From positions 213,627 through 277,626 of the forward strand of contig JAZTWI010000001.1 of NCBI GenBank assembly GCA_045635805.1: DNA of 64,000 bases, read 5' to 3'. The notes under the pieces are model-generated. The model was not told the origin of the DNA. It made no database searches and saw nothing but the letters and a program-made list of their open reading frames with translations. Shown here piece by piece: positions 1 through 64,000 of the stretch. The translations under genes and the position numbers were made by a program. The DNA is from Clostridia bacterium (GTDB lineage Bacteria; Bacillota; Clostridia; Christensenellales; UBA1242). Within the stretch, counting starts at the first letter, position 1. The number at the start of each line of letters is the position of its first letter.

Positions 1-498
1 TACTATGTTTACGTTGAATTGGGTTTGCAAACTGCTAACGAAAAAGTAGCAGAGAAATTTAATAGGGGTTATACCACAGCAGACTTTATAAAAGCAGTTA
101 AAATTCTTAATAAATATGGCATAGATATTGTGACTCATATAATGGTAGGACTGCCTTATGAACAAGAAGATGACATAATAGATACTGTAAATCTAATAAA
201 TTCACTAGATATTATGGGTGTAAAGATACACTCTACTTATATCATTAAAGATACTGCATTAGAGAAAATTTATTTAGAAGGTAAATACACACCACTGACA
301 TTAGAGAGATATGTTGATTCAGTGTGTTATATTCTATCGCACTTAAGACCAGAAATTATAATCTGCAGAATAACAGGTGATGCGCCTAAAGATATTCTTG
401 TAGAGCCAGAGTGGAATGCTCACAAAAAAATTATTCTTAATAGCATAAATAAAGCCCTAGCAGATAAAGACATAGTGCAGGGTAAAGAGTATAAATAA
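1..498 (+). CDS. TIGR01212-family radical SAM protein, C-terminal fragment (5' end outside window)
   Basis: Frame 1 is open from nt 1 (YYVYVELGLQT...). Motifs VELGLQT, GVKIHS, CRITGDAP and EPEWNAHKK fit the C-terminal half of YtqA/YhcC-type radical SAM proteins. The track start at 19 is an internal TTG. Confidence 0.65.
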   Translation, partial: YYVYVELGLQTANEKVAEKFNRGYTTADFIKAVKILNKYGIDIVTHIMVGLPYEQEDDIIDTVNLINSLDIMGVKIHSTYIIKDTALEKIYLEGKYTPLTLERYVDSVCYILSHLRPEIIICRITGDAPKDILVEPEWNAHKKIILNSINKALADKDIVQGKEYK

Positions 499-527
499 AA
501 AAGATTAATAAGTTAAGGTTGCTTAAT

Positions 528-1505
528 ATGATAAAAAAAATAAAAGAAAACAACTTAATTTTAAGTGAAGACAAAAAAACATATATTATAGAATCCATTA
601 AAATTTTTCTACAAAAAGAGAAATATGGCTTTGAAACACGATATAAATCTTGGATATATTGTCATAGTTATTTTATGGAATTGAAAAAATGTAATAGTGG
701 GAAGAAGTTTAAAGAATTAAATGAAGTTGATAAAAAATTATCACTATTAAATCTTAGTGGATATCTTGCTAGTTGGGGTATGTATCGTGGAAGTTCTTTT
801 ACTTTGCAATATGATTATACTATTTTTGAAAATGTGATATCTATTATTTTAGATAACAAATATAAAATGCTTTGGGATTTGGATTATAATACTATAAAGA
901 ATAGTAAAGAAGAAGTAAGGGATTTGCTTATTTCTATTCGAAAAGAAATAAATGATTCGCTAAATGAGTATAGAGAATTTTTCAATAATAAGAGCAGGTT
1001 ATCAATAAAGAAAAAAGAAGATTCCTTAGTAAGTCAAACATTAGTAACAAAGATTTTATTGGGAACGATTTGTTGTTGTCCTGCATATGATACTTATTTT
1101 TCTAATAGTATAGGTGGAAACTTTAATGACTTTAATGATAATGAAAAGGTAGATAATTTATTGGAATTAATTATAAGAAATAATGTTTTTAATGATTTAA
1201 GTAGAAAAACAAATTATCCACTTATGAAAATTGTTGATATGGCATATTTCAATATTGGTATAGAAACAAAATTTTATAATTATTATCATAAATACATTAA
1301 AAATGGAGAGGAACCACAGGATAAGGAAGTATGGAGAGATATAGTTAAATCAATTAATCAGTTTTATTATAAAATGAATAAAGCAGAAAATTTTAAAGTC
1401 CATACTGCATTTGATTGTAATCAAGTCGTAGTCGAAAATTTTATAAATAAGTATAAATTGAAAATAGATAATGCCGTTTTACGTGCTGAGAATGATAAAA
1501 AATAA
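528..1505 (+). CDS. hypothetical protein (orphan, AT-rich)
   Basis: ATG 528 has AAGG 9 nt upstream; the track TTG 519 lies 3 codons earlier. 325 aa with no motif I can assign. Visibly more AT-rich than neighbouring housekeeping genes and next to the tRNA-Arg locus. Confidence 0.55.
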   Translation: MIKKIKENNLILSEDKKTYIIESIKIFLQKEKYGFETRYKSWIYCHSYFMELKKCNSGKKFKELNEVDKKLSLLNLSGYLASWGMYRGSSFTLQYDYTIFENVISIILDNKYKMLWDLDYNTIKNSKEEVRDLLISIRKEINDSLNEYREFFNNKSRLSIKKKEDSLVSQTLVTKILLGTICCCPAYDTYFSNSIGGNFNDFNDNEKVDNLLELIIRNNVFNDLSRKTNYPLMKIVDMAYFNIGIETKFYNYYHKYIKNGEEPQDKEVWRDIVKSINQFYYKMNKAENFKVHTAFDCNQVVVENFINKYKLKIDNAVLRAENDKK

Positions 1506-1577
1506 AATAATTAAAGAGCAAATGATAAGTTGTCAGATGTTCTTTTTTATAGAAAAGATATTTTCATAAGTGTTTGT

Positions 1578-1712
1578 TGGTGCACCCATAAAGGACTCGT
1601 ATTGAGCGAAGCGGCAATTGTCGGGCAGGGTTCCCGACTACCTTCCACAACTTGTTGGGGGTTCAAGATATAAATATCTAACAAGTCGAAGACTTGGAGT
1701 CCACCTGTGTGC
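1578..1712 (-). other. tRNA-Arg-derived tRNA-like element (gutted tRNA copy or att-type scar)
   Basis: RNA sense: 5' GCACACA ... hairpin-rich interior ... CGAGUCCUUUAUGGGUGCACCA 3'. The 3' end matches the tRNA-Arg 3' end (CGAGUCCUCCUGGGUGCACCA). The 5' 7-mer matches its acceptor strand 6/7. No D, anticodon or T arm can be drawn. Confidence 0.3.
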
Positions 1713-1714
1713 AC

Positions 1715-1735
1715 AAAAAAAGAGCCAAGGGCTCT
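1715..1735 (-). terminator. Rho-independent terminator of tRNA-Arg
   Basis: On the minus strand AGAGCC-CUU-GGCUCU is followed by a 6-7 U run (plus-strand A run 1715-1721), 8 nt downstream of the tRNA CCA end. Confidence 0.6.
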
Positions 1736-1743
1736 TATATTTG

Positions 1744-1820
1744 TGGTGCACCCAGGAGGACTCGAACCCCCAACCTTCTGGTCCGTAGCCAGACGCTCTA
1801 TCCAATTGGGCTATGAGTGC
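1744..1820 (-). tRNA. tRNA-Arg (anticodon ACG), CCA encoded
   Basis: Reverse complement GCACUCAUAGCCCAAUUGGAUAGAGCGUCUGGCUACGGACCAGAAGGUUGGGGGUUCGAGUCCUCCUGGGUGCACCA folds as a cloverleaf. Anticodon arm is UCUGG-CUACGGA-CCAGA. There is one C12-A23 mismatch in the D stem. Confidence 0.9.
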
Positions 1821-1839
1821 ATATTCAATTCACCTACAT

Positions 1840-1868
1840 ATTTTAATGCAAAATGTTTGTTTTGTCAA
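1840..1868 (-). promoter_or_regulatory. sigma-A-type promoter for tRNA-Arg
   Basis: Minus strand reads TTGACA-17 nt-TAAAAT, ending about 19 nt before the tRNA 5' end. Confidence 0.5.
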
Positions 1869-1944
1869 TAATATTGATTATTATTTATAGAAAGGTTTTG
1901 ATAATAAAATGGGTGGGTGTAAGTGTTATTTATAACTACTTTAT

Positions 1945-1973
1945 TTGACTTTAACTTGTATAAATTGTATACT
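1945..1973 (+). promoter_or_regulatory. sigma-A-type promoter for the 2012-3995 membrane-protein operon
   Basis: TTGACT (1945-1950), 17 nt spacer, TATACT (1968-1973). Confidence 0.5.
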
Positions 1974-2011
1974 CAAAAAAGATAAGGAAATATTTAAATA
2001 AGGAGAGCCTT

Positions 2012-2095
2012 ATGTTTAAGTTGTTGAGAAAAATATTTAAGTTCATTCTAATCTTTATTGCACTTGCATTATTTTATTGGTATGTTGTTAGATGA
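2012..2095 (+). CDS. 27-aa hydrophobic micropeptide (below the ORF-track size cut-off)
   Basis: AAGGAGAG RBS ends 3-4 nt before ATG 2012. Product is MFKLLRKIFKFILIFIALALFYWYVVR. Its TGA (2093-2095) overlaps ATG 2092 of the next gene (ATGA coupling). The promoter at 1945 sits just upstream. Confidence 0.4.
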   Translation: MFKLLRKIFKFILIFIALALFYWYVVR

Positions 2096-2967
2096 TAAGA
2101 GAATTTTGGCAAGAAGTAAAAGAAGAAAGAAAAGAACGTAAACGACTTAAAAAACAAAGAAAAAAAATGGCTCTCACGGGTGAACAAAAAGCGACCAAAA
2201 TATTCGGAATATTATTTGGTTTTTTTGTTTTCTTTGGTTCTATCTTTTATGCTTGTAGTGGTTTTTCTTTAGATGGTTTTACACTATCTTGGGGACAGAT
2301 AATTGGTTTAGACCAGGAGATTGTTGAGCAGTTAGAAGAACCAGTGGACGAAAATTTACTCCTTATTGATGGCAGGATTACTAGTGATGACTATATGTCA
2401 TTTATTAATGCGTGGATTGCTGCCGGTGCAGACCCATCATACTTCGATGAAAATGGCGAACTAGTTGATAAAGAAATTGAAGACGAAGATGTTGATGAAG
2501 CAGAATTTATATATATAGATACTACACTCAGTCTCACAGGTAAAGAGATAGGTGGTTGGTGTAGGGAAACTAATATTGACCTAGGATATGTTGGTACTAT
2601 GGATATCCTAGATATGAAATTTTATAAAGAAGGTGAGCAATATTATTTATCTACTATTGCTTTATGTAAACTAAGTAAATTACTAGAAAGTGATGAGATT
2701 CCTAATGTTTATCTAAAAACAATTACACCTATTAAAATACTAGATGGCAATATTACTACTCTTGGTTGTGAATTGTATATAAATAATCTAAGCGAAGAGT
2801 CTAATAAGGTAGTTGTAGATAAAATAAATCAGCTCACTAGCAATAAACTAACAACACTAGTAAATGACCTAGTTGTTACAGCATATATTAATCCACTAAA
2901 AACTATATTTAATGCAAGTATGGAACTTACCGATAATGGTATAGCCTTTATTCCTTTAGATGCTTAA
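2092..2967 (+). CDS. hypothetical N-terminally anchored acidic protein
   Basis: 291 aa. Lys/Arg-rich N-terminus (KERKERKRLKKQRKK), one TM segment (IFGILFGFFVFFGSIFYACSGF) and an acidic extracytoplasmic domain. No recognisable family. Confidence 0.55.
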   Translation: MIREFWQEVKEERKERKRLKKQRKKMALTGEQKATKIFGILFGFFVFFGSIFYACSGFSLDGFTLSWGQIIGLDQEIVEQLEEPVDENLLLIDGRITSDDYMSFINAWIAAGADPSYFDENGELVDKEIEDEDVDEAEFIYIDTTLSLTGKEIGGWCRETNIDLGYVGTMDILDMKFYKEGEQYYLSTIALCKLSKLLESDEIPNVYLKTITPIKILDGNITTLGCELYINNLSEESNKVVVDKINQLTSNKLTTLVNDLVVTAYINPLKTIFNASMELTDNGIAFIPLDA

Positions 2968-3044
2968 TTTGATTGCTAAAAATAGGTAATTAGTGATAAA
3001 ATAATAATGTTAAAATGGAAAAAAATAAAAGTAGGTAGAGAAAA

Positions 3045-3995
3045 ATGTTTAGTCTATTTAGTTTAGCACATTTTGTTTATATCTTTGTTGCTATTTTATT
3101 AGTAGTAGGTATGGTATTTGTGCTCAGAAAATTTCAGTCTAATAAAGAGCAAAATCTTGCCCTTGCTATTTTACTAGGGGCGATGGTTTTCTTTGTTGTC
3201 TTAGAATTAGTCGGTAGAATAATTACGGTTGAGCCATTTAAATTCTTTAATCATTTACCACTTAATGCATTTCAGGTTTTCGTATGGGTGTCTATGTTTG
3301 CATATTTCTCAAGAAGACTGTCTTGGATTAAATTTGGTTACTTGATTATTGTTCCGATATCTGCTATTTCTATTATATTCGTTCCTACTATTTATACAAC
3401 TATGGGTAGTTTCTCACTATCTCTAGTGTCATATGTGATAATAAATGCATTACTTATTGTATATTCAATAGTGTCTCTACTATATACAAGATACGACCTT
3501 GAGCACAAAGATGTGTATAATTCAGTTATTAATTTAATTATTATTGTAGCTATTGGTCATATTGTCAATGTTGTCCTTAGATTTACAGCTTGGGGATTAC
3601 AGGCTGACTACTTTGGTACTATGGCAGAAGGATATAATCTATATATCTCTTGGATTTCTAAATTAATTCCTATACCATTTGTTGTAATGCTTCCATTATT
3701 TGCAGCAATGTTTGGTGTGGCATATTTAGTAAAGATTCCTTTTGATGTTATTAAGAGTAGAAAAGAAAAACAAGAACAATTAGAAGAAATTATTGCACTT
3801 GGAAATTTAAAAGAGCAACAGAAATTTAGAGAAGAAGAAAGGGCTAGTAAGAAGGCTAAATCTCAAGTACTTGTAAAGCCAGATGTTAAGGCTACTCCTG
3901 AGGCTGCTAAAAATCCTAATAATGCTACATCAAAGTCAGGTTTTCTAAATACTCAAAAAGAAGTTAAAGTAGATAATACTAGAAAACATAATTAA
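3045..3995 (+). CDS. polytopic membrane protein, possibly YwaF/TIGR02206-like, with a Lys/Glu-rich C-terminal tail
   Basis: 316 aa with 6-7 hydrophobic segments. The N-terminal FSLFSLAHF motif resembles the YwaF family. The last ~90 aa are charged low-complexity sequence. Confidence 0.45.
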   Translation: MFSLFSLAHFVYIFVAILLVVGMVFVLRKFQSNKEQNLALAILLGAMVFFVVLELVGRIITVEPFKFFNHLPLNAFQVFVWVSMFAYFSRRLSWIKFGYLIIVPISAISIIFVPTIYTTMGSFSLSLVSYVIINALLIVYSIVSLLYTRYDLEHKDVYNSVINLIIIVAIGHIVNVVLRFTAWGLQADYFGTMAEGYNLYISWISKLIPIPFVVMLPLFAAMFGVAYLVKIPFDVIKSRKEKQEQLEEIIALGNLKEQQKFREEERASKKAKSQVLVKPDVKATPEAAKNPNNATSKSGFLNTQKEVKVDNTRKHN

Positions 3996-4010
3996 ATATA
4001 AGATATTAAA

Positions 4011-4040
4011 ACTCTCATAATTTAATATGGGAGTTTTTTT
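4011..4040 (+). terminator. Rho-independent terminator
   Basis: ACTCTCATA-6 nt-TATGGGAGT hairpin (one G-U pair) followed by T7. Confidence 0.7.
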
Positions 4041-4054
4041 ATTGTGTAGAGAGA

Positions 4055-4086
4055 CAAAAGAGCAGAAGATTGTTTGTCTTCTGCTC
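4055..4086 (-). terminator. terminator of the ABC transporter operon
   Basis: 10-bp stem GAGCAGAAGA/TCTTCTGCTC with a 7-nt loop, followed on the minus strand by a short U tract. Confidence 0.55.
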
Positions 4087-4101
4087 CTAAAATTTATTAA
4101 T

Positions 4102-4905
4102 CTAAGACTGTAATTTCTTGCTTACTTTTTTCTCAATATATGCCACGATAAAATACATTAGTGCTGCTAGTATACAGAGTATTATTGTGCTAGTCATAAC
4201 TAAATCAATATTGAAGATTTGGCTTCCGTAAATTATTAGATATCCTAGTCCTGCTTTACTGACTAAATATTCTCCCATAATTGTTCCTACCCAGGTAAGT
4301 CCCACATTGATTTTTAAGAGACTAATAAACTCACTAAGTGAACTAGGAATTATTAGTTTTATTAGTATTTGGAATTTATTTGCAGACATGCTCTTTAGTA
4401 ACATAATTTTGCTACTCTCTACTTGGTTAAAAGCATTTAACATAGATATAATAGTTATGATTATCATAATAAGAATATCCATTGTAACTATCGCACTTGC
4501 ACCAACTCCAACCCAGATGATAATAAGTGGGCCAAGGGCAATCTTAGGTAGGGAATTTAGAACAACTATATATGGGTCTAGTATTCGCCTTAAGGTTTCA
4601 TTCCACCATAGTAGTATAGCGATAAGGCTACCACCAAGGGTGGCAATTAAAAATCCTATTATTGCTTCACCTAGAGTTGTGAATATATGAGTAAATAGTG
4701 AACCTGATGAGTACAGTTCTCCTATAGTTTTTATAATTCTGCTAGGGGAAGAGACGATAAATGTATCAATTAGCTGAAAGTGTGCTAAAATTTCCCATAG
4801 ACCAAAAAATATTATTAGTATAGATAATTGTGCTGAAAGTATTAATATTTTTTTAGTTCGTTCTTTTTTTAGATAAGTCTTATATTCTTTTGATGTCTCA
4901 CTCAT
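4102..4905 (-). CDS. ABC transporter permease (NitT/TauT-type, BPD_transp_1)
   Basis: Six TM segments and a typical EAA-region layout. ATG 4905 has a GGGAGG RBS and overlaps the upstream TGA (ATGA). Confidence 0.75.
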   Translation of the reverse strand: MSETSKEYKTYLKKERTKKILILSAQLSILIIFFGLWEILAHFQLIDTFIVSSPSRIIKTIGELYSSGSLFTHIFTTLGEAIIGFLIATLGGSLIAILLWWNETLRRILDPYIVVLNSLPKIALGPLIIIWVGVGASAIVTMDILIMIIITIISMLNAFNQVESSKIMLLKSMSANKFQILIKLIIPSSLSEFISLLKINVGLTWVGTIMGEYLVSKAGLGYLIIYGSQIFNIDLVMTSTIILCILAALMYFIVAYIEKKVSKKLQS

Positions 4906-5645
4906 TTTAGTTCCTCCCAAATTTTGTCAAAGTATTCTTTGGTTAAGGGAGATTGTCTTCTCTGTAGTGGTGTTAGTGTTTTATCAAAAGAAAGAACTAT
5001 GTCTTCTTTTACACTGGCTGGTCTATGTGAGAGAATGATTATTCTATCGCTCAGAGAGATTGCTTCGCTCAAATCGTGCGTGACTAGTATGGCAGTAAGA
5101 TTTTCTTTTTTTATAATATCATATACGTCGTCACAGACATTGAGTCTGGTCTGAAAGTCTAGTGCACTGAAGGCTTCATCTAGTAATAAGATACTAGGCT
5201 TTAGCGTTAGTGTTCTAATGAGCGCAACTCTCTGTCTCATGCCACCAGATAATTCTCTAGGGTATTTATCTCTAAAGTCCCATAGGTTATATTTCTTTAA
5301 GAGTTCATTTGCGTAGTTGATATTCTCTTTCGTCTTTTTACCTTGTAACTCTAGTCCTAGATATACATTATTTGCTATCGTTCTCCACTCTAATAGATTG
5401 TCTTTTTGAAACATATATCCTATAAAGGAACTATTATTATTAGAGTCTAAAATTATTTCTCCTTTGGTTGGTGATAGGAGTCCACTTATCAAGTGTAGTA
5501 TTGTGGTTTTTCCACAGCCACTAGGTCCAACTATGCTAACAAATTCGCCGTATTCTATATCTATATTTATACTATCTAGTGCTTTGGTTTCACCGCTTGA
5601 ACTAAAATAGGTGAGCCCTATGTCTTTTAAAGATAATAGCGACAT
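4902..5645 (-). CDS. ABC transporter ATP-binding protein (nitrate/sulfonate/taurine family)
   Basis: Walker A GPSGCGKTT, signature LSGGMRQR, Walker B ILLLDEAFS. ATG 5645 is preceded by GGAG; the track start 5663 is a 6-codon extension. Confidence 0.85.
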   Translation of the reverse strand: MSLLSLKDIGLTYFSSSGETKALDSINIDIEYGEFVSIVGPSGCGKTTILHLISGLLSPTKGEIILDSNNNSSFIGYMFQKDNLLEWRTIANNVYLGLELQGKKTKENINYANELLKKYNLWDFRDKYPRELSGGMRQRVALIRTLTLKPSILLLDEAFSALDFQTRLNVCDDVYDIIKKENLTAILVTHDLSEAISLSDRIIILSHRPASVKEDIVLSFDKTLTPLQRRQSPLTKEYFDKIWEELK

Positions 5646-5760
5646 GTTATATTCTCCTATCAAAAATTAAGGTAATAAATATCACCTTACCACATTATAT
5701 TTAAAAGTTCCATAAAGTGTGAAAAAAGACACAAACAAATATGTGTTTGTGTCTATATTT

Positions 5761-6747
5761 TTAAGCACTTAATTCTTGTAATACAGATGTGGCTATTGTA
5801 TTGTCTACTACCTTAGAGTAGGCGATATCGGTATCTAGTGTTCCAGAACTTTTTAGAACTTTGATTAGATTGTTGTATGCGACTTCAGTCATAATAGGAC
5901 TGCTAGACCATGCATCAATAGCGATATAATTTTGAATACTTTGTTTTATTAGTGCATCGCTTGTTCCGTCAAAAGACGGTCTCAAACTGACAACAATATC
6001 ATCTATATTGGCAGAAACTAGATAGTTATATGCTTTTACAATCGCTTTTAAAAAGTTTTTAACTAGTTCGGGATTTTCATTTATATAACTTTTATTGGCC
6101 ATAAATGCTGTAAATGGAACTTCGCCAGACTCGGCTCCAACACTTGCAAGTACATATCCTTTTTGATTGTTTTCTATAGTACTAGCGACAGGTTCAAATG
6201 CTGTAACAAAGTCGCCCGTACCACCCATAAATGCGCCTGTAAGATTATCAAAAGCGATGTCGTAATTGATGGTGCAATTTACATTATTTTGCTTAATAGC
6301 ATATTCAAGCATCATAGCTGGCATACCACCTCTTCTACCACCTAAGATTTCTTTGCCTTCTAGGTCGCTCCACTTAAAATTCTCTATATCTTCTCTGCCA
6401 ATGATAAATGAACCATCTCTTTTTGTTAGTTGGCCAAATACTACAGGCAGGTCGCTTTTTCCTTGCGCTGCTACATATACTGCTGTTTCTGGTCCCATAA
6501 GTCCGATGTCTGCAGAACCACTGATGAGAGCAGACATACTTTTGTCTGAGCCACCACCATTGGTTAGTTCTATTTCTATGTCGTACTCTTCAAAGTATCC
6601 GTTATTGATAGCTATATAGAGTGGGGCATAGAAAATACTGTGTGTTACTTCGTTTATTCTAATTACATTTTTATCTTTGCCACAACCAAAGAGAGCAAAG
6701 GGTGTCATTAGAACCAAAGTAAGTATTGCAATTAAAAATTTTTTCAT
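5761..6747 (-). CDS. ABC substrate-binding lipoprotein (NMT1/THI5-like)
   Basis: Strong AGGAGG RBS and lipobox LFGC. The body is typical of NitT/TauT periplasmic binding proteins. Confidence 0.75.
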   Translation of the reverse strand: MKKFLIAILTLVLMTPFALFGCGKDKNVIRINEVTHSIFYAPLYIAINNGYFEEYDIEIELTNGGGSDKSMSALISGSADIGLMGPETAVYVAAQGKSDLPVVFGQLTKRDGSFIIGREDIENFKWSDLEGKEILGGRRGGMPAMMLEYAIKQNNVNCTINYDIAFDNLTGAFMGGTGDFVTAFEPVASTIENNQKGYVLASVGAESGEVPFTAFMANKSYINENPELVKNFLKAIVKAYNYLVSANIDDIVVSLRPSFDGTSDALIKQSIQNYIAIDAWSSSPIMTEVAYNNLIKVLKSSGTLDTDIAYSKVVDNTIATSVLQELSA

Positions 6748-6854
6748 TATTTACCTCCTAATGAAATTGCATACTTTAATATATTCATAATTTTTCTTTT
6801 TTGATAATTTTGGCTTTATATATAATATAAAAACTTTTTTATAGGTAAATAGGC

Positions 6855-6883
6855 TTGTAATTTTTAGTTTAGTTTGCTATACT
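6855..6883 (+). promoter_or_regulatory. sigma-A-type promoter for small ORF + valS
   Basis: TTGTAA-17 nt-TATACT. Confidence 0.45.
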
Positions 6884-6951
6884 CTAGTATGATTAATGGT
6901 TATAGCTATGCTATAATTTTTAATGAGAATATTAATCGAAGGAGAAAGACT

Positions 6952-7209
6952 ATGAATTTACTTTTAGGAACATTTAAAGATTTTTGGACAAACTTTATAG
7001 CAAGAATTTCAACAGTGGAAATGATTGTTGCTATTTGTTTTGCCGTCGTCGGTGTGTCACTTGCTATTATCGCTAGAAAAATTACTAGAGCAGTTAGAAA
7101 AGTCGATGAAATAGAAGACAATGACTCACTATACATTTCTTTGAAAGTTGTAGGTCTTGTTTGTCTATTCGTTGCAATACTTATTATCATATTTAGAGCA
7201 GGAGTTTAA
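6952..7209 (+). CDS. small two-TM membrane protein
   Basis: ATG 6952 follows GGAGAAAG. 85 aa with two hydrophobic helices. It ends 8 nt before valS. Confidence 0.5.
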   Translation: MNLLLGTFKDFWTNFIARISTVEMIVAICFAVVGVSLAIIARKITRAVRKVDEIEDNDSLYISLKVVGLVCLFVAILIIIFRAGV

Positions 7210-7217
7210 TATACAAG

Positions 7218-9809
7218 ATGGAAAAGACATACAATCCAAGTGAATTTGAAGAAAATATATATAAGACATGGCTAGATAAGAAATACTTTGCAGCCAAGAT
7301 TGATAAAAATAAAAAACCTTTTACAATAATTATGCCACCACCAAATATTACTAGTAGATTGCATATGGGACACGCTTTCCAAGAGACAATCCAAGACATA
7401 ATTATTAGAAGAAAGAGAATGCAGGGATATTCTGCATTATGGGTACCTGGTACAGACCACGCAGCCCTTGCTACCGAATATATGCTATGTAAACAATTAG
7501 AGAAAGAAGGTACTAGCAGAGAAGAACTAGGTAGAGAGAAATTTAAAGAAAGAATCACACAATGGTACAAAGAATATAAGGGTACTATCATAGAACAATT
7601 TAAGAGAATGGGTTTCTCTTGTGATTGGGATAGACTAGCATTTACAATGGACGAATGTAATTGTAATGCAGTTAGAAAAGTTTTTGTACACCTATACAAG
7701 AAAGGCTGGGTTTACAAAGGAAAGAGAATAGTTAACTGGTGTCCAAAGTGCAGAAGTTCTATATCTGATGCAGAAGTTGCATTTAAGGACGTTCCTTCTC
7801 ACTTCTGGCATATTAGATACCAAATTGAAGGTACCAATGATTACATTGAGTTGGCAACAACTAGACCTGAGACAATGCTAGGAGATACAGCTGTTGCAGT
7901 TAACCCAAATGATGATAGGTACAAGGCATTAGTTGGCAAAAATGTTGTACTACCACTACTTAATAAACTAATTCCAATTGTGGCAGATGACTATGTAGAG
8001 ATGGATTTTGGAACAGGTGTGGTAAAAATCACTCCTGCACACGACCCTAATGACTTTGAAGTAGGTCTAAGACATAACCTTGAAGTTGTTAAAGTTATCG
8101 GCGATGATGGTGTTATGAACGAAGACGCTGGTATATACGCTGGTCTAACTAGAGAAGAGTGTAGGGAGAAAATAGTTGCTGACCTAAAGGCTAGTGGAAA
8201 CCTAGTTAAAATCGAAGACTATACACACTCAGTAGGTCATTGTGACAGATGTAAATCTATTATTGAACCATTAATTTCTAGTCAATGGTTCGTAAAAATG
8301 GAAGAACTAGCAAAACCTGCTATCGAAGTTGTAGAAAAAGACGAAGTTCGTTTTATGGACGAACAATATAAGAAAACATACCTAAATTGGATGAGAAATA
8401 TCAAAGACTGGTGTGTATCTAGACAAATCTGGTCTGGACACGATATACCTATCTTTGTATGTGATGATTGTGGAGAAGTAATCGTTGAAGAAACCGACCC
8501 AACAGAGTGTCCAAAGTGTCATAGTAAGCACTTAACACAAGAACTAGACAAATTAGACACCTGGTTCTCTAGTGCGTTATGGCCTATTAGTACTTTAGGT
8601 TATCCAAACGATACAGAAGAATTAAAATATTTCTATCCAACCAACGTAATGGTTACAGCTAGAGAAATTATCAACCTTTGGGTTGCTAGAATGATATTCT
8701 CAGGCCTTGAGTATGTAGGTGAAATACCATTTAAAGATATCGTTATCAATGGTATCGTAAAAGATGCTGAAGGTAAGAAAATGAGTAAAACTCTAGGTAA
8801 TGGTACAGACCCTATTGAGATGATTGAGAAATATGGTGTTGACGCTCTAAGATTTAGTTTATTTGATGGAGTTGCTATTCAATCTGACTCTAGATTCTCA
8901 GAGAAAAAGGTAGAACTTACTAGAAACTTTATCAATAAGATTTGGAATGCTTCTAGATATGTTCAAATGCAAATAGAAGGGGTAAATATCAAACCTGTAA
9001 CAGAGTGCGAGTTGACTATTGCTGATAAGTGGATTTTAAATGAACTCAATAAGACTATTGAGAGTGTTGATAAGAAGTTTGAAAAATACGATATCGGTAT
9101 GGCAGCTAGTGAGCTAAATGATTTCTTCTGGACTAAGTTCTGTGACTGGTATATTGAGCTTAGTAAATGTGATATGGAAGAACACAAAGAGTCTACATGT
9201 TCAGTACTAGTTTATGTACTAACTCAGACACTTAAACTACTTCATCCATTTATTCCATTTGTTACAGAGAAAATCTATCTAGAATTACCAGGTCACGATG
9301 AGAGTATTATGATATCTAAGTGGCCAGAAGTTGTAGATATTGACCTTAGTGGCGTTGATATTATGGAAGAAACTATGACTGCCATTAGAACTATTAGAAA
9401 TACTAGAGCAGAAAAGAAAGTTCCAGATAATAAGAAAATCGCTGCAGAAGTAATGATTAAGGAAAATGCAGAGACATTAAGACCAGCGCTTAAATACATT
9501 TGTAAATTATCTACTTTAAGCGAAATTACAGAGAAGGGCAACAAAGAGTTCTCTGCAAATGCTGTTCAACATACATTTGAAGATTTAGTTATTAATCTTC
9601 CATTAGATAGTATGGTTGATAGTGCTGCAGAAAAAGAAAGAATTGCAAAAGAAATTGCTAGACTAGTATCTGAAATTGAGAGAAGTGAAAGAATGCTAGG
9701 TAACCCAGGATTTGTAGCCAAAGCACCAGAAACACTTATCAATGCAGAGAAAGAAAAACTAGAGAAAAATAAAGCCCTAAAAGCAGAACTTGAAGCTAGT
9801 AATAAATAG
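7218..9809 (+). CDS. valS: valine--tRNA ligase
   Basis: 863 aa with HIGH region (PPPNITSRLHMGHA), KMSKS (KMSKTLGN) and a C-terminal coiled coil. Confidence 0.95.
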   Translation: MEKTYNPSEFEENIYKTWLDKKYFAAKIDKNKKPFTIIMPPPNITSRLHMGHAFQETIQDIIIRRKRMQGYSALWVPGTDHAALATEYMLCKQLEKEGTSREELGREKFKERITQWYKEYKGTIIEQFKRMGFSCDWDRLAFTMDECNCNAVRKVFVHLYKKGWVYKGKRIVNWCPKCRSSISDAEVAFKDVPSHFWHIRYQIEGTNDYIELATTRPETMLGDTAVAVNPNDDRYKALVGKNVVLPLLNKLIPIVADDYVEMDFGTGVVKITPAHDPNDFEVGLRHNLEVVKVIGDDGVMNEDAGIYAGLTREECREKIVADLKASGNLVKIEDYTHSVGHCDRCKSIIEPLISSQWFVKMEELAKPAIEVVEKDEVRFMDEQYKKTYLNWMRNIKDWCVSRQIWSGHDIPIFVCDDCGEVIVEETDPTECPKCHSKHLTQELDKLDTWFSSALWPISTLGYPNDTEELKYFYPTNVMVTAREIINLWVARMIFSGLEYVGEIPFKDIVINGIVKDAEGKKMSKTLGNGTDPIEMIEKYGVDALRFSLFDGVAIQSDSRFSEKKVELTRNFINKIWNASRYVQMQIEGVNIKPVTECELTIADKWILNELNKTIESVDKKFEKYDIGMAASELNDFFWTKFCDWYIELSKCDMEEHKESTCSVLVYVLTQTLKLLHPFIPFVTEKIYLELPGHDESIMISKWPEVVDIDLSGVDIMEETMTAIRTIRNTRAEKKVPDNKKIAAEVMIKENAETLRPALKYICKLSTLSEITEKGNKEFSANAVQHTFEDLVINLPLDSMVDSAAEKERIAKEIARLVSEIERSERMLGNPGFVAKAPETLINAEKEKLEKNKALKAELEASNK

Positions 9810-9810
9810 T

Positions 9811-9850
9811 AAAAGAAAAAGACTTATGCAAATATCATAAGTCTTTTTTT
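9811..9850. terminator. bidirectional Rho-independent terminator
   Basis: AAGACTTATG-7 nt-CATAAGTCTT flanked by an A run and a T run, between convergent valS and the TSCPD gene. Confidence 0.8.
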
Positions 9851-9863
9851 GTTGCTTATTAAA

Positions 9864-10106
9864 TTAATTTTCTTGATATTCTTTTAATGCTCTAGCTAGT
9901 TGGTCTGGGCATGATGTACCATTTCTACATTGAATACCAGATAGTCTATCAATTGCGTCATTTACAGACATTCCTATTACTAGTCTACTGATACCTTGTG
10001 TATTGCCTGTACAGCCACCAACAAATTCGCACTTGGTGATTACATTATTTTCAACTTCAAAGTTGATTTTTCTAGAACATACTGATTTTGGTATATATGT
10101 TTGCAT
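9864..10106 (-). CDS. TSCPD-domain protein (TIGR03905 family)
   Basis: 80 aa with GGCTGNTQGISRL and TSCPDQLA motifs. Confidence 0.8.
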   Translation of the reverse strand: MQTYIPKSVCSRKINFEVENNVITKCEFVGGCTGNTQGISRLVIGMSVNDAIDRLSGIQCRNGTSCPDQLARALKEYQEN

Positions 10107-10115
10107 TGTCGTCTC

Positions 10116-10652
10116 CTAACTATCTAAGAAATTATCGTAGATGAATTCATATACTTTAGGTGCTTTGTCAGTCCATTTTTTACTAGCTTCTACTGCAGAG
10201 TGACGAGTAGGGGTTTTTAGCTTAATCTCAAGTAAAGAACTAGACAGCATTGATTCTTTGATTTTAAATGAAACTGTATATGTGCCATCTTTATTTTTAG
10301 TGTAGTCTGCCACATATTCTTGAATTTTCTTATAGTTCATTCTGTTTTCTTGGGCGTAACTAATGATTTTGTCTCTAATATCTTTAGGAATTCTAAAATA
10401 GAAATGAGCAAGACAACTTCTGCCATCAAGGGTGATACTATATCTAGACTCTTCGTTCTCAACCGGCATCTCAATTATAAATCCTACTTGTAATAGTTCA
10501 ATCATTGCTTCCTTTAGGTCTAGGTAAGTAAGCCAAGTATTTCTACTAGTACAGATATCAATTAGGTTGTTTTCGGTCAAAGGTATCTCCATCTGTTCTA
10601 GTAGGTATAGCAATTTAATCTTTTGTATAGTATTGTCCTGGTGAAATTCCAT
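10116..10652 (-). CDS. DUF4364-family protein
   Basis: 178 aa. The N-terminal KLLYLL...PLT..L pattern and the usual Clostridia pairing with the TSCPD gene support this call. Confidence 0.55.
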   Translation of the reverse strand: MEFHQDNTIQKIKLLYLLEQMEIPLTENNLIDICTSRNTWLTYLDLKEAMIELLQVGFIIEMPVENEESRYSITLDGRSCLAHFYFRIPKDIRDKIISYAQENRMNYKKIQEYVADYTKNKDGTYTVSFKIKESMLSSSLLEIKLKTPTRHSAVEASKKWTDKAPKVYEFIYDNFLDS

Positions 10653-10864
10653 TTCTGCTCCTAAAATCTTTTGTATATACTAATCTAGAGATATATTAGC
10701 ACAAAATTTACTTTTTATTAAGCAATTTTTTAACTTTTTAGATTTTTTAATAAATTAAAAGAAATTCTTTTATTTGTGCATAACTTAAAAAAAATAAAAT
10801 GAATATTATTTTATTTGATAAAAAAACTAAATTATACTACAATAAACTATATGGGAGTGTGCAT

Positions 10865-11641
10865 ATGGTAATTACTGAAGAAGAAAAAAATAATATATTA
10901 GAATTTTTCGCTGCCTGTGATGAGATGATAGAAGGTAGATTTCTTTTGTCAGACACTAAGGTATCTAATATTCTAAAATGTATTGTAAAGAGTGAGATTC
11001 TCTATAGTCTTTATTCTAAGTGTATGCAGGGGTTTAAATTTTCTAACGTATTAGAATTGTCTAAAGCAGACAATCCAGACAATGGTGGATTCTTTACATT
11101 AATAGATGGAGATAAAAATGTTGTTGCATTTGTAACTTGCTTACTACTAGAAGTAGATAAGAAGAATATTAATTTGCAGACATTTATAACTGAGAATTTC
11201 TTTAATGCAGATGGATACAATATTAGTTATAATAACTTTGCATTAACTGTACTAGTATCATATAAAAATGCTGTTAAGAGACTTATTGGTATTGATGAGC
11301 AGGGTAATGCTCTAGAGTACGAAGAAGAGACTGAGCAGATATCTTTTGAAGGGGAAGAAGAGAAAGTAGAAGCAGACCAAAATACTAAGATTTTATTTGC
11401 AAATCTACTTATGAATATTACAGAACTTCAGAATCTTATTAACGATGATTATAAATTAAAATATGCAGAGAAGGAAGAATTACTAATAGTACTCAAGGCT
11501 CTTCATAAGGCTGTGCATATGGAAGAATTACTTATCATAAATGCACTACTTGTTCCACTAGAGCATTCGCTAATTAAGAATAAAAAGTGCAAAAATACTT
11601 ATGAGCAAATCAAGGTTTTAATTGCAAGTATATATTATTAA
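10865..11641 (+). CDS. hypothetical acidic protein
   Basis: ATG 10865 has GGGAG 7 nt upstream; the track start 10799 has no RBS. No recognisable motif. Confidence 0.5.
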   Translation: MVITEEEKNNILEFFAACDEMIEGRFLLSDTKVSNILKCIVKSEILYSLYSKCMQGFKFSNVLELSKADNPDNGGFFTLIDGDKNVVAFVTCLLLEVDKKNINLQTFITENFFNADGYNISYNNFALTVLVSYKNAVKRLIGIDEQGNALEYEEETEQISFEGEEEKVEADQNTKILFANLLMNITELQNLINDDYKLKYAEKEELLIVLKALHKAVHMEELLIINALLVPLEHSLIKNKKCKNTYEQIKVLIASIYY

Positions 11642-11669
11642 AAACACCAGCATTTATGCTGGTTTTTTT
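11641..11669. terminator. bidirectional terminator
   Basis: ACCAGCA-TTTA-TGCTGGT flanked by an A run and a T7 run. Confidence 0.75.
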
Positions 11670-12648
11670 ATACTATGCATAGTAGTAAAAATGAGACAAA
11701 GGTCGATAGTATTGAGTGTGTTACTTTCTGAAGAAAAAACTTATAGTAAGGCATCTCAAAGTCCTGCAAATAACTATATGCTTGAGCGTGTATACTGAGT
11801 CCACCAAATGATACTAGTGCTGTGGAAATTATAGTTGCAGACATTAATGATATCTGTGCGTGACTTAGCATAATTTCACCGGTTGTAACTTCGAGTATGC
11901 CAGACAGTACACTGAGTGATATGTTTCTATTAATGCTTATTTTTTCTAGTATGAAGAGTAGTGGTGAGAAAAGGTCTAGAGTGATTACTAGGTCTGCTAT
12001 CATATAAAATAATGCAATGAAAACGCCGATATTTAGTATTGCTGTAATACTAGACGACACTGCACTGACTAGTATGTTTTGATTGTCTTTTGTATGGCTA
12101 TGGGTTACGATTTCTCTTCCTTGTTCTCTGCATCTATACAGTAGTCCATTTAGTAGTGCTCCTGCGTAGTGAGAAACTAGAACTATTATACCGAGTCTGC
12201 TACTACTAAATAATGCTATACCTATAGTGCCGATTATAAATAGTGGACCTGATGTGGAAGTAAAGGCTGTGATTGTGTGGGCTTGTCCTTTTGTTATTCT
12301 TCCGTCTTTATAGAGTTCACTAGTGATTTTTGCACCCATGGGGTAGCCTGAAATTATACTCATTAGGTATATGTAACCACCATATCCATCTATACCATAC
12401 AGTTTCTTTGTGATTGGTGTTAATTTTTTCGAAATATATGGAATAAAATTAGTAGAAGACAATAATTTGGTTAAAATAAAAAAAGGAAGCAGGGACGGAA
12501 GTACTTTTGTTGCCCAAACAGAGATTCCGTCATAGAAACTATTTATAGAATTGCGTGGCAATATTACTATTAGTGTGATGGCCGATAGTAGCAGTAGTGT
12601 ATATAATAGTTCTAGATAATAGTATTTTTTTGTTTTAATTTTATTCAT
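11668..12648 (-). CDS. ylbJ: YlbJ-like sporulation integral membrane protein (nucleoside-recognition/Gate domain)
   Basis: 326 aa, polytopic, with motifs VLPSLLPFFILTKLL and SGYPMGAK. Synteny with ylbK-like and ylbM genes matches B. subtilis. Confidence 0.6.
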   Translation of the reverse strand: MNKIKTKKYYYLELLYTLLLLSAITLIVILPRNSINSFYDGISVWATKVLPSLLPFFILTKLLSSTNFIPYISKKLTPITKKLYGIDGYGGYIYLMSIISGYPMGAKITSELYKDGRITKGQAHTITAFTSTSGPLFIIGTIGIALFSSSRLGIIVLVSHYAGALLNGLLYRCREQGREIVTHSHTKDNQNILVSAVSSSITAILNIGVFIALFYMIADLVITLDLFSPLLFILEKISINRNISLSVLSGILEVTTGEIMLSHAQISLMSATIISTALVSFGGLSIHAQAYSYLQDFEMPYYKFFLQKVTHSILSTFVSFLLLCIV

Positions 12649-12708
12649 TATATATTAAAATATGTGTAAGAAGGTCTGTTTAGAACAGAGCAAAGAAGGT
12701 AATATTGT

Positions 12709-13485
12709 ATGAAAAAGAAAAAGGTAGCACTTGTACTTAGTGGTGGTGCAGCACTTGGTTTTGCACACATCGGAGTGATTAGGGTACTTGAAAAATATGG
12801 AATACATATTGATATGGTTGTGGGTACTAGTATGGGTGGTTTAGTTGCTGCAGCCTATGCTGTGGGGCTCAGTGCTGATGAAATGACAGAATTTGCTTGT
12901 AAATTTAAAAATATTCATTTTGTAGACGTGAACTTTGACTCTAGTGGTATATTCTCAGGTAAGGGTATGATGAGAAATATCAATAAATTTATTCCCGATA
13001 TTAGGATAGAAGAACTAGACAAAAAGTTTGCTTGTGTTGCTTTTGATTTAATTACAGAGAAAGAGTATGTTTTTAAGTCAGGCAAACTAAGAGACGCTGT
13101 TAGGTCTACAATTTCTATACCAGGATTTTTTACTCCACATAAAGTTGGTAAAAATATATTAGTTGATGGTGGAATAATCAATAATATGCCCGAGTCAGTT
13201 GCAAAAGAAATGGGCGCAGATATTATTATTTCTTGTGATGTTTTGCATTGTTGTAGATTAGAAAAAGCTCCAGAAGGCTTAGTTAGTACCATAATGGCAA
13301 CAATGAATGCCGTGACTAGAATTGCTCAGAAGAGCAAAGAAAAGATAGGAGATATAGTACTGACTCCAGATACTAGGGACTTGGGTCAAATGTCGTTTAG
13401 CAAGAAGACTGCTCTAAAGGCAATCGAAGAAGGTGAAAAAGAAACCGAAAAGAGAATAAAGGAAATAAAGAAACTATTGGAGTAA
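12709..13485 (+). CDS. patatin-like phospholipase (YlbK-like)
   Basis: GGAALG oxyanion motif, GTSMG nucleophile elbow (GxSxG) and VDGG catalytic Asp motif. Confidence 0.85.
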   Translation: MKKKKVALVLSGGAALGFAHIGVIRVLEKYGIHIDMVVGTSMGGLVAAAYAVGLSADEMTEFACKFKNIHFVDVNFDSSGIFSGKGMMRNINKFIPDIRIEELDKKFACVAFDLITEKEYVFKSGKLRDAVRSTISIPGFFTPHKVGKNILVDGGIINNMPESVAKEMGADIIISCDVLHCCRLEKAPEGLVSTIMATMNAVTRIAQKSKEKIGDIVLTPDTRDLGQMSFSKKTALKAIEEGEKETEKRIKEIKKLLE

Positions 13486-13516
13486 AAAATAAAGCCTGTG
13501 AAGGGCTTTATTTTTT
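13484..13516. terminator. bidirectional terminator
   Basis: AAAGCC-7 nt-GGCTTT extended by A/T pairs, with an A run and a T run on either side. It overlaps the tmcAL stop codon. Confidence 0.6.
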
Positions 13517-14770
13517 ATCGTATTTAATTGTTTGTGTGTATAGGTCAGGGGCAAACTTAGGTATTTGTTTGTCTTTTCTAAGTAGCATATTGTATACAGC
13601 GTTTGCTCTGTCTTCTATACTTGCTAGTTTCTTATATGTTTCGCTAGGGTCTTTTACGACATTGCTATTTCTAATGATAATATTAGTATTGGCACTAACA
13701 GAAGATAGTAGGTCTTGTTTACCTGCATTAAATGCAAGGACCTTAATAAATGGAAGTTTATCCATTTTATAGATTTGAGCGATGATATCTTTGTCTATCT
13801 TAAGTAGTAGTCTAAGAACTATTCTTTTTAGTCTAGTAAAGGTATATCTTTTAGTCTTTACAGCAAGTAAAATATCTGTAAAGTCCTTGTATTTTTGCGC
13901 TTGTTCTATAAATCTATTTTCTATACCTTCGCTAACATCGTAGATATTCTTGATGTCTTCTGGAGAACTAGTCTTTAATGCATAAGAACATAAATCATTA
14001 TATAATTGCATATCTGCTAGTCCATATCTATCAATATCTTGCTTGAGTAGGTCGTATGTAAATGAAGGAACTAGTTTCTTGATTGATTTTACTTTGCCTT
14101 TTTGTAGAAGTCTAGTTCTAATAGCAGTTGCACTAGAGTCTTTGCCATTTAGGTCGATTGAATTGTAGTCGCTATTGCTTCTAGTTGTAAATACAGGCTC
14201 AATCTTACTCTTTGTTTTGTACAGTGCTTTTAGGTACTCTATTGCTAGGATATTATTAGGCTTAGATAGGATATTGATAGTCTCAGTGATTTCACTAAAT
14301 TCTACTTTGTCTTCCTTGATTAATTCTTCGATGGCCTTTTGTCTACTGATAGGTAGGGAATTTCCTTCGCCTAAGAATTTCTTTAGTTTGTCCTTGTAGT
14401 CCTTTGTTTCATTAGAGAAGAACCTTGCGATTTCTTTAAGTAATTCAAAGTTCTCGGTCTCGCAACCAAAGGCAATGTGTGTAACATCAGGGAAGGAATT
14501 AGCAATCTTTACACCAGCCATAGCGAATACTTCAGCCGAACTACAGCAGTATGCTGTAGGAATTTGAACCACAATGTCGGCATTGGCTTCTAGTGCCATT
14601 CTGGCTCTTACATATTTATTAGTAATAGCAGGTTCACCCCTTTGTGTAAAGTTTCCTGCTTGTATACACATTACTGTATCACAACCACTTAGTTCTTTGG
14701 CCTTCTGAATATGATATAGGTGACCATAATGTAGTGGGTTATATTCACAAATTATTGCACAGATTTTCAT
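13508..14770 (-). CDS. tmcAL: tRNA(Met) cytidine acetate ligase (YlbM/DUF795 nucleotidyltransferase)
   Basis: N-terminal CEYNPLHYGHLYH nucleotidyltransferase motif; 420 aa. Confidence 0.8.
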   Translation of the reverse strand: MKICAIICEYNPLHYGHLYHIQKAKELSGCDTVMCIQAGNFTQRGEPAITNKYVRARMALEANADIVVQIPTAYCCSSAEVFAMAGVKIANSFPDVTHIAFGCETENFELLKEIARFFSNETKDYKDKLKKFLGEGNSLPISRQKAIEELIKEDKVEFSEITETINILSKPNNILAIEYLKALYKTKSKIEPVFTTRSNSDYNSIDLNGKDSSATAIRTRLLQKGKVKSIKKLVPSFTYDLLKQDIDRYGLADMQLYNDLCSYALKTSSPEDIKNIYDVSEGIENRFIEQAQKYKDFTDILLAVKTKRYTFTRLKRIVLRLLLKIDKDIIAQIYKMDKLPFIKVLAFNAGKQDLLSSVSANTNIIIRNSNVVKDPSETYKKLASIEDRANAVYNMLLRKDKQIPKFAPDLYTQTIKYDKK

Positions 14771-14924
14771 AGTAACTCCATTAATTTCTTTACATTTTCT
14801 TTATTTTCTAGTAAACTAGCCTAGAGTCAAGAATATGTTAGTGTGATTTAATAAAAAAACACTCTATGAGTGGAAATATTATACAACATATTTCGCTTTA
14901 ACACAAATAAATAAAGGAAATTTT

Positions 14925-15920
14925 ATGGGAAAGACAAGTAATATAGAACAAAGATGGCTAGAATCAGCTAGAGAGCTCAATAAAACTATAGTTCTACCAG
15001 AAGCAGGATTTAGTGATAGAGTAACCAAGGCTGGAATAGAGGCTGCAGAACAAAAAATATGTAAAGTTATTCTTCTTGTGAGTGACGATAAAGAATTAGA
15101 GAGCTATAATATTGTAGAAAACGACTATCTAAAAGTTATCAATGTTAAAACGCACGAGTGTAGAGAAATGTTAGTATCTGCTCTTTATGAAAAGAGAAAA
15201 GAGAAAGGTTTAGATATGGCAGGGGCAAATAAACTAATTGATAACCCTGTATACTTTGGAACAATGATGGTAGATTTATCTCTAGCAGATGGACTAGTTG
15301 CTGGTGCTGAGATTGCTACAGCAGAGACATTTAAACCTGCTTTCCAGATTATTAAAGGTAAAACTAAAGAGACCAAAATTTCTAGTTTCTTTGTAATGGT
15401 TAGAGAGTATGAAGGCGAAGAGCAAGTATACTTACTTAGCGACTGTGGTGTAAATATTGACCCAACTCTAGATGAAGTAGTTGAGATTGCTAAATTTACC
15501 GCAGAGTCTGCTAGAACTATCGGCTTTATCAAAGAGCCAAAGGTAGCACTTCTATCTTATTCTACTAAGGGTAGTGCAGATGGTGAAGATGCAGAAAAAA
15601 TGAGAAAAGCAAAAGAAATACTAGATACAATGGAAACAGACTTTGTATACGATGGTGAGATGCAATTAGACTGTGCTATTGTTCCATCAGTAGCAGCATT
15701 AAAAGCACCAAATAGCCCTATAAAGGGTGATGCTAATGTATTTGTATTCCCAAATCTATCTGCTGGTAATATTGGTTACAAATTAATGCAGAGATTTGGT
15801 GGGTTCAAGGCTTATGGTCCTATCGCTCAAGGTATGAGAAAGCCTATCAATGATGTTAGCCGTGGTGCAACAGTTAATGATATTGTTCAAGCAATCGCAA
15901 TCACAGTATTGCAGGATTAA
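14925..15920 (+). CDS. pta: phosphate acetyltransferase
   Basis: 331 aa with IVLPEAGFSDRV, SDCGVNIDP and VFVFPNLSAGNIGYK motifs. Confidence 0.9.
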   Translation: MGKTSNIEQRWLESARELNKTIVLPEAGFSDRVTKAGIEAAEQKICKVILLVSDDKELESYNIVENDYLKVINVKTHECREMLVSALYEKRKEKGLDMAGANKLIDNPVYFGTMMVDLSLADGLVAGAEIATAETFKPAFQIIKGKTKETKISSFFVMVREYEGEEQVYLLSDCGVNIDPTLDEVVEIAKFTAESARTIGFIKEPKVALLSYSTKGSADGEDAEKMRKAKEILDTMETDFVYDGEMQLDCAIVPSVAALKAPNSPIKGDANVFVFPNLSAGNIGYKLMQRFGGFKAYGPIAQGMRKPINDVSRGATVNDIVQAIAITVLQD

Positions 15921-15939
15921 TATATTTAGGAGAAAAACA

Positions 15940-17142
15940 ATGAAGGTATTAGTTATAAACGCAGGTAGCAGTTCTTTAAAATTCCAATTGATTGATATGG
16001 AGAATAAATCTGTTATCGCTAAAGGTAATGTAGAGAGAATTAATGAAGGTGCATCTTTCTTAAAGTATAAAGCAAAAGGTCAAGAGACTAAATATGATAA
16101 AGATATCAAGAACCACGCACAAGCTCTAGAGCTAGTTATTGAGAAATTACTAGATGAGAACGTAGGTGTTGTTAGTAGTCTAGACGAAATCGGTGCATTT
16201 GGTCATAGAGTAGTAAACGTAGGTGAAGAGTACTTTGATAGTACACTAGTTACTCCAGAAGTTCTAGAAGATTTCCGTCACAAAGTGGATTTTTCTCCAC
16301 TTCACGTTCCAGGAGCAATTGCAGGTATTGAAGGAGCTATGGCTACTTGTCCAGGAAAGCCAAATGTAGCAGTATTTGATATTGGTTTCCATAAGTCAAT
16401 TCCAGAATATGTATATAGATATGCTATTCCAAAAAGATATTATGATGATTACAAAATCAGAAGATATGGTGCTCACGGAACTAGTCACTATTTCGTAACA
16501 CAGAAATGTGCAGAGATTTTAGGTAAGAGACCAGAAGATGTTAATATCGTTACATGTCATATCGGTAGTGGTGCTAGTATTACTGCTGTTAAAAATGGTA
16601 AAAGTTTCGATACATCTATGGGATTCACTCCACTAGAAGGAATTATGATGAATACTAGATGTGGAGATATTGACCCAGCTGTTGTAGAGTATATCTGCAA
16701 TAAAGAAGGCAAAACTGCTAGTGAAGTAGTAAGAATGTTTAATAAAGAGAGTGGACTACTTGGAGCTATCGGTACAGGTATGGCTGATATGAGAGATATC
16801 ACTGCAAATTTATCTGACCCTAATGTAAAAATGGCATTTGATATGTACTGCCATAGAATTAAAAAATACATCTGTGGTTACATCGGAGTACTTGGTGGTG
16901 TAGACGCTATCGTATTTACTGCAGGTTGTGGTGAGCATACTCCAGAACTTAGAGAAGCGGTTACAGAAAATCTTGGCTTTATGGGTATATCTGTTGATAC
17001 AGAGAAAAATAACAACGCTCCTAGGGGTGAGATTGCTGATATTAGTTCTGTTGATTCAAAAGTTAAAGTATTCATTATTCCTACCGATGAAGAAATGGTA
17101 ATTGCAGAAGAAACAGTAAAAACAATAAATAATTTGAAATAA
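15940..17142 (+). CDS. ackA: acetate kinase
   Basis: MKVLVINAGSSSLKFQL N-terminus after a GGAG RBS. The track start 15850 overlaps pta and is an artefactual extension. Confidence 0.95.
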   Translation: MKVLVINAGSSSLKFQLIDMENKSVIAKGNVERINEGASFLKYKAKGQETKYDKDIKNHAQALELVIEKLLDENVGVVSSLDEIGAFGHRVVNVGEEYFDSTLVTPEVLEDFRHKVDFSPLHVPGAIAGIEGAMATCPGKPNVAVFDIGFHKSIPEYVYRYAIPKRYYDDYKIRRYGAHGTSHYFVTQKCAEILGKRPEDVNIVTCHIGSGASITAVKNGKSFDTSMGFTPLEGIMMNTRCGDIDPAVVEYICNKEGKTASEVVRMFNKESGLLGAIGTGMADMRDITANLSDPNVKMAFDMYCHRIKKYICGYIGVLGGVDAIVFTAGCGEHTPELREAVTENLGFMGISVDTEKNNNAPRGEIADISSVDSKVKVFIIPTDEEMVIAEETVKTINNLK

Positions 17143-17157
17143 TTTGATAAATACTAA

Positions 17158-17186
17158 TTGACAAATGAAGTTTTTTAGCATATAAT
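17158..17186 (+). promoter_or_regulatory. sigma-A promoter of rpmF
   Basis: TTGACA-17 nt-TATAAT, perfect consensus hexamers. Confidence 0.6.
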
Positions 17187-17217
17187 AGCATAGCAAAATG
17201 AAGTTAGGAGGTGCAGT

Positions 17218-17418
17218 ATGGCTATCGTACCAAAGGGTAAAGTTTCAAAAGCAAGGCGTAATTCCAGAAAAGCAAATTGGAAAATTTCAACACCTTCTAT
17301 TGTTGAATGTCCACATTGTCACGAAATGAAAGCAAACCACAGAGTATGTAAGAAATGTGGTTACTACGACGGTGAACAAAAAGTAGTTGTAGAGAAAGAA
17401 AAGAAAGAAACTAAGTAA
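17218..17418 (+). CDS. rpmF: 50S ribosomal protein L32 (zinc-ribbon form)
   Basis: MAIVPKGKVSKARRNSRKANW plus CPHC...CKKC. Confidence 0.9.
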   Translation: MAIVPKGKVSKARRNSRKANWKISTPSIVECPHCHEMKANHRVCKKCGYYDGEQKVVVEKEKKETK

Positions 17419-17441
17419 TTTATAGTTTTTGGATTTATAAA

Positions 17442-17468
17442 ATACAGGATTTATCCTGTATTTTTTTT
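17442..17468 (+). terminator. Rho-independent terminator after rpmF
   Basis: ATACAGGA-TTTA-TCCTGTAT followed by T8. Confidence 0.8.
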
Positions 17469-17479
17469 ATATTTGGGTA

Positions 17480-17508
17480 TTGAAATATGTGTAGTGCTAT
17501 GATATAAT
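17480..17508 (+). promoter_or_regulatory. sigma-A promoter of small membrane protein A
   Basis: TTGAAA-17 nt-TATAAT. Shares the GTATTGAAAT -35 context with the promoter at 18174. Confidence 0.55.
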
Positions 17509-17535
17509 CAAGAAATGTATTAGGGGAATAGTATT

Positions 17536-18084
17536 ATGAGAAATGGTAAAATGACTTATGAGGAGTTTGAGTCTTTATTAAAAAAGATTAAAAAATCGAA
17601 AAGACCAGATATTATGGAATATCTAGATAGAATAAAGACCGAGTCAAGAGTTCAATACAAAGAAGACAATGATAATGATGCAAATTTAATAGAAGCAACA
17701 GAAGATATATTTAAAAAAGAAGATTTTGCTCTTGAGCATGTTATGGCTAGTTCAATAGTGTCTACAGGAATGACTTTAGCTGTTGGTGCATTATCTATGG
17801 CAATTGCTCCAGCGGTGGCTGTATTTAGTCATGATTCTGCTAGGGAATATATGAAAACAGTTGGTTCTGCAGCAGGTGGATTACTAGGTGGTCAAGTTGC
17901 TATTTCTATACTTGCAACTAAATTTCATCAAGCGTGCGCAAATTATCAATTAAAGAAAGAACTAAAGAATCATCTTAAGACTAAATTTTCAAATCAAGTG
18001 AAAAGAGATGTTGATAGGTTAGAACTAAGAGAAGTTCCGGACTGCGGACTAAGATTGGTAGAAGAGAAAGACTTTATTGCTTAA
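17536..18084 (+). CDS. hypothetical Gly/Ala-zipper membrane protein (paralogue A)
   Basis: 182 aa. AGGGGA RBS, helical N-terminus (YEEFESLLKK), hydrophobic Gly/Ala-rich segments (VSTGMTLAVGALSMAIA, GSAAGGLLGG) and a basic tail ending LELREVPD. Confidence 0.6.
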   Translation: MRNGKMTYEEFESLLKKIKKSKRPDIMEYLDRIKTESRVQYKEDNDNDANLIEATEDIFKKEDFALEHVMASSIVSTGMTLAVGALSMAIAPAVAVFSHDSAREYMKTVGSAAGGLLGGQVAISILATKFHQACANYQLKKELKNHLKTKFSNQVKRDVDRLELREVPDCGLRLVEEKDFIA

Positions 18085-18120
18085 TTATTAAAATATATAG
18101 TGTTATGCAAACATATAAAA

Positions 18121-18147
18121 AGCCAGGTATTTTACTTGGTTTTTTTA
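18121..18147 (+). terminator. Rho-independent terminator
   Basis: CCAGGTA/TACTTGG hairpin (one G-U pair) followed by T7. Confidence 0.65.
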
Positions 18148-18173
18148 AGGTCTAATTAATTTTAGGATAGGTA

Positions 18174-18202
18174 TTGAAATCGCATATAAAATATGTTATA
18201 AT
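18174..18202 (+). promoter_or_regulatory. sigma-A promoter of small membrane protein B
   Basis: TTGAAA-17 nt-TATAAT. The track TTG start at 18205 lies immediately after the -10 box and cannot be real. Confidence 0.55.
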
Positions 18203-18237
18203 ATTTGTATACCAAACGAGAAAGGAGAGGTATAAAA

Positions 18238-18645
18238 ATGAAAAATTATGAAGAATTATTAAAACACGCAAGGGAAACACAGATGGCTCAAAGTAAGTTA
18301 GGTCAACCTGCTAAAGAAGAGTCTAAGTTTATAGATTGTGTTCAAACTATGGATATATTAGAGAAAAGAGAGAAGACTAATTTAGAGGGTGCATATGTTT
18401 CAACATTAGTTACTGAGGCTATTGCTACAGGTGCATTATCTTTAGGTACTGCTGCTACCACTGGTAGTCTAGGTAGTGCTTTAGGTGTATTTACTCTAGG
18501 ATTAGCAACTATGGGTGCTACTAGTACTTATAAAGCAATTAAGGACTATTTAATCTCTAAGAAGTACCAAAAAGAAAGAAACGGCCTTGCGTCACAGTAT
18601 CAGGCTTACCTAGATTCTAGAGAAGAACCTGACTTTACTAAATAA
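18238..18645 (+). CDS. hypothetical Gly/Ala-zipper membrane protein (paralogue B)
   Basis: ATG 18238 follows AAAGGAGAGG. 135 aa with N-terminal YEELLKH, then VSTLVTEAIATGALSLGTAATTGSLGSALGVFTLGLATMGATS and a tail ending LDSREEPD. Confidence 0.6.
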   Translation: MKNYEELLKHARETQMAQSKLGQPAKEESKFIDCVQTMDILEKREKTNLEGAYVSTLVTEAIATGALSLGTAATTGSLGSALGVFTLGLATMGATSTYKAIKDYLISKKYQKERNGLASQYQAYLDSREEPDFTK

Positions 18646-18664
18646 AAAATTAATAAGATTATAG

Positions 18665-18695
18665 TACCATAAACTAGTTTTATGGTATTTTTTTT
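18665..18695 (+). terminator. Rho-independent terminator
   Basis: TACCATAAA-5 nt-TTTATGGTA followed by T8. Confidence 0.8.
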
Positions 18696-18712
18696 GTTCC
18701 GTGGCTATTTTC

Positions 18713-18741
18713 TTGATAAAAATGACTTTTGGGTGTATACT
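18713..18741 (+). promoter_or_regulatory. sigma-A-type promoter of plsX
   Basis: TTGATA-17 nt-TATACT. Confidence 0.45.
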
Positions 18742-18772
18742 ATAATGTGATTAATTAGAATTAGGAGATACT

Positions 18773-19795
18773 ATGGTAAAGATAGTAATTGATGGATTTG
18801 GTGGAGATAACGCTCCTTTTGAGATTGTAAAAGGTGCTGTTGCTGCTATTAATGCAAATAATGATATTCATATTGTAATAACCGGCAAAGAAGGTATTTT
18901 AAGAGAAGAATTTGATAAGTATTCTTATAATAAAGAGCAGGTTACTATAATAAATGCAGAGTCTGTAATTACTAATGATGATGTTCCAACCACAGCAATT
19001 AGGACTAAAAGAGATAGTTCCCTAGTTGTTGCTTTTGATTATGCTAGAGAAAATGATGATTGTGTTGGTGTTATCAGTGCGGGTTCTACTGGTGCTGTGC
19101 TTACAGGTGCATTTATGAAATGTGGCAGACTAAAGGGGATACATAGACCAGCACTTTGTCCTGTTTTTCCAACTAGAAAGGGTAGTTTGGTTTGTATCTG
19201 CGATAGTGGTGCAAATATGGACTGTAAACCAGAGTATCTAGAGCAATTTGCTTTGATGGGCTCAGCATATTTAAAGACACTAGGAGTAGAGAATCCAAGG
19301 GTTGCTCAATTAAATGTTGGTACAGAAGACCATAAGGGAGACGCTAGAGCAAAAGAATCTTTTGAACTCCTAAAAAATTTAGGAGATAGAATAAATTTTG
19401 TTGGTAATATGGAAGCAAGAGACTTACTTTCTGGAGATTACGACTTAATAGTTACAGATGGTTTTGCAGGAAACGTTCTTCTTAAGAGTACCGAAGGTGC
19501 AGTAAAAAATCTTCTTGGGATGTTAAAAGATGAGATTAAGTCTAGTTTTATATCAAAAATCGGTGCACTATTTATGAAAAAGTCTTTCGGTAATTTAAAG
19601 AAAAAGATGGACTATAATAAGTATGGTGGCGCAGTACTTCTAGGCTGTAAGAAATTGATTGTTAAATGCCACGGTAGTAGTAAAGATACTAGTATTATGG
19701 CGGCAATAGACCAGGTATATAAGATGAGCAAAGGTAATCTAGTAGAGAATATCTCTAATAACTTAGGTGTAATGGGAATTGAAGAAAATGAGTAA
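18773..19795 (+). CDS. plsX: phosphate acyltransferase PlsX
   Basis: MVKIVIDGFGGDNAP N-terminus and GFAGNVLLKSTEG motif; 340 aa. Confidence 0.95.
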   Translation: MVKIVIDGFGGDNAPFEIVKGAVAAINANNDIHIVITGKEGILREEFDKYSYNKEQVTIINAESVITNDDVPTTAIRTKRDSSLVVAFDYARENDDCVGVISAGSTGAVLTGAFMKCGRLKGIHRPALCPVFPTRKGSLVCICDSGANMDCKPEYLEQFALMGSAYLKTLGVENPRVAQLNVGTEDHKGDARAKESFELLKNLGDRINFVGNMEARDLLSGDYDLIVTDGFAGNVLLKSTEGAVKNLLGMLKDEIKSSFISKIGALFMKKSFGNLKKKMDYNKYGGAVLLGCKKLIVKCHGSSKDTSIMAAIDQVYKMSKGNLVENISNNLGVMGIEENE

Positions 19796-20450
19796 TTTAG
19801 AGAACTTACAGAAAGACATTGGTTATAGGTTTAATGATATTTCTTTACTTGAGACTGCTATAACTCATATTAGTTATGCTAGAGAGAATAGTGTGGAAAG
19901 TTACGAGAGATTGGAGTTCTTGGGCGACGCAGTTCTAGAGATGATTGTGACTGATGTTATTTATAGAAATTACAATCTTCCAGCAGGTAAGTCTTCTAAG
20001 TTTAGAGCTGGTCTAGTATCAACTGAAAATCTATGTAATATAGCCATAAAATTAGGATTGCATAATATTATAAAGAAGTCAAAATCTCTGTCACAAATTA
20101 GCAAGAAAACAACAGCAGATTTATTTGAGAGTTTGCTAGGAGCTGTGTATCTAGATGGTGGCATAGATGCTGTTATTAAGGTTATAGATGAGTTTGTTAT
20201 AATCGACAAAGATAACCTAGACACACACTTAAATAGTTGTGAAGATGCCAAGACTTCTCTGCAAGAGTTGCTTCAAGCAGTAGGGCAGACATTTGAGTAT
20301 AAACTTATCAAATCAGTTGGTATGGACCACGAAAAGACCTTTGAAGTGGAACTTATCATTGATGGAAAATCGGTAAGTACAGGTAGGTCTACTAGCATAC
20401 AGTCTGCCGAAGAAATGGCGGCAAGTCAGTATCTAAAATCAATTAAGTAA
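19788..20450 (+). CDS. rnc: ribonuclease III
   Basis: ERLEFLGDAVLE signature and a C-terminal dsRBD. ATG 19788 overlaps the plsX end by 8 nt (alternative TTG at 19779). Confidence 0.9.
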   Translation: MSNLENLQKDIGYRFNDISLLETAITHISYARENSVESYERLEFLGDAVLEMIVTDVIYRNYNLPAGKSSKFRAGLVSTENLCNIAIKLGLHNIIKKSKSLSQISKKTTADLFESLLGAVYLDGGIDAVIKVIDEFVIIDKDNLDTHLNSCEDAKTSLQELLQAVGQTFEYKLIKSVGMDHEKTFEVELIIDGKSVSTGRSTSIQSAEEMAASQYLKSIK

Positions 20451-20456
20451 AATATG

Positions 20457-20484
20457 GGGCATATCGGCAGATATGCTCTTTTTT
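20457..20484 (+). terminator. Rho-independent terminator after rnc
   Basis: GGGCATATC-GGCA-GATATGCTC followed by T6. Confidence 0.7.
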
Positions 20485-20574
20485 AATATTATTTTATAAT
20501 ATTAATTACTTTGTTTGTGTTTTGGGTGAAAATTTGTTAAAATACTAAGTGCAATAATTTTTTTGGAGTTAGAA

Positions 20575-23500
20575 ATGAACCTAAAAAGAATAGAAATGGT
20601 GGGATTTAAATCCTTTGCCGATTATCAAAAAATTGAATTTGAAGATGGTATTACAGCGATTGTTGGACCTAATGGTTGTGGTAAAAGTAACGTTGCTGAT
20701 GCTATTAGATGGGTTCTTGGTGAGCAGAGAAGTAAAGAGCTTAGAGGCTCAAATATGCAGGATGTTATCTTTAAGGGAACTGAGAAGAGAAAGGGACTTA
20801 GCTTCTGTGAAGTGTCTCTTACTTTTGATAACACTAATAGAATCTTCAATGTAGACTATAACGAAATTGTCATTACCAGAAAATTATATCGTAGTGGAGA
20901 GAGTGAGTATCTTATCAATAAGACTCCAGCAAGGCTTAAGGATATTGTTAATATTCTTCATGATAGTGGTGTTGGTAAGAATGGTTACTCTATCATCGGT
21001 CAGGGTATGGTAGGCAAGATTGTTAATAGTAAGCCAGAAGATAGAAGGGTAATATTCGAAGAAGCTGCTGGTATTTCTAAGTTCAAATCAAAGAAGGTAG
21101 AAGCAGAGAGAAAGCTTCTAAATACTCAAGATAACCTAAATAGAATTAATGATTTGATTAGTGAAATTGATAGACAATTAAAGCCACTTAGAGAACAGGC
21201 TGAGACAGCTAAGATTTACTATGAGTATAAGGAAAGACTAAAGGCTCTAGAAGTCAACCTATATATCTACCAATACGATACCGCTAGTGATACAAAGAAC
21301 GCAATCTTAGAGAAAATTAATTCCATCGTAGAAGAATTAGAGTATAGGATTAAAGAAAAAGAAAAGGCAGACATTTTATATAACGAAGCCTTTGAAAAAG
21401 TCGGTACTCTAGATATCGATATTTCTGCTCTAAAAGATAAGATTATGGAGCTTAATATCGCTATTACTAAGCATTCAGGCGATATATCACTACAAAAGGA
21501 AAAATATTCTAACTTAAAGCAAGAGAATGATAGGTTAGTTGGTGAGATTGATAGAATTAAGGCGTCTAAAGAAATTACTCAAAATTCACTATTTGATATT
21601 GAAAGTGGAATTAAGAATAAACAAATAGATTTAATGACCAAGAAATCTCAAGTTGCCGACTTAAATGAGAAATACACAGTAGTATCTGATGAATTAAAAT
21701 TAGGCGAAGATGAAGCTGCTGCGGTTCAGCAAAAAATCATCGATGACCTAGAAGCATTAGGAGATGTAAAAGCGCAAATTTCAGCACTTAATGCAGAGAA
21801 AAACAGTTACGAGAAATCTCTATCCGAACTTGAAGAAATGCAGAGAGATATTAATGAGAAATTCTCTCAGTCAAAGTCAAAACAAGCAGAGAGTTCTACT
21901 GCACTTCTTGCTCTTAAGCAAAATCGAAATAGATTAGAGAGCGACTTAAATGAAAAAATTGTTCATCAAGATAACTTACAGGTAGACGTTAAATCTATTG
22001 AGTCTGTTATTAATGAACTTTCTAGTAACATCCTAACTCTTGAGCATAGAAAGAAAATGTTAGAAGAGTACGCTAGGGAATACGAAGGCTTCAATGGTAC
22101 AGTTAAGAGACTTCTTACTGATGCAGAAAAGAATAATGATATCAAGAATAGAATAGTAGGTGTACTTGCTAGTCTTATCAAAGTTCCTGCAACATACCAG
22201 ACAGCAGTAGAGACAGCGCTTGGTAATGCAGTACAAAATATCGTTACAACTAGTGATGAGAATGCTAAATACCTTATCAATTACTTGAAACAAAGAGATT
22301 ATGGTAGGGCTACATTCTTACCAATCAATACTATTAAGCCAAGATATTTCAATAACGGCGATAGAAGACTACTTTCTATGGAAGGTTGTTTTGGTCTTGC
22401 TAGTGAACTTATCGAGTATGATAAGTCATTAAATAACGTTATCAGTAGTCTACTTGGAACTACTCTTATTGCAAATAATATGACATCAGCATTAAATATT
22501 GCTAGAAGTTGTAATTTTGCGTATAGAATAGCAACTCTAGATGGCGACATTATCTCTCCACAGGGTAGTTTGACCGGTGGTAGTAAAAAGGCACAAGTAA
22601 CTAACTTACTTGGTAGACAAACCGAAATTGAGAATTGTGCTAAGGTAATTGAAAAATTAACTAGAAACAGACAAGAAAAGACAAAAGAATATAACGAGAC
22701 TATTGAACTCTTAAAAGAGCTTAATGCTAAAATTAAAGAGATGTCTGATAAACTTCATAATCTAGATATTGAGATTGCTAGTGAAACAGAGAGAAATGAC
22801 AAATATAGCACAGTATGTAATGATTACGAAGAAGAGAGAAACAAGGTTTCTGGTAATATTGGTAAGAATAAACAAATTCTAGAAGGTATTATTAATCAAT
22901 TAAATAGAATTTCTGATGAGAAGACAACTATCTCTATTAGTGAAGAAGTTGCATCTAATACTTCACAGTTTACCGAACTTAAGAATCAAAAAGAAGAGTA
23001 TTCTAATAAGATTACTGCACTCAAGGTTGAGATTGCAACACTAGAATCAGTACTTCTAGGTTACGAGCAGGATAGGGTGAGACTCACCGAAAATCTAGCT
23101 GCAGCGAGTGAGCAATTAGAGTTAATTGAGAATGCTTGGAGTAAAAATAATCAAGCATTAATGGTTGCAGAGAATAATATGGTTGCTAGTGAAACTAGTC
23201 TAGAGCATAATGAAAATTATGATATCTTAAAGAGAACTGAGAGAGAACTAGCAGAGAGAGAACAGGAGAAGGCTAATATCAACGAAGATATCAGAAGACT
23301 AGATGATTCTAGAACAAGACTTCTAAACGAAGTTAATATTCTTCAAGATAGAAAGTATAAGCAAGATATCGCATTGTCCAAGGTTGATACAGATATCGAG
23401 ACAATGCAGGAGAGAGTATGGACCGAATATGGTATGACATACGACTCAGCACTTGCGCTTAAAGACCCAGAGTTTGATGATAGACTAGGTAGGTCAGAGA

Positions 23501-24150
23501 TTACTAAGATTAAGAAAGATATCGCAGCCCTTGGACATATTAACGAACGAGCAATCGAAGATTGCAAGGCATTAGAAGAGAGATTTGGTAAAATGTACGA
23601 CCAGTCTCAAGACTTAATCAAGGCAGAAGCTGACTTAAAGAGAATTATCAAAGACCTATCTAACGAGATGATTGTTAGATTCCAGACTGAGTTTGATAAG
23701 ATTAATACTAACTTTGGTATTGTATTCAAAGAGTTATTTGGTGGCGGAAATGCTAGACTTGAGATTATGGATAGCGAAGATAGGTTAGAAGCAGGTATCG
23801 AGATTAAGGCTGAACCACCAGAGAAGAAATTAAGTAATACATCACTACTTAGTGGTGGTGAACAGGCGTTAGTAGCTATTGCTATTCTATTTGCAATACT
23901 TAGACTAAGACCTATGCCATTTAGTTTACTAGACGAGATAGAAGCGCCACTAGACGAAGCAAACGTAACTAGACTAGCTAAATATCTTAAGAGATATTCT
24001 CACGAAACACAATTTATCGTTATTACTCACAAAAAGCCTACTATGGAACACGCAGATACTCTATATGGTGTTACTATGGAAGAGAAGGGTGTAAGTAAAT
24101 TGGTTTCTGTTAAACTTAATGACGCAATTAAAAATACGGAGCAAAAATAA
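20575..24150 (+). CDS. smc: chromosome segregation protein SMC
   Basis: GPNGCGKSN Walker A, long coiled coils, a hinge, LSGGEQ signature and LLDEIEAPLD Walker B. ATG 20575 sits 6 nt after GGAG. Confidence 0.95.
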   Translation: MNLKRIEMVGFKSFADYQKIEFEDGITAIVGPNGCGKSNVADAIRWVLGEQRSKELRGSNMQDVIFKGTEKRKGLSFCEVSLTFDNTNRIFNVDYNEIVITRKLYRSGESEYLINKTPARLKDIVNILHDSGVGKNGYSIIGQGMVGKIVNSKPEDRRVIFEEAAGISKFKSKKVEAERKLLNTQDNLNRINDLISEIDRQLKPLREQAETAKIYYEYKERLKALEVNLYIYQYDTASDTKNAILEKINSIVEELEYRIKEKEKADILYNEAFEKVGTLDIDISALKDKIMELNIAITKHSGDISLQKEKYSNLKQENDRLVGEIDRIKASKEITQNSLFDIESGIKNKQIDLMTKKSQVADLNEKYTVVSDELKLGEDEAAAVQQKIIDDLEALGDVKAQISALNAEKNSYEKSLSELEEMQRDINEKFSQSKSKQAESSTALLALKQNRNRLESDLNEKIVHQDNLQVDVKSIESVINELSSNILTLEHRKKMLEEYAREYEGFNGTVKRLLTDAEKNNDIKNRIVGVLASLIKVPATYQTAVETALGNAVQNIVTTSDENAKYLINYLKQRDYGRATFLPINTIKPRYFNNGDRRLLSMEGCFGLASELIEYDKSLNNVISSLLGTTLIANNMTSALNIARSCNFAYRIATLDGDIISPQGSLTGGSKKAQVTNLLGRQTEIENCAKVIEKLTRNRQEKTKEYNETIELLKELNAKIKEMSDKLHNLDIEIASETERNDKYSTVCNDYEEERNKVSGNIGKNKQILEGIINQLNRISDEKTTISISEEVASNTSQFTELKNQKEEYSNKITALKVEIATLESVLLGYEQDRVRLTENLAAASEQLELIENAWSKNNQALMVAENNMVASETSLEHNENYDILKRTERELAEREQEKANINEDIRRLDDSRTRLLNEVNILQDRKYKQDIALSKVDTDIETMQERVWTEYGMTYDSALALKDPEFDDRLGRSEITKIKKDIAALGHINERAIEDCKALEERFGKMYDQSQDLIKAEADLKRIIKDLSNEMIVRFQTEFDKINTNFGIVFKELFGGGNARLEIMDSEDRLEAGIEIKAEPPEKKLSNTSLLSGGEQALVAIAILFAILRLRPMPFSLLDEIEAPLDEANVTRLAKYLKRYSHETQFIVITHKKPTMEHADTLYGVTMEEKGVSKLVSVKLNDAIKNTEQK

Positions 24151-25037
24151 TGGGAATTTTTTCTAAATTTTTTGGAGCATTAAAGAAGACTAAAGATGCT
24201 ATTTCTCAGAAAATTACACAGATTTTCGTTGGCGAACTTGATGATGATTTTTATGAAGAATTAGAGTTTGTTCTAGTTTCTAGTGATATAGGAACAGAAG
24301 CAAGTTCTGAAATAGTAGAAGGCGTTAAGGCTCTAGCAAAAAAGAAAAAAATTAAAACAGAAGAAGAATTTAAAGAAATCTTGAGAGAAGCAATGGCAGA
24401 CCTTCTTACTTTCGAGCAAGAAGAGATGCCAGAGCCAACTCTATATACCATTATCGGTGTTAATGGAGTAGGTAAGACCACAGCTATAGGTAAACTTGCT
24501 TATAGATTCAAGAAAGAGAAAAAATCAGTACTAATGGTAGCAGCAGATACATTTAGGGCGGCTGCTAGTGAACAACTATACGAGTGGAGCAAAAGGGCTG
24601 GAACTAGAATTGTTAAATATAGCGAAGGCGCAGACCCAGGCGCTGTAGTATTTGATGGTATCAGGAGTGCAGTTGCAAAAAAAGATGATATTGTCCTAGT
24701 TGACACTGCCGGTAGACTACATAATAAAGTAGGTCTTATGGAAGAACTAAAGAAAATCGGTAAAATTATCGATAAAGAATGGAATGGTTCTGTTCAGAAC
24801 TACTTAGTAATAGATGCGACAACCGGTCAAAATGCTCTACAACAGGTAGAAGTATTTAATGAAATAATGCCTTTAGATGGTATAATCCTTACTAAACTAG
24901 ACGGTTCTAGTAAGGGTGGTGTGGTATTCGCTATTGCAAAGAAATACGGAATACCTATCAAATTTGTTGGTGTTGGTGAGTCTGTAGACGATATAGAACC
25001 ATTTGACGCCGAAGAATTTGTAAAAAATATAATTTAG
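24150..25037 (+). CDS. ftsY: signal recognition particle receptor FtsY (short form)
   Basis: GVNGVGKTT, DTAGR and TKLDG motifs. Overlaps the smc stop by 1 nt. Confidence 0.95.
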   Translation: MGIFSKFFGALKKTKDAISQKITQIFVGELDDDFYEELEFVLVSSDIGTEASSEIVEGVKALAKKKKIKTEEEFKEILREAMADLLTFEQEEMPEPTLYTIIGVNGVGKTTAIGKLAYRFKKEKKSVLMVAADTFRAAASEQLYEWSKRAGTRIVKYSEGADPGAVVFDGIRSAVAKKDDIVLVDTAGRLHNKVGLMEELKKIGKIIDKEWNGSVQNYLVIDATTGQNALQQVEVFNEIMPLDGIILTKLDGSSKGGVVFAIAKKYGIPIKFVGVGESVDDIEPFDAEEFVKNII

Positions 25038-25051
25038 TCAAGTAAAAAGTA

Positions 25052-25080
25052 TTGACAACGCTATATTTATAAGATATAAT
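25052..25080 (+). promoter_or_regulatory. sigma-A promoter of ylxM-ffh operon
   Basis: TTGACA-17 nt-TATAAT, perfect hexamers. Confidence 0.6.
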
Positions 25081-25133
25081 ACTGCTGTAAAGTTGAAATG
25101 CTTTACAAGGTTATTAATCTTTAAGGTGTTGTT

Positions 25134-25457
25134 ATGAGTATAGATGAGAACTTAAAAATAGTTAGATTAATAGACAGTTATGGTTCAGTTCTAACAGAGA
25201 AACAGTTTTCAATTATCAGTAACTACTATTTTGATAATCTTACCTATGCTGAGATTGGCGAAAATATGGGGATTAGTAGGCAGGCTGTCAGTGATAGCAT
25301 TAATCAGTCTATTAAGACTATGAAGGGTTTAGAAGAGAAATTAGGTCTCATATCTAAGTTTGATTCTATGCTAGAAGATTTAAGCCAGGTCGCAGATAAG
25401 ATGAGTGAAGAAGGAAAAATGGAGTTATTGCAAGTTATCGAAAAATATAGGAGATAA
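25134..25457 (+). CDS. ylxM: YlxM/UPF0122 putative DNA-binding protein
   Basis: 107 aa. Sigma-70 region-4-like HTH (LTYAEIGENMGISRQAVSDSI) in the conserved position upstream of ffh. Confidence 0.8.
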   Translation: MSIDENLKIVRLIDSYGSVLTEKQFSIISNYYFDNLTYAEIGENMGISRQAVSDSINQSIKTMKGLEEKLGLISKFDSMLEDLSQVADKMSEEGKMELLQVIEKYRR

Positions 25458-25458
25458 T

Positions 25459-26787
25459 ATGGCTTTATTTGGAACACTTGGAGAGAAACTAAGTCATGTG
25501 TTTAGTAAGATTACTAAGAGAGGCACATTAACAGAACTAGAGATTAAGAATGCCATGAGAGAGATTAAACTAGTCCTACTTGAAGCAGACGTTAACTATC
25601 TAGTAGTTAAGGACTTTGTTAGCAAGGTAACTGAGAAATGTATGGGAGAGAGAGTACTTAAGTCTTTAACTCCAGGACAACAGGTTATCAAGATTGTTAA
25701 CGAAGAACTAACAGCCTTAATGGGTACAACTAATGCTAAACTAGCCGTTGCTAGTAAACCACCAACAGTTATAATGATGTGTGGTTTGCAGGGTGCAGGT
25801 AAGACAACAATGTGTGGTAAACTTGCTAAGATGCTTAAAAAGCAGGGCAAGAAACCAATGCTTGTAGGTTGTGACATTTATAGACCAGCAGCTATCAATC
25901 AATTAAAAGTTGTAGGTAAGTCAGTAGATGTTGAGACTTATGACGAAGGCACTAATAAACCACATAAGACAGCTATAAATGCTATTAAATATGCTGAGAA
26001 GAAAGGTTACGATACAGTTATCATAGATACTGCAGGTAGACTACAGATTGACGAAGAACTAATGGACGAATTACTAGATATCAAGAAAGCAGTTAGTCCT
26101 ACAGAAATCCTACTCACTGTTGATAGTATGATAGGTCAGGAGTCAGTTAACGTTGCATCTACATTTAATGATAAATTAGATATTACAGGCGTAATACTAA
26201 CTAAATTAGATGGTGACACTAGGGGTGGTGCGGCTCTATCTATTAGAGCAGTTACAGGCAAACCAATCAAATTCTGTGGTGTTGGTGAGAAAATGGACGA
26301 TATTGAGCCATTTTATCCAGACAGAATGGCTAGCAGAATTCTTGATATGGGTGATGTACTATCACTTATTGAGAAGGCTCAAGCTAATTACACAGAAGAA
26401 GAAGCAAGAAAACTAGAACAGAAACTTAGAAATAATAGCTTTACACTAGATGATTACTTAGTTCAATTTGAACAATTAAGCAAGATGGGTAGTATCACAG
26501 ACCTACTTGCAATGATTCCTGGTGCTAATAAGTTAAAACTCAATGCTAATTCTATTGACGAGAAACAATTAGCGAGAAATAAATCAATCATACTTAGTAT
26601 GACTAAGAAAGAAAGATTGGACCCAGATATCATTAAGGGTAGTCACAAGAGAAGAATTGCAGCCGGTAGTGGAACAACTATTCAGGATGTAAATATTCTG
26701 CTTAAACAATTCAATCAATCTAGAGAATTGATGAAGCAGATGAACGGTAAGAAGAAGGGCTTAGGCGGCTTTAGATTACCATTTTAA
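25459..26787 (+). CDS. ffh: signal recognition particle protein Ffh
   Basis: MALFGTLGEKLS start after GGAG. Motifs GLQGAGKTT, DTAGR and TKLDGD, plus a Met-rich M domain. The track start 25405 is an upstream extension overlapping ylxM. Confidence 0.95.
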   Translation: MALFGTLGEKLSHVFSKITKRGTLTELEIKNAMREIKLVLLEADVNYLVVKDFVSKVTEKCMGERVLKSLTPGQQVIKIVNEELTALMGTTNAKLAVASKPPTVIMMCGLQGAGKTTMCGKLAKMLKKQGKKPMLVGCDIYRPAAINQLKVVGKSVDVETYDEGTNKPHKTAINAIKYAEKKGYDTVIIDTAGRLQIDEELMDELLDIKKAVSPTEILLTVDSMIGQESVNVASTFNDKLDITGVILTKLDGDTRGGAALSIRAVTGKPIKFCGVGEKMDDIEPFYPDRMASRILDMGDVLSLIEKAQANYTEEEARKLEQKLRNNSFTLDDYLVQFEQLSKMGSITDLLAMIPGANKLKLNANSIDEKQLARNKSIILSMTKKERLDPDIIKGSHKRRIAAGSGTTIQDVNILLKQFNQSRELMKQMNGKKKGLGGFRLPF

Positions 26788-26846
26788 TTAGTTTTAAAAT
26801 TTTTTTGGAAAGCCAATAAAAATTAATATATAAAAGGAGAAAATAT

Positions 26847-27143
26847 ATGGCAGTTAAAATTAGACTTACTCGTATGGGAGACAAAAAATCACCTTTCTAT
26901 CGTATCGTAGTTGCAGATTCTAGAAAGTCTAGAGATGGTGCATATATCGAGAAATTAGGAACATTTAATCCACTTACTGAGCCAGCTCAAGTTACTCTTG
27001 ATGTTGAGAGAGCAAAAGCTTGGTTAGCAAATGGTGCGCAACCAACAGAGACAGCTAGAACTCTTCTTGTTAAACAAGGCGTCCTTGCACCTATCGCAAA
27101 AAATGCTCCAAAGTCAGACAAAAAGAAAAAAGAAAGTAAGTAA
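26847..27143 (+). CDS. rpsP: 30S ribosomal protein S16
   Basis: [26 protein letters not shown]. Confidence 0.95.
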
Positions 27144-27159
27144 TTTGGAGATATAAAAA

Positions 27160-27399
27160 ATGGTTGAATTAGTTAAATATATTGTTGGTGAACTAGTAGA
27201 GAATAAGGAAGCAATCGAAGTAACAGAAAAGGAAGAATCTCCTAAGGTTACTGTACTTTCTGTGACTGTTGACAAAGACGATGTTGGTAGAGTTATCGGC
27301 AGAAATGGTAAAGTTGCTAATAGCTTAAGAACAATTGTTAAGTCTGCTAGTATCAAGTCAGGCAAGAGATTTATCGTAAAAATAGGAGAAAGAGATTAA
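27160..27399 (+). CDS. KH-domain RNA-binding protein (YlqC-like)
   Basis: 79 aa with VGRVIGRNGKVANSLRTIV (GxxG KH motif), in the conserved rpsP-KH-rimM order. Confidence 0.85.
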   Translation: MVELVKYIVGELVENKEAIEVTEKEESPKVTVLSVTVDKDDVGRVIGRNGKVANSLRTIVKSASIKSGKRFIVKIGERD

Positions 27400-27417
27400 T
27401 TTTCTCTTATTTTTATT

Positions 27418-27900
27418 ATGGAAAGAAATCAAATAGGAATTATAACTAAACCCCAAGCACTTAAAGGGGACTTTAGAGTAAAACCATCACTTCTAAATCT
27501 TAAATACTATAAGTCATTTAAAGTTGTCTATATTGATAATACTTCTTATGAAGTAGAGAAAGTGACTCTTAGAGACACTTTTGTTATCTTCAAAGTAAAA
27601 GGTATAGACTCTTGTGAGATGGCTGAGAAATATCGTAATAAATCTATTTATGCCGATATGGAAGTTGTTGAGAAAGACGAAAGCGACTATATGGACTATA
27701 TAGTTATGGTTGCAGGTAAAGAGATAGGCACAATCACAGAAATCAATAACTATGGCTCAAAGGATATTTGGTCTGTAGAAGGGGAAGAGAATATTATGCT
27801 TCCTTATGTTGATAACCTAATTGACTTAAAAGATGATGAGAAGAAAGTACTTACTCTAAACGAAGAAATTTTTAACCAAGTGGCAGTTTATGAAAATTGA
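27418..27900 (+). CDS. rimM: 16S rRNA processing protein RimM
   Basis: 160 aa with PQALKGDFRVKP N-terminus, in the conserved position. Confidence 0.85.
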   Translation: MERNQIGIITKPQALKGDFRVKPSLLNLKYYKSFKVVYIDNTSYEVEKVTLRDTFVIFKVKGIDSCEMAEKYRNKSIYADMEVVEKDESDYMDYIVMVAGKEIGTITEINNYGSKDIWSVEGEENIMLPYVDNLIDLKDDEKKVLTLNEEIFNQVAVYEN

Positions 27901-28564
27901 TATTCTAACACTTTTTCCAGAAATGTTTGAGCCTTTGAAAACTAGTATTTTAGGTCGTGCTCTGGAGAAAGAAATTTTTGAATTAAACTTAATAAATATT
28001 AGAGACTTTTCTAAAAATAAACATAAAAAAGTCGATGATTATGTATTTGGTGGTGGAGATGGTATGCTTATGACTCCACAGCCACTCTACGACGCTATTA
28101 TGTCAGTAAAGACCGAAGATAGTTATGTTATATATCTATCTCCAAAGGGTAGTGTTCTTAATCAAAAGAAAGTTCAAACTATTGCAAAAGAGCATAACCA
28201 TTTGATTTTAGTTTGTGGACACTATGAAGGTATTGATGAGAGAATTATTCAGCTCTGTATTAATGAGCAAATCTCAATAGGAGATTATGTTCTTACAGGT
28301 GGAGAACTTCCAGCAATGGTGCTAGTAGATGCTGTGCTTAGATATGTTCCAGAAGTACTAGGGAATAAGACTAGTATGGAAGACGAGTCTTTTACAGGTA
28401 ACTTACTAGAGCATCCACAATACACCAGACCTAGAGAATTTATGGGACTTAGAGTTCCAGATGTCCTAATCAATGGTAATCACAAAGAAATCGAATCGTG
28501 GAAGGCTGGGCAAAAAATACTAGAAACAACCAAATACAGACCAGACTTATTAGACAAAGGATAA
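27890..28564 (+). CDS. trmD: tRNA (guanine37-N1)-methyltransferase
   Basis: MKIDILTLFPEMFEP, GGGDGMLM and LVCGHYEGIDER motifs. Confidence 0.95.
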   Translation: MKIDILTLFPEMFEPLKTSILGRALEKEIFELNLINIRDFSKNKHKKVDDYVFGGGDGMLMTPQPLYDAIMSVKTEDSYVIYLSPKGSVLNQKKVQTIAKEHNHLILVCGHYEGIDERIIQLCINEQISIGDYVLTGGELPAMVLVDAVLRYVPEVLGNKTSMEDESFTGNLLEHPQYTRPREFMGLRVPDVLINGNHKEIESWKAGQKILETTKYRPDLLDKG

Positions 28565-28567
28565 AAT

Positions 28568-29461
28568 ATGTTAATACAATGGTATCCTGGTCATATGACC
28601 AAAGCCTTTAGGCTAATGGAAAAGGAAATTAAGATAGTTGATGTCATACTATACGTACTTGATAGTAGGGCTCCTTTTTCGTGTGTAAACCCTAAATTTG
28701 AGACTTTAATCGGTAATAAGCCTATTATCTATGTATTCAATAAAGTAGATATGGCTGACAAAGATAAGGTTGATGAATGGGCTAAATATTTCTCAAAAAA
28801 CAATACAAATAAATGCATAATGCTAGATAGTACTGCTAGTGGTAGTGGTAAGAAAATCGAGTCTGCTATTAGACTAGTACTAAAGGATAAGATTGAGAAA
28901 TACAAACAAAAAAATATCAATGCGACACTTAGAGCAATGGTTATAGGCGTTCCAAACTGTGGTAAAAGCACACTTATTAATAACCTTTGTGGTAAGGCAA
29001 AGACTGTTACAGGCAATAAACCAGGAGTTACTAAGGGTAAACAATGGGTAAAGATTGCTAGTGGAATAGAACTACTAGATATGCCAGGAACACTTTGGCC
29101 ATCTTTTGATAACAAAAAAGTTGCTAAGCATCTGGCTTATATCGGTAGTATTAGAGAAGAAGTACTAGATATCCCAGAACTTGCTATGGAATTTATTAAA
29201 GATATGAGAGAGATGGATAAGACCATCTTAGAATCTAGATTTAATATCTCTATCGATGATGAAGACGAAAATTTAGAAGTTCTAGAGAAAATCTGTCAGT
29301 CAAGAAAGTTTTTAGTTAGGGGTGGAGACTACGACTACGATAGGGGTTGCCTAGCCATTGTATCCGATTTCAAACAGGGTAAAATGGGTAAGATAACACT
29401 AGAATCAGTAGGACAGCTTAAACTACTCACAAAGAAGGATAACAAGAGAGAAGAAAAATAA
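28568..29461 (+). CDS. rbgA: ribosome biogenesis GTPase A (YlqF)
   Basis: WYPGHMTKA, circularly permuted GTPase motifs NKVDM and GVPNCGKST. Confidence 0.9.
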   Translation: MLIQWYPGHMTKAFRLMEKEIKIVDVILYVLDSRAPFSCVNPKFETLIGNKPIIYVFNKVDMADKDKVDEWAKYFSKNNTNKCIMLDSTASGSGKKIESAIRLVLKDKIEKYKQKNINATLRAMVIGVPNCGKSTLINNLCGKAKTVTGNKPGVTKGKQWVKIASGIELLDMPGTLWPSFDNKKVAKHLAYIGSIREEVLDIPELAMEFIKDMREMDKTILESRFNISIDDEDENLEVLEKICQSRKFLVRGGDYDYDRGCLAIVSDFKQGKMGKITLESVGQLKLLTKKDNKREEK

Positions 29462-30054
29462 TGTTTGATTACGAAAACAAATATTTAAGTTTAGGTAAAA
29501 AGTACATAGCAGGTATTGACGAAGCTGGTAGGGGGCCACTTGCTGGTCCTGTGGCTACAGCAATCGTTATAATGCCACTGGACAAAGAAAGTATTATAGA
29601 GAAGGTAAACGATAGTAAAAAACTCACAGAAAAGATGAGAGATAAACTTTTCGATGAAATCAAGGAAAAAGCAATCGCTTATCATGTAGAACTTGTAGAT
29701 GAGATGACTATTGATACTATTAATATTCTTAATGCTACTAAACTAGGTATGCTTACTTGTATAGAAAATATATCTGTAAAGCCTGATATTGTCTTAATTG
29801 ATGCTGTTAAATTAGACACAGAATACGAAACAGAGTCTATAATCAAGGGCGATGCTCTCAGTTACTCTATCGCTTGTGCTTCTATTCTTGCTAAGGTTAC
29901 AAGGGATAGATATATGCTAGAATTAGACACTAAATATCCTGAGTATAATTTCAAGAAGCACAAAGGCTATGGTACAAAAGAACATATAGAAAACTTAAAA
30001 AAATACGGGAAATCACCTGCACATAGAGATTCGTTTATAAAAAACTTTGTATAG
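29461..30054 (+). CDS. rnhB: ribonuclease HII
   Basis: IAGIDEAGRGPLAGPV and DSKKLT motifs. Confidence 0.9.
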   Translation: MFDYENKYLSLGKKYIAGIDEAGRGPLAGPVATAIVIMPLDKESIIEKVNDSKKLTEKMRDKLFDEIKEKAIAYHVELVDEMTIDTINILNATKLGMLTCIENISVKPDIVLIDAVKLDTEYETESIIKGDALSYSIACASILAKVTRDRYMLELDTKYPEYNFKKHKGYGTKEHIENLKKYGKSPAHRDSFIKNFV

Positions 30055-30064
30055 GACTAACCGT

Positions 30065-30412
30065 ATGAGTAAAAAAGATAATATTATAGTAGGTAAGAGT
30101 GGTGAAGAAAGAGCTCTTAAATACTTAAAGAAAAATAGATATAAGATTTTAGAAACTAATTACAAAAACACTATCGGCGAGATAGATATTATCTGCAGAA
30201 AAAGAAAAACAATTGTCTTTGTAGAAGTAAAGAGCAGGGCAGATGATTTCTTTGGAAGGCCGAGCGAAGCAGTAAATGTATCTAAACAAAATAAGATACG
30301 AAATGTTGCAATGGCATATCTAAAGAATAAGAAGAAAACAGATAGACTAGTTAGGTTCGACGTAATTGAAGTACTAGAAAGTGATATAAATCACATAGAA
30401 AATTGTTTCTAA
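30065..30412 (+). CDS. YraN-family (UPF0102) endonuclease-like protein
   Basis: GEERALKYLKKNRYKILETNY...GEIDII...VFVEVKSR. ATG 30065 is preferred over TTG 30047. Confidence 0.8.
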   Translation: MSKKDNIIVGKSGEERALKYLKKNRYKILETNYKNTIGEIDIICRKRKTIVFVEVKSRADDFFGRPSEAVNVSKQNKIRNVAMAYLKNKKKTDRLVRFDVIEVLESDINHIENCF

Positions 30413-30518
30413 AATTATTAATAATTTAAATATTTTTGTAATAAAATAAATTAAGTATTTTGTAGAAAATTGGCTAAATATATAAAATAATAAATAATTA
30501 CTATAAAAGACTTGATTT

Positions 30519-30547
30519 TTGATTTTAATTATGATAATATGTATAAT
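30519..30547 (+). promoter_or_regulatory. sigma-A promoter of rplS
   Basis: TTGATT-17 nt-TATAAT. Leaves a leader of about 64 nt before ATG 30618. Confidence 0.5.
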
Positions 30548-30617
30548 GACTTCGGGTGTTCCGCTGGAAATTAGACTTTCGTATGAACATTTGGTAATAT
30601 TAGGGAGGTAAAGTCAA

Positions 30618-30959
30618 ATGACACTTATTGAAGCATTAGAGAGAGAAAATCTTAAACCAGAAATTCCTGAATTTAATGTTGGCGATACTGTTAGAGTTCA
30701 TAACAAAATCGTTGAGGGTACTAGAGAGAGAATCCAAGTATTCGAAGGTATTGTTATTGCTAGAAAGAATTCTAGTGTAAGAGAAACTTTCACAGTTAGA
30801 AGAGTATCTTTTGGTATAGGCGTTGAAAAGACTTTCCCACTTCATTCTCCAAGAATCCCTAAGATTGAGATTGTTAAGAAGCGTAGAGTAAGAAGACCTA
30901 AACTATACTACTTAAAACATTTTTCTGCTAAAGCTGCTAAGATTAAAGAGAAGAGATAA
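30618..30959 (+). CDS. rplS: 50S ribosomal protein L19
   Basis: [35 protein letters not shown]. Confidence 0.95.
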
Positions 30960-30970
30960 TAATATAAAAA

Positions 30971-30997
30971 AGATAGATTTAATTCTATCTTTTTTTG
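30971..30997 (+). terminator. Rho-independent terminator after rplS
   Basis: AGATAGA-6 nt-TCTATCT followed by T7. Confidence 0.75.
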
Positions 30998-31035
30998 TTT
31001 TTATAGTACTACGCAAAGTATTATTCATACAAAAT

Positions 31036-31062
31036 AAAAACACCTAAATATAGGTGTTTTTT
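31036..31062. terminator. bidirectional terminator
   Basis: ACACCTA-AATA-TAGGTGT flanked by A5 and T6. Overlaps the stop of the minus-strand orphan gene. Confidence 0.7.
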
Positions 31063-31513
31063 ATTTGTAATAATCTGCCATTTCTTCGTGTAATTTTTCA
31101 TTTACTAATGTCATTGTTTGTAGCCAATCTGGATTATATTCTTCACTAGGAATAGCGTATTCTTTAATCTCTGTATAAGAGTTGTCGTATCCGTGTGGTG
31201 GATAAAATCCTTTTCCAGCATACTTTTTAAGGATGCTAGTAGGTATACGATAAGTACATAGATAAACTTTACTTCTTTTTAATTCATTGAATATGTCCTG
31301 AGTGTCTTTTTTGCTATCTATGAAGTGTACATATCTTACACCTTCTACATATTTATGAGTGTTTCTTCTGGAGTCCTGTTCCCATGTAGAGCCAATGCCA
31401 CTAATATCGCCAGTTTCTATTGCTTTTCTTTCTCTTTCTGAGACAAATCTATATACTGTTTTTAGTTTGTCTTCTGTTAGATGCTTTTTGATTTTTTCAA
31501 ATATTCCAGCCAT
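31061..31513 (-). CDS. hypothetical protein (150 aa, orphan on opposite strand)
   Basis: A clean ORF whose ATG is preceded by AAGGAGA (reverse complement of tctcctt at 31521-31527). No TM segment and no assignable motif. Confidence 0.55.
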   Translation of the reverse strand: MAGIFEKIKKHLTEDKLKTVYRFVSERERKAIETGDISGIGSTWEQDSRRNTHKYVEGVRYVHFIDSKKDTQDIFNELKRSKVYLCTYRIPTSILKKYAGKGFYPPHGYDNSYTEIKEYAIPSEEYNPDWLQTMTLVNEKLHEEMADYYK

Positions 31514-31668
31514 AGTTTGTCTCCTTTTCTTTTAAAAGTATACATTATTATTTATACTTTTTCAAGGGTAAAACGATAAATTTTATTTACCACGGGGCTT
31601 TTATAATTATACTTAAAATTTTCTTTGTGATATAATCTTAAATGTAGTTAAGACAAATGGAGAATTTT

Positions 31669-32466
31669 ATGGAAAATATATATACTAAAGAAATTAATTT
31701 TTTAAAGAAATTATTACCAACAGCGTATAAGAAAATTATCAAAGGAAAACCATTCAGCGTGGAAGTTAAGAAGGGAGATATATTTAATTGTGATTTAGTT
31801 ACAGACAAAGATTTAGCAATTGAGAAATATATCAAATCAAAAATCAATGAAGCTTTCCCAGGAGACAAAATCATTGCAGAAGAGTTCTCTGCTAAAGAGA
31901 AATGTATAGGCAGGTCTTGGATTCTTGACCCTATTGATGGTACTATTAATTTTGCGCATAAGATTGCAATGTGGGGAATTCAATCAGCATTTACAGTAGA
32001 TGGTGTGTGTAAGTTCTCTGTTATATACATTCCTGCACTTAATGAATTATATGTAGCAGATGAGCAGGGACTTACAATCAATAATAAAAAGTTCACTGTA
32101 AATAAAGATACTAAGGTTATAGAAGCGGTACTATCTGTGTCTTCATTTGAGATTAAGAATAAACCTGTATGCGAATTACAACAACAACTATATTTAGCGC
32201 TTTCTCATAAAGTATCACAGGTAAAGCAATTAGGCTCTAGTTCTTATGAGTATACTCAAGTAGCTAGTGGTAGAAATAATTGTTACGTAATATTCACTAA
32301 TAATATCTGGGACTATTTACCTGGTATGTTTGTATGTAAACAGGCAGGTTGTGCTATTTATGAGACAGTATATAAGGGTAAACAAATGTGTATTGTTGCA
32401 AATAACGAAGAGATATTGGAATTTGTAAAAAAGACCTATCTATCACTTGCAAAGAAATTAAAGTAG
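31669..32466 (+). CDS. inositol monophosphatase family protein
   Basis: WILDPIDGTINFAH motif. ATG 31669 sits 6 nt after GGAG (track start 31657). An extended -10 TGaTATAAT lies at 31628-31636. Confidence 0.8.
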   Translation: MENIYTKEINFLKKLLPTAYKKIIKGKPFSVEVKKGDIFNCDLVTDKDLAIEKYIKSKINEAFPGDKIIAEEFSAKEKCIGRSWILDPIDGTINFAHKIAMWGIQSAFTVDGVCKFSVIYIPALNELYVADEQGLTINNKKFTVNKDTKVIEAVLSVSSFEIKNKPVCELQQQLYLALSHKVSQVKQLGSSSYEYTQVASGRNNCYVIFTNNIWDYLPGMFVCKQAGCAIYETVYKGKQMCIVANNEEILEFVKKTYLSLAKKLK

Positions 32467-32484
32467 TTAAATTTAGGTGAGAGT

Positions 32485-33939
32485 ATGAAGAAGCAATTAG
32501 GGGTACTTTGTCATGTTAGTTCTCTTCCAAATCCGTACGGGATTGGGGATTTTGGCAAGTGCTGTTATGACTTTATTGATTTTTTGAGTGAAAATAATAT
32601 TAATATATGGCAAATTCTACCACTCAGTAATACTAATGAACATAATTGTCCATATGGTGCAACTAGTTCGCTTACTTTTGACGAGCAGTATATTAGTCCT
32701 GATTACCTTGTGTCTTTGGGGTTAGTTGAAAAGGAAGAATTATCAAAACTCAAGAAACTAAAAAATACTAAAAGAGTTAAATTTGATATAATTAAGCCTG
32801 AGAAAATGCGTCTACTAGAAATGGCATATAATAATGCTAAAAAGCCACTTCTAGATAAAGTATATGCCTTTGCTAGTGAACACACTGAATTTTTTGATTA
32901 TGGTTATTATAGAGCATTACAAAATGTATTTAATGTAAAAGATTGGCACTTGGTACCACAGAAACTTTGGAAGAAAAATTCTAAGGAATATAGGTCTTTT
33001 GTAAAAGAAAATGAGAAAGTAATATATCTATATATATTTTGTCAGTATATACTATATGATGAGTGGCAAGGTGTAAGGGAATATGCTAAGTCTCATAATG
33101 TACAGATACTAGGAGATATGCCTATATACCCAGATAAAATATCTCTAGATGTACTTTTCAACCTAGATAAATTTAAACTAGACAAAGACTATTTGCCTAG
33201 GGTTACAGGTGGTGTTCCACCAGATGATTTCTCAGAAGTGATGCAGAATTGGGGTACTTGTATCTATGATTGGAATAAATTAAAAGAAGAAGATTATTCC
33301 TGGATTATTAAAAAGATTTCTACTTTGCAATCATACTACGACCTTGTTAGAATTGACCATTTTGCTGGGTTTGTTGAACACTATGAAATTGATAACTCCG
33401 ATTTATCTAAAAATGTTTGGGTAAAGGGTGGTGGAGAAGATTTATTTGATGTTATTAAAGATAAATGTGACATTGAAAGATTGGTTATAGAAGACCTAGG
33501 AATTGTAAAACCAGAACACAAGAAAATAAGAAGTAAATATAACTTGTGTGGTATGGCAGTTATGCAGTTTGCCTTCAAAAGGCCTAATCACGAGTATTTA
33601 CCAGAAAATGTTAAGAAAAACACCTTATATTATCTAGGAACCCACGACAATAATACATATCTTGGTTACTTGAGAAAATTAAAAAGAGAACAGAAAAATA
33701 AAGTGTATGAGTATCTTTCTTTACCTAAGATGAGTAATAAAGAATTGATGATTGCTAGTATTAAGAAAATGCTAAGCAGTAAGTGCAGGGCAGTTGTACT
33801 ACAAATGCAAGATTATTTACTGCAAAATGAGAAATATAAGATGAATACTCCTGGAAAGGCTGAAGGTAGCTGGGAGTATAGGGTGCCTATTAACTATGAG
33901 GGTACCTTTAAGAAAAATCTTGATAGGTTCTTAAATTAA
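32485..33939 (+). CDS. malQ: 4-alpha-glucanotransferase (GH77 amylomaltase)
   Basis: GVLCHVSSLPNPYGIGDFG, RIDHFAGF, GDMPIY and EDLG motifs. Confidence 0.9.
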   Translation: MKKQLGVLCHVSSLPNPYGIGDFGKCCYDFIDFLSENNINIWQILPLSNTNEHNCPYGATSSLTFDEQYISPDYLVSLGLVEKEELSKLKKLKNTKRVKFDIIKPEKMRLLEMAYNNAKKPLLDKVYAFASEHTEFFDYGYYRALQNVFNVKDWHLVPQKLWKKNSKEYRSFVKENEKVIYLYIFCQYILYDEWQGVREYAKSHNVQILGDMPIYPDKISLDVLFNLDKFKLDKDYLPRVTGGVPPDDFSEVMQNWGTCIYDWNKLKEEDYSWIIKKISTLQSYYDLVRIDHFAGFVEHYEIDNSDLSKNVWVKGGGEDLFDVIKDKCDIERLVIEDLGIVKPEHKKIRSKYNLCGMAVMQFAFKRPNHEYLPENVKKNTLYYLGTHDNNTYLGYLRKLKREQKNKVYEYLSLPKMSNKELMIASIKKMLSSKCRAVVLQMQDYLLQNEKYKMNTPGKAEGSWEYRVPINYEGTFKKNLDRFLN

Positions 33940-33947
33940 TAGAAATA

Positions 33948-33972
33948 AGAGAGTTTTTGACTCTCTTTTTTT
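33948..33972 (+). terminator. Rho-independent terminator after malQ
   Basis: AGAGAGT-5 nt-ACTCTCT followed by T7. Confidence 0.75.
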
Positions 33973-34004
33973 ATAAATAATATTTATAAATTTTCAAATG
34001 CATA

Positions 34005-34033
34005 TTGAAATCGCTTTTTCGATATGGTAGAAT
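34005..34033 (+). promoter_or_regulatory. sigma-A promoter of RNase R gene
   Basis: TTGAAA-17 nt-TAGAAT. The 12-mer TATTGAAATCGC is shared with the promoter at 18172. Confidence 0.5.
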
Positions 34034-34059
34034 AAGAAAAAGCAAAGGGGTATGGGATT

Positions 34060-36063
34060 ATGGCAGAAAAGAAAAATGGAGCAGTTAATAATAAACTTAT
34101 AGGAAGAGTAATTATCCAAGGGGATAGATACTTTTTTGAGTCTAAAGATTCTTGTGTTTATGATATTAAGCAGGATGAAATTGCTAAAAGACTAGCGTAT
34201 TCAGGTGAAATTTGTATTTTTGAATTAGATAAAGCACCTAAATTATCTGCTAGTATTACAGGTAGAATTACCGATATTATGGGTAAGGAAGGCGACCCTA
34301 TTCCAGAAGGCCTTGCCATTGCGACCATTTATAATCTTACACACCCATTTAATACAAACGCTGTACAACAGGCAGAGAGAATGCCTGACGAAGTAACAGA
34401 AGAACAGTGGAAGGGATATCGAGACCTAAGACATATTGACTTTGTTACTATCGACCCAGATACTGCTAAAGACTTTGATGATGCAGTACACGCTGAGAGA
34501 AACGAAGATGGCTCTTATACCTTAAGAGTTGCTATCGCTAACGTTGCTAATTATATAGAAGATGGAAGTCCACTATACTACGAGATTTATGGCAGGGGCA
34601 CTAGTGCGTATCTTGGTAATACAGTATACCCAATGCTACCTGAGAAGATATCTAATGTACTATGTTCTTTAAATGAAAAAACAGATAGAGTTGTTATGTG
34701 TACAACTGCTAGAATTGCACCAGATGGTAGGATTTTGGAATACTCTTTGGAGCCAGCAGTTATTCATAGCAGACACAGACTTACATATAAGGAAGCAGAC
34801 TTTATTAGATTCGGTCATTGTGACACAGTAGAAGACCAGAGCAGATTTGCAGGTCTTGCTGCTAGAACTGCTAAGGTTAAACCATCAATTGATGCATTAT
34901 TTGAAGTATCAGATATCCTAACTAGACAGAGAAAGGAAAGGGGCGCTCTAGATGTAACATCATTTAAGCCACACTTTGTACTAGATAAAACAGGAACATC
35001 TGTTGTAGATGTTGAAGAAGAACAGGCTGAGAAGTCTACTAAAGTTATCGAGTCTACAGCAATTCTTACTAATGAGATTAGTGGTGAGATTGCTAAAAGA
35101 CTAGGTATTCCTACAATGTATCGTAATCACTCATTACCAGATGAGATGTCTGCAGCCATTCTTAGTGAAAGACTAGCAGGATTTGGTCTAGGTCTTCCGC
35201 ATACTCCATCTGGAGAATCTTACTTAAGATTACTCAGGTCTGTTAAAGGTAAAAATATAGAAGAACCTGTAACATCACTTGTACTTAAATCATTTAAAGA
35301 AGCATACTATTCAGCTGAGAACGATGGTCACTTTGGTCTAGGTATCAAGGCAGACGAGTTCTATGATAGCTTTATGGAAGGCAGGGGAGAATTTGGTTCT
35401 AAGAAAGTTGCAAACGATGCTAGAATGAGATACTTCAAAGAAACAGGTAGTTATAATGGTCTAAAATTTACAGGAGACCTATCTCACACTGCATATGCTT
35501 ATTCTACATCTCCTATTAGAAACGCACCTAGTTACATTATTCAATCACAATTACTTGATTATATTATGACAGGAAATGTTAAATATAATCGTTCAACAAT
35601 TGCTGCATTTGCTGATAGATTCAGTGAAGCTGAGAGAAATGCTGCTGCAGCAGAAAAAGACTATAATGCATTACTTGGTTCAATCTGGGCTAAAGAGCAC
35701 TTAGGAGAATCTTTTGCAGGAAGGATTGTTAATTTCTATCCAGATGGAATGTTAATTAAGACCGATGAACCTAAGAATATTTCAATTACAGTACCATATG
35801 AAGAAGTAAGGTCAGTTAGACTAAATCAATCAATGATAGACAGTATGCTTATTAAATGTGGTATGAGAAGAAAGACACAACACAAAGGTCAAGCACCTAA
35901 GAAATCTCATAAGAATAAGTGTCCATTGCAATTAGGTGATACACTTGAAGATTTGATGATTTATGCTGCTACAACTAAACCACCTAGAATATTTGCTACA
36001 GAAGACCATGAGAAGTATATTCAAAGGGCACAAGAGAACGAAAACGGAAGGGGTATTCAATAG
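34060..36063 (+). CDS. rnr: RNase R / RNase II-family 3'-5' exoribonuclease (divergent)
   Basis: RNB motif I FVTIDPDTAKDFDDAVHAE, GHFGLG...STSPIR and a C-terminal S1-like segment. Motif IV is interrupted (see findings). Confidence 0.8.
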   Translation: MAEKKNGAVNNKLIGRVIIQGDRYFFESKDSCVYDIKQDEIAKRLAYSGEICIFELDKAPKLSASITGRITDIMGKEGDPIPEGLAIATIYNLTHPFNTNAVQQAERMPDEVTEEQWKGYRDLRHIDFVTIDPDTAKDFDDAVHAERNEDGSYTLRVAIANVANYIEDGSPLYYEIYGRGTSAYLGNTVYPMLPEKISNVLCSLNEKTDRVVMCTTARIAPDGRILEYSLEPAVIHSRHRLTYKEADFIRFGHCDTVEDQSRFAGLAARTAKVKPSIDALFEVSDILTRQRKERGALDVTSFKPHFVLDKTGTSVVDVEEEQAEKSTKVIESTAILTNEISGEIAKRLGIPTMYRNHSLPDEMSAAILSERLAGFGLGLPHTPSGESYLRLLRSVKGKNIEEPVTSLVLKSFKEAYYSAENDGHFGLGIKADEFYDSFMEGRGEFGSKKVANDARMRYFKETGSYNGLKFTGDLSHTAYAYSTSPIRNAPSYIIQSQLLDYIMTGNVKYNRSTIAAFADRFSEAERNAAAAEKDYNALLGSIWAKEHLGESFAGRIVNFYPDGMLIKTDEPKNISITVPYEEVRSVRLNQSMIDSMLIKCGMRRKTQHKGQAPKKSHKNKCPLQLGDTLEDLMIYAATTKPPRIFATEDHEKYIQRAQENENGRGIQ

Positions 36064-36146
36064 AATATCTCTTTTTTTATTTTTGTACAAAATTCGACTT
36101 TTTTCGACAAAAAATGTAAAATTTTGCCCTTATTTGGTAAAAGCAA

Positions 36147-36175
36147 TTTACAATTTTGCATCATTTTGATATACT
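36147..36175 (+). promoter_or_regulatory. sigma-A-type promoter of rho-like gene
   Basis: TTTACA-17 nt-TATACT. Confidence 0.45.
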
Positions 36176-36210
36176 AAAATCGCTTTATATGAGAAGTGGG
36201 TAGGTTAAAA

Positions 36211-37434
36211 ATGAACGAATTTAGTATCGAACAGATAGAAAAATTAAGAATTCATGAATTAAGAGACTATGCTAGAACGGTTGGTGTTTCTAGTCCAACA
36301 ACATTAAAGAAAGACGAACTCATCACTAAAATTAGTGAAGTTTTTGCTAGTAAAAATATTGCACCTGAGAAGTCTCAGCAGAATGATGAATTGGATTTCT
36401 TTGAGCTTCTTACTAGTGATAAATCACATATTTTCAATAAGCTACTAGAGAGAGCATCAAAAGGTGAGAAGAAGCTAAACAAACCTGCTATTGTAAATAG
36501 TTCTACAATGCCTACCGAAAAAGTAAAAGTAAAGAAGGTTACTAGTTCTGCTAGTACCCCTTATGAAATACCAACTTCTCCTATGTTTAGTTGGGGCGTT
36601 GCTCAAGATGAAGCGCCATATTATAGTGGAGTTGAACAAGCAGAAGGATATCTAGATATTCACCCAGACGGCTATGGAATTGTTCGTGTTCAGAGTTATA
36701 TTCCAGATGCAGAAGATGTTTATATTGCAGAATCGCTACTTAAGAAAAAGAACTTAAAGAAAGGTTCTTATGTAAGTGGTAAGGTAAAGGCAATAGTTAT
36801 AGGTAAACCTAAAATTATGTATGATATCGAATATTATGATATGGAAGCTTATAAGGCAAAATATAATTATGAAGAATTACCATATGCTCCTATAGGTGAA
36901 GAATTATATTTAGAGAAAAATAAATTCTCAGTTAGAAAGGGTGAGAGACTGTATTGCAGGGGACTAGATATCGCTGACTGTGTTAGCGTTGCCACCGAAC
37001 TTGCAGAAGAGAATAGTTGTTATACTAAGGTTCTAAATTTCCGTGCAAGACCAGAAGAAAATTACGAATCAAACCCAAAAGTTGAAATCGTAAATTGTCC
37101 CTTTAATAAGACGGAAATTGAGAGTTTGAATAGTATTGAATTAGTGATAGAAAGACTAAAAAGAGAGATAGAAATAGGCAGACCACAGGTATTGTTCTTA
37201 TATGGCTTTAGTGATATTGTTAGAGCATTTAATGTAGCAATCGAAGGCTTCTATGATTTTTCAAAAGTTAATGCTAAGGCTATTAATAAAATAAAAAATA
37301 TTCTCTATACAGCAAAAAACACAACTAATAAACTATATGTATCTATAGTGTGTGTAGACAAATATGGTATACCTAGTGACTTAGAGAATATAATGAATCT
37401 AGAGTTCTTATCTCTATTTAATTCAGTTAGATAA
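36211..37434 (+). CDS. Rho-like protein with degenerate ATPase core (Rho_N + Rho RNA-binding domain retained, Walker A/B lost, C-terminus truncated)
   Basis: Hand alignment to E. coli and B. subtilis Rho. LRIHELRDYARTVGV..LKKDELITKI aligns to Rho_N. GYLDIHPDGYGIVRV...EDVYIAESLLKKKNLKKGSYVSGKV aligns to the CSD. VRKGERLYCRGLDIADC replaces GQRGLIVAPPKAGKT. FRARPEEN replaces IDERPEEV. Confidence 0.6.
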   Translation: MNEFSIEQIEKLRIHELRDYARTVGVSSPTTLKKDELITKISEVFASKNIAPEKSQQNDELDFFELLTSDKSHIFNKLLERASKGEKKLNKPAIVNSSTMPTEKVKVKKVTSSASTPYEIPTSPMFSWGVAQDEAPYYSGVEQAEGYLDIHPDGYGIVRVQSYIPDAEDVYIAESLLKKKNLKKGSYVSGKVKAIVIGKPKIMYDIEYYDMEAYKAKYNYEELPYAPIGEELYLEKNKFSVRKGERLYCRGLDIADCVSVATELAEENSCYTKVLNFRARPEENYESNPKVEIVNCPFNKTEIESLNSIELVIERLKREIEIGRPQVLFLYGFSDIVRAFNVAIEGFYDFSKVNAKAINKIKNILYTAKNTTNKLYVSIVCVDKYGIPSDLENIMNLEFLSLFNSVR

Positions 37435-37468
37435 TAAAAAAATCCCTAAAATATTTAGGGATTTTTTT
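37435..37468. terminator. bidirectional terminator between rho-like gene and giant gene
   Basis: ATCCCTAAA-ATA-TTTAGGGAT flanked by A8 and T7. Confidence 0.8.
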
Positions 37469-37489
37469 ATGTCTATTAATAATAGTATT

Positions 37490-40400
37490 TTATCTGTATC
37501 TACCTTTCTTTCTAATTAAGAAGAATAGTACAACTGCTACAACTATACCGATAGCAAATGCAATAATTACTATCTTAGTTGTGCTATTTAGTGGGTCAAC
37601 CTTAATGAATTTATATGTGCTAAGTACTGTTCCGTCATCGGAAATTACTTTAACTACAAATTCACCGGCTTTTTCAAGTGTTACGGTATTAACAACAATT
37701 TCGCTATTTTTATCGATTGTTGCGTATGTTACACCATTAATTTCTACTCTAGCAGCACCTACTTGTTCATAGATTAAACCTGGGTTATAGTATAATTCAA
37801 TAGTTTCTCTAGACTCAATACCTGACTCTATATTAGATTGAATTACAGGTTTCTCATCATTAATCCATACTTTAAATGTAAATGGAATATATTGATAGGT
37901 GATAGTATTATAAGATTTTAACGTGATTTCGTAACTACTATTTTGTTGTTCGTTAAATGCTAACCAAATCAAACTAGAAGCATATTTGTTACCACTATCA
38001 GCAATTCCATTAGGAGATTTTAGGAATTCTTGTGTAACGTCATATCTTTCGTTCATTACAATTTTAGTAACATTTTCAATTACAAAGTTAGAGCCTTTTG
38101 AAATATTGAAACTATTTCTAGCAATGTCTTCTCTAATAATAGCGAAGCTATAAGAAGAAGATATTTCTTGGTTTGTAACTGTACTACTGCTAAGTTCTGT
38201 AGTAGCTACTATATCGATAGTGTAGTATCCTTGTTCTGTTAGATTTAGAACGCCTTTTTCGTTAGTCACTGTGATTTGTACGCCGTTCTTATAAACAGAG
38301 ATACCAAGGGACTCTGTATCGTATAGTGTTAGTCCATCGAGTTCAGAGATAATCTTTAACTCAATAGGCTCATTAAATACTTGGTTATTAATAGGAGATT
38401 CGCCATTAACTTCATATAGAATCTGGTTGATTAGATATATGTATAGTAGGCTAGTATTATTCTTAGCGGTTGGTAGGGTAGAGAATATATGTTGTCTACC
38501 AGCTAGGTCTCTAACTGCGAATTGATGTAGACCTACGTTTTTAACTGTAAAGGTGTATGATACTCCACCTTCGCTTACATTAAGAACATCTAATACAATA
38601 GTTTCTATTAATTCGTTATTATAGTATCTCTCAAGGTATAATGTATTACCTTCGATATATTGATAATCAGGACTTGTTGCAGATAGTGTAAATGTTATTT
38701 TCATACCATTTGCAGCAACGCTTTGAACAACGTTTTCGTTCTCAACTAGTTTGTTATCAAGTGTTCCGATATCTACAACTTTTGTATCTAGTAGGTGAGT
38801 AGTTGTAGCAGGCAAGAAGTGAATAATTACATATCTATAAACATAACTATCGGCGCTCTGTACATTAGAGTATACTTGATATTTTACAACATATTCATAT
38901 TGAGTACCAAGGCCGTCAGTATCAATATATTCATAAGATACTATGTCAGCATTTAAGTTTAAGTTACTATTAACTCTAACATCTAGGTATATACCTTTCT
39001 GTTTATTGATTCCCATGATTTGAGATAGTGTAATACCATCATCATAGATAACATCTTTAGTAATAGGGTTTCCACTCTCTAAGTCAACATAATTGAAATA
39101 ATTATCTGTAATAAAGTAGTGGAATTCAGTTTTGTTATCTGTGCCATTAACAGTTGTGTAATTAGATGGGTCTAGTTTCTTCTGTGTTTTGCCATTATTT
39201 GAGATAGCATAAACGGCATACATTGTGATTTCTCCGTCACCTCTAGTAAATGAAATTTCTTCACTTTCTCTACCAAGAGAGTTAATTGCTTTTGCAGTGT
39301 ATTCGCCAGGTAGGGTAACAATGTAATCACTATTTACTCTATATGTTTGAGTTCTAGTAATATTATTTTCTGTATATCTTCTAACAAGTTCTATTTGAGT
39401 ACCAAAATCAATTCTTTCAGAAGTGAGTATAGTGTCCCAACTTAGAACTAATTGGAAGTCTTCTGTTAGATTTAAGTGGGTATTCGTATCAAGTGTTACG
39501 CCCTTCATATTTCTTACTGTAACTTTTTGGACAGCTGTATATATTGCCATCTTATAATCATAAACAAATATATTGTTATTGTTTAGCTCATCGCCCCAAG
39601 TGTAGTCATTGGCAGTACTAGCAAGAATTGTTTTGATTTCGTACTTGCTAAGTGCTCTAGTCTTTGACACACCTACAAATGTGATGGTTGTGATATTATT
39701 TGTTGTTATTACAGATTGAATACCAAATTGTCTTAATGCTTCTTGAGAATATTTACTATTGCTACCATAGATTTCTTCTCCAGAACAATATTGATTTGTG
39801 TCTGCATTTTCACCTGTAAATCTAATAAATACATCATATACTGATGAATCATATGTGTAACTAAACATTTCTCCGGTGTAGGTGAAGTTGTCAGAATGTT
39901 TAGCGTAACTGCCATAATATCTAATGCTACCACCAGTTTGTGAACTGCTAATACCAAATTCGTGGAAATATATAGAAGTTCTGCCGAAATTGTCGGTAAT
40001 TTCAAATCTATATACGCCCTTAGTTAAGATATATCTAGCGCCTTTGGTTTTAAATTCATTACTGTGTTTAGTGAATTGATTACCTTCGCTATCTACGTCT
40101 TTTTCTAACCATTCCTTATTGAATTGAGATGCTTTTACTTTTGTGATATAAGTTGAGCCTCTCATAGAAGGAATATACATTTCAAAGTTTACTGCTTTAT
40201 TTGTAAATACAGGAACAATCTCGCTACCTGCTACAGAGTAGGTGATAATGTAGTTATTTAATATCTTTGTATCGTAGGAAGCAGGTATTCCTAGTCTGTC
40301 TACGATAGATAAGTCTACAATGTATCCGTATTCAGAATAGTATGGACTATTCTTATCTGAAATGATTTCGTTATAATCAACAATTTTTTCGTTTATAAGT

Positions 40401-43400
40401 TCTAAGAAGTCGTGAATATATGTATCTGTTGTTACATCTGATACAATCTCAAGTGGATTATTATTTGCATCTGTTAGTGTAAGTTCTTTAGTGTTAGGAT
40501 TGTAGTATAAGTACAATTTTTCATTTAATTTACCAGATTGAACATCAATAATTGCCTTAATGAATAAGTCACTAGTTGTGTAATTAATAAAGTCAAATGA
40601 TATACCACCAACTGATGCGATAGAGCCTTTGTATGTTACAGAACCAGTCTTGAATTCTGCACCATTGTATGCCTGGTATTTATAGTTTACGCCATCATAG
40701 GTTGCGTCGTGAATATAGATACCATATACTCTGTAGTTACCAGCTTCGTCGGTTTCTAAGATTTCGTAATATTCACCAGTCTTAACAATTCCTTGTGTCA
40801 ACATATGATTTACTGACATCTCATTATCGATGTATGGACAGTAATAATATTGATTGTATTGGAATGAAGTAGGGTAGTATCTATTATGTGAGTCGTTGAA
40901 TAAGATTGATGTTGCATTGCTAGGAACGAATTGGTTATGCTCTCCTCTTAACTGAGCATCGTTATAAATAATATAATCGTCTGGAGTGTAAGAGAATTTA
41001 TAATTACTAATATCTGTTCCAAGTGGTCTAATATAGAAACCATTTACACTATCTAGTTTATCAACACTCTTAAATGTAAATGTGCTATTTGCTCTAGAGT
41101 CAACAGCGAAGAAATATTTTTCTAGGTCACTACTATAGAACTCTGTTTTCTCATCGTAAGTAAAGTTGTAATATGGGGAATATTCATCGAATAACTGCTC
41201 ATATTCTTTACCTGTAGTTGTTACATTTCCTTTGTAAGTATATCTATCTAAGTTCATAAGTTGAACTAAGTTATACTTAGGTTTAATTCTGTCAACTGTG
41301 ATTTCGTATGTTGTGCTGTAGTAAGAAACTGTCTGTCCTTCTAGTTCTGCTTGATAGTTATCTTCTAGTCCAACATAATGAATCTTTATGTAGTAATTAG
41401 CTAGGTCAACGTTTTCGTTACTATCAAGTAATCTAAAGTTAGAGTAGTTCTCTTTTTCATCAGTATTTAAGATGTCATCTAAGTTATTATCAAAGATGAT
41501 AATAGCGTAGTATGTTGTATCTCCTATAACGTTACAGATAAATGAACCATCTTGTCTAGCCTGGCTAGGGACTAGCTTGGTTGTATGATTCTTAACAACA
41601 CCTGTAGTTGTATCTAAATGTCTATTGAATAGTAGGTTATCTTCACTTACATCATTTTGATATACTTGGATATTATTAATATCAATTTTTGCCATATACT
41701 CATCATTTGTGATTGAGAATAAGAATACAAGGGTTTCATTATTAGTGCTAAGTAGAGAAACTGTAGAACCTGTAACACCTGTAACAGGTGACTGGTTATC
41801 TGATAATGATTTTAATTGTCCTGCTTCTTCACTCAAATAATGAGAGATTAGGGCATATGTACCAGCAAGTTGTGAGCCATTGTCTGTTGTAGTAATTGGT
41901 ATACTAGAAGAAGTTCCACCATTATCTTCATCATAATTTATTTCACCATAATATTTACCATACATTTCTCCTAGTGGGGCAGTATGTTTAATATTAAATG
42001 TAATTTGTAAATTATTAGGTTGGTGATTTAATGCTTTTACTTCTAAGTCACCTTTGTCATTGGCTTCTCTTAGGATATGACCAGATTGGTCGCTAAGTGT
42101 AATGTAATATGAATTTAGTGAATCTCCATAGAAGAATGAGTTTTCATTGAGTCTTGAGTCTACTGAATTCATATTTTGATACTCAGTAATGTACTTCTTC
42201 ATAAGTGTACTATTATACTTAGCATCGGCGTTTACATTAGTTTCATCTATAATCTTTGTTCCATTTGCGCCCTTATTTAGAACTAAGTCTAATTTAAAGA
42301 TATTCTCGTATAACGCTTTGTTTAGTAGAGACTTACTAACAGCGTCTGCAAGTTTAGTTTCTTTAGAAAGTAGGGCAATGTATGAGTTATAGAAGTCTGC
42401 AAAGTTATATTTGTCAGTAGTTAATGTGAATTTGGTTTCTACCTTATTAGTAGAGAATAGGTTACTACTTGTAAAGCTAGAGTTACTATAACCTGTATTA
42501 TTTGATGTTTGGTTATTTTGAATATTATTAGCAGTAATTAATTTTTGATTTTCAGTATCTTTGTAATTACTACCAAGTAAGAATTCGATGTCGCTACCAA
42601 TATTATATAAGCTACTAGCGGCATTGTCGTTAACAGGTACAGAGATGATTCCGTTTCTATCAACGTAGTATATACGATATATAATTCTAGTATCAGTGCC
42701 TAGGACTTCTGGAGCGATACCTTTGTCATATTCTCTCTTGAAGATGTATAGACCTTCTTGAGTAATTATTTCTCCGGTTGCAGTGTCAACAGAAGGATTA
42801 ATGACAGATGAGAATACTCTCTCAGTTAGTTCATCTTGTGGCTCGGTGTAGTCTGATAAGCTCTCGGTATAGATATGTTTAGGATTTCCTTGAGTATCAG
42901 AAATTACCGCAGAACCCTTCATATCATATGGATAACTGATAGAGTGGTGTCTATTACCATCTTCATCAAATATCTTCATATCGATTACTTTTGTCTCAGT
43001 TCCGTTTGAGAAAGTAATTCTAAGATATGTTGCAGAGTCGTCTGCTGTAGGCTCTACATACTCAACATCTGTGATAGCATAGTTCTCATAGAAACTAGCA
43101 TTATAAGCGTAATATGTGTAGGTTAGACTGTAATCAGGAATTACTTTTTGGTCTTCTTTAGTATTTTCTAGAGAAGAGATATATAGTTTAGCTGCAGCAT
43201 AAGATTTAGCAGCTTCTCCTGTGAGTCCTGTTGCTTTTGCAAGAGTGTCACTATTTTTAAATGTTGCATAAGATAGTGTCTGTGTCTTGTCTAAGTTCAT
43301 CCATAAGTCGCCTAGGCTATTATTACCAAGGTCGTCAAATATAGCATAGTAATATAAACCTGTACCACTTACACCACTAAGTGCAGTATTTAAATCTCCA

Positions 43401-46400
43401 TAGATAGTTGTAATATACTCTCTAGCCACATCTCCATAGAAGTCTAGGGTAGTGGATAATTGGGTTTGTTGTTTATTATAGATATAGTTATCAAATATTA
43501 TACCACTAGCATCTACAGCAATCTTACCATTTTGGTCGTAAGTAGGTAGTTTAATTGTAGAATCATCTACTGTGTATGTAAATACAGATGAGGCTACTTC
43601 TCTTGTTAACTCTGCGTCTATAAATAACTTATATGTCTTTGTGTTGCCTTGTGTGTCAGTTTTTACATAATAAACTGTATCACCGATAAGAACTGTTGAA
43701 CCTGTTACATAGTAGAATCCTGCATTTGTTCCACTAGTTACTTGAATTCTAGGTGAGATAGGTGTATTAGGGAAGAAATAGTATTTATTTACATCACTAA
43801 TTGCGGAAACCTTACCTTCTTCGTCTGTAATCTGTGCTTTTTGAATTGGAATTAAGATATAATAATCGTCACCAACTTTTTCAAGTTTAGCATTATTAAA
43901 TTTTCCACCTGTTGCAGAATTAATATAAGATAATGCTTCTTTTAATCTATTAACAGGATTTTCTGCAGTGTATTCAATTTTTGTGTATTCAGTAATGCTT
44001 TCTTCGTATAATGCTAGGTCTGTAGCATTAACTTTGATAGCTTTGTAATCTCCCCAAGTAACTGTTGTAACGTCACTAACGATATTATTCTTGTTATTTG
44101 GTTTAGGGTCTACTATTGACCTAGGAGAAGTATTATCAAAGTAAATTACATATCTACATTCATTACCAGCTTCGTCTTTCATTCTAAATAGGTACATACA
44201 GCTAGTTGAATTTGTAAAGTAATTACCATTAGCAACTCTATTGGTTGTTTCATAGTTGTAATTATATAATTTACCAATCTCTATCTCTGGGTCTGTGCCG
44301 AGTAAGGCAAAATTAGTAGTAATACCAGATTTATTATTTGAGAATTGTAGTAGGTCATCATAGTCAGATGTTCTATTAAATGTAATCTTGTGCCAGTATG
44401 TAAAGATTTGTGCTCCACTCGCTTTTGGTGAATATCTAAATGTGAAGTCTGTATTTACTATCTGTTGATTAGCTTTTAGTTGTAATTCGTCATTAACAAC
44501 ATAGAAACCTTGGTCATTTAGCATTACAGGAACAACTTTCATTCCAGCAATTTTCTTGTTATCAGAAGTGTACTTTTGGGTAACGCTAGGTTTGGTTCCA
44601 TCTGTATTCTCTGAACCATAGTAAATTGTGATAGAGTAGTGACCATCTAGGTTCCAATCTGGTCTGTCTCCAGGTAGTCTAAATGTTACATAATATCTAG
44701 ATTTATCTTCACTCTTAGTAAATGTAGAGATTGTTCTAACATATGTTTCATTTGTTGCTCCTGACATAACAATAGGTAACATTCCATCAGGGTTCTCTCC
44801 ATCAAATCTAGCACGGAAAGGTATGTCTGTTGAGATTCCTTCAAAGTTCTCTTTGTTTACTTCGATATAAATATTATTTTGGAAGTATGTTGGTACTAAC
44901 CAAGATATTCTAACAACTTTATTAGTATAACTAGATGGTAGTAGGGTTTCATATTCAGGATTGCCTTCGCCGTCTACTTCTCCTGTTTCTACATCAAAAT
45001 ATAGTTTAGGAGAGTTATTATCAACGACGAATACAAATACTTGATAGAACTGTGTACCAGCAGCTTCGCTATCTAGTTTGCCTAGTTCTTTGTAATAAGA
45101 ATATGTATATTTGATTATTACTTCGTAGTAACCATCATCTTTACAATAGATATCTTTAAAGTATGTGTCGTGGTTATCGTATATTTCTAGGTTCTCTGGT
45201 TTTAAATCTAAGTTTCCATAGATATCTTTGTAAGTAGAGTATTTATAGATTTTAGATTCACTTACTTTACCTGTATATAGTAGGGTAGAGTAATTTTTCC
45301 AGAATACTTGAGTGTCTGTAACGATAACTTGGCTTAGTGGTATTTGACCTGTGCCATTACCAACAAATGATGCACTGAAACCTGCACTAGGTGTAGATGT
45401 TGCAAGTTTGTTATTTGCTATATTGTTAGTTTTTAGATATAGGCTAGTGTAATCAGAGATAAAGTTCTTTTTCTCTTTTGCGTCGATTTGCTCTAACACT
45501 GCATATCCACTATCTGTCTCAGCATCTTCTTTACTAAAGTAAGAGATTGAACCAAATATAGATAGTTTATCAGCACCTAAAACATGGGTAGCTGTTCTTT
45601 TATTGATTACAGGAATAAATCTAGTATCTGAACCTGAACCATATTGTGAATCTTGAGTTTCAATATTTTTAATTAACTGATGGAAATATGCATCTCCAGC
45701 AACTGAGTTACTAATATTAGTAGAATTTACATTTTTAGAATATTCAGTTGAACTACCAGCTAGGAAGTAATTGATAATAGATTTATCATCATATTTGTAA
45801 TTGTAGTAAGAAGATGACTGTTTTGATTCGTGTGGGGTAGTGGTGTATTCAACTTCACCTAGGGTGTATTTAACAGATAATTTGATTGTCTTACCATCTG
45901 GAGAAATATCTATATTATATTCAGTTTCTAGTATACCGGTAGAACCAAAGTCGGTAGATGTTATTTGATTAATATCAAATGTATCTGTTCCAACTTTTAC
46001 TTTGTTTGTTGAAGAGTCATATTCATAATTCTTAGCATTGATAGTAACTTTACCTTCTGCATCTAAATAACCAGAGAAAATTACATATAATTTATTGCTA
46101 TTGCTATTAGAACCTTCTTCGCTCTGTGTGTGGTCGATAGGTTCTTTTATTACTTCTGTATCGTATGGAATAGTGTAGTCATATGGAACTAGTCTATTGG
46201 TGCTAACAGCGTTGCTAGAAGAATATCTAGTACCAACTACTGTACCTATAGCATTGTTGTACCATGGACAAACATAGTTATACTCAAATGTATAAACACC
46301 TAGTTTTTCAAAAGCCATTTCGTAAGTGTACTCAATAGCAAGGGTAGCAGCGTTTAATAATCTCTTTAGGTCTTTTGCATTTTTACCTGTTACGCTATAA

Positions 46401-48328
46401 GAGTATTCAACAGAGTATGTTTTATCTTTTAATTCACCACTAGTTATGGTTAGGGTATCGTTTGCGTAATCATACTCAAATGTGAAATCTTCTGCTGGTG
46501 TTGTATGAGTAGCTTCCTGATATAGAGTAGCAGTCCTAGTATTTGGGTTTTCTCTATTTGCAATGAAAAGATAATATGTTTTATCTGAAGTTGCATTTAC
46601 AAAGTAGGTTGTGTCTTCACCAATTGTTTGAGATTGAATAGGGTATGTACCACTAAATACTTTATCTTTAAATTCGATTTTATTGTCTTCTTCGTTATAA
46701 GAATAATCAAATTCACTGGCTGTATTTACTTCTTTTTGGAAGTCCTTGTCTCTATATAATTTTTCGGTATTATCTTTGTCAAAGTAGAAAACGATAGTAT
46801 CTGTGATAGTGACAACTTTTGAAACAGTATCGGTATTTTGTGGTTTTTGTTTATAGATAGAATATAGACTAGTATCTTGTAATTTTGCTATATTTGAGTC
46901 TATCCATCTGTACTCATCAAATACTTCTGTTACATATGTTTTAGTAGTGAATACTGAATCTTCTTGGAATTCAGAAACTTCTTCAATAATAGTAGTTAAT
47001 TTATATTCAAATGTAAATTTGCCAGACTCTAGTAGATTAACAATATTCTCATCATCGTCTACGTTATTATAAGAGTAAACTACGTAGTCTTGGTCTGTGC
47101 TTGAGAAGTATAGATATTCAAGTACGTTGCCATTGTTTGAGTAGTTAGTTAAGATATAAACATCTTTTAGATAAATATCATTATTGTAGAATGTTATCTT
47201 ACCATACTGTTGATATGCAGAATTTACAGTGTAAACACCTGTTGTGAATACAGAAGTAATGTTTTCTGTAATCTCATTGTTTTGTCTAGTATATGCTAGA
47301 TTATATCTACTAGGTGCGTATAAGATAGAAGGCTTATCTCCTGCAAAATTATAGAAATACTCATTGATTGTATTCTTATTAGATGCTCCTAGTGTTGCAC
47401 CTATAATTTCAGGATAATCAGCATAATCTGCACTGTCTAGCATATAGAATGTATATACAAATGACTCGTCAGCTGTAGTTGAGCCGTCAGCTAAAATTCT
47501 TTGGAATGTAAATGTAAATTTATATTGACCAGAAGGATTAACTACTTTGTAGGTAGGGGAGTTCTGTTCTCCTGTAAGTTTTGCAGTAACATTATTTAAA
47601 TCAAAATATTGATACCAATAATAACTAGATTTTGGATTGCCGTCATCATCTGTATATGGAGAATGTATTTCTGGGTCGAGATTTAGAATATGGAAACCTT
47701 CAGCAGTTCTTAGTTCTCCTGTAACAGTTAAGTCAGCTAGTTTAGTCTTGCCATCTTCTTCGGTAGCAGGGGAACCAAATGAAAGGTATAAGTTCTCGAC
47801 ATTATATGTAGATGAAGTTGGGTTCTTATAGTTATCAGAAAGAATAACGAAATCATTATCGTCTATTTCATCGTAAAAAATAGGCTCAAGTTCTTCGTCA
47901 GTAGTTCTAAAGTGAGTAATATTACCAGGAATATAACCACCCAAACCAGAAGGTCTCTCTCTTTCTATGTACTGCATCAATTCTGCATTATTAACCATTA
48001 GAGATACTTCTCCTAAATCGGAAGAATACTCAGCTCCGGCTGTTGTTGCAGTATATAGCCTACTATTAGAGTGGCTTAGGTAACTATACTCGTAAGATTT
48101 ACTATCCGTAGTAAGTCCGTAACCTTCTGCTATTCTAACCTTAGTCTTTGCAGAATTAAATGAGATATTGTACTCATTCATTATCTGGGCTTTTGTTAGG
48201 GCTTTAGCCTGATAGTTGTTTACAGGGGAAATAAATCCTAGTGCAATAACTAATGCCACTAGAACTAGGGTTAGGCTTCCTAACATTGAATTTAATGCAT
48301 TTTTCCAACTAAATCTTTTATTTTTCAT
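37490..48328 (-). CDS. giant cell-surface protein (3,612 aa): signal peptide, huge beta-rich ectodomain, C-terminal TM anchor
   Basis: ATG 48328 sits 9 nt after GGAG (track start 48343 is 5 codons upstream). N-terminus is MKNKRFSW..LTLVLVALVIALGFI..YQAKA|L. C-terminus is IVIIAFAIGIVVAVVLFFLIRKKGRYR. A GxYxhxhxDxxGN motif typical of PKD/HYR-type Ig folds recurs through the body. Confidence 0.85.
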   Translation of the reverse strand: MKNKRFSWKNALNSMLGSLTLVLVALVIALGFISPVNNYQAKALTKAQIMNEYNISFNSAKTKVRIAEGYGLTTDSKSYEYSYLSHSNSRLYTATTAGAEYSSDLGEVSLMVNNAELMQYIERERPSGLGGYIPGNITHFRTTDEELEPIFYDEIDDNDFVILSDNYKNPTSSTYNVENLYLSFGSPATEEDGKTKLADLTVTGELRTAEGFHILNLDPEIHSPYTDDDGNPKSSYYWYQYFDLNNVTAKLTGEQNSPTYKVVNPSGQYKFTFTFQRILADGSTTADESFVYTFYMLDSADYADYPEIIGATLGASNKNTINEYFYNFAGDKPSILYAPSRYNLAYTRQNNEITENITSVFTTGVYTVNSAYQQYGKITFYNNDIYLKDVYILTNYSNNGNVLEYLYFSSTDQDYVVYSYNNVDDDENIVNLLESGKFTFEYKLTTIIEEVSEFQEDSVFTTKTYVTEVFDEYRWIDSNIAKLQDTSLYSIYKQKPQNTDTVSKVVTITDTIVFYFDKDNTEKLYRDKDFQKEVNTASEFDYSYNEEDNKIEFKDKVFSGTYPIQSQTIGEDTTYFVNATSDKTYYLFIANRENPNTRTATLYQEATHTTPAEDFTFEYDYANDTLTITSGELKDKTYSVEYSYSVTGKNAKDLKRLLNAATLAIEYTYEMAFEKLGVYTFEYNYVCPWYNNAIGTVVGTRYSSSNAVSTNRLVPYDYTIPYDTEVIKEPIDHTQSEEGSNSNSNKLYVIFSGYLDAEGKVTINAKNYEYDSSTNKVKVGTDTFDINQITSTDFGSTGILETEYNIDISPDGKTIKLSVKYTLGEVEYTTTPHESKQSSSYYNYKYDDKSIINYFLAGSSTEYSKNVNSTNISNSVAGDAYFHQLIKNIETQDSQYGSGSDTRFIPVINKRTATHVLGADKLSIFGSISYFSKEDAETDSGYAVLEQIDAKEKKNFISDYTSLYLKTNNIANNKLATSTPSAGFSASFVGNGTGQIPLSQVIVTDTQVFWKNYSTLLYTGKVSESKIYKYSTYKDIYGNLDLKPENLEIYDNHDTYFKDIYCKDDGYYEVIIKYTYSYYKELGKLDSEAAGTQFYQVFVFVVDNNSPKLYFDVETGEVDGEGNPEYETLLPSSYTNKVVRISWLVPTYFQNNIYIEVNKENFEGISTDIPFRARFDGENPDGMLPIVMSGATNETYVRTISTFTKSEDKSRYYVTFRLPGDRPDWNLDGHYSITIYYGSENTDGTKPSVTQKYTSDNKKIAGMKVVPVMLNDQGFYVVNDELQLKANQQIVNTDFTFRYSPKASGAQIFTYWHKITFNRTSDYDDLLQFSNNKSGITTNFALLGTDPEIEIGKLYNYNYETTNRVANGNYFTNSTSCMYLFRMKDEAGNECRYVIYFDNTSPRSIVDPKPNNKNNIVSDVTTVTWGDYKAIKVNATDLALYEESITEYTKIEYTAENPVNRLKEALSYINSATGGKFNNAKLEKVGDDYYILIPIQKAQITDEEGKVSAISDVNKYYFFPNTPISPRIQVTSGTNAGFYYVTGSTVLIGDTVYYVKTDTQGNTKTYKLFIDAELTREVASSVFTYTVDDSTIKLPTYDQNGKIAVDASGIIFDNYIYNKQQTQLSTTLDFYGDVAREYITTIYGDLNTALSGVSGTGLYYYAIFDDLGNNSLGDLWMNLDKTQTLSYATFKNSDTLAKATGLTGEAAKSYAAAKLYISSLENTKEDQKVIPDYSLTYTYYAYNASFYENYAITDVEYVEPTADDSATYLRITFSNGTETKVIDMKIFDEDGNRHHSISYPYDMKGSAVISDTQGNPKHIYTESLSDYTEPQDELTERVFSSVINPSVDTATGEIITQEGLYIFKREYDKGIAPEVLGTDTRIIYRIYYVDRNGIISVPVNDNAASSLYNIGSDIEFLLGSNYKDTENQKLITANNIQNNQTSNNTGYSNSSFTSSNLFSTNKVETKFTLTTDKYNFADFYNSYIALLSKETKLADAVSKSLLNKALYENIFKLDLVLNKGANGTKIIDETNVNADAKYNSTLMKKYITEYQNMNSVDSRLNENSFFYGDSLNSYYITLSDQSGHILREANDKGDLEVKALNHQPNNLQITFNIKHTAPLGEMYGKYYGEINYDEDNGGTSSSIPITTTDNGSQLAGTYALISHYLSEEAGQLKSLSDNQSPVTGVTGSTVSLLSTNNETLVFLFSITNDEYMAKIDINNIQVYQNDVSEDNLLFNRHLDTTTGVVKNHTTKLVPSQARQDGSFICNVIGDTTYYAIIIFDNNLDDILNTDEKENYSNFRLLDSNENVDLANYYIKIHYVGLEDNYQAELEGQTVSYYSTTYEITVDRIKPKYNLVQLMNLDRYTYKGNVTTTGKEYEQLFDEYSPYYNFTYDEKTEFYSSDLEKYFFAVDSRANSTFTFKSVDKLDSVNGFYIRPLGTDISNYKFSYTPDDYIIYNDAQLRGEHNQFVPSNATSILFNDSHNRYYPTSFQYNQYYYCPYIDNEMSVNHMLTQGIVKTGEYYEILETDEAGNYRVYGIYIHDATYDGVNYKYQAYNGAEFKTGSVTYKGSIASVGGISFDFINYTTSDLFIKAIIDVQSGKLNEKLYLYYNPNTKELTLTDANNNPLEIVSDVTTDTYIHDFLELINEKIVDYNEIISDKNSPYYSEYGYIVDLSIVDRLGIPASYDTKILNNYIITYSVAGSEIVPVFTNKAVNFEMYIPSMRGSTYITKVKASQFNKEWLEKDVDSEGNQFTKHSNEFKTKGARYILTKGVYRFEITDNFGRTSIYFHEFGISSSQTGGSIRYYGSYAKHSDNFTYTGEMFSYTYDSSVYDVFIRFTGENADTNQYCSGEEIYGSNSKYSQEALRQFGIQSVITTNNITTITFVGVSKTRALSKYEIKTILASTANDYTWGDELNNNNIFVYDYKMAIYTAVQKVTVRNMKGVTLDTNTHLNLTEDFQLVLSWDTILTSERIDFGTQIELVRRYTENNITRTQTYRVNSDYIVTLPGEYTAKAINSLGRESEEISFTRGDGEITMYAVYAISNNGKTQKKLDPSNYTTVNGTDNKTEFHYFITDNYFNYVDLESGNPITKDVIYDDGITLSQIMGINKQKGIYLDVRVNSNLNLNADIVSYEYIDTDGLGTQYEYVVKYQVYSNVQSADSYVYRYVIIHFLPATTTHLLDTKVVDIGTLDNKLVENENVVQSVAANGMKITFTLSATSPDYQYIEGNTLYLERYYNNELIETIVLDVLNVSEGGVSYTFTVKNVGLHQFAVRDLAGRQHIFSTLPTAKNNTSLLYIYLINQILYEVNGESPINNQVFNEPIELKIISELDGLTLYDTESLGISVYKNGVQITVTNEKGVLNLTEQGYYTIDIVATTELSSSTVTNQEISSSYSFAIIREDIARNSFNISKGSNFVIENVTKIVMNERYDVTQEFLKSPNGIADSGNKYASSLIWLAFNEQQNSSYEITLKSYNTITYQYIPFTFKVWINDEKPVIQSNIESGIESRETIELYYNPGLIYEQVGAARVEINGVTYATIDKNSEIVVNTVTLEKAGEFVVKVISDDGTVLSTYKFIKVDPLNSTTKIVIIAFAIGIVVAVVLFFLIRKKGRYR

Positions 48329-48397
48329 TACTAAAATCTCCATTTTTCTTCAAGTGTCGTAAAATAAATTAATTTAATTCAAAATTTCTACTAAATA

Positions 48398-48426
48398 ATT
48401 TTACCACAACCATCAAAATCTGACAA
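48398..48426 (-). promoter_or_regulatory. sigma-A-type promoter of the giant gene
   Basis: Minus strand reads TTGTCA-17 nt-TAAAAT, about 70 nt upstream of ATG 48328. Confidence 0.5.
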
Positions 48427-48560
48427 ATGAAATAAGATATATAAGTATAATTTATATATATATATTTTATATATAAGAGTCGAAAGTATGCATACTCTCC
48501 ATGGTGAAGGGGGCTTGAAAATATAATATTACAGAAAAATAAATATTTTTGAAAAAATTG

Positions 48561-48589
48561 TTGACAACGGCAATATTTTCTATTATAAT
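48561..48589 (+). promoter_or_regulatory. sigma-A promoter of tRNA-Glu
   Basis: TTGACA-17 nt-TATAAT, perfect hexamers, 25 nt before the tRNA. Confidence 0.6.
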
Positions 48590-48614
48590 ATTTTCGTTAA
48601 TTTGCAAAGATTAT

Positions 48615-48689
48615 GGTCCCATGGTCAAGAGGTTAAGACACCACCCTTTCACGGTGGTAACAGGGGTTCGATTCCCCTTGGGACTACCA
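48615..48689 (+). tRNA. tRNA-Glu (anticodon UUC), CCA encoded
   Basis: GGUCCCAUGGUCAAGAGGUUAAGACACCACCCUUUCACGGUGGUAACAGGGGUUCGAUUCCCCUUGGGACUACCA. Anticodon arm is CCACC-CUUUCAC-GGUGG. Confidence 0.9.
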
Positions 48690-48695
48690 GTTATA

Positions 48696-48723
48696 AGAGA
48701 TAGAGAAGTCTATCTCTTTTTTT
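48696..48723 (+). terminator. Rho-independent terminator after tRNA-Glu
   Basis: AGAGATAGA-GAAG-TCTATCTCT followed by T7. Confidence 0.8.
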
Positions 48724-48937
48724 GTTTTCTAAAAAATAAAACCACAGACTAAATAATGTCCGTGGTTTTTTATAAATTTAAAAAGGCTAGATATAGCACT
48801 ATATAAAATATTTGCATATTATTTTAAAATCTCAAAAGGGCAAAAAAAAATTACTAACACAAGGTTGTAATTTTTTTCTACATAATAAATTATGTAATAG
48901 AGAAAAAGTATAAAAGGGGAATAGGCTTTTTCTCTAA

Positions 48938-49014
48938 TGGTAGCGGCGGTGGGACTCGAACCTACGACCTTTCGGGTATGAACCGAATGCTATAGCCAAC
49001 TAAGCTACGCCGCC
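48938..49014 (-). tRNA. tRNA-Met (CAU), elongator type (Ile2-lysidine identity not excluded)
   Basis: Reverse complement GGCGGCGUAGCUUAGUUGGCUAUAGCAUUCGGUUCAUACCCGAAAGGUCGUAGGUUCGAGUCCCACCGCCGCUACCA. There is one A-C mismatch in the T stem. Confidence 0.8.
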
Positions 49015-49032
49015 ATAGTGAAATACTCAATT

Positions 49033-49061
49033 ATATTACAATATGTTAGGTGGTTTGTCAA
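49033..49061 (-). promoter_or_regulatory. sigma-A promoter of tRNA-Met
   Basis: Minus strand reads TTGACA-17 nt-TAATAT, about 18 nt before the tRNA 5' end. Confidence 0.55.
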
Positions 49062-49131
49062 GAGTTTTTCGATAAAATTTCTAATAATTCTATACGATTT
49101 TGATAAATAAAAAAGGTGTAATTGATTAAAA

Positions 49132-49156
49132 CAAAAAAAAAACGCAATTAAGCGTC
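49132..49156 (-). terminator. terminator after tRNA-fMet
   Basis: Minus strand GACGC-UUAAUU-GCGUU followed by a long U run (plus-strand A run 49133-49142). Confidence 0.5.
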
Positions 49157-49162
49157 TTAGAA

Positions 49163-49240
49163 TGGTAGCGGGGGTGGGATTCGAACCACACGACCTTCGG
49201 GTTATGAGCCCGACGAGCGACCGAGCTGCTCCTCCCCGCG
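49163..49240 (-). tRNA. initiator tRNA-fMet (CAU), CCA encoded
   Basis: CGCGGGG... start gives a C1-U72 mismatch. The anticodon stem has three G-C pairs (UCGGG-CUCAUAA-CCCGA). It is 78 nt long, and the T stem GUG(U)GG/CCCAC carries an extra U. Confidence 0.85.
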
Positions 49241-49398
49241 ATATATATTGTATAGGCATATTGCCTTGACAACGATAGTAGTATAGCACTCCTAATTATC
49301 AAAAGTCAATAACTTTTCCAAAAAAAATTTTTGAAAGCAGAAAATTTTGCTTTTTTCTACAAAATATTGATTTTTAACTAATTTTCCGTGTTTGATAA

Positions 49399-49686
49399 TT
49401 ATTTATTTGTATACCAAACTTCTTCTGCTGAGCCCCAGGTTAGAGACTCTCTAGCATACTCTTCTAGGAATTCGCTTCTATTATTATCATAGTAGGAATT
49501 AGAAGTATTATAATTGTAAATCTCTTGAATTAAAGCTTGTTTTTCGGCTTCTAGGTTATTAGTTTCTCTCTTGTAATTAGAGATTTGTATGAATTGACAA
49601 GACAAAATAATAATGCATACAAACATTACTATCATTGTGAGTATTGTGGTTATTCTAACAAATTTTACTCTATTGTCCCTTTTCAC
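49399..49686 (-). CDS. divIC: septum formation initiator (DivIC/FtsB-like)
   Basis: 95 aa with an N-terminal TM segment, a coiled coil (NLEAEKQALIQEI) and a C-terminal YARESL...EEVWY. Sits in the position downstream of yabQ as in B. subtilis. Confidence 0.6.
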   Translation of the reverse strand: MKRDNRVKFVRITTILTMIVMFVCIIILSCQFIQISNYKRETNNLEAEKQALIQEIYNYNTSNSYYDNNRSEFLEEYARESLTWGSAEEVWYTNK

Positions 49687-50048
49687 TTAAATATAACCTT
49701 GCCAAATCTACTTTTTTTAATGTTCTTATAGAGAATTACTAGTCTATTATACACCCATTTATGACCTTTGGCAAACAATTTGTCCATAATTAATATGTCA
49801 AGACCTATTCCTACAAGGTATGCAATTAGTAAAAAAAGTCGAAATTCTCCCATATTTATATAGTTGACTAAATATGTAAATACGATAGCAAAAAATAGCA
49901 TAAATATAATATCAAGTGGTATTTTAATTGCTAATTTATTTCTGATGAATTGAGATGAAGTCATTAAAGAAAATATTAAACCAACTATGTATCCTGCAAG
50001 TAATAGAACTGCAAAGTCTCTCATTTGTAATACGTAAGATAATTTCAC
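49683..50048 (-). CDS. yabQ: spore cortex biosynthesis protein YabQ-like
   Basis: 121 aa, 3-4 TM segments, NMGEFRLFLLIAYLVG motif. 4-nt overlaps with both neighbouring genes. Confidence 0.55.
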   Translation of the reverse strand: MKLSYVLQMRDFAVLLLAGYIVGLIFSLMTSSQFIRNKLAIKIPLDIIFMLFFAIVFTYLVNYINMGEFRLFLLIAYLVGIGLDILIMDKLFAKGHKWVYNRLVILYKNIKKSRFGKVIFK

Positions 50049-50320
50049 TTAAAAATCCTTCTTAAGATATTGGTTTCTTTGCCGTATGTAATCTTTTCAA
50101 ATTTGCCTTCGGCTTCTAATATTTCAGAGTCTATATCTAATTTAAGGATATTAATATCACTTCCCAATATATTTAGGGTGGTGTCTTTTAATTTTAAGGT
50201 TATATTTGTATCACTAGACGATAAAATCTCGGTTATTCCAGACAAATTTAAGTGTTTTCTGTTGGTTAGGTTAATAGATTCGTTTTTAATGTCATTTGAG
50301 TTGTTTGAAATTTTTTCCAT
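50045..50320 (-). CDS. yabP: sporulation protein YabP
   Basis: 91 aa with the pattern LNLSGITEILSSSDTNITLKLKDTTLNILGSDINILKLDIDSEILEAEGKFEKITY. AAGGAG RBS. Confidence 0.7.
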   Translation of the reverse strand: MEKISNNSNDIKNESINLTNRKHLNLSGITEILSSSDTNITLKLKDTTLNILGSDINILKLDIDSEILEAEGKFEKITYGKETNILRRIFK

Positions 50321-50345
50321 ATTTCTCCTTCATTATTTTTTATAA

Positions 50346-50374
50346 ATGATATGAGTAAAAGGATAGAAATATGA
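50346..50374 (-). promoter_or_regulatory. candidate sigma-E-type sporulation promoter of yabP operon
   Basis: Minus strand reads TCATATT-14 nt-CATATCAT, compared with the B. subtilis sigma-E consensus (T/G)HATAWW-14-CATACAHT. Confidence 0.35.
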
Positions 50375-50444
50375 AGTTTGGGCTAATTTTACTTTGAAAG
50401 ATTTTTTATTTGTTGTAATATTTAATATATAAAAGAGGGGTAAA

Positions 50445-51623
50445 ATGGAAGAAGAAGTTAAAAAGGATATCGAAATAGAAGAAAATAAGAAAGAAAAACC
50501 GAAAAAAGAAAAGGTAAAAAAAACACAGCCAGAAGAAACTCTATATACTAGTTTAGTAGCTAAATATAGTGATATGCATAGTTCAAAAAATGCTCTTTAT
50601 TACGTTAGTATTATACTAGTTAATATGGCGGTATTGGTTTTAGCAATGCTATGGCTAAATAATAAGCACTCGGTAGTTAGTTTTGATGCGATAAAGTTAA
50701 ATCTTGACTCTACCTATATAATACTAATGTGTTGTGTGTTTGTTCTAATAAAAATGATTCAAACGGTGTCATTATTTATTAGTTATCACTTTAAATCTAG
50801 AGCAAATAATTTCGGTAAAATGTATATTGCCAATGCTTATAGCGACTTTTACGGTAATATGACAATGTTCTCAAGTGGTAGAAATGCTGCATTAGTTGGT
50901 GCATTATCTACTACAAAGATTAAACCACAACACTTAATATCTGTTACTTACGAGAAAAAATACTATAATTTATTCACTTTCTTGATTATATCGTCAATTA
51001 TGATTTTAGTGGGCGCTTTCAAATGGGAAGCTATACTGCATGTATTAGTTACGCTTGTTTGTTTCTTTACAATCATTTGTGGTTTTATGTATTTGTTGTA
51101 TATTCGTATGACCAGAAGTGATAAAGAAAGAAGTTTAAATATTTGTTCATTTGTTGCTAGAGTTCTTTCTAAAATTGGTATTGTAAAAGATTTTGAAAAA
51201 TCGTATTTTGCCATGGTTGATAAAACAATGGTTACAGCAAAAGCAAATAGGGTATCGTGGAAAGCAAAAATATTAAATATGTTATCATCACTTGTTGTTA
51301 TTGCACTTAGAGCTATGGTGGTATTTTTGATATTTAGTTCTCTTGGATTATCTACAGCTGAATATTACTTTAAGTCATTGTGGATATTATTAGTACTTGA
51401 TATTGTAATGATGGTATGGCCATTCCCAAGGGGAATAGTTATTGTTGATATATTATTAATATCTATTATTAGTAAAATGTTATATCCAGATTACATTTGG
51501 TATGTGCTAGTACTATATAAATTATTTGAAAATATTATCTATGCATTACATTATGTTATTGTCTTGATAATAGATAAGATTGTAAACAAAGTAAAGAACA
51601 AAAAACAAATTAGTAAAGAGTAA
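50445..51623 (+). CDS. polytopic membrane protein (possibly flippase-like/UPF0104), K/E-rich N-terminus
   Basis: 392 aa with a GAGGGG RBS and about 8 hydrophobic segments. The family assignment is tentative. Confidence 0.45.
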   Translation: MEEEVKKDIEIEENKKEKPKKEKVKKTQPEETLYTSLVAKYSDMHSSKNALYYVSIILVNMAVLVLAMLWLNNKHSVVSFDAIKLNLDSTYIILMCCVFVLIKMIQTVSLFISYHFKSRANNFGKMYIANAYSDFYGNMTMFSSGRNAALVGALSTTKIKPQHLISVTYEKKYYNLFTFLIISSIMILVGAFKWEAILHVLVTLVCFFTIICGFMYLLYIRMTRSDKERSLNICSFVARVLSKIGIVKDFEKSYFAMVDKTMVTAKANRVSWKAKILNMLSSLVVIALRAMVVFLIFSSLGLSTAEYYFKSLWILLVLDIVMMVWPFPRGIVIVDILLISIISKMLYPDYIWYVLVLYKLFENIIYALHYVIVLIIDKIVNKVKNKKQISKE

Positions 51624-51630
51624 ATAAAAT

Positions 51631-51660
51631 AAAAGACTGTGAAAATTCACAGTCTTTTTT
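51631..51660. terminator. bidirectional terminator
   Basis: AAGACTGTGAA-AA-TTCACAGTCTT flanked by an A run and a T run. Confidence 0.8.
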
Positions 51661-52711
51661 ATGTGAGTGGAGATAGTCTATACTTGGTATCATAAATAAA
51701 TTTGCAATCAAAAAATCTCAAGAGTTCAGATTGATTATTTCTAAGTGATTCTCCGTTAATCGGAATTTTACTAATTAGTACCTGATTGTCCAAATTGTTA
51801 ATTTTATTTGTAAAGTCATTGTAAAGGCATATATTGAAATTATTGTTTGCTAATTCTTCCATTTTGCTTGTGTCTAGTTCTCCCTTTGGAAAAGAGTATA
51901 GGGGAGTATTTTTTATTATAGGTAAAATTTCTTTTTGCCAAAGACTGAGTTCCTTCTTAAATTCTAGAAGGGACTTTTGTGTGTCGCTAGAATATTTGTA
52001 ATTGTTGCAACCAAACACCCAACCGTTTTTTCTCAATGTCTCGACTATCTCTGTCACTCTCTCTATCTCATATCTGCTACTAGCATTTTTTTGATTTGTA
52101 TTATAACCGAGCAGTCCGTCTTCTCCTGAGAAGAATAAAATTCCTTTTGCGTTATTAAAAGAAAAGTCTGGGTGGTAACATATAAAATTCTCTAAAATTA
52201 CTAAAAATTCGTTATCGTATTGTATTCTATCTTGAATACTTTTTTTAGTTGTATAGGTAGCAATTTTATTATTTCTGTCAATAATAATTTTATCTATCTC
52301 ACCATGGTTTTGATAGTTACTTTTATACGTTACATTTTCAAAAGAAAGTATGATTGGTTTTTTGTTTTTTGGTAGGTTTTTTGAGTCTATTTTTACTTCA
52401 TTATTTTGTACGTTTAATATATCAAAAATGCTTACTAAAATATAGTTGTTTTCATATAAACTTTGTAGGATTTTTTCGAATTCAAAAGTAGTAATTTTTT
52501 CTCTATCAAAAGTATTGTTTAGTTTGTTGTTTTGACTCAATGCTTTTTCAGGAAAGGCCATTAAGGTATTGAAGCTAAGAATGTCAATATGGGTGTCGTT
52601 TTCGCTACTAAATTTGGATATAAAAAAGTAACCACAAAATATAAAGTGTGATAAAAATAGTAGAATTATTATTGAAAACAAAAGTATGTTTTTAAAGTGT
52701 TTATTTTTCAT
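51659..52711 (-). CDS. hypothetical N-terminally anchored protein (distant polysaccharide-deacetylase-like? uncertain)
   Basis: 350 aa with one N-terminal TM segment. NodB-type motifs are not convincingly present. Confidence 0.4.
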   Translation of the reverse strand: MKNKHFKNILLFSIIILLFLSHFIFCGYFFISKFSSENDTHIDILSFNTLMAFPEKALSQNNKLNNTFDREKITTFEFEKILQSLYENNYILVSIFDILNVQNNEVKIDSKNLPKNKKPIILSFENVTYKSNYQNHGEIDKIIIDRNNKIATYTTKKSIQDRIQYDNEFLVILENFICYHPDFSFNNAKGILFFSGEDGLLGYNTNQKNASSRYEIERVTEIVETLRKNGWVFGCNNYKYSSDTQKSLLEFKKELSLWQKEILPIIKNTPLYSFPKGELDTSKMEELANNNFNICLYNDFTNKINNLDNQVLISKIPINGESLRNNQSELLRFFDCKFIYDTKYRLSPLT

Positions 52712-52741
52712 AAAATGCCTAAAAGTTTACTTATATCTATG

Positions 52742-52779
52742 ACTTATTGTCTAAAACAATATACATAATGACAATAAGT
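52742..52779. repeat. 10-bp perfect inverted repeat in divergent intergenic region
   Basis: ACTTATTGTC (52742-52751) and GACAATAAGT (52770-52779), with an 18-nt spacer. Confidence 0.7.
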
Positions 52780-52854
52780 ATTAGTAAAACCTTAAAATTT
52801 GTGTCTAATTTATTTTATGTAATTTTGTAAAATTTATATTGTTTTTGGAGATAT

Positions 52855-53199
52855 ATGAAAAAATATTTATGTTTTGTATTGATGGGTTTTTTATTTTTAC
52901 TTGTATATTTTTCACAAGAAAGAGAGATGGTTAATTGTGTTAATAGTTGTAATATTGATTATGAAATAGTTAATCAAAATACTATAAAAATTGATGAGAA
53001 TAATCTTCAAAAATTTATCAAAAATTTAGATATAAATATACTTAGAATTAGTGATATTTCCGGCAGGCAAATTATAGAAGGATATACAACAAAATTTGAT
53101 GATTATTTTGTTATAAATAATCTAAAAATTAATATACAAATATCTCTATCTGATGGCGTTGCGATTATAGGTTCTCCACTCATTTTTGGTAGTTTTTAA
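52855..53199 (+). CDS. hypothetical secreted/anchored small protein
   Basis: 114 aa with a GGAG RBS and an N-terminal hydrophobic segment CFVLMGFLFLLVYF. Confidence 0.5.
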   Translation: MKKYLCFVLMGFLFLLVYFSQEREMVNCVNSCNIDYEIVNQNTIKIDENNLQKFIKNLDINILRISDISGRQIIEGYTTKFDDYFVINNLKINIQISLSDGVAIIGSPLIFGSF

Positions 53200-53258
53200 T
53201 TTGTGTGTATATGCCGTAAATTTGTGGTCAATAATGTGAATATCAAACGGAGGTTTTT

Positions 53259-53843
53259 ATGGGAAATTTAACAGTGAAACAAAAGATGATTTATGTACTT
53301 AAAAAATATGGATACTATTTTATTTTAGGTTTTCTTCTTGCCGGTCTAATCTTAATTATTGCTATTGCTTCAACTAAGACTAATAATCTACAAGATGAAA
53401 TCACGGAGCCGACAGGTGCTACTATTACACCATATCTTCCCGTGGCAAATGCAACTATTTACAAAGGTTACTATGGCGACTCGTTATGCTTCAATGAGAC
53501 CCTTAATCAGTGGGAGACTCATAAGGCTATCGATTTCTCAGTAGCAACAGGTAGCAAGGTGTTTGCTATTTTAGATGGTACGATTAAAGATATTTATACA
53601 AATATTTTAGAAGGTACAGTTGTTGTGGTGGAACACGAAAATGGACTAGTGAGTTCATATGGTTCTCTAGATGAAAATGTACTTGTGTCAAAAGGTGATA
53701 AGATTTCCAGGGGAGACGAAATAGGTTCGGTTGGAACTAGTGCTACATGTGAAGCTAGTGCTGGTGCACACTTACACTTTTCTCTAATGGAAGACGGTGA
53801 GAAAATTGACCCTTCTGCTTATTTGAATATTAGTAATAAATAA
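53259..53843 (+). CDS. M23/LytM-family peptidase with N-terminal TM anchor (SpoIIQ-like)
   Basis: HKAIDF (HxxxD), GDEIGSVG and AHLHFS motifs. One TM segment. Neighbourhood with spoIIID suggests a SpoIIQ-type role. Confidence 0.7.
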   Translation: MGNLTVKQKMIYVLKKYGYYFILGFLLAGLILIIAIASTKTNNLQDEITEPTGATITPYLPVANATIYKGYYGDSLCFNETLNQWETHKAIDFSVATGSKVFAILDGTIKDIYTNILEGTVVVVEHENGLVSSYGSLDENVLVSKGDKISRGDEIGSVGTSATCEASAGAHLHFSLMEDGEKIDPSAYLNISNK

Positions 53844-53866
53844 TAAGTTCAATTAATATAATTTGC

Positions 53867-53895
53867 TTTACAGATTTTTATAAAGTTGATAAAAT
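53867..53895 (+). promoter_or_regulatory. sigma-A-type promoter of acpP
   Basis: TTTACA-17 nt-TAAAAT. Confidence 0.45.
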
Positions 53896-53932
53896 ATAGT
53901 CATATTGAAAATCAATTTTTGAGGTGCAGATT

Positions 53933-54169
53933 ATGTCTTTTGATAAAGTTAAAAAATTACTTTGTGAGCAATTAAATATTAGTGAAGATAAAGTAACTAT
54001 GGAGAGTAAAGTCATTGATGATTTAGGAGCTGATTCACTAGATGTTGTTGAAATGCTTATGACTTTAGAAGATGAATTCAATATTACAGTATCTGATGAA
54101 GAGAGTGTTGCTCTTAAGACAGTTGGTGATATTGTTAAATTAATTGATGCTAAGTCAAAAAAGAAGTAA
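53933..54169 (+). CDS. acpP: acyl carrier protein
   Basis: 78 aa with the DLGADSLDVVEM phosphopantetheine site. ATG 53933 sits 8 nt after GAGG. Confidence 0.9.
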   Translation: MSFDKVKKLLCEQLNISEDKVTMESKVIDDLGADSLDVVEMLMTLEDEFNITVSDEESVALKTVGDIVKLIDAKSKKK

Positions 54170-54175
54170 AAAATT

Positions 54176-54204
54176 AAGATGTAGGTTCGCCTATATCTTT
54201 TTTT
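54176..54204 (+). terminator. Rho-independent terminator after acpP
   Basis: AAGATGTAGG-TTCG-CCTATATCTT followed by T7. Confidence 0.8.
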
Positions 54205-54215
54205 GTCGTCATTTG

Positions 54216-54244
54216 TCATAATTAATTAATTTTTGTCATACCTT
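54216..54244 (+). promoter_or_regulatory. candidate sigma-E-type promoter of spoIIID
   Basis: TCATAAT-14 nt-CATACCTT, with the same architecture as the yabP candidate. spoIIID is sigma-E dependent in B. subtilis. Confidence 0.35.
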
Positions 54245-54273
54245 ACCATAAGAAGTTTTCTAAGGGGTATGAT

Positions 54274-54528
54274 ATGAGAAGTAGGGCAGAAGAGTTTGCT
54301 GTATACATAATTGAAAATAGGGCAACTATTAGACAATGTGCCGATTATTATAAAATCAGTAAAAGTACCGTTCATAATGATATTTCAAAAAAATTGAAAA
54401 ATGTAAACAGGTTTCTCTATTATCACGTTTATAAGGTGCTAGACAATAATCTAAAAGAAAGGCATATTAGGGGTGGGCTAGCAACTCGGCATAAGTTCTA
54501 TCTGCAAAGGCTGAGTCTAAAAAAATAA
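54274..54528 (+). CDS. spoIIID: stage III sporulation protein D (HTH transcription factor)
   Basis: 84 aa. TIRQCADYYKISKSTVHNDISKKL and HIRGGLAT motifs parallel B. subtilis SpoIIID. Confidence 0.85.
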   Translation: MRSRAEEFAVYIIENRATIRQCADYYKISKSTVHNDISKKLKNVNRFLYYHVYKVLDNNLKERHIRGGLATRHKFYLQRLSLKK

Positions 54529-54564
54529 AATATAAAAATGTAGTACTATTCAAACAAATAAAAA

Positions 54565-54582
54565 ATCCCTGAACTCAGGGAT
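54565..54582. terminator. hairpin terminator (mainly for ttcA, minus strand)
   Basis: ATCCCTGA-AC-TCAGGGAT. A plus-strand A run at 54561-54565 gives a U run on the minus strand. Confidence 0.55.
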
Positions 54583-54592
54583 AATTTATTTG

Positions 54593-55333
54593 TTATTTTT
54601 TTTTCCAATATACATCGTCTTCGTATGCTCTGTCAAAAAGGTTGTACCTTTCCGGATGAGTGATTGCAGAGAATATTCTATCTTTTACAAAAGGGATTTC
54701 TTTTTGAATGTCCTTAATTACATCTTTTACATACTCTCTCTTTGTTAGTTTGTCAACAGGGCAGAGAGATTTTTGGACAGGCAAATTCTTTGCAACTGAT
54801 TTTATGTACTTTTCATCGGTTAGAATAAGTGGTCTAATTACGGTCATTCCTGTTCTATCCATATATAGTTTAGGTAAAAATGTGCTTAGTCTACCTTCAA
54901 AGAATAAACTGAGCAGAAAAGTGTGCATAACATCGTCTGCTGAGTGTCCTAGGGCAAGTTTATTACAGCCAAGTTCAATAGCTTTGGTGTTTAGCATACC
55001 CCTTCTTAGTTTAGCGCATAGACTACAAGGATTAGATTCTTTTCTCTCTTCAAACACTATTTCGTATATGTCAGAAGGGAATATATGGTATTCTACGCCT
55101 AATTCTCTGCAGAGTTCGCTTATTTGACTAAAGTCGCTTTTACCTGCAAACATATCTATTGTTATGGCTACAATTGAGAATTTTTGTGGTGAAAAAATGG
55201 CGTAATTTGCTAGTGCTTTGAGTAAAACTAGCGAGTCTTTTCCACCAGAAACGCCGATGGCAATTTTGTCGCCATCTTCTATTAATTTATATTCTTCTAC
55301 GGCTCTACGTAGATGGCTGAGTACTTTTTGCAT
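54593..55333 (-). CDS. ttcA: tRNA 2-thiocytidine biosynthesis protein TtcA-like (PP-loop ATPase)
   Basis: SGGKDS PP-loop and CSLCAKLRRG motif. ATG 55333 follows GAAGGA; the track start 55369 is 12 codons upstream. Confidence 0.7.
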   Translation of the reverse strand: MQKVLSHLRRAVEEYKLIEDGDKIAIGVSGGKDSLVLLKALANYAIFSPQKFSIVAITIDMFAGKSDFSQISELCRELGVEYHIFPSDIYEIVFEERKESNPCSLCAKLRRGMLNTKAIELGCNKLALGHSADDVMHTFLLSLFFEGRLSTFLPKLYMDRTGMTVIRPLILTDEKYIKSVAKNLPVQKSLCPVDKLTKREYVKDVIKDIQKEIPFVKDRIFSAITHPERYNLFDRAYEDDVYWKKK

Positions 55334-55429
55334 TGTTTTTCCTTCTTTTTTGCTAGTAAATTGTAACACATTTATTATTACTTTTCAATTAAAAATTTTA
55401 AATAGATTTTATTTATTTTTTTGTAATAG

Positions 55430-55482
55430 TTTGTCAAAATAGGCTCTATTCGTTTGACAAAAATATATAAAGTAAATAAACT
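55430..55482 (+). promoter_or_regulatory. promoter of giant lipoprotein gene with overlapping 9-bp inverted repeat (candidate operator)
   Basis: TTTGTCAAA (55430-55438) and TTTGACAAA (55453-55461) with a 14-nt spacer. The right arm contains TTGACA (55454-55459), followed by 17 nt and TAAACT (55477-55482). Confidence 0.4.
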
Positions 55483-55566
55483 AATTAAAGTACTATTATT
55501 ATTATATATTACTAAATAATTTTTATCATTTAAGTTATAATAAAAATACTAGATGGAGAAATGGAA

Positions 55567-58500
55567 ATGAGAAGAAAACTATTACTATTATGTTTATTGA
55601 TTTGTTCGATAATGGGACTATGGGCCTGTGGGTCTGACCCTTATCAAAATTTATCACTAACGGTATATTGCAATGACCAAGTTGTAGCAGACGATGCTGT
55701 TATCAACCTAAATATCAAGCAAGAAGCTGTCGGTGTATATAGTTATGAGCAGGTAGTGTTACTTGTAAAGGTTGATGACGATGATGATGAGACGGATAGG
55801 GGTATCACAGTTAGTGATGGTCAAGGTTTTGTAAATACAACCACACAATTTGACCCTAAATCAGGTATAACATCTATTGTTGTTAAGGCTAATTCGTACG
55901 CCAATACAGGTAATTTCTCATTAAAGATAAGTACTAATGAAGGTAATAAAGAGAGACTAATTAAGTTCAATATTGACCTAGCTCTAGAAAACTTTACCTT
56001 TAAAGAAGACTCTTTACAAGTAATAGGTAAGGGTAATTCTCTATCTTTAAAAAATGTAGATGACTATATTGATTTCTATCCAGCAGCAACCACTCAGAGA
56101 GACATCAAGGTTGAATTAGCAACACTTGCACCAGCAGGTGATGGTAGTGTTACACACTTTGTTGATGGTTGGTTAGATGGTGGTAACTTCTCATACCTAA
56201 ATGATGGAAAACAATTTGCTAGTATTATAGATGGAACACTTACAACATATAATTCATACGACAATGGCACGGGAACAATGGTTAAGGTTGCTTATCCTAC
56301 ACAGACCATCTCTGCTAGTATGGGTTCAGAGACTTTGCAACAAGAAGTAGTTGTTTTAAAAGCTAGTTTCTATCTTGCTTCAGAGAAAGAATATATTGAG
56401 AGATTTAAGGTTATACCTGTTATTGAGTCTTGTGAACAGATAGAAGTCTTCATGAATGCTCAACAGGGTGATTCTGACGAGTTTGCTATACCACTATCAG
56501 AAGCAGGGTATTATGAGATGGTTCTTATCGACCCTAGCTTTAGAGAAAATATCTTTACTTCAAACCTAGAATATTACATAGAGAGAGAATTAAATTTCGA
56601 ATTATCAGAGAACTTCCACGTAGAAGCAGATTCTACAGGAGAGAGTTTACCTGTAAATTTAGTTCCTATCACAGGCGAAAACCACTTCAAAGTTCACGCA
56701 ATGAAGGCTGGTATCTACAGTCACGAGTTTAGAATTGTGCACGATGATTACCCAGAGTTATTTGACCAAAGGGTAGTAGTTCAATTTACTGTTAAAGACT
56801 TACCAACAGATATCCTTATCAATGGCTCAGAGTCTGTAGGAGTGTTTACTATCTATGATTACTATGCTAATTCTAAAGGTGAGAGAATAGATATTGACCT
56901 AAATACTAAGGTTGGTAAATATGAGTATTGTATCTACACACAGGAATACGAAGGTATCTTAAGTGTTAATTTAAATACAGCTAGGTCTACAGAAAATCTA
57001 GTTTTTGCTAATTATATTAGAGACAGATACTTACTTACTACTACTGTAGAAGGTAAGGCTTATACTAAGTTTGGTCAGACTGACTCCTTCTATTTGAGTC
57101 ATTCATTTGATGTGTTACCAAATGTTGTATTACCTTTGTACATAGGTGTTTCTATTAATCTTTGTGCAGATAGTTATTACGAAGCGTATTCGCAATCAGA
57201 GATTTATGAGTACTTTATGAATCTTCTTATGAATAGACGTTTTTATGTTCAATTCCAAATGGGATTAAGGGCGTTTGAATTTGAAGGTGAAGATTTCCAT
57301 GTTGACCTAACAAATGATAAATATATGACTACAGGTAGACCTGCAGATGCTATACCATTATGTGTTCTTCCAGAAGGTCAAACTATTGATAGTTGTTTAG
57401 CAAAACTTGAATATGACAAGAGCTTAATCAATATTACAGAGTATAAACCTGCTGAGAGAAACGCTAGAACTGTGATTGTTGCTCAGTGCAATAATATTCG
57501 AAAAGAAGGAACAACAGCTGTTAGGTTCCTTGCAAGAAATGGTGTTGAAGGAAATGTAACAGTTTCTACATATATGCCAACTATTTATACGATGCACACA
57601 GAAGAGAATCCTGTTCCTTTAGCGATTACCGTTAATGAGAAGAGTAGTGGATACTTATATAGAATTTCTGGTAATTCTACATACGAAGACTTTGCTTCAC
57701 ACTTTGATAGATTACCAATGGTTGGAACATCTGGAGTTCTTGGAACATATGACTCTGTTCACACATTATTTGGTATAGTTGGAAATAAAATAGATATTTC
57801 CTTCCAAGACTTTACTTATATTGAAGATATTTTCAAGAGTTATGATATTACAAACAAAGTAAAAGTTTCATTTAATAACGATGGTTATGTAACATATTCA
57901 AATGGTGTACTTTCTTTACATAGATTAGTTCTAGATAAAGATATGCCTATCATTATGACACTTAAATATACAGGTGGATATGAAGTTCTAGATGAAAATA
58001 ACAAGCCTGTGTACCAAGAAGTTCTAGTTGAGCATAAGGTTAAAATTTATATATATAGTCCTTTGCAGGGTGTATCTATTTTATCTGAAAAGTCAGCAGA
58101 CTTATATGTGTATGATAGTTTAAGTTTCTTTGATAGAACTGCACCAGACACATCAAATGTTAAGACTAGAGATTTATCTTCTAATACTATTAGGGCATCA
58201 TTCAGTCCAAGTGAAAGAAATCTTGGTTCTGCTTGGAACGAAGAATTTGGTGGATATAAGCCACTAACATTAGTATATACCTGTGGAATGTTAGAAGAAG
58301 CAGTTAAAGATAAAAATGGCAAGGCTGTGGTTATTCAGTCAAATATGTCAGGACAAGACTATCCATTATATTACAAAGATATATTCGAAGTAGTTCCTGC
58401 AGAAAATGAGAGTTTAATCTATACTTGTCAGGTTAGAAGTAGACTAAGTGAAGACTTAATCGATTGGATTAAGGCATACTATGGTGGTATTTCTGCTACT

Positions 58501-61500
58501 AACTATAAGATACAGTCTTTCCTTGACAACTACATTTTAGACAAGGATTATAGCATAGTTGTTAATATCTTTGCTGGTCAGTTTGGAAAATTAAGCAATA
58601 TCAATACAATTACATATACTTGTTGCTATGCATCAAAAATCAATTCTCTTAAATTAAATGTTGATGATGATGGTGTATACTTTGATGTTAGAGATGGTAA
58701 ACAACAATCTATCATCGAATACACAATCGATAATGCTGAATGTTTAAATAAAGAGATGATTATCATTGGTGGTACAACTAACCACTATACAACAAAGATT
58801 GAATATGGTTCAGGTAATACAGGTAAAATCGTTATCGATACTATTGATAATATGGTTGATGGTGAGATTTATAGCCTAACAATTATTCCTAAAGACAATG
58901 TTTCTGATTACTCAGCCGCTGATGGCTATACCTTCTATACAGATTCATTGAATCAAACTATTAGAATTAAGATTGCCGATGGTTCAAAGGCACTTCCTTT
59001 TGAGATTAAGTCTACTATTGATTTCAAGGAAATGATAGAAGATATTAAGAGAGCAAATACATCACTTGCTTCTGATAATAGCATTAAATATTATCACTAC
59101 GTACTCGCTAGAGACATAAGCCTATATGGTGAGAATTTAGAAATTGTAGATGTAATGAGAAATGATAAGGGAACATTCTCATTATCTGGTAAACATACTT
59201 ATAGTAGAAACAACGAAGAAGTTACTACATACAATAGAATCTATAGTCTAACAATCAATAGAACCCTAAGTACTGTAGAAGACCATATGTATATCGGTCT
59301 ATTTGGTCAGATTGGTAGTAACGTTTCTATTGAGAATTTATCTATACTTAACTCTAAAGTTATGATAGAGACATCTCAAAAAGTAGAAAGAGCTGGTGAG
59401 ATTTATATTGGACTAGTTGCTGGTAAATTAATGGGAGCAACTCTACAATCAGTATCAGTATCTGGTAGTATAAAAACACAACTAGATGCACCAAATACTA
59501 CACTATATGTAGGTGGTATGGTAGGTCTAGATGACGCTGTAGCTGGTGGCGTTATTAAGAGTAGACCAGAGTCTGCTATTGCAGGTATGGTGGCTACTAG
59601 CAATAATACAATGATAGAAATTGAATTAAATGGCACTATCAAAGAACAAAACGTTGGTGGTGTAGCAGGTAAGATTTCTGCTTCTTCAATTCAAGTTCTA
59701 CAAGTTGTATCACAAATCAAATCAAAATCAACAGCAGGCATTGAAAATATCGGTGGTGTAGTTGGTTTATACGCTGCTAAAGATAGAACAATGACAGGAT
59801 TGCAAATAAGCCCTGTAATCGTTATAGAGAGTAGGGGTTCAGCAGTAGGTAACATTGGTGGTATTGCTGGTGAGTTTACTGCAGGAACAATCACAAATTC
59901 TAAGATTTACTTTACAAATCTAGGTGATGACTATTCACAAAAAGAAAAGATTGGTATCTATGTATCTGGTGTAGAAAATGCTGCTGTTGGTGGTTTAGTT
60001 GGTAAGGCAGATGGCACTGGTGCAGATACAAGAAATCTAAAATATTCTTATGTAAGAAGCTTCTATAATTGCGATATTCAAATGGGTAAATATGCCGGTA
60101 ATATCTTTGTTACAGACTGTCTAGAAGCAGTTGTTGGTGGAATTATCGGTTCAGTAAATATCTCAACAGTAGTTCAGAGTTCATACTTTGATGGCGACAT
60201 AATGGTTGATGCTGCATATGCTGTCCTAAAAGACGCTTCTGGAGAGACTGCAGACTATTATTATCCAATTGCTGTTGGTCTAATGTTTGGTGAAATTAAG
60301 GCTGGTAATGTTAAAGATTCTTATGGAATAGGAAAACTATACTATAATTTAACAACAACAGTTACTGATGAAACAGTAGACCCTGTAAAGGTTACAAAGA
60401 CAAATGAGTTCGTTGCAGTTAATACAATTTCAGGTAGAGACGGTATTATTGGTAATACTGAGTACGATGGTGTTGATGCGTCTATACTAGGCAAAGAATA
60501 TAGTAGTGCAACTATTAATGGTGTTAACTTTGATAAAGTTTACGCAGTGGTTAATGACTTAGCTCACTACTTTGCTAGTGGTACACTAGTTGTAACTGTA
60601 GAGTCTATGCAAAAATTAATAGACGATGGAGTTGCAGTTGATACTTTATCTTTATTTAGAGAACTTGATTATAAATTAACCACAGGTGAGCAAGATGGAA
60701 TACATACAGCACTTGATTATCAGTGGTTCTATAATGAGAAAATAAACTTATCTAGTGGACATGCTTATCCTATACTACTTTCTGCTAGTGGCCTTGCTAT
60801 GTATGACTTAGTACCAACTAGCATAGGTATTATAGTTAATGATGAAAACAAAAATATATTTAATATCTCATATACCGACGACTTTGCTGTTAGACATAAT
60901 CAAATGATAATGTTTGTGAAAAAGACAGCGCAAGGTGCTTATAGTAGCGATTATTATGAGATTATGGTTGATAGAAGTGCCGGTAGTGAACACGCTACTA
61001 TTAAAGTAACATTTAATGGAGAGAGTGTTGATACTTATCTAGTTGATATCGCTATTGATGACCAAATAGAGATTTTCCTAAAGGATAATAATTCTGTTCT
61101 AGAACTAGTAAACAATAGAATTTACCCAAGAAAAGAAGGTGTAGGAACTATTGAGATTAGAAGTTATCTAGATAAGACAATTAAAACAACAATAACCGTA
61201 AAAGTAATAGCAAGTGTAGATACAATCAAAATGTTTGAGATTGTAGATACAGATAGAGTAGAATTAGATGATGAAAATATCTGGGCAAATCCTACTCGTA
61301 GTGTTGTTTATATTGACGAAGCATCTAACTTTGAGATTTCTGCTTGTGATAGCGAAGGATATCAGTCAACTAAGGAGATTGGATATATCCTAGAATTGCT
61401 ATCATATACAGAGACAATAAATGTAGGCACAGAAGAAGAACCTGAAGAGCGTGAAATTAAGATAAATGGCTCAGTTGTTATCGATGGTGTGACATATGAG

Positions 61501-64000
61501 TATAGAGAAGGTGGGAATAATACATACTTCTTAGAAGGCGATAGTATCCTAAAAGCAACAGGTGTAACTATTGGTTATGTAAAATTCAAACTAACACCAT
61601 ACTTAAAATTAGGTGATATATATCATGCAGATAAATATACCTGTGAAGATGGTACAGAAATAGAGTTCCAAAATCCTGATAAAACAGGTCAAAACGTTTA
61701 CGTTCTAAATAAAGGTGACTTAGATATAGCAAATGTTTATGTTCTAAGTATCAAGGCTAGGGCAATCTCTGTAGATAACACTACAAAAGTTGCAGGTATT
61801 TCATCAATGAAACACTTTGACTTTGTTTCAACTATAGAGACTAGTAATGTAGTTGAAGAAGTTGTTGGTGGTAAATCAGTATATAGTCTACTAGAAGATG
61901 TATATATTGATATTGGCCTTGCAGGTAGCAAGATTGATTATGTGAACTTAAAACGTATTGAGTTAGAAGGCTTGGTCTGGACTGAAGAAAATAAGGGCGA
62001 TACTTATTACTTCCATTATATGAAAAATGGTACAGACTTTACCCTTAAACCATATGTATTTGAATATGAACTAATTAATCTACAAGTTAATGGCTTTACA
62101 ATTATGAAAACAAATGTAAATCCAGAGACTAGAGAACATACATATAAAATTTCTCTAAATATGCATGTTTCCTTTGATAAAGAATTCTATCGTGCAAACG
62201 CTAGTAAGTACGACTTAAATGTAGTTAAGTTTAATATAAATGTAATTCCTTATACTAATTTACTTCTAGATGCTATGAATAGCAATGCTCCTTATGGACT
62301 AAAAAATCCTGCAGTTATGGACAAAACAGAAGTTAATATTATTCCTGCTAGTTTAACTGATATCTTTATGAATTACTATACTAGGGGAGAAGGATTACTA
62401 GGCAATACAGAGAATACATATCCTAGTGATAATGAATCTAATTTCATTGTTCCAGGTAGAGACGGACTACTAAAAATTACTTTAGCCGAAGAGTTTAATA
62501 ATAGTAGTTATGTAACAATTACTCTAGATAGAAAATATGCTGGATATGTAAAACTAGAGCAAATGGCTGGTGTGATTATCAGTTCTGGAAGTGAAAATAG
62601 TACAGAATTTGAGACATACCAAGAATTAGACTATGTTGACCCTGTAGAGACTAGTGAATACTTTGGCTTAAGACTACAGAAATTAACAAGTAACTCTAGT
62701 ACAGCTAGTTACTTCAATAATACATATTATGTAAAGGTAACATTAGCAGAAGCATCAGATTACTCAGACTTTATCTCTGATAATCCAGCTTATAATTTCA
62801 ATCCAATTGTAGAGATTAAGGCAACATCTTATACAATTGATGCTAGTGGTAATGTGAAAGAAACTCTAGATGAGCCTAGAGTAAAAGTTCTTACAATTAC
62901 CGAACTTCCATCTATTATTGCTCAAGTAGATGGCGAATCTATATTCTATATGGGTATGGGCGTTAAGAAAGAAATCGACATTAGATACAAGGGTTTATCA
63001 AACGATGTAATGATTTCAAGTAGTAATGATTATCTATATGTAGTAGATGAAAATGATGAAAAAGTAGCAAACCTTGACATTGATTACCTAGATAATGGTG
63101 GTAAGTACTATCTATGTCTTGCAGTTGATGCATATTATGATTCCGACCCTAAATACAGGTCACAATTATCAACCGTTACATTTACCGGAGAAGAATATGT
63201 TTGGGGTGTTCTTGAAACAACTAAATCTGAATTATGGGTAAATCCTGTAGAGTTTGAGATTACAGGTGTTAGGGTTCAAGAAACATTACTAAATGATGAG
63301 ACCGGTGAATTAGAAATGACTATCAACCATGGTCAGAGTGTAATCCTTAGATTAGACTTTGATTATGCAGATATCGAAGTTGCTATTGATAGTTCAAATA
63401 TCACTAGACACAAGGCTATGCTTGATACATATTACAGTAATGGTGAAGTAGGAGAGCAATTCTCACCTAAGCAATTAGTAGAGTACGCTCTAGCAGGAAC
63501 AACTGTAACTGTAGAACAGGGTGGTGTACAAGAGTACTTATCTAGGGGAATCCTAGAACTAAGTAAAATTACTTATTCGGGTAAAGATGAAAATCTAGAG
63601 CCTATTAATGAGTTTGGAAAAGTTTATGGTGGTATTGAACTATTAAACGATAGTTACAAGTCTAGTTATGACCCAGACACACTTGACCCTGTTGTAGAGA
63701 TATTATATACACTTATTAGGGGTGTATCTATATCTAGTGATGGACTACTTAGAATGTCAGTTCCTTATCATTATAATGAAGGTAAAGTAGTTGCTGGACC
63801 TAATTCTAATGGTCTATATTACGATGATTATGTTGAGTTCAGAGTAATCGTAAAGGATAATTCTTCTGATACTCATCCAACTCCAATTGAAAACGAATTA
63901 GACCTAAAGAACTATGCGGGAACAACAGGACACTATATCCTAGTTAATAATATTACACTAACCAATTGGGCTCCTATACCACTTACAGTGGATAGTCTAG
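55567..64000 (+). CDS. giant surface lipoprotein with GLUG-type beta-helix modules, 3' end outside window (at least 2,811 codons)
   Basis: Absent from the ORF track because it has no stop in the window. My hand translation from ATG 55567 to 63999 met no stop. GGAG lies 8 nt upstream. Signal is MRRKLLLLCLLICSIMGLWAC with lipobox Cys at 55627. Repeated VGGxxG motifs span 59290-60306. Confidence 0.8.
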   Translation, partial: MRRKLLLLCLLICSIMGLWACGSDPYQNLSLTVYCNDQVVADDAVINLNIKQEAVGVYSYEQVVLLVKVDDDDDETDRGITVSDGQGFVNTTTQFDPKSGITSIVVKANSYANTGNFSLKISTNEGNKERLIKFNIDLALENFTFKEDSLQVIGKGNSLSLKNVDDYIDFYPAATTQRDIKVELATLAPAGDGSVTHFVDGWLDGGNFSYLNDGKQFASIIDGTLTTYNSYDNGTGTMVKVAYPTQTISASMGSETLQQEVVVLKASFYLASEKEYIERFKVIPVIESCEQIEVFMNAQQGDSDEFAIPLSEAGYYEMVLIDPSFRENIFTSNLEYYIERELNFELSENFHVEADSTGESLPVNLVPITGENHFKVHAMKAGIYSHEFRIVHDDYPELFDQRVVVQFTVKDLPTDILINGSESVGVFTIYDYYANSKGERIDIDLNTKVGKYEYCIYTQEYEGILSVNLNTARSTENLVFANYIRDRYLLTTTVEGKAYTKFGQTDSFYLSHSFDVLPNVVLPLYIGVSINLCADSYYEAYSQSEIYEYFMNLLMNRRFYVQFQMGLRAFEFEGEDFHVDLTNDKYMTTGRPADAIPLCVLPEGQTIDSCLAKLEYDKSLINITEYKPAERNARTVIVAQCNNIRKEGTTAVRFLARNGVEGNVTVSTYMPTIYTMHTEENPVPLAITVNEKSSGYLYRISGNSTYEDFASHFDRLPMVGTSGVLGTYDSVHTLFGIVGNKIDISFQDFTYIEDIFKSYDITNKVKVSFNNDGYVTYSNGVLSLHRLVLDKDMPIIMTLKYTGGYEVLDENNKPVYQEVLVEHKVKIYIYSPLQGVSILSEKSADLYVYDSLSFFDRTAPDTSNVKTRDLSSNTIRASFSPSERNLGSAWNEEFGGYKPLTLVYTCGMLEEAVKDKNGKAVVIQSNMSGQDYPLYYKDIFEVVPAENESLIYTCQVRSRLSEDLIDWIKAYYGGISATNYKIQSFLDNYILDKDYSIVVNIFAGQFGKLSNINTITYTCCYASKINSLKLNVDDDGVYFDVRDGKQQSIIEYTIDNAECLNKEMIIIGGTTNHYTTKIEYGSGNTGKIVIDTIDNMVDGEIYSLTIIPKDNVSDYSAADGYTFYTDSLNQTIRIKIADGSKALPFEIKSTIDFKEMIEDIKRANTSLASDNSIKYYHYVLARDISLYGENLEIVDVMRNDKGTFSLSGKHTYSRNNEEVTTYNRIYSLTINRTLSTVEDHMYIGLFGQIGSNVSIENLSILNSKVMIETSQKVERAGEIYIGLVAGKLMGATLQSVSVSGSIKTQLDAPNTTLYVGGMVGLDDAVAGGVIKSRPESAIAGMVATSNNTMIEIELNGTIKEQNVGGVAGKISASSIQVLQVVSQIKSKSTAGIENIGGVVGLYAAKDRTMTGLQISPVIVIESRGSAVGNIGGIAGEFTAGTITNSKIYFTNLGDDYSQKEKIGIYVSGVENAAVGGLVGKADGTGADTRNLKYSYVRSFYNCDIQMGKYAGNIFVTDCLEAVVGGIIGSVNISTVVQSSYFDGDIMVDAAYAVLKDASGETADYYYPIAVGLMFGEIKAGNVKDSYGIGKLYYNLTTTVTDETVDPVKVTKTNEFVAVNTISGRDGIIGNTEYDGVDASILGKEYSSATINGVNFDKVYAVVNDLAHYFASGTLVVTVESMQKLIDDGVAVDTLSLFRELDYKLTTGEQDGIHTALDYQWFYNEKINLSSGHAYPILLSASGLAMYDLVPTSIGIIVNDENKNIFNISYTDDFAVRHNQMIMFVKKTAQGAYSSDYYEIMVDRSAGSEHATIKVTFNGESVDTYLVDIAIDDQIEIFLKDNNSVLELVNNRIYPRKEGVGTIEIRSYLDKTIKTTITVKVIASVDTIKMFEIVDTDRVELDDENIWANPTRSVVYIDEASNFEISACDSEGYQSTKEIGYILELLSYTETINVGTEEEPEEREIKINGSVVIDGVTYEYREGGNNTYFLEGDSILKATGVTIGYVKFKLTPYLKLGDIYHADKYTCEDGTEIEFQNPDKTGQNVYVLNKGDLDIANVYVLSIKARAISVDNTTKVAGISSMKHFDFVSTIETSNVVEEVVGGKSVYSLLEDVYIDIGLAGSKIDYVNLKRIELEGLVWTEENKGDTYYFHYMKNGTDFTLKPYVFEYELINLQVNGFTIMKTNVNPETREHTYKISLNMHVSFDKEFYRANASKYDLNVVKFNINVIPYTNLLLDAMNSNAPYGLKNPAVMDKTEVNIIPASLTDIFMNYYTRGEGLLGNTENTYPSDNESNFIVPGRDGLLKITLAEEFNNSSYVTITLDRKYAGYVKLEQMAGVIISSGSENSTEFETYQELDYVDPVETSEYFGLRLQKLTSNSSTASYFNNTYYVKVTLAEASDYSDFISDNPAYNFNPIVEIKATSYTIDASGNVKETLDEPRVKVLTITELPSIIAQVDGESIFYMGMGVKKEIDIRYKGLSNDVMISSSNDYLYVVDENDEKVANLDIDYLDNGGKYYLCLAVDAYYDSDPKYRSQLSTVTFTGEEYVWGVLETTKSELWVNPVEFEITGVRVQETLLNDETGELEMTINHGQSVILRLDFDYADIEVAIDSSNITRHKAMLDTYYSNGEVGEQFSPKQLVEYALAGTTVTVEQGGVQEYLSRGILELSKITYSGKDENLEPINEFGKVYGGIELLNDSYKSSYDPDTLDPVVEILYTLIRGVSISSDGLLRMSVPYHYNEGKVVAGPNSNGLYYDDYVEFRVIVKDNSSDTHPTPIENELDLKNYAGTTGHYILVNNITLTNWAPIPLTVDSL

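Follow-up and report, generated by a model that had tools for sequence, protein, structure and literature searches.

Rho is regarded as a ring-shaped translocase obligately driven by ATP. The gene at positions 36211 to 37434 of the 64,000-nucleotide stretch of Clostridia DNA analysed here (the window) raises the question of what becomes of a Rho homologue whose ATPase site has gone, and whether such a gene is a relic or encodes a working protein. The first-pass annotation, made from the letters alone, had described the product as a truncated Rho homologue without a P-loop; it is called pseudo-Rho below. The gene and the parts of its product are as follows.

36211-37434, + strand: coding sequence of the P-loop-less Rho homologue, 407 aa plus stop codon
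36223-36351, + strand: Rho_N helix bundle (aa 5-47; PF07498), aligned to E. coli Rho residues 2-40
36388-36462, + strand: helical motif LDFFxLLTSxNSxIxxxLL (aa 60-84), inside the insert, from the family alignment
36463-36624, + strand: variable linker, predicted to be disordered (aa 85-138; pLDDT <50, mean pairwise identity 0.23)
36631-36837, + strand: OB/cold-shock-like domain (CSD), equivalent of the primary RNA-binding site of Rho (aa 141-209; PF07497)
36838-36939, + strand: connector from the CSD to the RecA-like domain (aa 210-243), aligned with deletions to E. coli residues ~117-170
36940-37431, + strand: degenerate RecA-like domain (aa 244-407), from the AF2 model

The reading frame closes with TAA at 37432-37434. 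The ATG at 36211 is taken as the true start because all homologues begin with MN-EF/EY at this codon, the N-terminus being conserved across 76 clusters.

Likeness to Rho families is highly significant, and Pfam, PRK09376, PDB, hhalign and Foldseek agree on it. Rho_N and the OB/CSD, both recognized by eye in the first-pass annotation, lie above their Pfam thresholds: Rho_RNA_bind (PF07497) scores 52.1 bits against a cut-off of 27 (aa 145-194) and Rho_N (PF07498) 28.4 bits against 24.9 (aa 9-47). At E values up to 10, the Pfam scan returned these two families and two weak OB matches, with no ATPase family. The NCBIfam Rho equivalog PRK09376 matches aa 5-382 (E 4.8e-25), with scores against the Rho equivalogs (TIGR00767 / PRK09376) below their curated cut-offs (88.2 bits versus 315 and 84.3 versus 509), and a PDB sequence search retrieved Thermotoga maritima Rho (3l0o; E 2.7e-14, aa 141-398). 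Profile-profile alignment by hhalign to canonical Rho gave a probability of 99.87% (E 1.1e-31) over 364 colinear columns, spanning E. coli residue 2 through F335, and homology reaches E. coli residue ~343. Most 10-residue blocks of the CSD and of the RecA-like part have a pLDDT above 90 in the AF2 model. When this model was searched against the PDB with Foldseek, the 50 matches listed were without exception Rho (E 1e-20 to 1e-15), so the best structural match is Rho and the protomer-like fold is common to both proteins; superposition on Rho protomers covers ~300 columns at an rmsd of ~4 A, at an identity to Rho of ~20%. The colinearity over the whole protein that had been claimed from a hand alignment is thereby borne out by hhalign and Foldseek, and pseudo-Rho descends from a clostridial-type Rho, with Rho_N, insert, OB/CSD, connector and RecA-like core in colinear order.

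Rho_N is the best-conserved part of the protein (consensus RIHELRDYAR..GVSSPTT.KK.EL; mean pairwise identity 0.65), with invariant columns at R13-R18, A21, G25, P29-T31, K34 and L37. It is followed by an insert, as in the "type 2" Rho that a recent survey describes for many Gram-positives (PMC11347177). The insert had been called a low-complexity stretch of ~100 aa; its presence between Rho_N and the CSD stands (~93 aa, aa 48-140), but part of it is a conserved helical motif. In this LDFF motif, D62, F63 and L67 are invariant (mean identity 0.46), and the model places helices at residues 63-68 and 72-83 with moderate pLDDT. The motif is specific to the window family; in its place, canonical clostridial Rho has a GRP/GRPP motif, and so do the other degenerate forms.

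The CSD is modelled as five strands with pLDDT about 90. Several residues of the primary site are kept (E. coli numbering): F62 (as Y), R66 and D78, while the Y80 position is aromatic in 25 of 29 sequences. Others have undergone conserved replacement, namely F64 by I, E108 by K, R109 by P and Y110 by K or R. In Rho, F64, E108 and Y110 belong to the primary site, where they stack on pyrimidines or select them. Since all three are replaced, Rho-like rut recognition is unlikely, and the ligand could be of another kind, for example single-stranded DNA or a protein. The connector that follows is less conserved (mean identity 0.32) and has the highest dN/dS of all segments (0.22-0.46).

The RecA-like domain is well folded in the model (five strands plus helices, pLDDT about 90), and the nucleotide-binding motifs are absent from it. 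Three regions correspond to catalytic segments of Rho.

36940-36984, + strand: remnant of the Walker A region, GERLYCRGLDIADCV (aa 244-258), standing for GQRGLIVAPPKAGKTMLL in the hhalign alignment
37036-37059, + strand: NFRARPEE, equivalent of LIDERPEE in the alignments (LNFRARPEEN is aa 275-284)
37189-37233, + strand: VLFLYGFSDIVRAFN (aa 327-341), equivalent of VIILLDSITRLARAYN in the alignments

In the remnant of Walker A, G244, R246 and Y248 are invariant. Where the P-loop (PPKAGKT) should follow strand 1, the profile alignment has a deletion of 6 residues; the model here passes from a strand (246-250) through a 3-residue turn into helix A (254-267). No GK[ST] tripeptide occurs anywhere in the window protein, in keeping with the reported absence of GxxxxGK[ST], nor at the P-loop position in any of 76 relatives. 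The GKS or GKT of some relatives was considered as a hidden Walker A and rejected, as it sits in the loop that joins helix C to strand 4, outside the P-loop. In the second region, the equivalent of Asp210 is K or R and that of the catalytic Glu211 is Ala in 27 of 29 family members, while R/K-P-E-E is retained and P281 and E282 are invariant. In the third, the Walker B Asp265 is replaced by Tyr in 28 of 29 members and the Arg269 position is Asp or Glu in all 29; the equivalents of R272 and N275 are retained. The replacement residues at Glu211 and Asp265 are themselves conserved across the family. All three motif replacements quoted by the first-pass annotation (GERLYCRGLDIADCV, LNFRARPEEN and VLFLYGFSDIVRAFN) were found where it had placed them, and neither profile-profile alignment nor the structure model revealed an intact Walker A or B concealed by misalignment.

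The protein ends at "GNMEL", 8 residues past the equivalent of E. coli F335. This end point had been recognized correctly, but the missing part was overestimated: ~76 C-terminal residues of E. coli Rho (~344-419), among them the Arg finger R366, are absent rather than ~90. The nucleotide site has been dismantled: the P-loop, the catalytic Glu and the Walker B Asp are lost, the Arg-valve partner is acidic, and truncation has removed the Arg finger together with the C-terminal subdomain. Pseudo-Rho therefore cannot be a translocase driven by ATP.

Homologues fall into 76 protein clusters (defined at 90% identity) that are 36-94% identical. Their lengths lie around 390-425 aa, the single exception being a 247-aa fragment, and 28 aligned relatives share the same end point. 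One JGI member is named "transcription termination factor Rho"; others are hypothetical. Genes at 13 species-level reference-genome loci are all intact, as are three close-relative genes, whose translations match the query proteins exactly, so the survey of relatives yielded no frameshifts or stops. Against a 94%-identical orthologue, dN/dS is 0.059 overall, 0.019 in the RecA-like domain and 0 in Rho_N; over all comparisons, it ranges from 0.06 to 0.09 for the whole gene and from 0.02 to 0.06 for the degenerate RecA-like domain. The RNase R-like gene next to it has a comparable value (0.043). The earlier impression of a maintained rather than decaying gene is upheld by the intact state of every family gene examined and by these values; the RecA-like domain, well folded according to its model, is under strong purifying selection. 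Such conservation under strong selection argues for a working motor-less Rho, not a dead gene.

The window family does not stand alone: degenerate Rho homologues from metagenomic Clostridia form a broader graded series, of which it is one end, and this series continues to still shorter forms with greA nearby. Dozens of intermediate forms, all metagenomic, and more than 100 clusters of shorter relatives were found, and the distance from GQR to DERPE shrinks along the series (36 residues in canonical Rho, then 36, 34/33 and 33/32, and 31 in the window family). The shorter relatives include Rho_N-CSD proteins of Clostridia (331-404 aa; alignment A2, L015-L025) that are homologous to the window family over their full length (hhalign 99.3%, E 1.3e-20, 311 columns) and likewise lack the P-loop. 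Their C-terminal domain is reduced further than in the window family, and Rho_N is followed by a GRP motif rather than LDFF. They are annotated as "Rho termination factor N-terminal domain-containing protein". Their neighbourhood also differs: the short-form gene and greA share a strand, with the former two genes upstream, and belong to a strictly conserved block in which a gene for a ~490-aa protein precedes it and greA, holB and a yaaT/PSP1-type gene (the last assigned by eye) follow.

In the window, the surroundings of pseudo-Rho are core chromosomal (valS, pta-ackA, plsX, smc, ftsY, ffh, rimM, trmD, a 50S ribosome-binding GTPase gene and rnhB). It is a single-copy chromosomal gene amid housekeeping genes, and the lineage of gut Clostridia that carries it has a low GC content (33%); public records label this lineage Christensenellales or Christensenella. 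The adjacent features are as follows.

34060-36063, + strand: RNase R/II-family 3'-5' exoribonuclease gene, 147 nt upstream (Pfam RNB, 2.5e-73)
36147-36175, + strand: promoter-like site TTTACA-17 nt-TATACT with an extended -10 TG (consensus match, 10/12)
37436-37468, both strands: bidirectional intrinsic-terminator-like hairpin A7-TCCCTAAA-loop-TTTAGGGA-T7 (RNAfold)
37490-48343, - strand: convergent surface-protein gene (3617 aa, N-terminal signal/TM and C-terminal TM anchor)

A defence system or mobile element was considered and rejected: PADLOC defence models gave zero matches for pseudo-Rho or its RNB neighbour, and the surroundings are those of a core chromosome. A Pfam match to S1CSD-TOTE-2 is weak (E 0.007, below cut-off) and reflects OB-fold likeness only. 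The exoribonuclease scores 360 bits against TIGR02063 (RNase_R), below the cut-off of 598, and aligns from model position 136. Its gene lies directly upstream in the window and at L001, L003, L007, L008, L011, L012, L029 and L030, and it is not in the neighbourhood at L004, L005, L006, L010 and L013; counted over species-level loci with enough flanking sequence, it is upstream in 6 of 11. At L004, L005, L006 and L013, a DUF308 protein is encoded upstream and a tadA-like deaminase downstream. Homologues of the giant surface-protein gene are convergent downstream at L001, L002, L003, L008, L010, L011, L012, L027, L029 and L030. Because the neighbourhood is conserved in only part of the family, it supports functional hypotheses weakly.

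The gene had been credited with its own promoter and a strong terminator. Both a promoter-like site and a hairpin are present, but the number of promoter-consensus sites in the region is not above shuffle expectation (10 versus 7.8 in shuffled sequence) and a consensus terminator scan did not call the hairpin at 37436-37468. The promoter-like site is the top + strand site of the region and lies 36 nt before the start codon. The hairpin, common to the pseudo-Rho gene and the convergent giant gene, has an AT-rich stem of 7-8 bp bordered by A7 and T7. RNAfold gives it a dG of -19.6 kcal/mol for the - strand; the value for the + strand, -21.9 kcal/mol, refers to a longer predicted helix in which the flanking A7/T7 runs are paired too. 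Rfam identified four tRNAs only in the window and no known RNA element in the 5' region of the gene. Pseudo-Rho appears to have its own putative promoter and terminator, and therefore no operon points to a specific pathway.

The reading that we favour, and consider reasonably probable, is that pseudo-Rho is a Rho-derived pseudo-ATPase that binds RNA without translocating and acts in transcription or RNA decay. Going by its domains, it would bind RNA, with single-stranded RNA still held through the highly conserved module of Rho_N and CSD; the Rho_RNA_bind match above threshold and the conserved equivalents of R66, D78 and Y80 favour retention of this module. A conserved basic surface takes the place of the pyrimidine pocket, so its RNA specificity has probably changed. 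Being unable to translocate, pseudo-Rho would be a static factor bound to RNA or to the transcription complex, and the remodelled RecA-like domain would serve as an assembly or partner-binding module. Control of transcription elongation or termination, or RNA decay at 3' ends, would be the likeliest arena. The short forms near greA and the position of the window family beside an RNase R-like gene are in favour of this link, but neither association is universal.

The neighbouring exoribonuclease suggests a more specific role, in which pseudo-Rho would be an RNA-binding accessory subunit of this RNase R/II-family enzyme, delivering or selecting its substrates. The RNB gene keeps its place immediately upstream, in the same orientation, down to protein identities of only about 40%, and the RNase R-like protein has no N-terminal HTH/CSD1 region, so a partner that supplies a CSD is conceivable. 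A precedent is RHON1 of Arabidopsis chloroplasts, in which Rho_N binds RNA and the protein cooperates with and supports the ribonuclease RNase E (PMC3458557). Like pseudo-Rho, RHON1 is a Rho_N protein without Rho motor activity, but the analogy is functional: its Rho_N is C-terminal and the only motif in common, and its abstract describes a protein specific to vascular plants, with neither a Rho CSD nor a RecA-like domain (PMC3458557). However, the RNB gene is missing near five family loci, a terminator-like hairpin follows it and a promoter-like site precedes the pseudo-Rho gene, the short-form relatives adjoin no RNase gene, and, within a single bacterial order, synteny may last without the genes being functionally linked. 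An adaptor role of this kind is accordingly judged unlikely. Equally doubtful is a role as regulator of a coexisting canonical Rho, either as a poison subunit in its rings or as a competitor for its sites on RNA or RNA polymerase, damping termination. Damped Rho-dependent termination could allow transcription of very long neighbouring genes, and in most lineages a 10.8-kb ORF converges on the pseudo-Rho gene. In E. coli, point mutants of Rho that are ATPase-dead have a dominant-negative effect. Segments of canonical Rho are also kept (GxR of strand 1, R-P-E-E, the ELVxERxKRExE helix and xRAFN) and are compatible with a preserved protomer-protomer surface. Against this, the ring interface is built in part from the missing ~76 residues, which also include the Arg finger, and heteromer formation is doubtful at about 20% identity to Rho. 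Moreover, tblastn with canonical Rho found no canonical rho in the 64-kb window or the retrieved family loci, and two Rho-like forms per genome were seen in 0 of 26 reference loci by a pattern search that canonical Rho mostly escapes.

Two further readings would make the loss of the motor incomplete or the gene dead. Residual NTPase or translocase activity through a non-canonical nucleotide site could be proposed from the GKS/GKT tripeptide of some relatives and from the conserved basic/acidic cluster around R-P-E-E and R338. This is very improbable, as the tripeptide lies in REFExGKSN without GxxxxGK[ST] context and is absent in the window protein, while the P-loop is deleted and the Glu, the Walker B Asp, the Arg finger and the adenine-binding C-terminal region are gone. 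In a single sequence, motif loss and C-terminal truncation resemble early decay, and one might have suspected a rho pseudogene in decay, or else an artefact of assembly or of a frameshift, with the C-terminal part elsewhere. This reading is refuted to the point of negligible probability by equal lengths in all but one fragment among the 76 clusters and by an omega of 0.06 that is low even in the degenerate RecA-like domain. In addition, tblastn with canonical Rho detected no C-terminal remnant downstream of the gene, and a terminator and a convergent gene follow directly after the stop codon.

Under the favoured reading, a Rho-derived pseudo-ATPase, the graded series could be interpreted further. 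A tentative proposal, possible rather than likely, is that pseudo-Rho is the only Rho homologue of a small-genome gut Clostridia lineage and the end-point of a stepwise "pseudo-enzymisation" in which the scaffold was kept for a role that needs no ATP, exerted on RNA polymerase or on the nascent RNA. Stages of such a path are seen among metagenomic forms: the P-loop is lost first, Walker B next, then the catalytic Glu with the C-terminus, and the short greA-linked forms come last. The motor-less Rho might then act as a passive terminator, an anti-terminator or an RNA-decay adaptor. If this is true, the RNA- and RNAP-binding architecture of Rho would have a function separable from translocation. 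The graded series offers a rare, readable trajectory from an essential motor protein to a pseudo-enzyme. The whole family keeps the Rho protomer architecture under strong purifying selection despite losing every catalytic residue, and it is a natural experiment that separates the binding and scaffold functions of Rho from its motor. This separation bears on the debate between "stand-by" and "catch-up" models, in which the question is whether Rho acts on RNA polymerase without translocating.

By domain matches alone, pseudo-Rho fits the "Rho-like" class of Moreira et al. (2024, NAR 52:8979; PMC11347177), which comprises proteins with Rho_N and the RNA-binding domain detected and the ATPase domain undetected; in some species, among them Conexibacter woesei and Baekduia soli, that study notes Rho-like sequences only. 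That class is defined by a missing HMM match, whereas the RecA-like domain of pseudo-Rho persists as a folded, selected and motif-less domain. The comparative surveys consulted require a detected ATPase domain for a "functional Rho" and set other proteins aside, and in the literature found, such Rho-like sequences are listed in passing only. Uncultured gut Clostridia are probably outside the RefSeq set of Moreira et al. "Rho present" and "Rho absent" calls in gut Clostridia MAGs may mislead. A second, shorter Rho-related family, NF041509 (paralog_Rho2, short-form Rho), matches pseudo-Rho weakly in its ATPase region (47 bits versus a cut-off of 628, aa 270-379). By its NCBI name and by the survey's description of Group B / Type 4, this family lacks the N-terminal domain, and under the survey's definition of functional Rho, Type 4 retains the ATPase domain (PMC11347177); pseudo-Rho, with its N-terminal domain and without ATPase motifs, has the opposite pattern.

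The single plus-strand ORF at 36211-37434 encodes what is, by sequence comparison, a homologue of Rho over its whole length. The frame could open at GTG 36196 or ATG 36211 and ends at the stop codon 37432-37434. In the family alignment the N termini of all homologues coincide with MN-EF/EY, whose coding begins at ATG 36211, so the product has 407 aa, as the first-pass annotation had it. Pfam matches are to Rho_N at 28.4 bits (threshold, 24.9) and to Rho_RNA_bind at 52.1 bits (threshold, 27), and the same scan of the protein matched no ATPase family. NCBIfam Rho equivalog models align over residues 5-382, scoring 84-88 bits versus cut-offs of 315 and 509, and phmmer against PDB sequences retrieves Rho of Thermotoga maritima, Mycobacterium tuberculosis, Escherichia coli, and others (E values from 2.7e-14 to ~1e-10).

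Profile comparison with hhalign (29 family members versus 10 canonical Rho sequences) gave a probability of 99.87% and an E value of 1.1e-31 over 364 colinear columns, placing E. coli Rho residues 2-335 on family positions 1-399. Eight of the canonical sequences came from database searches, one was translated from locus L014, and one was the E. coli sequence, which agrees with the PDB search alignment at residues 51-164 and 200-335. AlphaFold2, run with the family alignment, gave a model of mean pLDDT 78.5; in the OB and alpha/beta domains most 10-residue blocks exceed 90, and residues 49-60 and 85-138 are disordered. Rho chains account for all 50 of the Foldseek matches listed against the PDB (E values of 7.6e-20 to 4e-15), superposing over ~300 columns at ~4 Å.

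Every element of the nucleotide site has gone from this protein, leaving a folded Rho derivative under selection. Motifs were compared using the phmmer-PDB and hhalign alignments and column counts over 29 family members:

Walker A, E. coli GRGQRGLIVAPPKAGKTMLLQ: RKGERLYCRGLD------IADC in the window protein, a six-residue deletion
D210 of E. coli Rho: Lys or Arg in the family
Catalytic E211: Ala in 27 of 29 members
Walker B D265: Tyr in 28 of 29 members
R269: Glu or Asp in 29 of 29 members
Residues ~344-419, including Arg finger R366: missing in the family

In the model, strand 246-250 meets helix 254-267 through a three-residue turn, and thus no P-loop is predicted to be left. The protein ends eight residues past the F335 equivalent, and tblastn with canonical Rho downstream of the gene found no C-terminal remnant. 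The positions kept in the RecA-like domain are conserved across the family, namely G244, R246, Y248, N276, R/K-P281-E282-E/D, F333, R338, and N341, together with an ELVxERxKRExE helix. The first-pass annotation, which had proposed colinear Rho homology with Rho_N and the primary RNA-binding domain present, loss of the catalytic motifs, absence of GxxxxGK[ST], and C-terminal truncation, is confirmed.

Cryptic NTPase activity is so improbable as to be effectively excluded, as all nucleotide site elements are missing. A GKS/GKT tripeptide recurs in P0009, P0010, P0022, P0039, and ~20 other family members and could pass for Walker A in motif scans. It belongs to a REFExGK[ST]N loop between helix C and strand 4, with neither Walker A context nor GxxxxGK[ST] spacing; the loop corresponds to E. 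coli VEHKKD rather than the P-loop and was rejected as a hidden Walker A. The window protein has no such tripeptide.

The family is broad and intact. Among 5.8 billion protein clusters, a word-indexed search returned 76 at 36-94% identity; all are covered over the full length (~390-425 aa) but one, a 247-aa fragment from a 941-bp contig. Clusters with names are "hypothetical protein [Clostridiales bacterium]". In a scan that took a single genome for each GTDB species, 13 loci were found, with intact genes. Record titles of the carrier metagenome-assembled genomes (MAGs) read Clostridia, Clostridiales, Christensenellales, or "uncultured Christensenella", and legible source names indicate animal guts (roe deer caecum and Hadza samples). 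Nei-Gojobori dN/dS was 0.059 (dS, 0.57) against a 94%-identical orthologue and 0.090 against an 85%-identical one. Within the former comparison, Rho_N shows no amino acid change (dN/dS, 0), the CSD has a value of 0.08, and the degenerate RecA-like domain has 0.019; that of the neighboring RNase R-like gene was 0.043. Mean pairwise identity in the family is 0.65 for Rho_N, 0.52 for the CSD, 0.50 for the RecA-like domain, and 0.23 for the linker. Intact full-length relatives and low dN/dS rule out a pseudogene, and gene decay is effectively excluded. The earlier view of a maintained pseudo-Rho is supported: the orthologues are intact and under strong selection, and the protein is an ATPase-less, folded, selected Rho derivative.

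Degenerate Rho homologues form, from their motif content, a graded series. When the family profile was run exhaustively as an HMM against 1.84 billion representatives, it matched 51 proteins at an E value of ≤1e-30, 894 at ≤1e-10, and 3379 at ≤1e-3, among them the intermediates (P numbers) below:

Canonical Rho: PPKAGKT and DERPEE
P0233: P-loop alone spoiled (SPKTDTA); DERPED and DSITRLTRAYN retained
P0225, P0236, P0242, P0251, and P0273 (445-474 aa): P-loop and Walker B lost; DERPED and full-length C terminus retained
P0197, P0200, and P0204 (366-413 aa): catalytic Glu and C terminus also lost; NxDAKPEE, with the end truncated as in the window family
Window family (~390-425 aa): P-loop, catalytic Glu, Walker B, and C terminus lost

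From canonical Rho to the window family, the GQR arginine and the position of the DERPE aspartate draw closer, with spacings of 36, 36, 34/33, 33/32, and 31 residues. The intermediates are all metagenomic, and one JGI member is named "transcription termination factor Rho". Two shorter families (331-404 aa; e.g., L016:9938-10942 and L021:9980-11125) were found with a Rho_N peptide pattern in loci L015-L025 from other genomes. They consist of Rho_N, a CSD-like domain, and a reduced alpha/beta domain without a P-loop, and their homology to the window family extends along the entire protein (hhalign, 99.3%; E value, 1.3e-20). The 334-aa L016 member, used as a query, gave 107 clusters, all from MAGs, the best annotation being "Rho termination factor N-terminal domain-containing protein".

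The OB domain probably still binds a nucleic acid with different specificity, judging from the residues kept and replaced. Equivalents of E. coli F62 (as Tyr), R66, and D78 show little or no variation, and that of Y80 is aromatic in 25 of 29 members. Conserved replacements (F64 by Ile, E108 by Lys, R109 by Pro, and Y110 by Lys/Arg) affect positions assigned to the pyrimidine pocket in the primary site of Rho. The insert carries a conserved, family-specific helical motif, LDFFxLLTSxNSxI (aa 60-84; nt 36388-36462), which may be a partner-binding peptide. At this position, following Rho_N, canonical clostridial Rho and all other degenerate forms have an AT-hook-like GRP/GRPP motif.

The following features flank the gene:

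34060-36063, plus strand: RNase R/II family exoribonuclease (Pfam RNB, 2.5e-73), directly upstream
36147-36175, plus strand: sigma-70-like site TTTACA-17-TATACT with TG, the region's best match to consensus
37436-37468, both strands: A7-stem-loop-T7 hairpin (RNAfold, -21.9 kcal/mol on plus and -19.6 on minus)
37490-48343, minus strand: giant ORF (3617 aa), with a signal/TM segment at the N terminus and a TM anchor at the C terminus

A 147-nt spacer separates pseudo-Rho from the preceding gene, whose end carries a weak hairpin within the spacer. The hairpin at 37436-37468, shared with the convergent 10.8-kb gene, folds equally well on both strands and is therefore a likely bidirectional intrinsic terminator, as predicted from folding; a consensus terminator scan did not call it. 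The pseudo-Rho gene looks monocistronic. The RNase R-like protein scores 360 bits on TIGR02063 (equivalog cut-off, 598), aligning only from model position 136; Pfam reported the RNB domain alone, and the N-terminal HTH/CSD1 part of RNase R appears to be absent. Its gene lies directly upstream on the same strand in the window and in L001, L003, L007, L008, L011, L012, L029, and L030 and is missing beside pseudo-Rho in L004, L005, L006, L010, and L013. A DUF308 membrane protein is encoded upstream in L005 and L013, and in L004 and L013 the gene downstream is for a tadA-like deaminase. A giant surface protein gene is convergent downstream in ten loci. Both associations are suggestive but not universal.

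We consider it reasonably probable that Rho_N and the CSD would bind RNA or another single-stranded nucleic acid without translocation, the remodelled RecA-like domain serving as an assembly or partner-binding module. A role as adaptor of the RNase R-like enzyme is unlikely, despite a precedent in RHON1, a Rho_N protein described as binding RNA and supporting RNase E (PMC3458557). Action on the elongation complex is suggested by linkage of the distant short forms to greA, in a strictly conserved block of a Zn-ribbon acidic protein, an ~490-aa protein, the short-form gene, a small antisense ORF, greA, holB, and yaaT/PSP1 (names assigned by eye from translations). ATPase-dead point mutants of E. 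coli Rho are dominant negative, and pseudo-Rho might damp or compete with a putative coexisting canonical Rho, although we give this little weight. Binding without translocation remains our preferred reading.

By domain content, the protein belongs to an already listed "Rho-like" class. A 2024 survey of Rho diversity takes the RNA-binding and ATPase domains as its criterion for functional Rho and sets aside "Rho-like" sequences with one domain only or with an N-terminal domain plus the RNA-binding one (421 species), covering them solely in its supplement; two Actinomycetota have only such sequences (PMC11347177). No description of the window family, the graded series, or a folded, strongly selected, motif-less RecA-like domain was found in the main text of that survey or in a 2025 review of Rho-dependent termination, in which inactive Rho paralogues did not come up in a term search (PMC12360218). 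The cyanobacterial "Rho-like" protein of a 2026 metagenome study is different, with Rho_N only (PMC13613805), and the NCBIfam "paralog_Rho2" short form is also distinct from the window protein (47 bits versus 628).

The window (GC content, 32.6%) is ordinary Firmicute core chromosome, with valS, pta-ackA, plsX, smc, ftsY, ffh, rimM, trmD, and rnhB and genes for a 50S ribosome-binding GTPase, an inositol monophosphatase, a 4-alpha-glucanotransferase, and the RNase R-like enzyme. Rfam detected four tRNAs and no other element across the window. Further features are as follows:

1747-1820, 48615-48686, 48941-49014, and 49166-49240: tRNA genes
31061-31513 (minus), 50445-51623 (plus), and 51659-52711 (minus): three ORFs (150-392 aa) that matched neither Pfam nor NCBIfam
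53259-53843: M23 peptidase/SpoIIQ-like protein
55534-64000, plus strand: giant ORF of at least 2822 stop-free codons with a lipoprotein-type signal (LLICSIMGLWACGS), running past the window end

Follow-up and report, generated by a model that had tools for sequence, protein, structure and literature searches.

A giant, putatively membrane-anchored surface protein of gut Clostridia with a modelled Ig-like stalk

The 64 kb window (the whole stretch of DNA analysed here), from an uncultured gut bacterium of the Christensenellales (Clostridia), encodes on its minus strand a protein of 3,612 residues and about 410 kDa (computed mass), which we read as a giant cell-surface fibre, likeliest an adhesin or cell-contact protein, from an uncharacterised family of gut Clostridia; we put the probability of this reading at about 0.6. 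Within the human gut microbiota the Christensenellales are a heritable group associated with health whose cell surface is poorly described, and a literature search on giant proteins of Christensenellales and gut Clostridia found no paper on this protein family. The analysis defines a family of 400-kDa surface proteins whose architecture is fixed and free of repeats and whose N-terminal body resembles nothing recognised; a C-terminal profile finds at least 504 of its 50%-identity clusters, nearly all of 2.4–3.9 thousand amino acids. If the reading is true, and the protein makes contact with host mucus, other bacteria or a type IV secretion system (T4SS) target, it would be a main candidate for how its carriers attach and interact. 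Feature coordinates are collected in Table 1.

The gene, its predicted export signal and its predicted membrane anchor

The open reading frame runs from 48343 to 37490 and counts 3,617 codons from its first ATG, with the second ATG, at 48328, five codons downstream. The first ATG is probably not the start in use: the Met at 48328 (M6 in the 3,617-aa numbering) is invariant in 23 aligned homologues (alignment A1) and a GGAG Shine-Dalgarno sequence at 48338–48341 lies 9 nt upstream of M6, within the ‘ATGGAG’ of the first ATG, and on these two grounds 48328 appears the better start. An earlier note, made from the letters of the window, had described a single unbroken 10.8 kb reading frame for 3,612 residues, which we confirm, on the minus strand and with the start at 48328 preferred; nor is the frame split by frameshifts elsewhere, as 22 homologues (3,376–5,249 aa, 94–26% identity) are all full-length and intact. 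A promoter candidate lies ~70 nt upstream of the gene start and a terminator-like hairpin follows tRNA-Met at 48738–48769 (minus), so the gene is probably transcribed from its own promoter.

The signal peptide and the topology were assigned by rule (hydropathy, n-h-c layout, small residues at −1 and −3). The protein has only two hydrophobic segments by hydropathy, at about residues 20–40 and 3590–3612. The N-terminus has the layout of a Sec/signal peptidase I substrate: a basic n-region precedes a hydrophobic core of 18 residues, which is followed by the cleavage site AKA↓L (...YQAKA↓LTK). In the homologues whose N-termini were read, Ala occupies position −1 and one of A, V, T or I position −3, so the cleavable-looking signal of the earlier note is also a conserved one. 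At the opposite end a single hydrophobic helix (hydropathy peak 3.39 at residues 3591–3610) is followed by a basic tail, the C-terminus reading DPLNSTTK-IVIIAFAIGIVVAVVLFFLI-RKKGRYR, and a conserved [DE]-P-[LIMV]-[NS] stands immediately N-terminal to the helix. This architecture is kept in the relatives whose C-termini were compared, and the profile matches of the 504 relatives typically stop about 27 residues before the C-terminus, which implies that the anchor is conserved there also. A motif scan found no LPxTG anywhere in the protein (the sequence before the helix is DPLNSTTK), no NCBIfam sorting-signal model matched it, and a Pfam search found no SLH or CWB2 anchoring module. These features support the prediction of a Sec-exported type I ectoprotein, held by a C-terminal transmembrane (TM) helix with a basic stop-transfer tail and not anchored in the LPXTG or S-layer manner, as had been proposed. 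The [DE]P[LIMV][NS]–TM–basic tail arrangement was also considered as a shared sorting signal, a candidate that we rejected: it matched no NCBIfam sorting domain and no other ORF carries it in the window or in 13 loci, a small sample on which we treat it as a plain anchor.

Table 1 Features of the giant gene, its product and its surroundings (positions in the window)
Feature	Position	Strand	Description	Basis
Giant-protein CDS	37490..48328	minus	3,612 aa from second ATG; stop codon 37490-37492	
Signal peptide	48200..48328	minus	residues 6-48 (3,617-aa numbering)	hydropathy and conserved cleavage pattern
N-terminal ‘head’	45644..48199	minus	residues 49-~900; beta-rich, very long strands	AF2
Low-confidence segment	44600..45643	minus	residues ~900-1248; mixed beta elements	AF2
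Middle region	41147..44599	minus	residues 1249-2399; well conserved	alignment
C-terminal stalk (predicted)	37574..41146	minus	residues 2400-3590; about 10 beta-rich units	AF2
Recurring hairpin motif, example GVYRFEITDNFGRTSIYFHEF	39956..40018	minus	residues 2776-2796	shuffle enrichment
Further hairpin-motif examples	44135-44200, 43316-43360, 40706-40777, 39248-39307, 38483-38533, 37595-37666	minus		
Membrane anchor (predicted)	37493..37573	minus	TM helix, residues 3591-3610 (37514-37573), and cytoplasmic tail RKKGRYR (37493-37513)	
Sigma-70-like promoter candidate	48398..48426	minus	TTGTCA-17-TAAAAT, TG before second hexamer	consensus match only
tRNA-Glu	48615-48689	plus	directly upstream; synteny marker in close clade	
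tRNA-Met	48938-49014	minus	upstream; synteny marker in close clade	
Rho-derived neighbour	36196..37434	plus	412 aa; convergent with giant gene; Rho_N and Rho_RNA_bind domains	

Modelled structure and the recurring hairpin motif

The AF2 model of residues 2400–3590 (m3d8b10472eb5, pLDDT 80.7) is essentially all beta, apart from one 21-residue helix at residues 2642–2662. Foldseek returned 118 PDB matches to it at E ≤ 1e-3, all of them multi-domain Ig/FN3/MG/S-layer-type chains at 6–11% identity, among them the bacterial surface proteins GhpA (base), EA1, Sap and PrgB (Ig-like domains), and also the Nitrosopumilus S-layer. Model and matches support the prediction that this part is a string of Ig/FN3/macroglobulin-type beta-sandwich domains.

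The N-terminal third is predicted to be a beta-rich body unlike the C-terminal string. In its model (residues 49–1248; ma78e6d0f0cb8, pTM 0.63) strands reach 23 residues, pLDDT is mostly 75–92 over the head and falls below 50 over tile residues 882–939. Foldseek found no confident structural analogue of this tile in the PDB or BFVD; the one PDB match at E ≤ 1e-3 had a probability of 0.11, and isolated Ig-like matches (CTLA-4, CopC) came only at E > 0.1. A Rhs/YD-repeat (teneurin-like) shell was tried and rejected, with no Pfam RHS match and a teneurin Foldseek match of probability 0.11 and TM 0.05. The long string of Ig-fold modules that the earlier note saw in the whole body is thus predicted for residues 2400–3590, but the model of residues 49–1248 appears to show a different fold. 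Within the head, residues 49–450 are conserved whilst residues 450–900 are the most variable part of the protein, and it is here that the relatives of 5,081 and 5,249 aa have their large insertions; dN/dS in the head is 0.17–0.23. In the middle region, residues 1250–1440 form a core shared with distant relatives, and two of the previously listed motifs fall here (1382–1403 and 1662–1676).

The Tyr/Asn/Thr-rich composition remarked on before is seen in the counts (T 9.8%, Y 8.8%, N 8.5%, with S at 8.4% and only 7 Cys), and N-glycosylation sequons are not enriched (52 N-x-S/T vs. 54 expected). No repeats were found in the DNA of the gene by TRF and a second repeat search, none within the protein by self-BLASTP, and no cryptic periodicity by hhalign of 120-aa profile tiles, where the best P (3e-4 among 1,653 pairs) is at chance level, which agrees with the earlier observation that exact tandem repeats are lacking. 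The G-x-Y...D-x-x-G-N/R motif does recur, as had been observed, and far over chance when set against shuffled sequences: G.[YFH].{5,8}D..G[NRT] occurs 5 times vs. 0.1 expected, a looser form 8 times vs. 0.9, and D..G[NR] 12 times vs. 1.4. Five of the examples first pointed out lie within the modelled C-terminal tile (residues 2523, 2776, 3013, 3271 and 3560), each on two consecutive strands, which in four of the five cases close a beta-rich unit, so that for these the motif is a strand pair in the model, as proposed. GVYRFEITDNFGRTSIYFHEF, which maps onto model strands E377-385/E390-397, has its G, Y, D, N, F and R invariant in alignment A1.

The further step of the earlier note, that the motif is the hallmark of PKD/HYR-type domains, did not hold. 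Searched against Pfam and NCBIfam at E ≤ 10, the whole protein returned noise only (STT3_PglB_C, DMAP1, small_EYxxD), with no match to PKD (PF00801/PF18911) or HYR (PF02494); a PDB sequence-profile search with a 21-sequence alignment gave 0 matches at E ≤ 10, and the distant relatives P0023–P0025 had no Pfam match. Among 13 homologous C-terminal tiles HYR was likewise absent, PKD appeared in two below threshold (best E 0.022), and Ig-like_POM152 and CshA_repeat matched just as faintly. The Ig-like or PKD signal that was to be sought by profile and structure therefore came from structure, as Ig-like over residues 2400–3590, the profile searches being null. Many Ig-like families share the G-x-Y...D-x-x-G hairpin, so the motif does not identify PKD or HYR; it is a usable cue for Ig-like modules and not for family assignment. 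That the chain is still a PKD/HYR array, diverged beyond easy recognition, we regard as very unlikely: the predicted Ig-like units of its C-terminal third, the faint PKD matches and the G-x-Y...D-x-x-G-N type hairpin, which resembles the one that closes PKD and HYR domains, would fit such an array, but the profile tests fail, the N-terminal third does not look like an Ig string in its model, the motifs are spaced 100–300 residues apart vs. roughly 90 in a PKD array, and self-BLASTP, hhalign and DNA repeat searches show no periodicity of the tandem 80–90-residue kind.

Family conservation and gene neighbourhood

Judged by sequence, the giant proteins are a new family, with no Pfam, NCBIfam or PDB sequence relative. 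The carriers are gut Christensenellales and Clostridia metagenome-assembled genomes (MAGs), in which the gene is chromosomal, syntenic and full-length and behaves as a single-copy core gene; a second giant ORF in the window has no homology to it. Against an 80%-identical orthologue dN/dS is ~0.12 along the whole length, an approximate value because dS is saturated, and the gene appears to be under purifying selection throughout. Unlike those of typical adhesins, the modules are not recent repeats; they are conserved position by position and keep the same order throughout the family, so the chain acts as a single fixed structure and not as an adjustable spacer.

The order tRNA-Met, tRNA-Glu, giant gene and convergent Rho-like gene is conserved in the Christensenellales and Clostridia gut MAGs. 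The Rho-derived neighbour is without a Walker A motif, and its scores fall far short of the Rho family cut-offs; a Rho paralogue without Walker A lies downstream of the giant gene in ten loci, orthologues occupying the same position in L001, L002, L006, L009, L012, L013, L014, L015 and L019. Five loci that span a very deep divergence of the family (20–27% identity), L013, L014, L015, L020 and L021, encode a coupling ATPase of the VirD4 type, its Walker A intact, directly upstream and on the same strand, and L013, L014 and L015 also have T4SS_pilin-like genes and a shared ~720-aa protein, with a VirB4-like gene in L015. The window gene is not in such a cluster: BLASTP found no VirD4, pilin-like or VirB6-like homologue within the 64 kb, T4SS genes are absent from the 7 close-clade loci with upstream sequence, and the distant loci L016, L017 and L018 are also without VirD4. 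No relaxase was seen at the loci examined. Insertion of an integrative and conjugative element at the upstream tRNAs was considered as the source of the T4SS linkage and rejected, since the loci linked to VirD4 contain no tRNA and have housekeeping genes as their flanks. Two concrete, testable leads emerge: distant members are linked to VirD4, and the Walker A-less Rho paralogue is conserved.

Proposed function and comparison with known systems

As a contact fibre, the preprotein would be exported via Sec by its N-terminal signal peptide, signal peptidase I cutting after Ala-Lys-Ala, and by topology rules translocation would halt at the C-terminal TM helix with the RKKGRYR tail in the cytoplasm, leaving an acidic ectodomain (3,541 residues, 402 kDa, pI 4.6) tethered to the membrane. 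The membrane-proximal third, with its ~10 predicted Ig-like units, may form a stalk that carries the remainder through and beyond the wall, and the membrane-distal N-terminal ~850 residues could be the working end that binds another cell, host glycans or mucus; we call the head the working end because of its position only, and no ligand-binding domain was recognised in the protein.

The domain-wise conservation, single-copy core behaviour and absence of repeats are unlike most adhesins, and would suit a structural part of the envelope no less well. The protein might instead be a scaffold tethered to the membrane, or a component of an S-layer-like coat, with the task of spacing or organising the envelope, and the S-layer matches in Foldseek (EA1 and Sap of B. 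anthracis, Nitrosopumilus), the conserved synteny, the purifying selection over the whole length and the individual conservation of every module are all consistent with this. The S-layer matches are, however, generic Ig-like strings at 8–11% identity, and the S-layer proteins known from bacteria are much smaller and are attached via SLH, CWB2 or similar modules, which the giant protein lacks; we consider an envelope role rather unlikely. A link to sporulation, such as a place on the forespore or spore surface, is suggested by yabP and yabQ, 1.4–2 kb upstream in the window, and by the YpeB, SleB-like and SpoIIR genes that adjoin relatives in L017 and L013, but these neighbours vary by lineage, tRNA genes and the terminator-like hairpin intervene, the promoter candidate is sigma-70-like, and Pfam and NCBIfam recognised no spore-coat or exosporium family, which makes it highly improbable.

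Gram-positive T4SSs are reported to depend on adhesins at the surface to make contact with cells (bioRxiv 10.1101/2025.01.22.634366; PMC8092201; PMC7726212), and the giant protein could be the contact fibre of a chromosomal VirD4/VirB4/VirB6-like T4SS-like machine, with a PrgB-like role towards a mating partner or target cell and with the window lineage unlinked from it. The recurrence of VirD4 upstream in deeply diverged loci, the accompanying pilin-like, ~720-aa and VirB4-like genes and the PrgB Ig-like domains among the Foldseek matches point this way. Against this, the window and the 7 close-clade loci with upstream sequence carry no T4SS gene, three distant loci lack VirD4, no relaxase was seen, adjacency is no proof of function, and the protein has its own Sec signal, so a T4SS is not needed for its export; we hold this reading to be decidedly unlikely. 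A more specific proposal, tentative and in our view rather doubtful, is that the family serves a chromosomal, apparently relaxase-less T4SS-like apparatus marked by the VirD4–giant pair and the Walker A-less Rho paralogue, that the ~850-residue head is a new beta fold for cell–cell or host contact, and that the window lineage kept the fibre and its Rho-like partner as core genes whilst losing the secretion linkage.

The preferred reading, a surface fibre for adhesion or cell contact, has close parallels in the adhesins of Gram-positive conjugation systems. PrgB of pCF10, the pLS20 thioester-domain adhesin (PMC8092201) and polymer-adhesin-domain proteins (PMC7726212) are, like the giant protein as read here, Sec-exported surface proteins with an Ig-like stalk, and distant members of the giant family also sit within T4SS-like clusters beside VirD4. 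The giant protein differs in being 3–10 times larger, in having no Pfam match to a polymer-adhesin or thioester domain, and in its C-terminal TM anchor in place of LPXTG; its gene is chromosomal, among housekeeping genes, with no relaxase seen and, in the window, no T4SS neighbour.

The best Foldseek matches include the GhpA grappling-hook base (9fly), EA1, Sap and the Nitrosopumilus S-layer (E 8e-13 to 6e-8). These are also chains of beta-sandwich domains, but at 6–11% identity and with low TM-scores, since all that they have in common with the giant protein is the bead-string pattern; their anchoring and N-terminal parts differ, and Pfam and PDB profile searches found no sequence-level relation. 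Ebh, also a giant surface protein of a Firmicute, starts with a signal and ends in a membrane-spanning anchor that is not of the LPXTG kind, and it is built of many near-identical helical repeat modules. The giant protein resembles Ebh/Embp of staphylococci in size, signal and membrane anchor without LPXTG, but it has no repeats and no Ebh-type Pfam match, and the models of two of its thirds show almost nothing but beta structure.

A single intact reading frame

The minus-strand ORF of the giant gene runs uninterrupted from 48343 to 37490. The second in-frame ATG (48328), from which the earlier note's coordinates 37490-48328 run, is a better start than the first: its Met is invariant in an alignment of 23 homologues, and it is preceded at 9 nt by a GGAG ribosome-binding site, within the ATGGAG of the first ATG; the upstream 'ME...M' pattern also occurs in several homologues. 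From this start the product has 3,612 aa (~410 kDa; residues are numbered here from the first ATG), with an ectodomain of 3,541 aa (402 kDa, pI 4.6), and is rich in Thr, Tyr, Asn and Ser, with seven Cys. Hydropathy gave only two hydrophobic segments, at approximately residues 20–40 and 3590–3612. The first leads into YQAKA↓LTK, and the homologue N-termini that were read have Ala at -1 and A, V, T or I at -3, which fits the signal peptidase I rule, whilst the C-terminus consists of DPLNSTTK, a 20-residue helix and RKKGRYR, and LPxTG occurs nowhere in the protein. Read directly from the sequence, the protein starts with a signal peptide, ends in a single TM helix and a basic tail, and carries no wall-anchoring motif.

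Across the giant gene, TRF and a repeat search detected no DNA repeats save one of 35 nt, which encodes both DEAGN motifs. Self-BLASTP of the protein found no internal repeats and hhalign no cryptic profile repeats, the best P value among 1,653 tile pairs (3e-4) being at chance level. The degenerate motif G-x-Y...D-x-x-G-N/R is clearly enriched, with 5 strict forms observed against 0.1 expected, 8 loose forms against 0.9, and 12 occurrences of D..G[NR] against 1.4. The earlier note had described a single non-LPXTG ORF with a signal peptide and a C-terminal TM helix, in which this motif recurs without exact tandem repeats; from the intact ORF, its ends, the absence of repeats and the motif enrichment, that observation is therefore confirmed.

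Conservation and predicted fold

A word-indexed search of 5.8 billion proteins recovered 22 full-length homologues (3,376–5,249 aa, 94–26% identity), 0 of 22 with a Pfam domain, and a profile search added four further co-linear relatives of 2.6–2.8 thousand aa. Among GTDB species genomes, every carrier of the gene was an uncultured gut MAG, with the label Christensenella, Christensenellales, Clostridiales or Clostridia. One MAG (CAZIRR01) holds two full-length paralogues (L003 and L011), each 38% identical to the query. Compared with an 80%-identical orthologue, dN/dS was ~0.12 overall and higher (0.17–0.23) in residues 300–900, all approximate values as dS is saturated. Splitting by frameshifts in other assemblies, which the earlier note named as counting against it, was not encountered: the homologues are full-length, synteny is conserved in the close clade and dN/dS is low. 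The gene reads as intact, conserved and under purifying selection.

Filter-free HMMER with a profile of the C-terminal 1,142 positions matched 504 clusters at E ≤ 1e-3, and 388 at E ≤ 1e-30, among 1.84 billion representatives. Nearly all of the matches listed are 2.4–3.9 thousand aa long, in two size classes (~2.5–2.95 and ~3.4–3.9 thousand aa), and most form one stretch ending ~27 residues short of the C-terminus, so the stalk and TM anchor together are a constant of the family. Short forms retain N-terminal landmarks such as FYLL...Y and YYYNF, and the extra length of the 5,081- and 5,249-aa forms lies mostly in insertions inside residues 480–1010.

No Pfam or NCBIfam model matches the giant protein at E ≤ 10, nor did a PDB sequence-profile search with its alignment return anything at that threshold. 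AlphaFold2, run on residues 2400–3590 with a 23-sequence alignment, gave a confident model (pLDDT 80.7, pTM 0.41, the latter as expected of predicted beads on a string) in which ~10 beta-rich units are accompanied by a single 21-residue helix. A Foldseek search of the PDB returned 118 matches at E ≤ 1e-3, every one a multi-domain chain of Ig/FN3/macroglobulin type, with 6–11% identity; they include the GhpA base, contactins, alpha-2-macroglobulins, the S-layer proteins EA1 and Sap, the Nitrosopumilus S-layer and the PrgB Ig-like domains. All five of the earlier note's motif examples in this tile (2523, 2776, 3013, 3271 and 3560) lie on two consecutive strands of the model, four of them as the closing strands of a unit, and the proposal that the motif is a strand pair was therefore right; G-x-[YF] matches at 272, 682, 1071 and 1234 also begin strands in the N-terminal model. 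The wider proposal of a string of Ig-fold modules holds within residues 2400–3590, the membrane-proximal third, predicted to be an Ig-like stalk; the N-terminal beta body is predicted to be distinct from it.

Giant Gram-positive surface proteins with an Ig-like stalk are already known. This family differs in having no relative by sequence in Pfam, NCBIfam or the PDB, and is further set apart by its non-repetitive sequence, co-linear across at least 500 clusters, its TM anchor, its unrecognised, predicted N-terminal body, and its genomic company (a Rho paralogue across the family, VirD4 coupling in distant members).

A proposed surface fibre and its alternatives

The giant protein would be exported by Sec, lose its signal peptide and be tethered in the membrane as a type I protein, its N-terminal body reaching outwards from the cell to serve as a fibre for contact or adhesion. 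We place a probability of 0.6 on this joint reading of a surface fibre, a well-supported architecture, with a putative adhesive function. Its chief rival, a structural part in the envelope or one resembling that of an S-layer, is favoured by the core-gene behaviour of the gene and its non-repetitive sequence, conserved position by position; we regard it as possible though unlikely. Membership of the PKD/HYR families, of which the earlier note took the motif to be the hallmark, is improbable: across 13 homologous C-terminal tiles searched against Pfam at E ≤ 10, the only matches were faint ones, to Ig-like_POM152 (3/13), CshA_repeat (3/13) and PKD (2/13, best E 0.022), which echo Ig-like folds generally and not PKD or HYR.

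A contact role linked to a type IV secretion system (T4SS), attractive for the family, is a little less likely than an envelope role, and the window's own neighbourhood gives it no support. In five distant loci (L013, L014 with relative P0022, L015 with relative P0024, L020 and L021) the gene immediately upstream, on the same strand, encodes a VirD4/TraG-type coupling ATPase. The L014 and L015 copies have T4SS-DNA_transf, TrwB_AAD_bind and TraG-D_C domains together with an intact Walker A motif. L013, L014 and L015 each have a divergent T4SS_pilin-like gene and share a ~720-aa protein, with a VirB4-like gene additionally in L015. VirD4 is absent from three other distant loci (L016, L017, L018) and from all close-clade loci, the window included. 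The sequence covered around the VirD4-linked loci showed no relaxase, and L013, L014 and L015 yielded no tRNA. Monoderm T4SS classes are reported to depend on surface adhesins, PrgB among them, and T4SS clusters without a relaxase may be co-opted to other functions (10.1101/2025.01.22.634366); conjugation adhesins are documented for pLS20 and pCF10-type elements (PMC8092201, PMC7726212). L013, L020 and L021 are flanked by housekeeping or germination genes (LeuRS, HisRS, YpeB). A sporulation role for the giant protein is very improbable.

Neighbouring genes

In the close clade the gene order is tRNA-Met, tRNA-Glu, giant gene and convergent Rho-like gene. The Rho-derived gene follows tail-to-tail in ten loci spanning the whole family (window, L001, L002, L006, L009, L012, L013, L014, L015, L019), a placement kept even where relatives are only 20–27% identical. 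Its product scores 88 bits against NCBIfam Rho cut-offs of 315–509, and the Walker A motif is absent from the four copies checked.

Coordinates of the giant gene and neighbouring features
Feature	Locus	Position (strand)	Remarks
Giant gene, from second in-frame ATG	window	37490-48328 (-)	
Rho-derived gene	window	36196-37434 (+)	tail-to-tail with giant gene; Rho_N and Rho_RNA_bind domains
yabP, yabQ, two small ORFs, tRNA-Met, tRNA-Glu	window	49005-50320 (-) and 48615-49014	
392-aa protein	window	50445-51623 (+)	no Pfam or NCBIfam match; syntenic in several close-clade loci
350-aa protein	window	51659-52711 (-)	faint polysaccharide-deacetylase matches; syntenic in several close-clade loci
Second giant ORF	window	55534-63999 (+)	at least 2,812 aa; runs off window end
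VirD4/TraG-type ATPase	L013	3670-5673	
VirD4/TraG-type ATPase	L014	3508-5688	
VirD4/TraG-type ATPase	L015	5657-7627	
VirD4/TraG-type ATPase	L020	6378-8342	
VirD4/TraG-type ATPase	L021	3199-5160	
8,554-aa gene	L014	23714-29860 (-)	immediately upstream of Rho-like gene, next to 5,249-aa relative

Otherwise the window carries ordinary chromosomal genes (SMC, FtsY, Ffh, TrmD, ValRS, Pta-AckA, PlsX, RNase R, GH77, yabP/yabQ). The yabP-to-tRNA order resembles the B. subtilis yabP-yabQ-divIC-yabR-tRNA region preceding spoIIE; here the slot following the tRNAs is taken by the giant gene. The second giant ORF carries a lipoprotein-type signal (MRRKLLLLCLLICSIMGLWAC↓GSDP); a Pfam search at E ≤ 0.01 gave no match, and we found neither internal repeats nor homology to the 3,612-aa protein. 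The 8,554-aa gene has no Pfam match on record and only weak local similarity to this second giant ORF. Finally, the fragment P0027 (636 aa, from a 2-kb ENA contig) has two zinc-ribbon motifs (PF13240 and PF12773) fused in frame to a region homologous to residues ~2420–2960, which is probably an artefact of gene calling or assembly on so short a contig.
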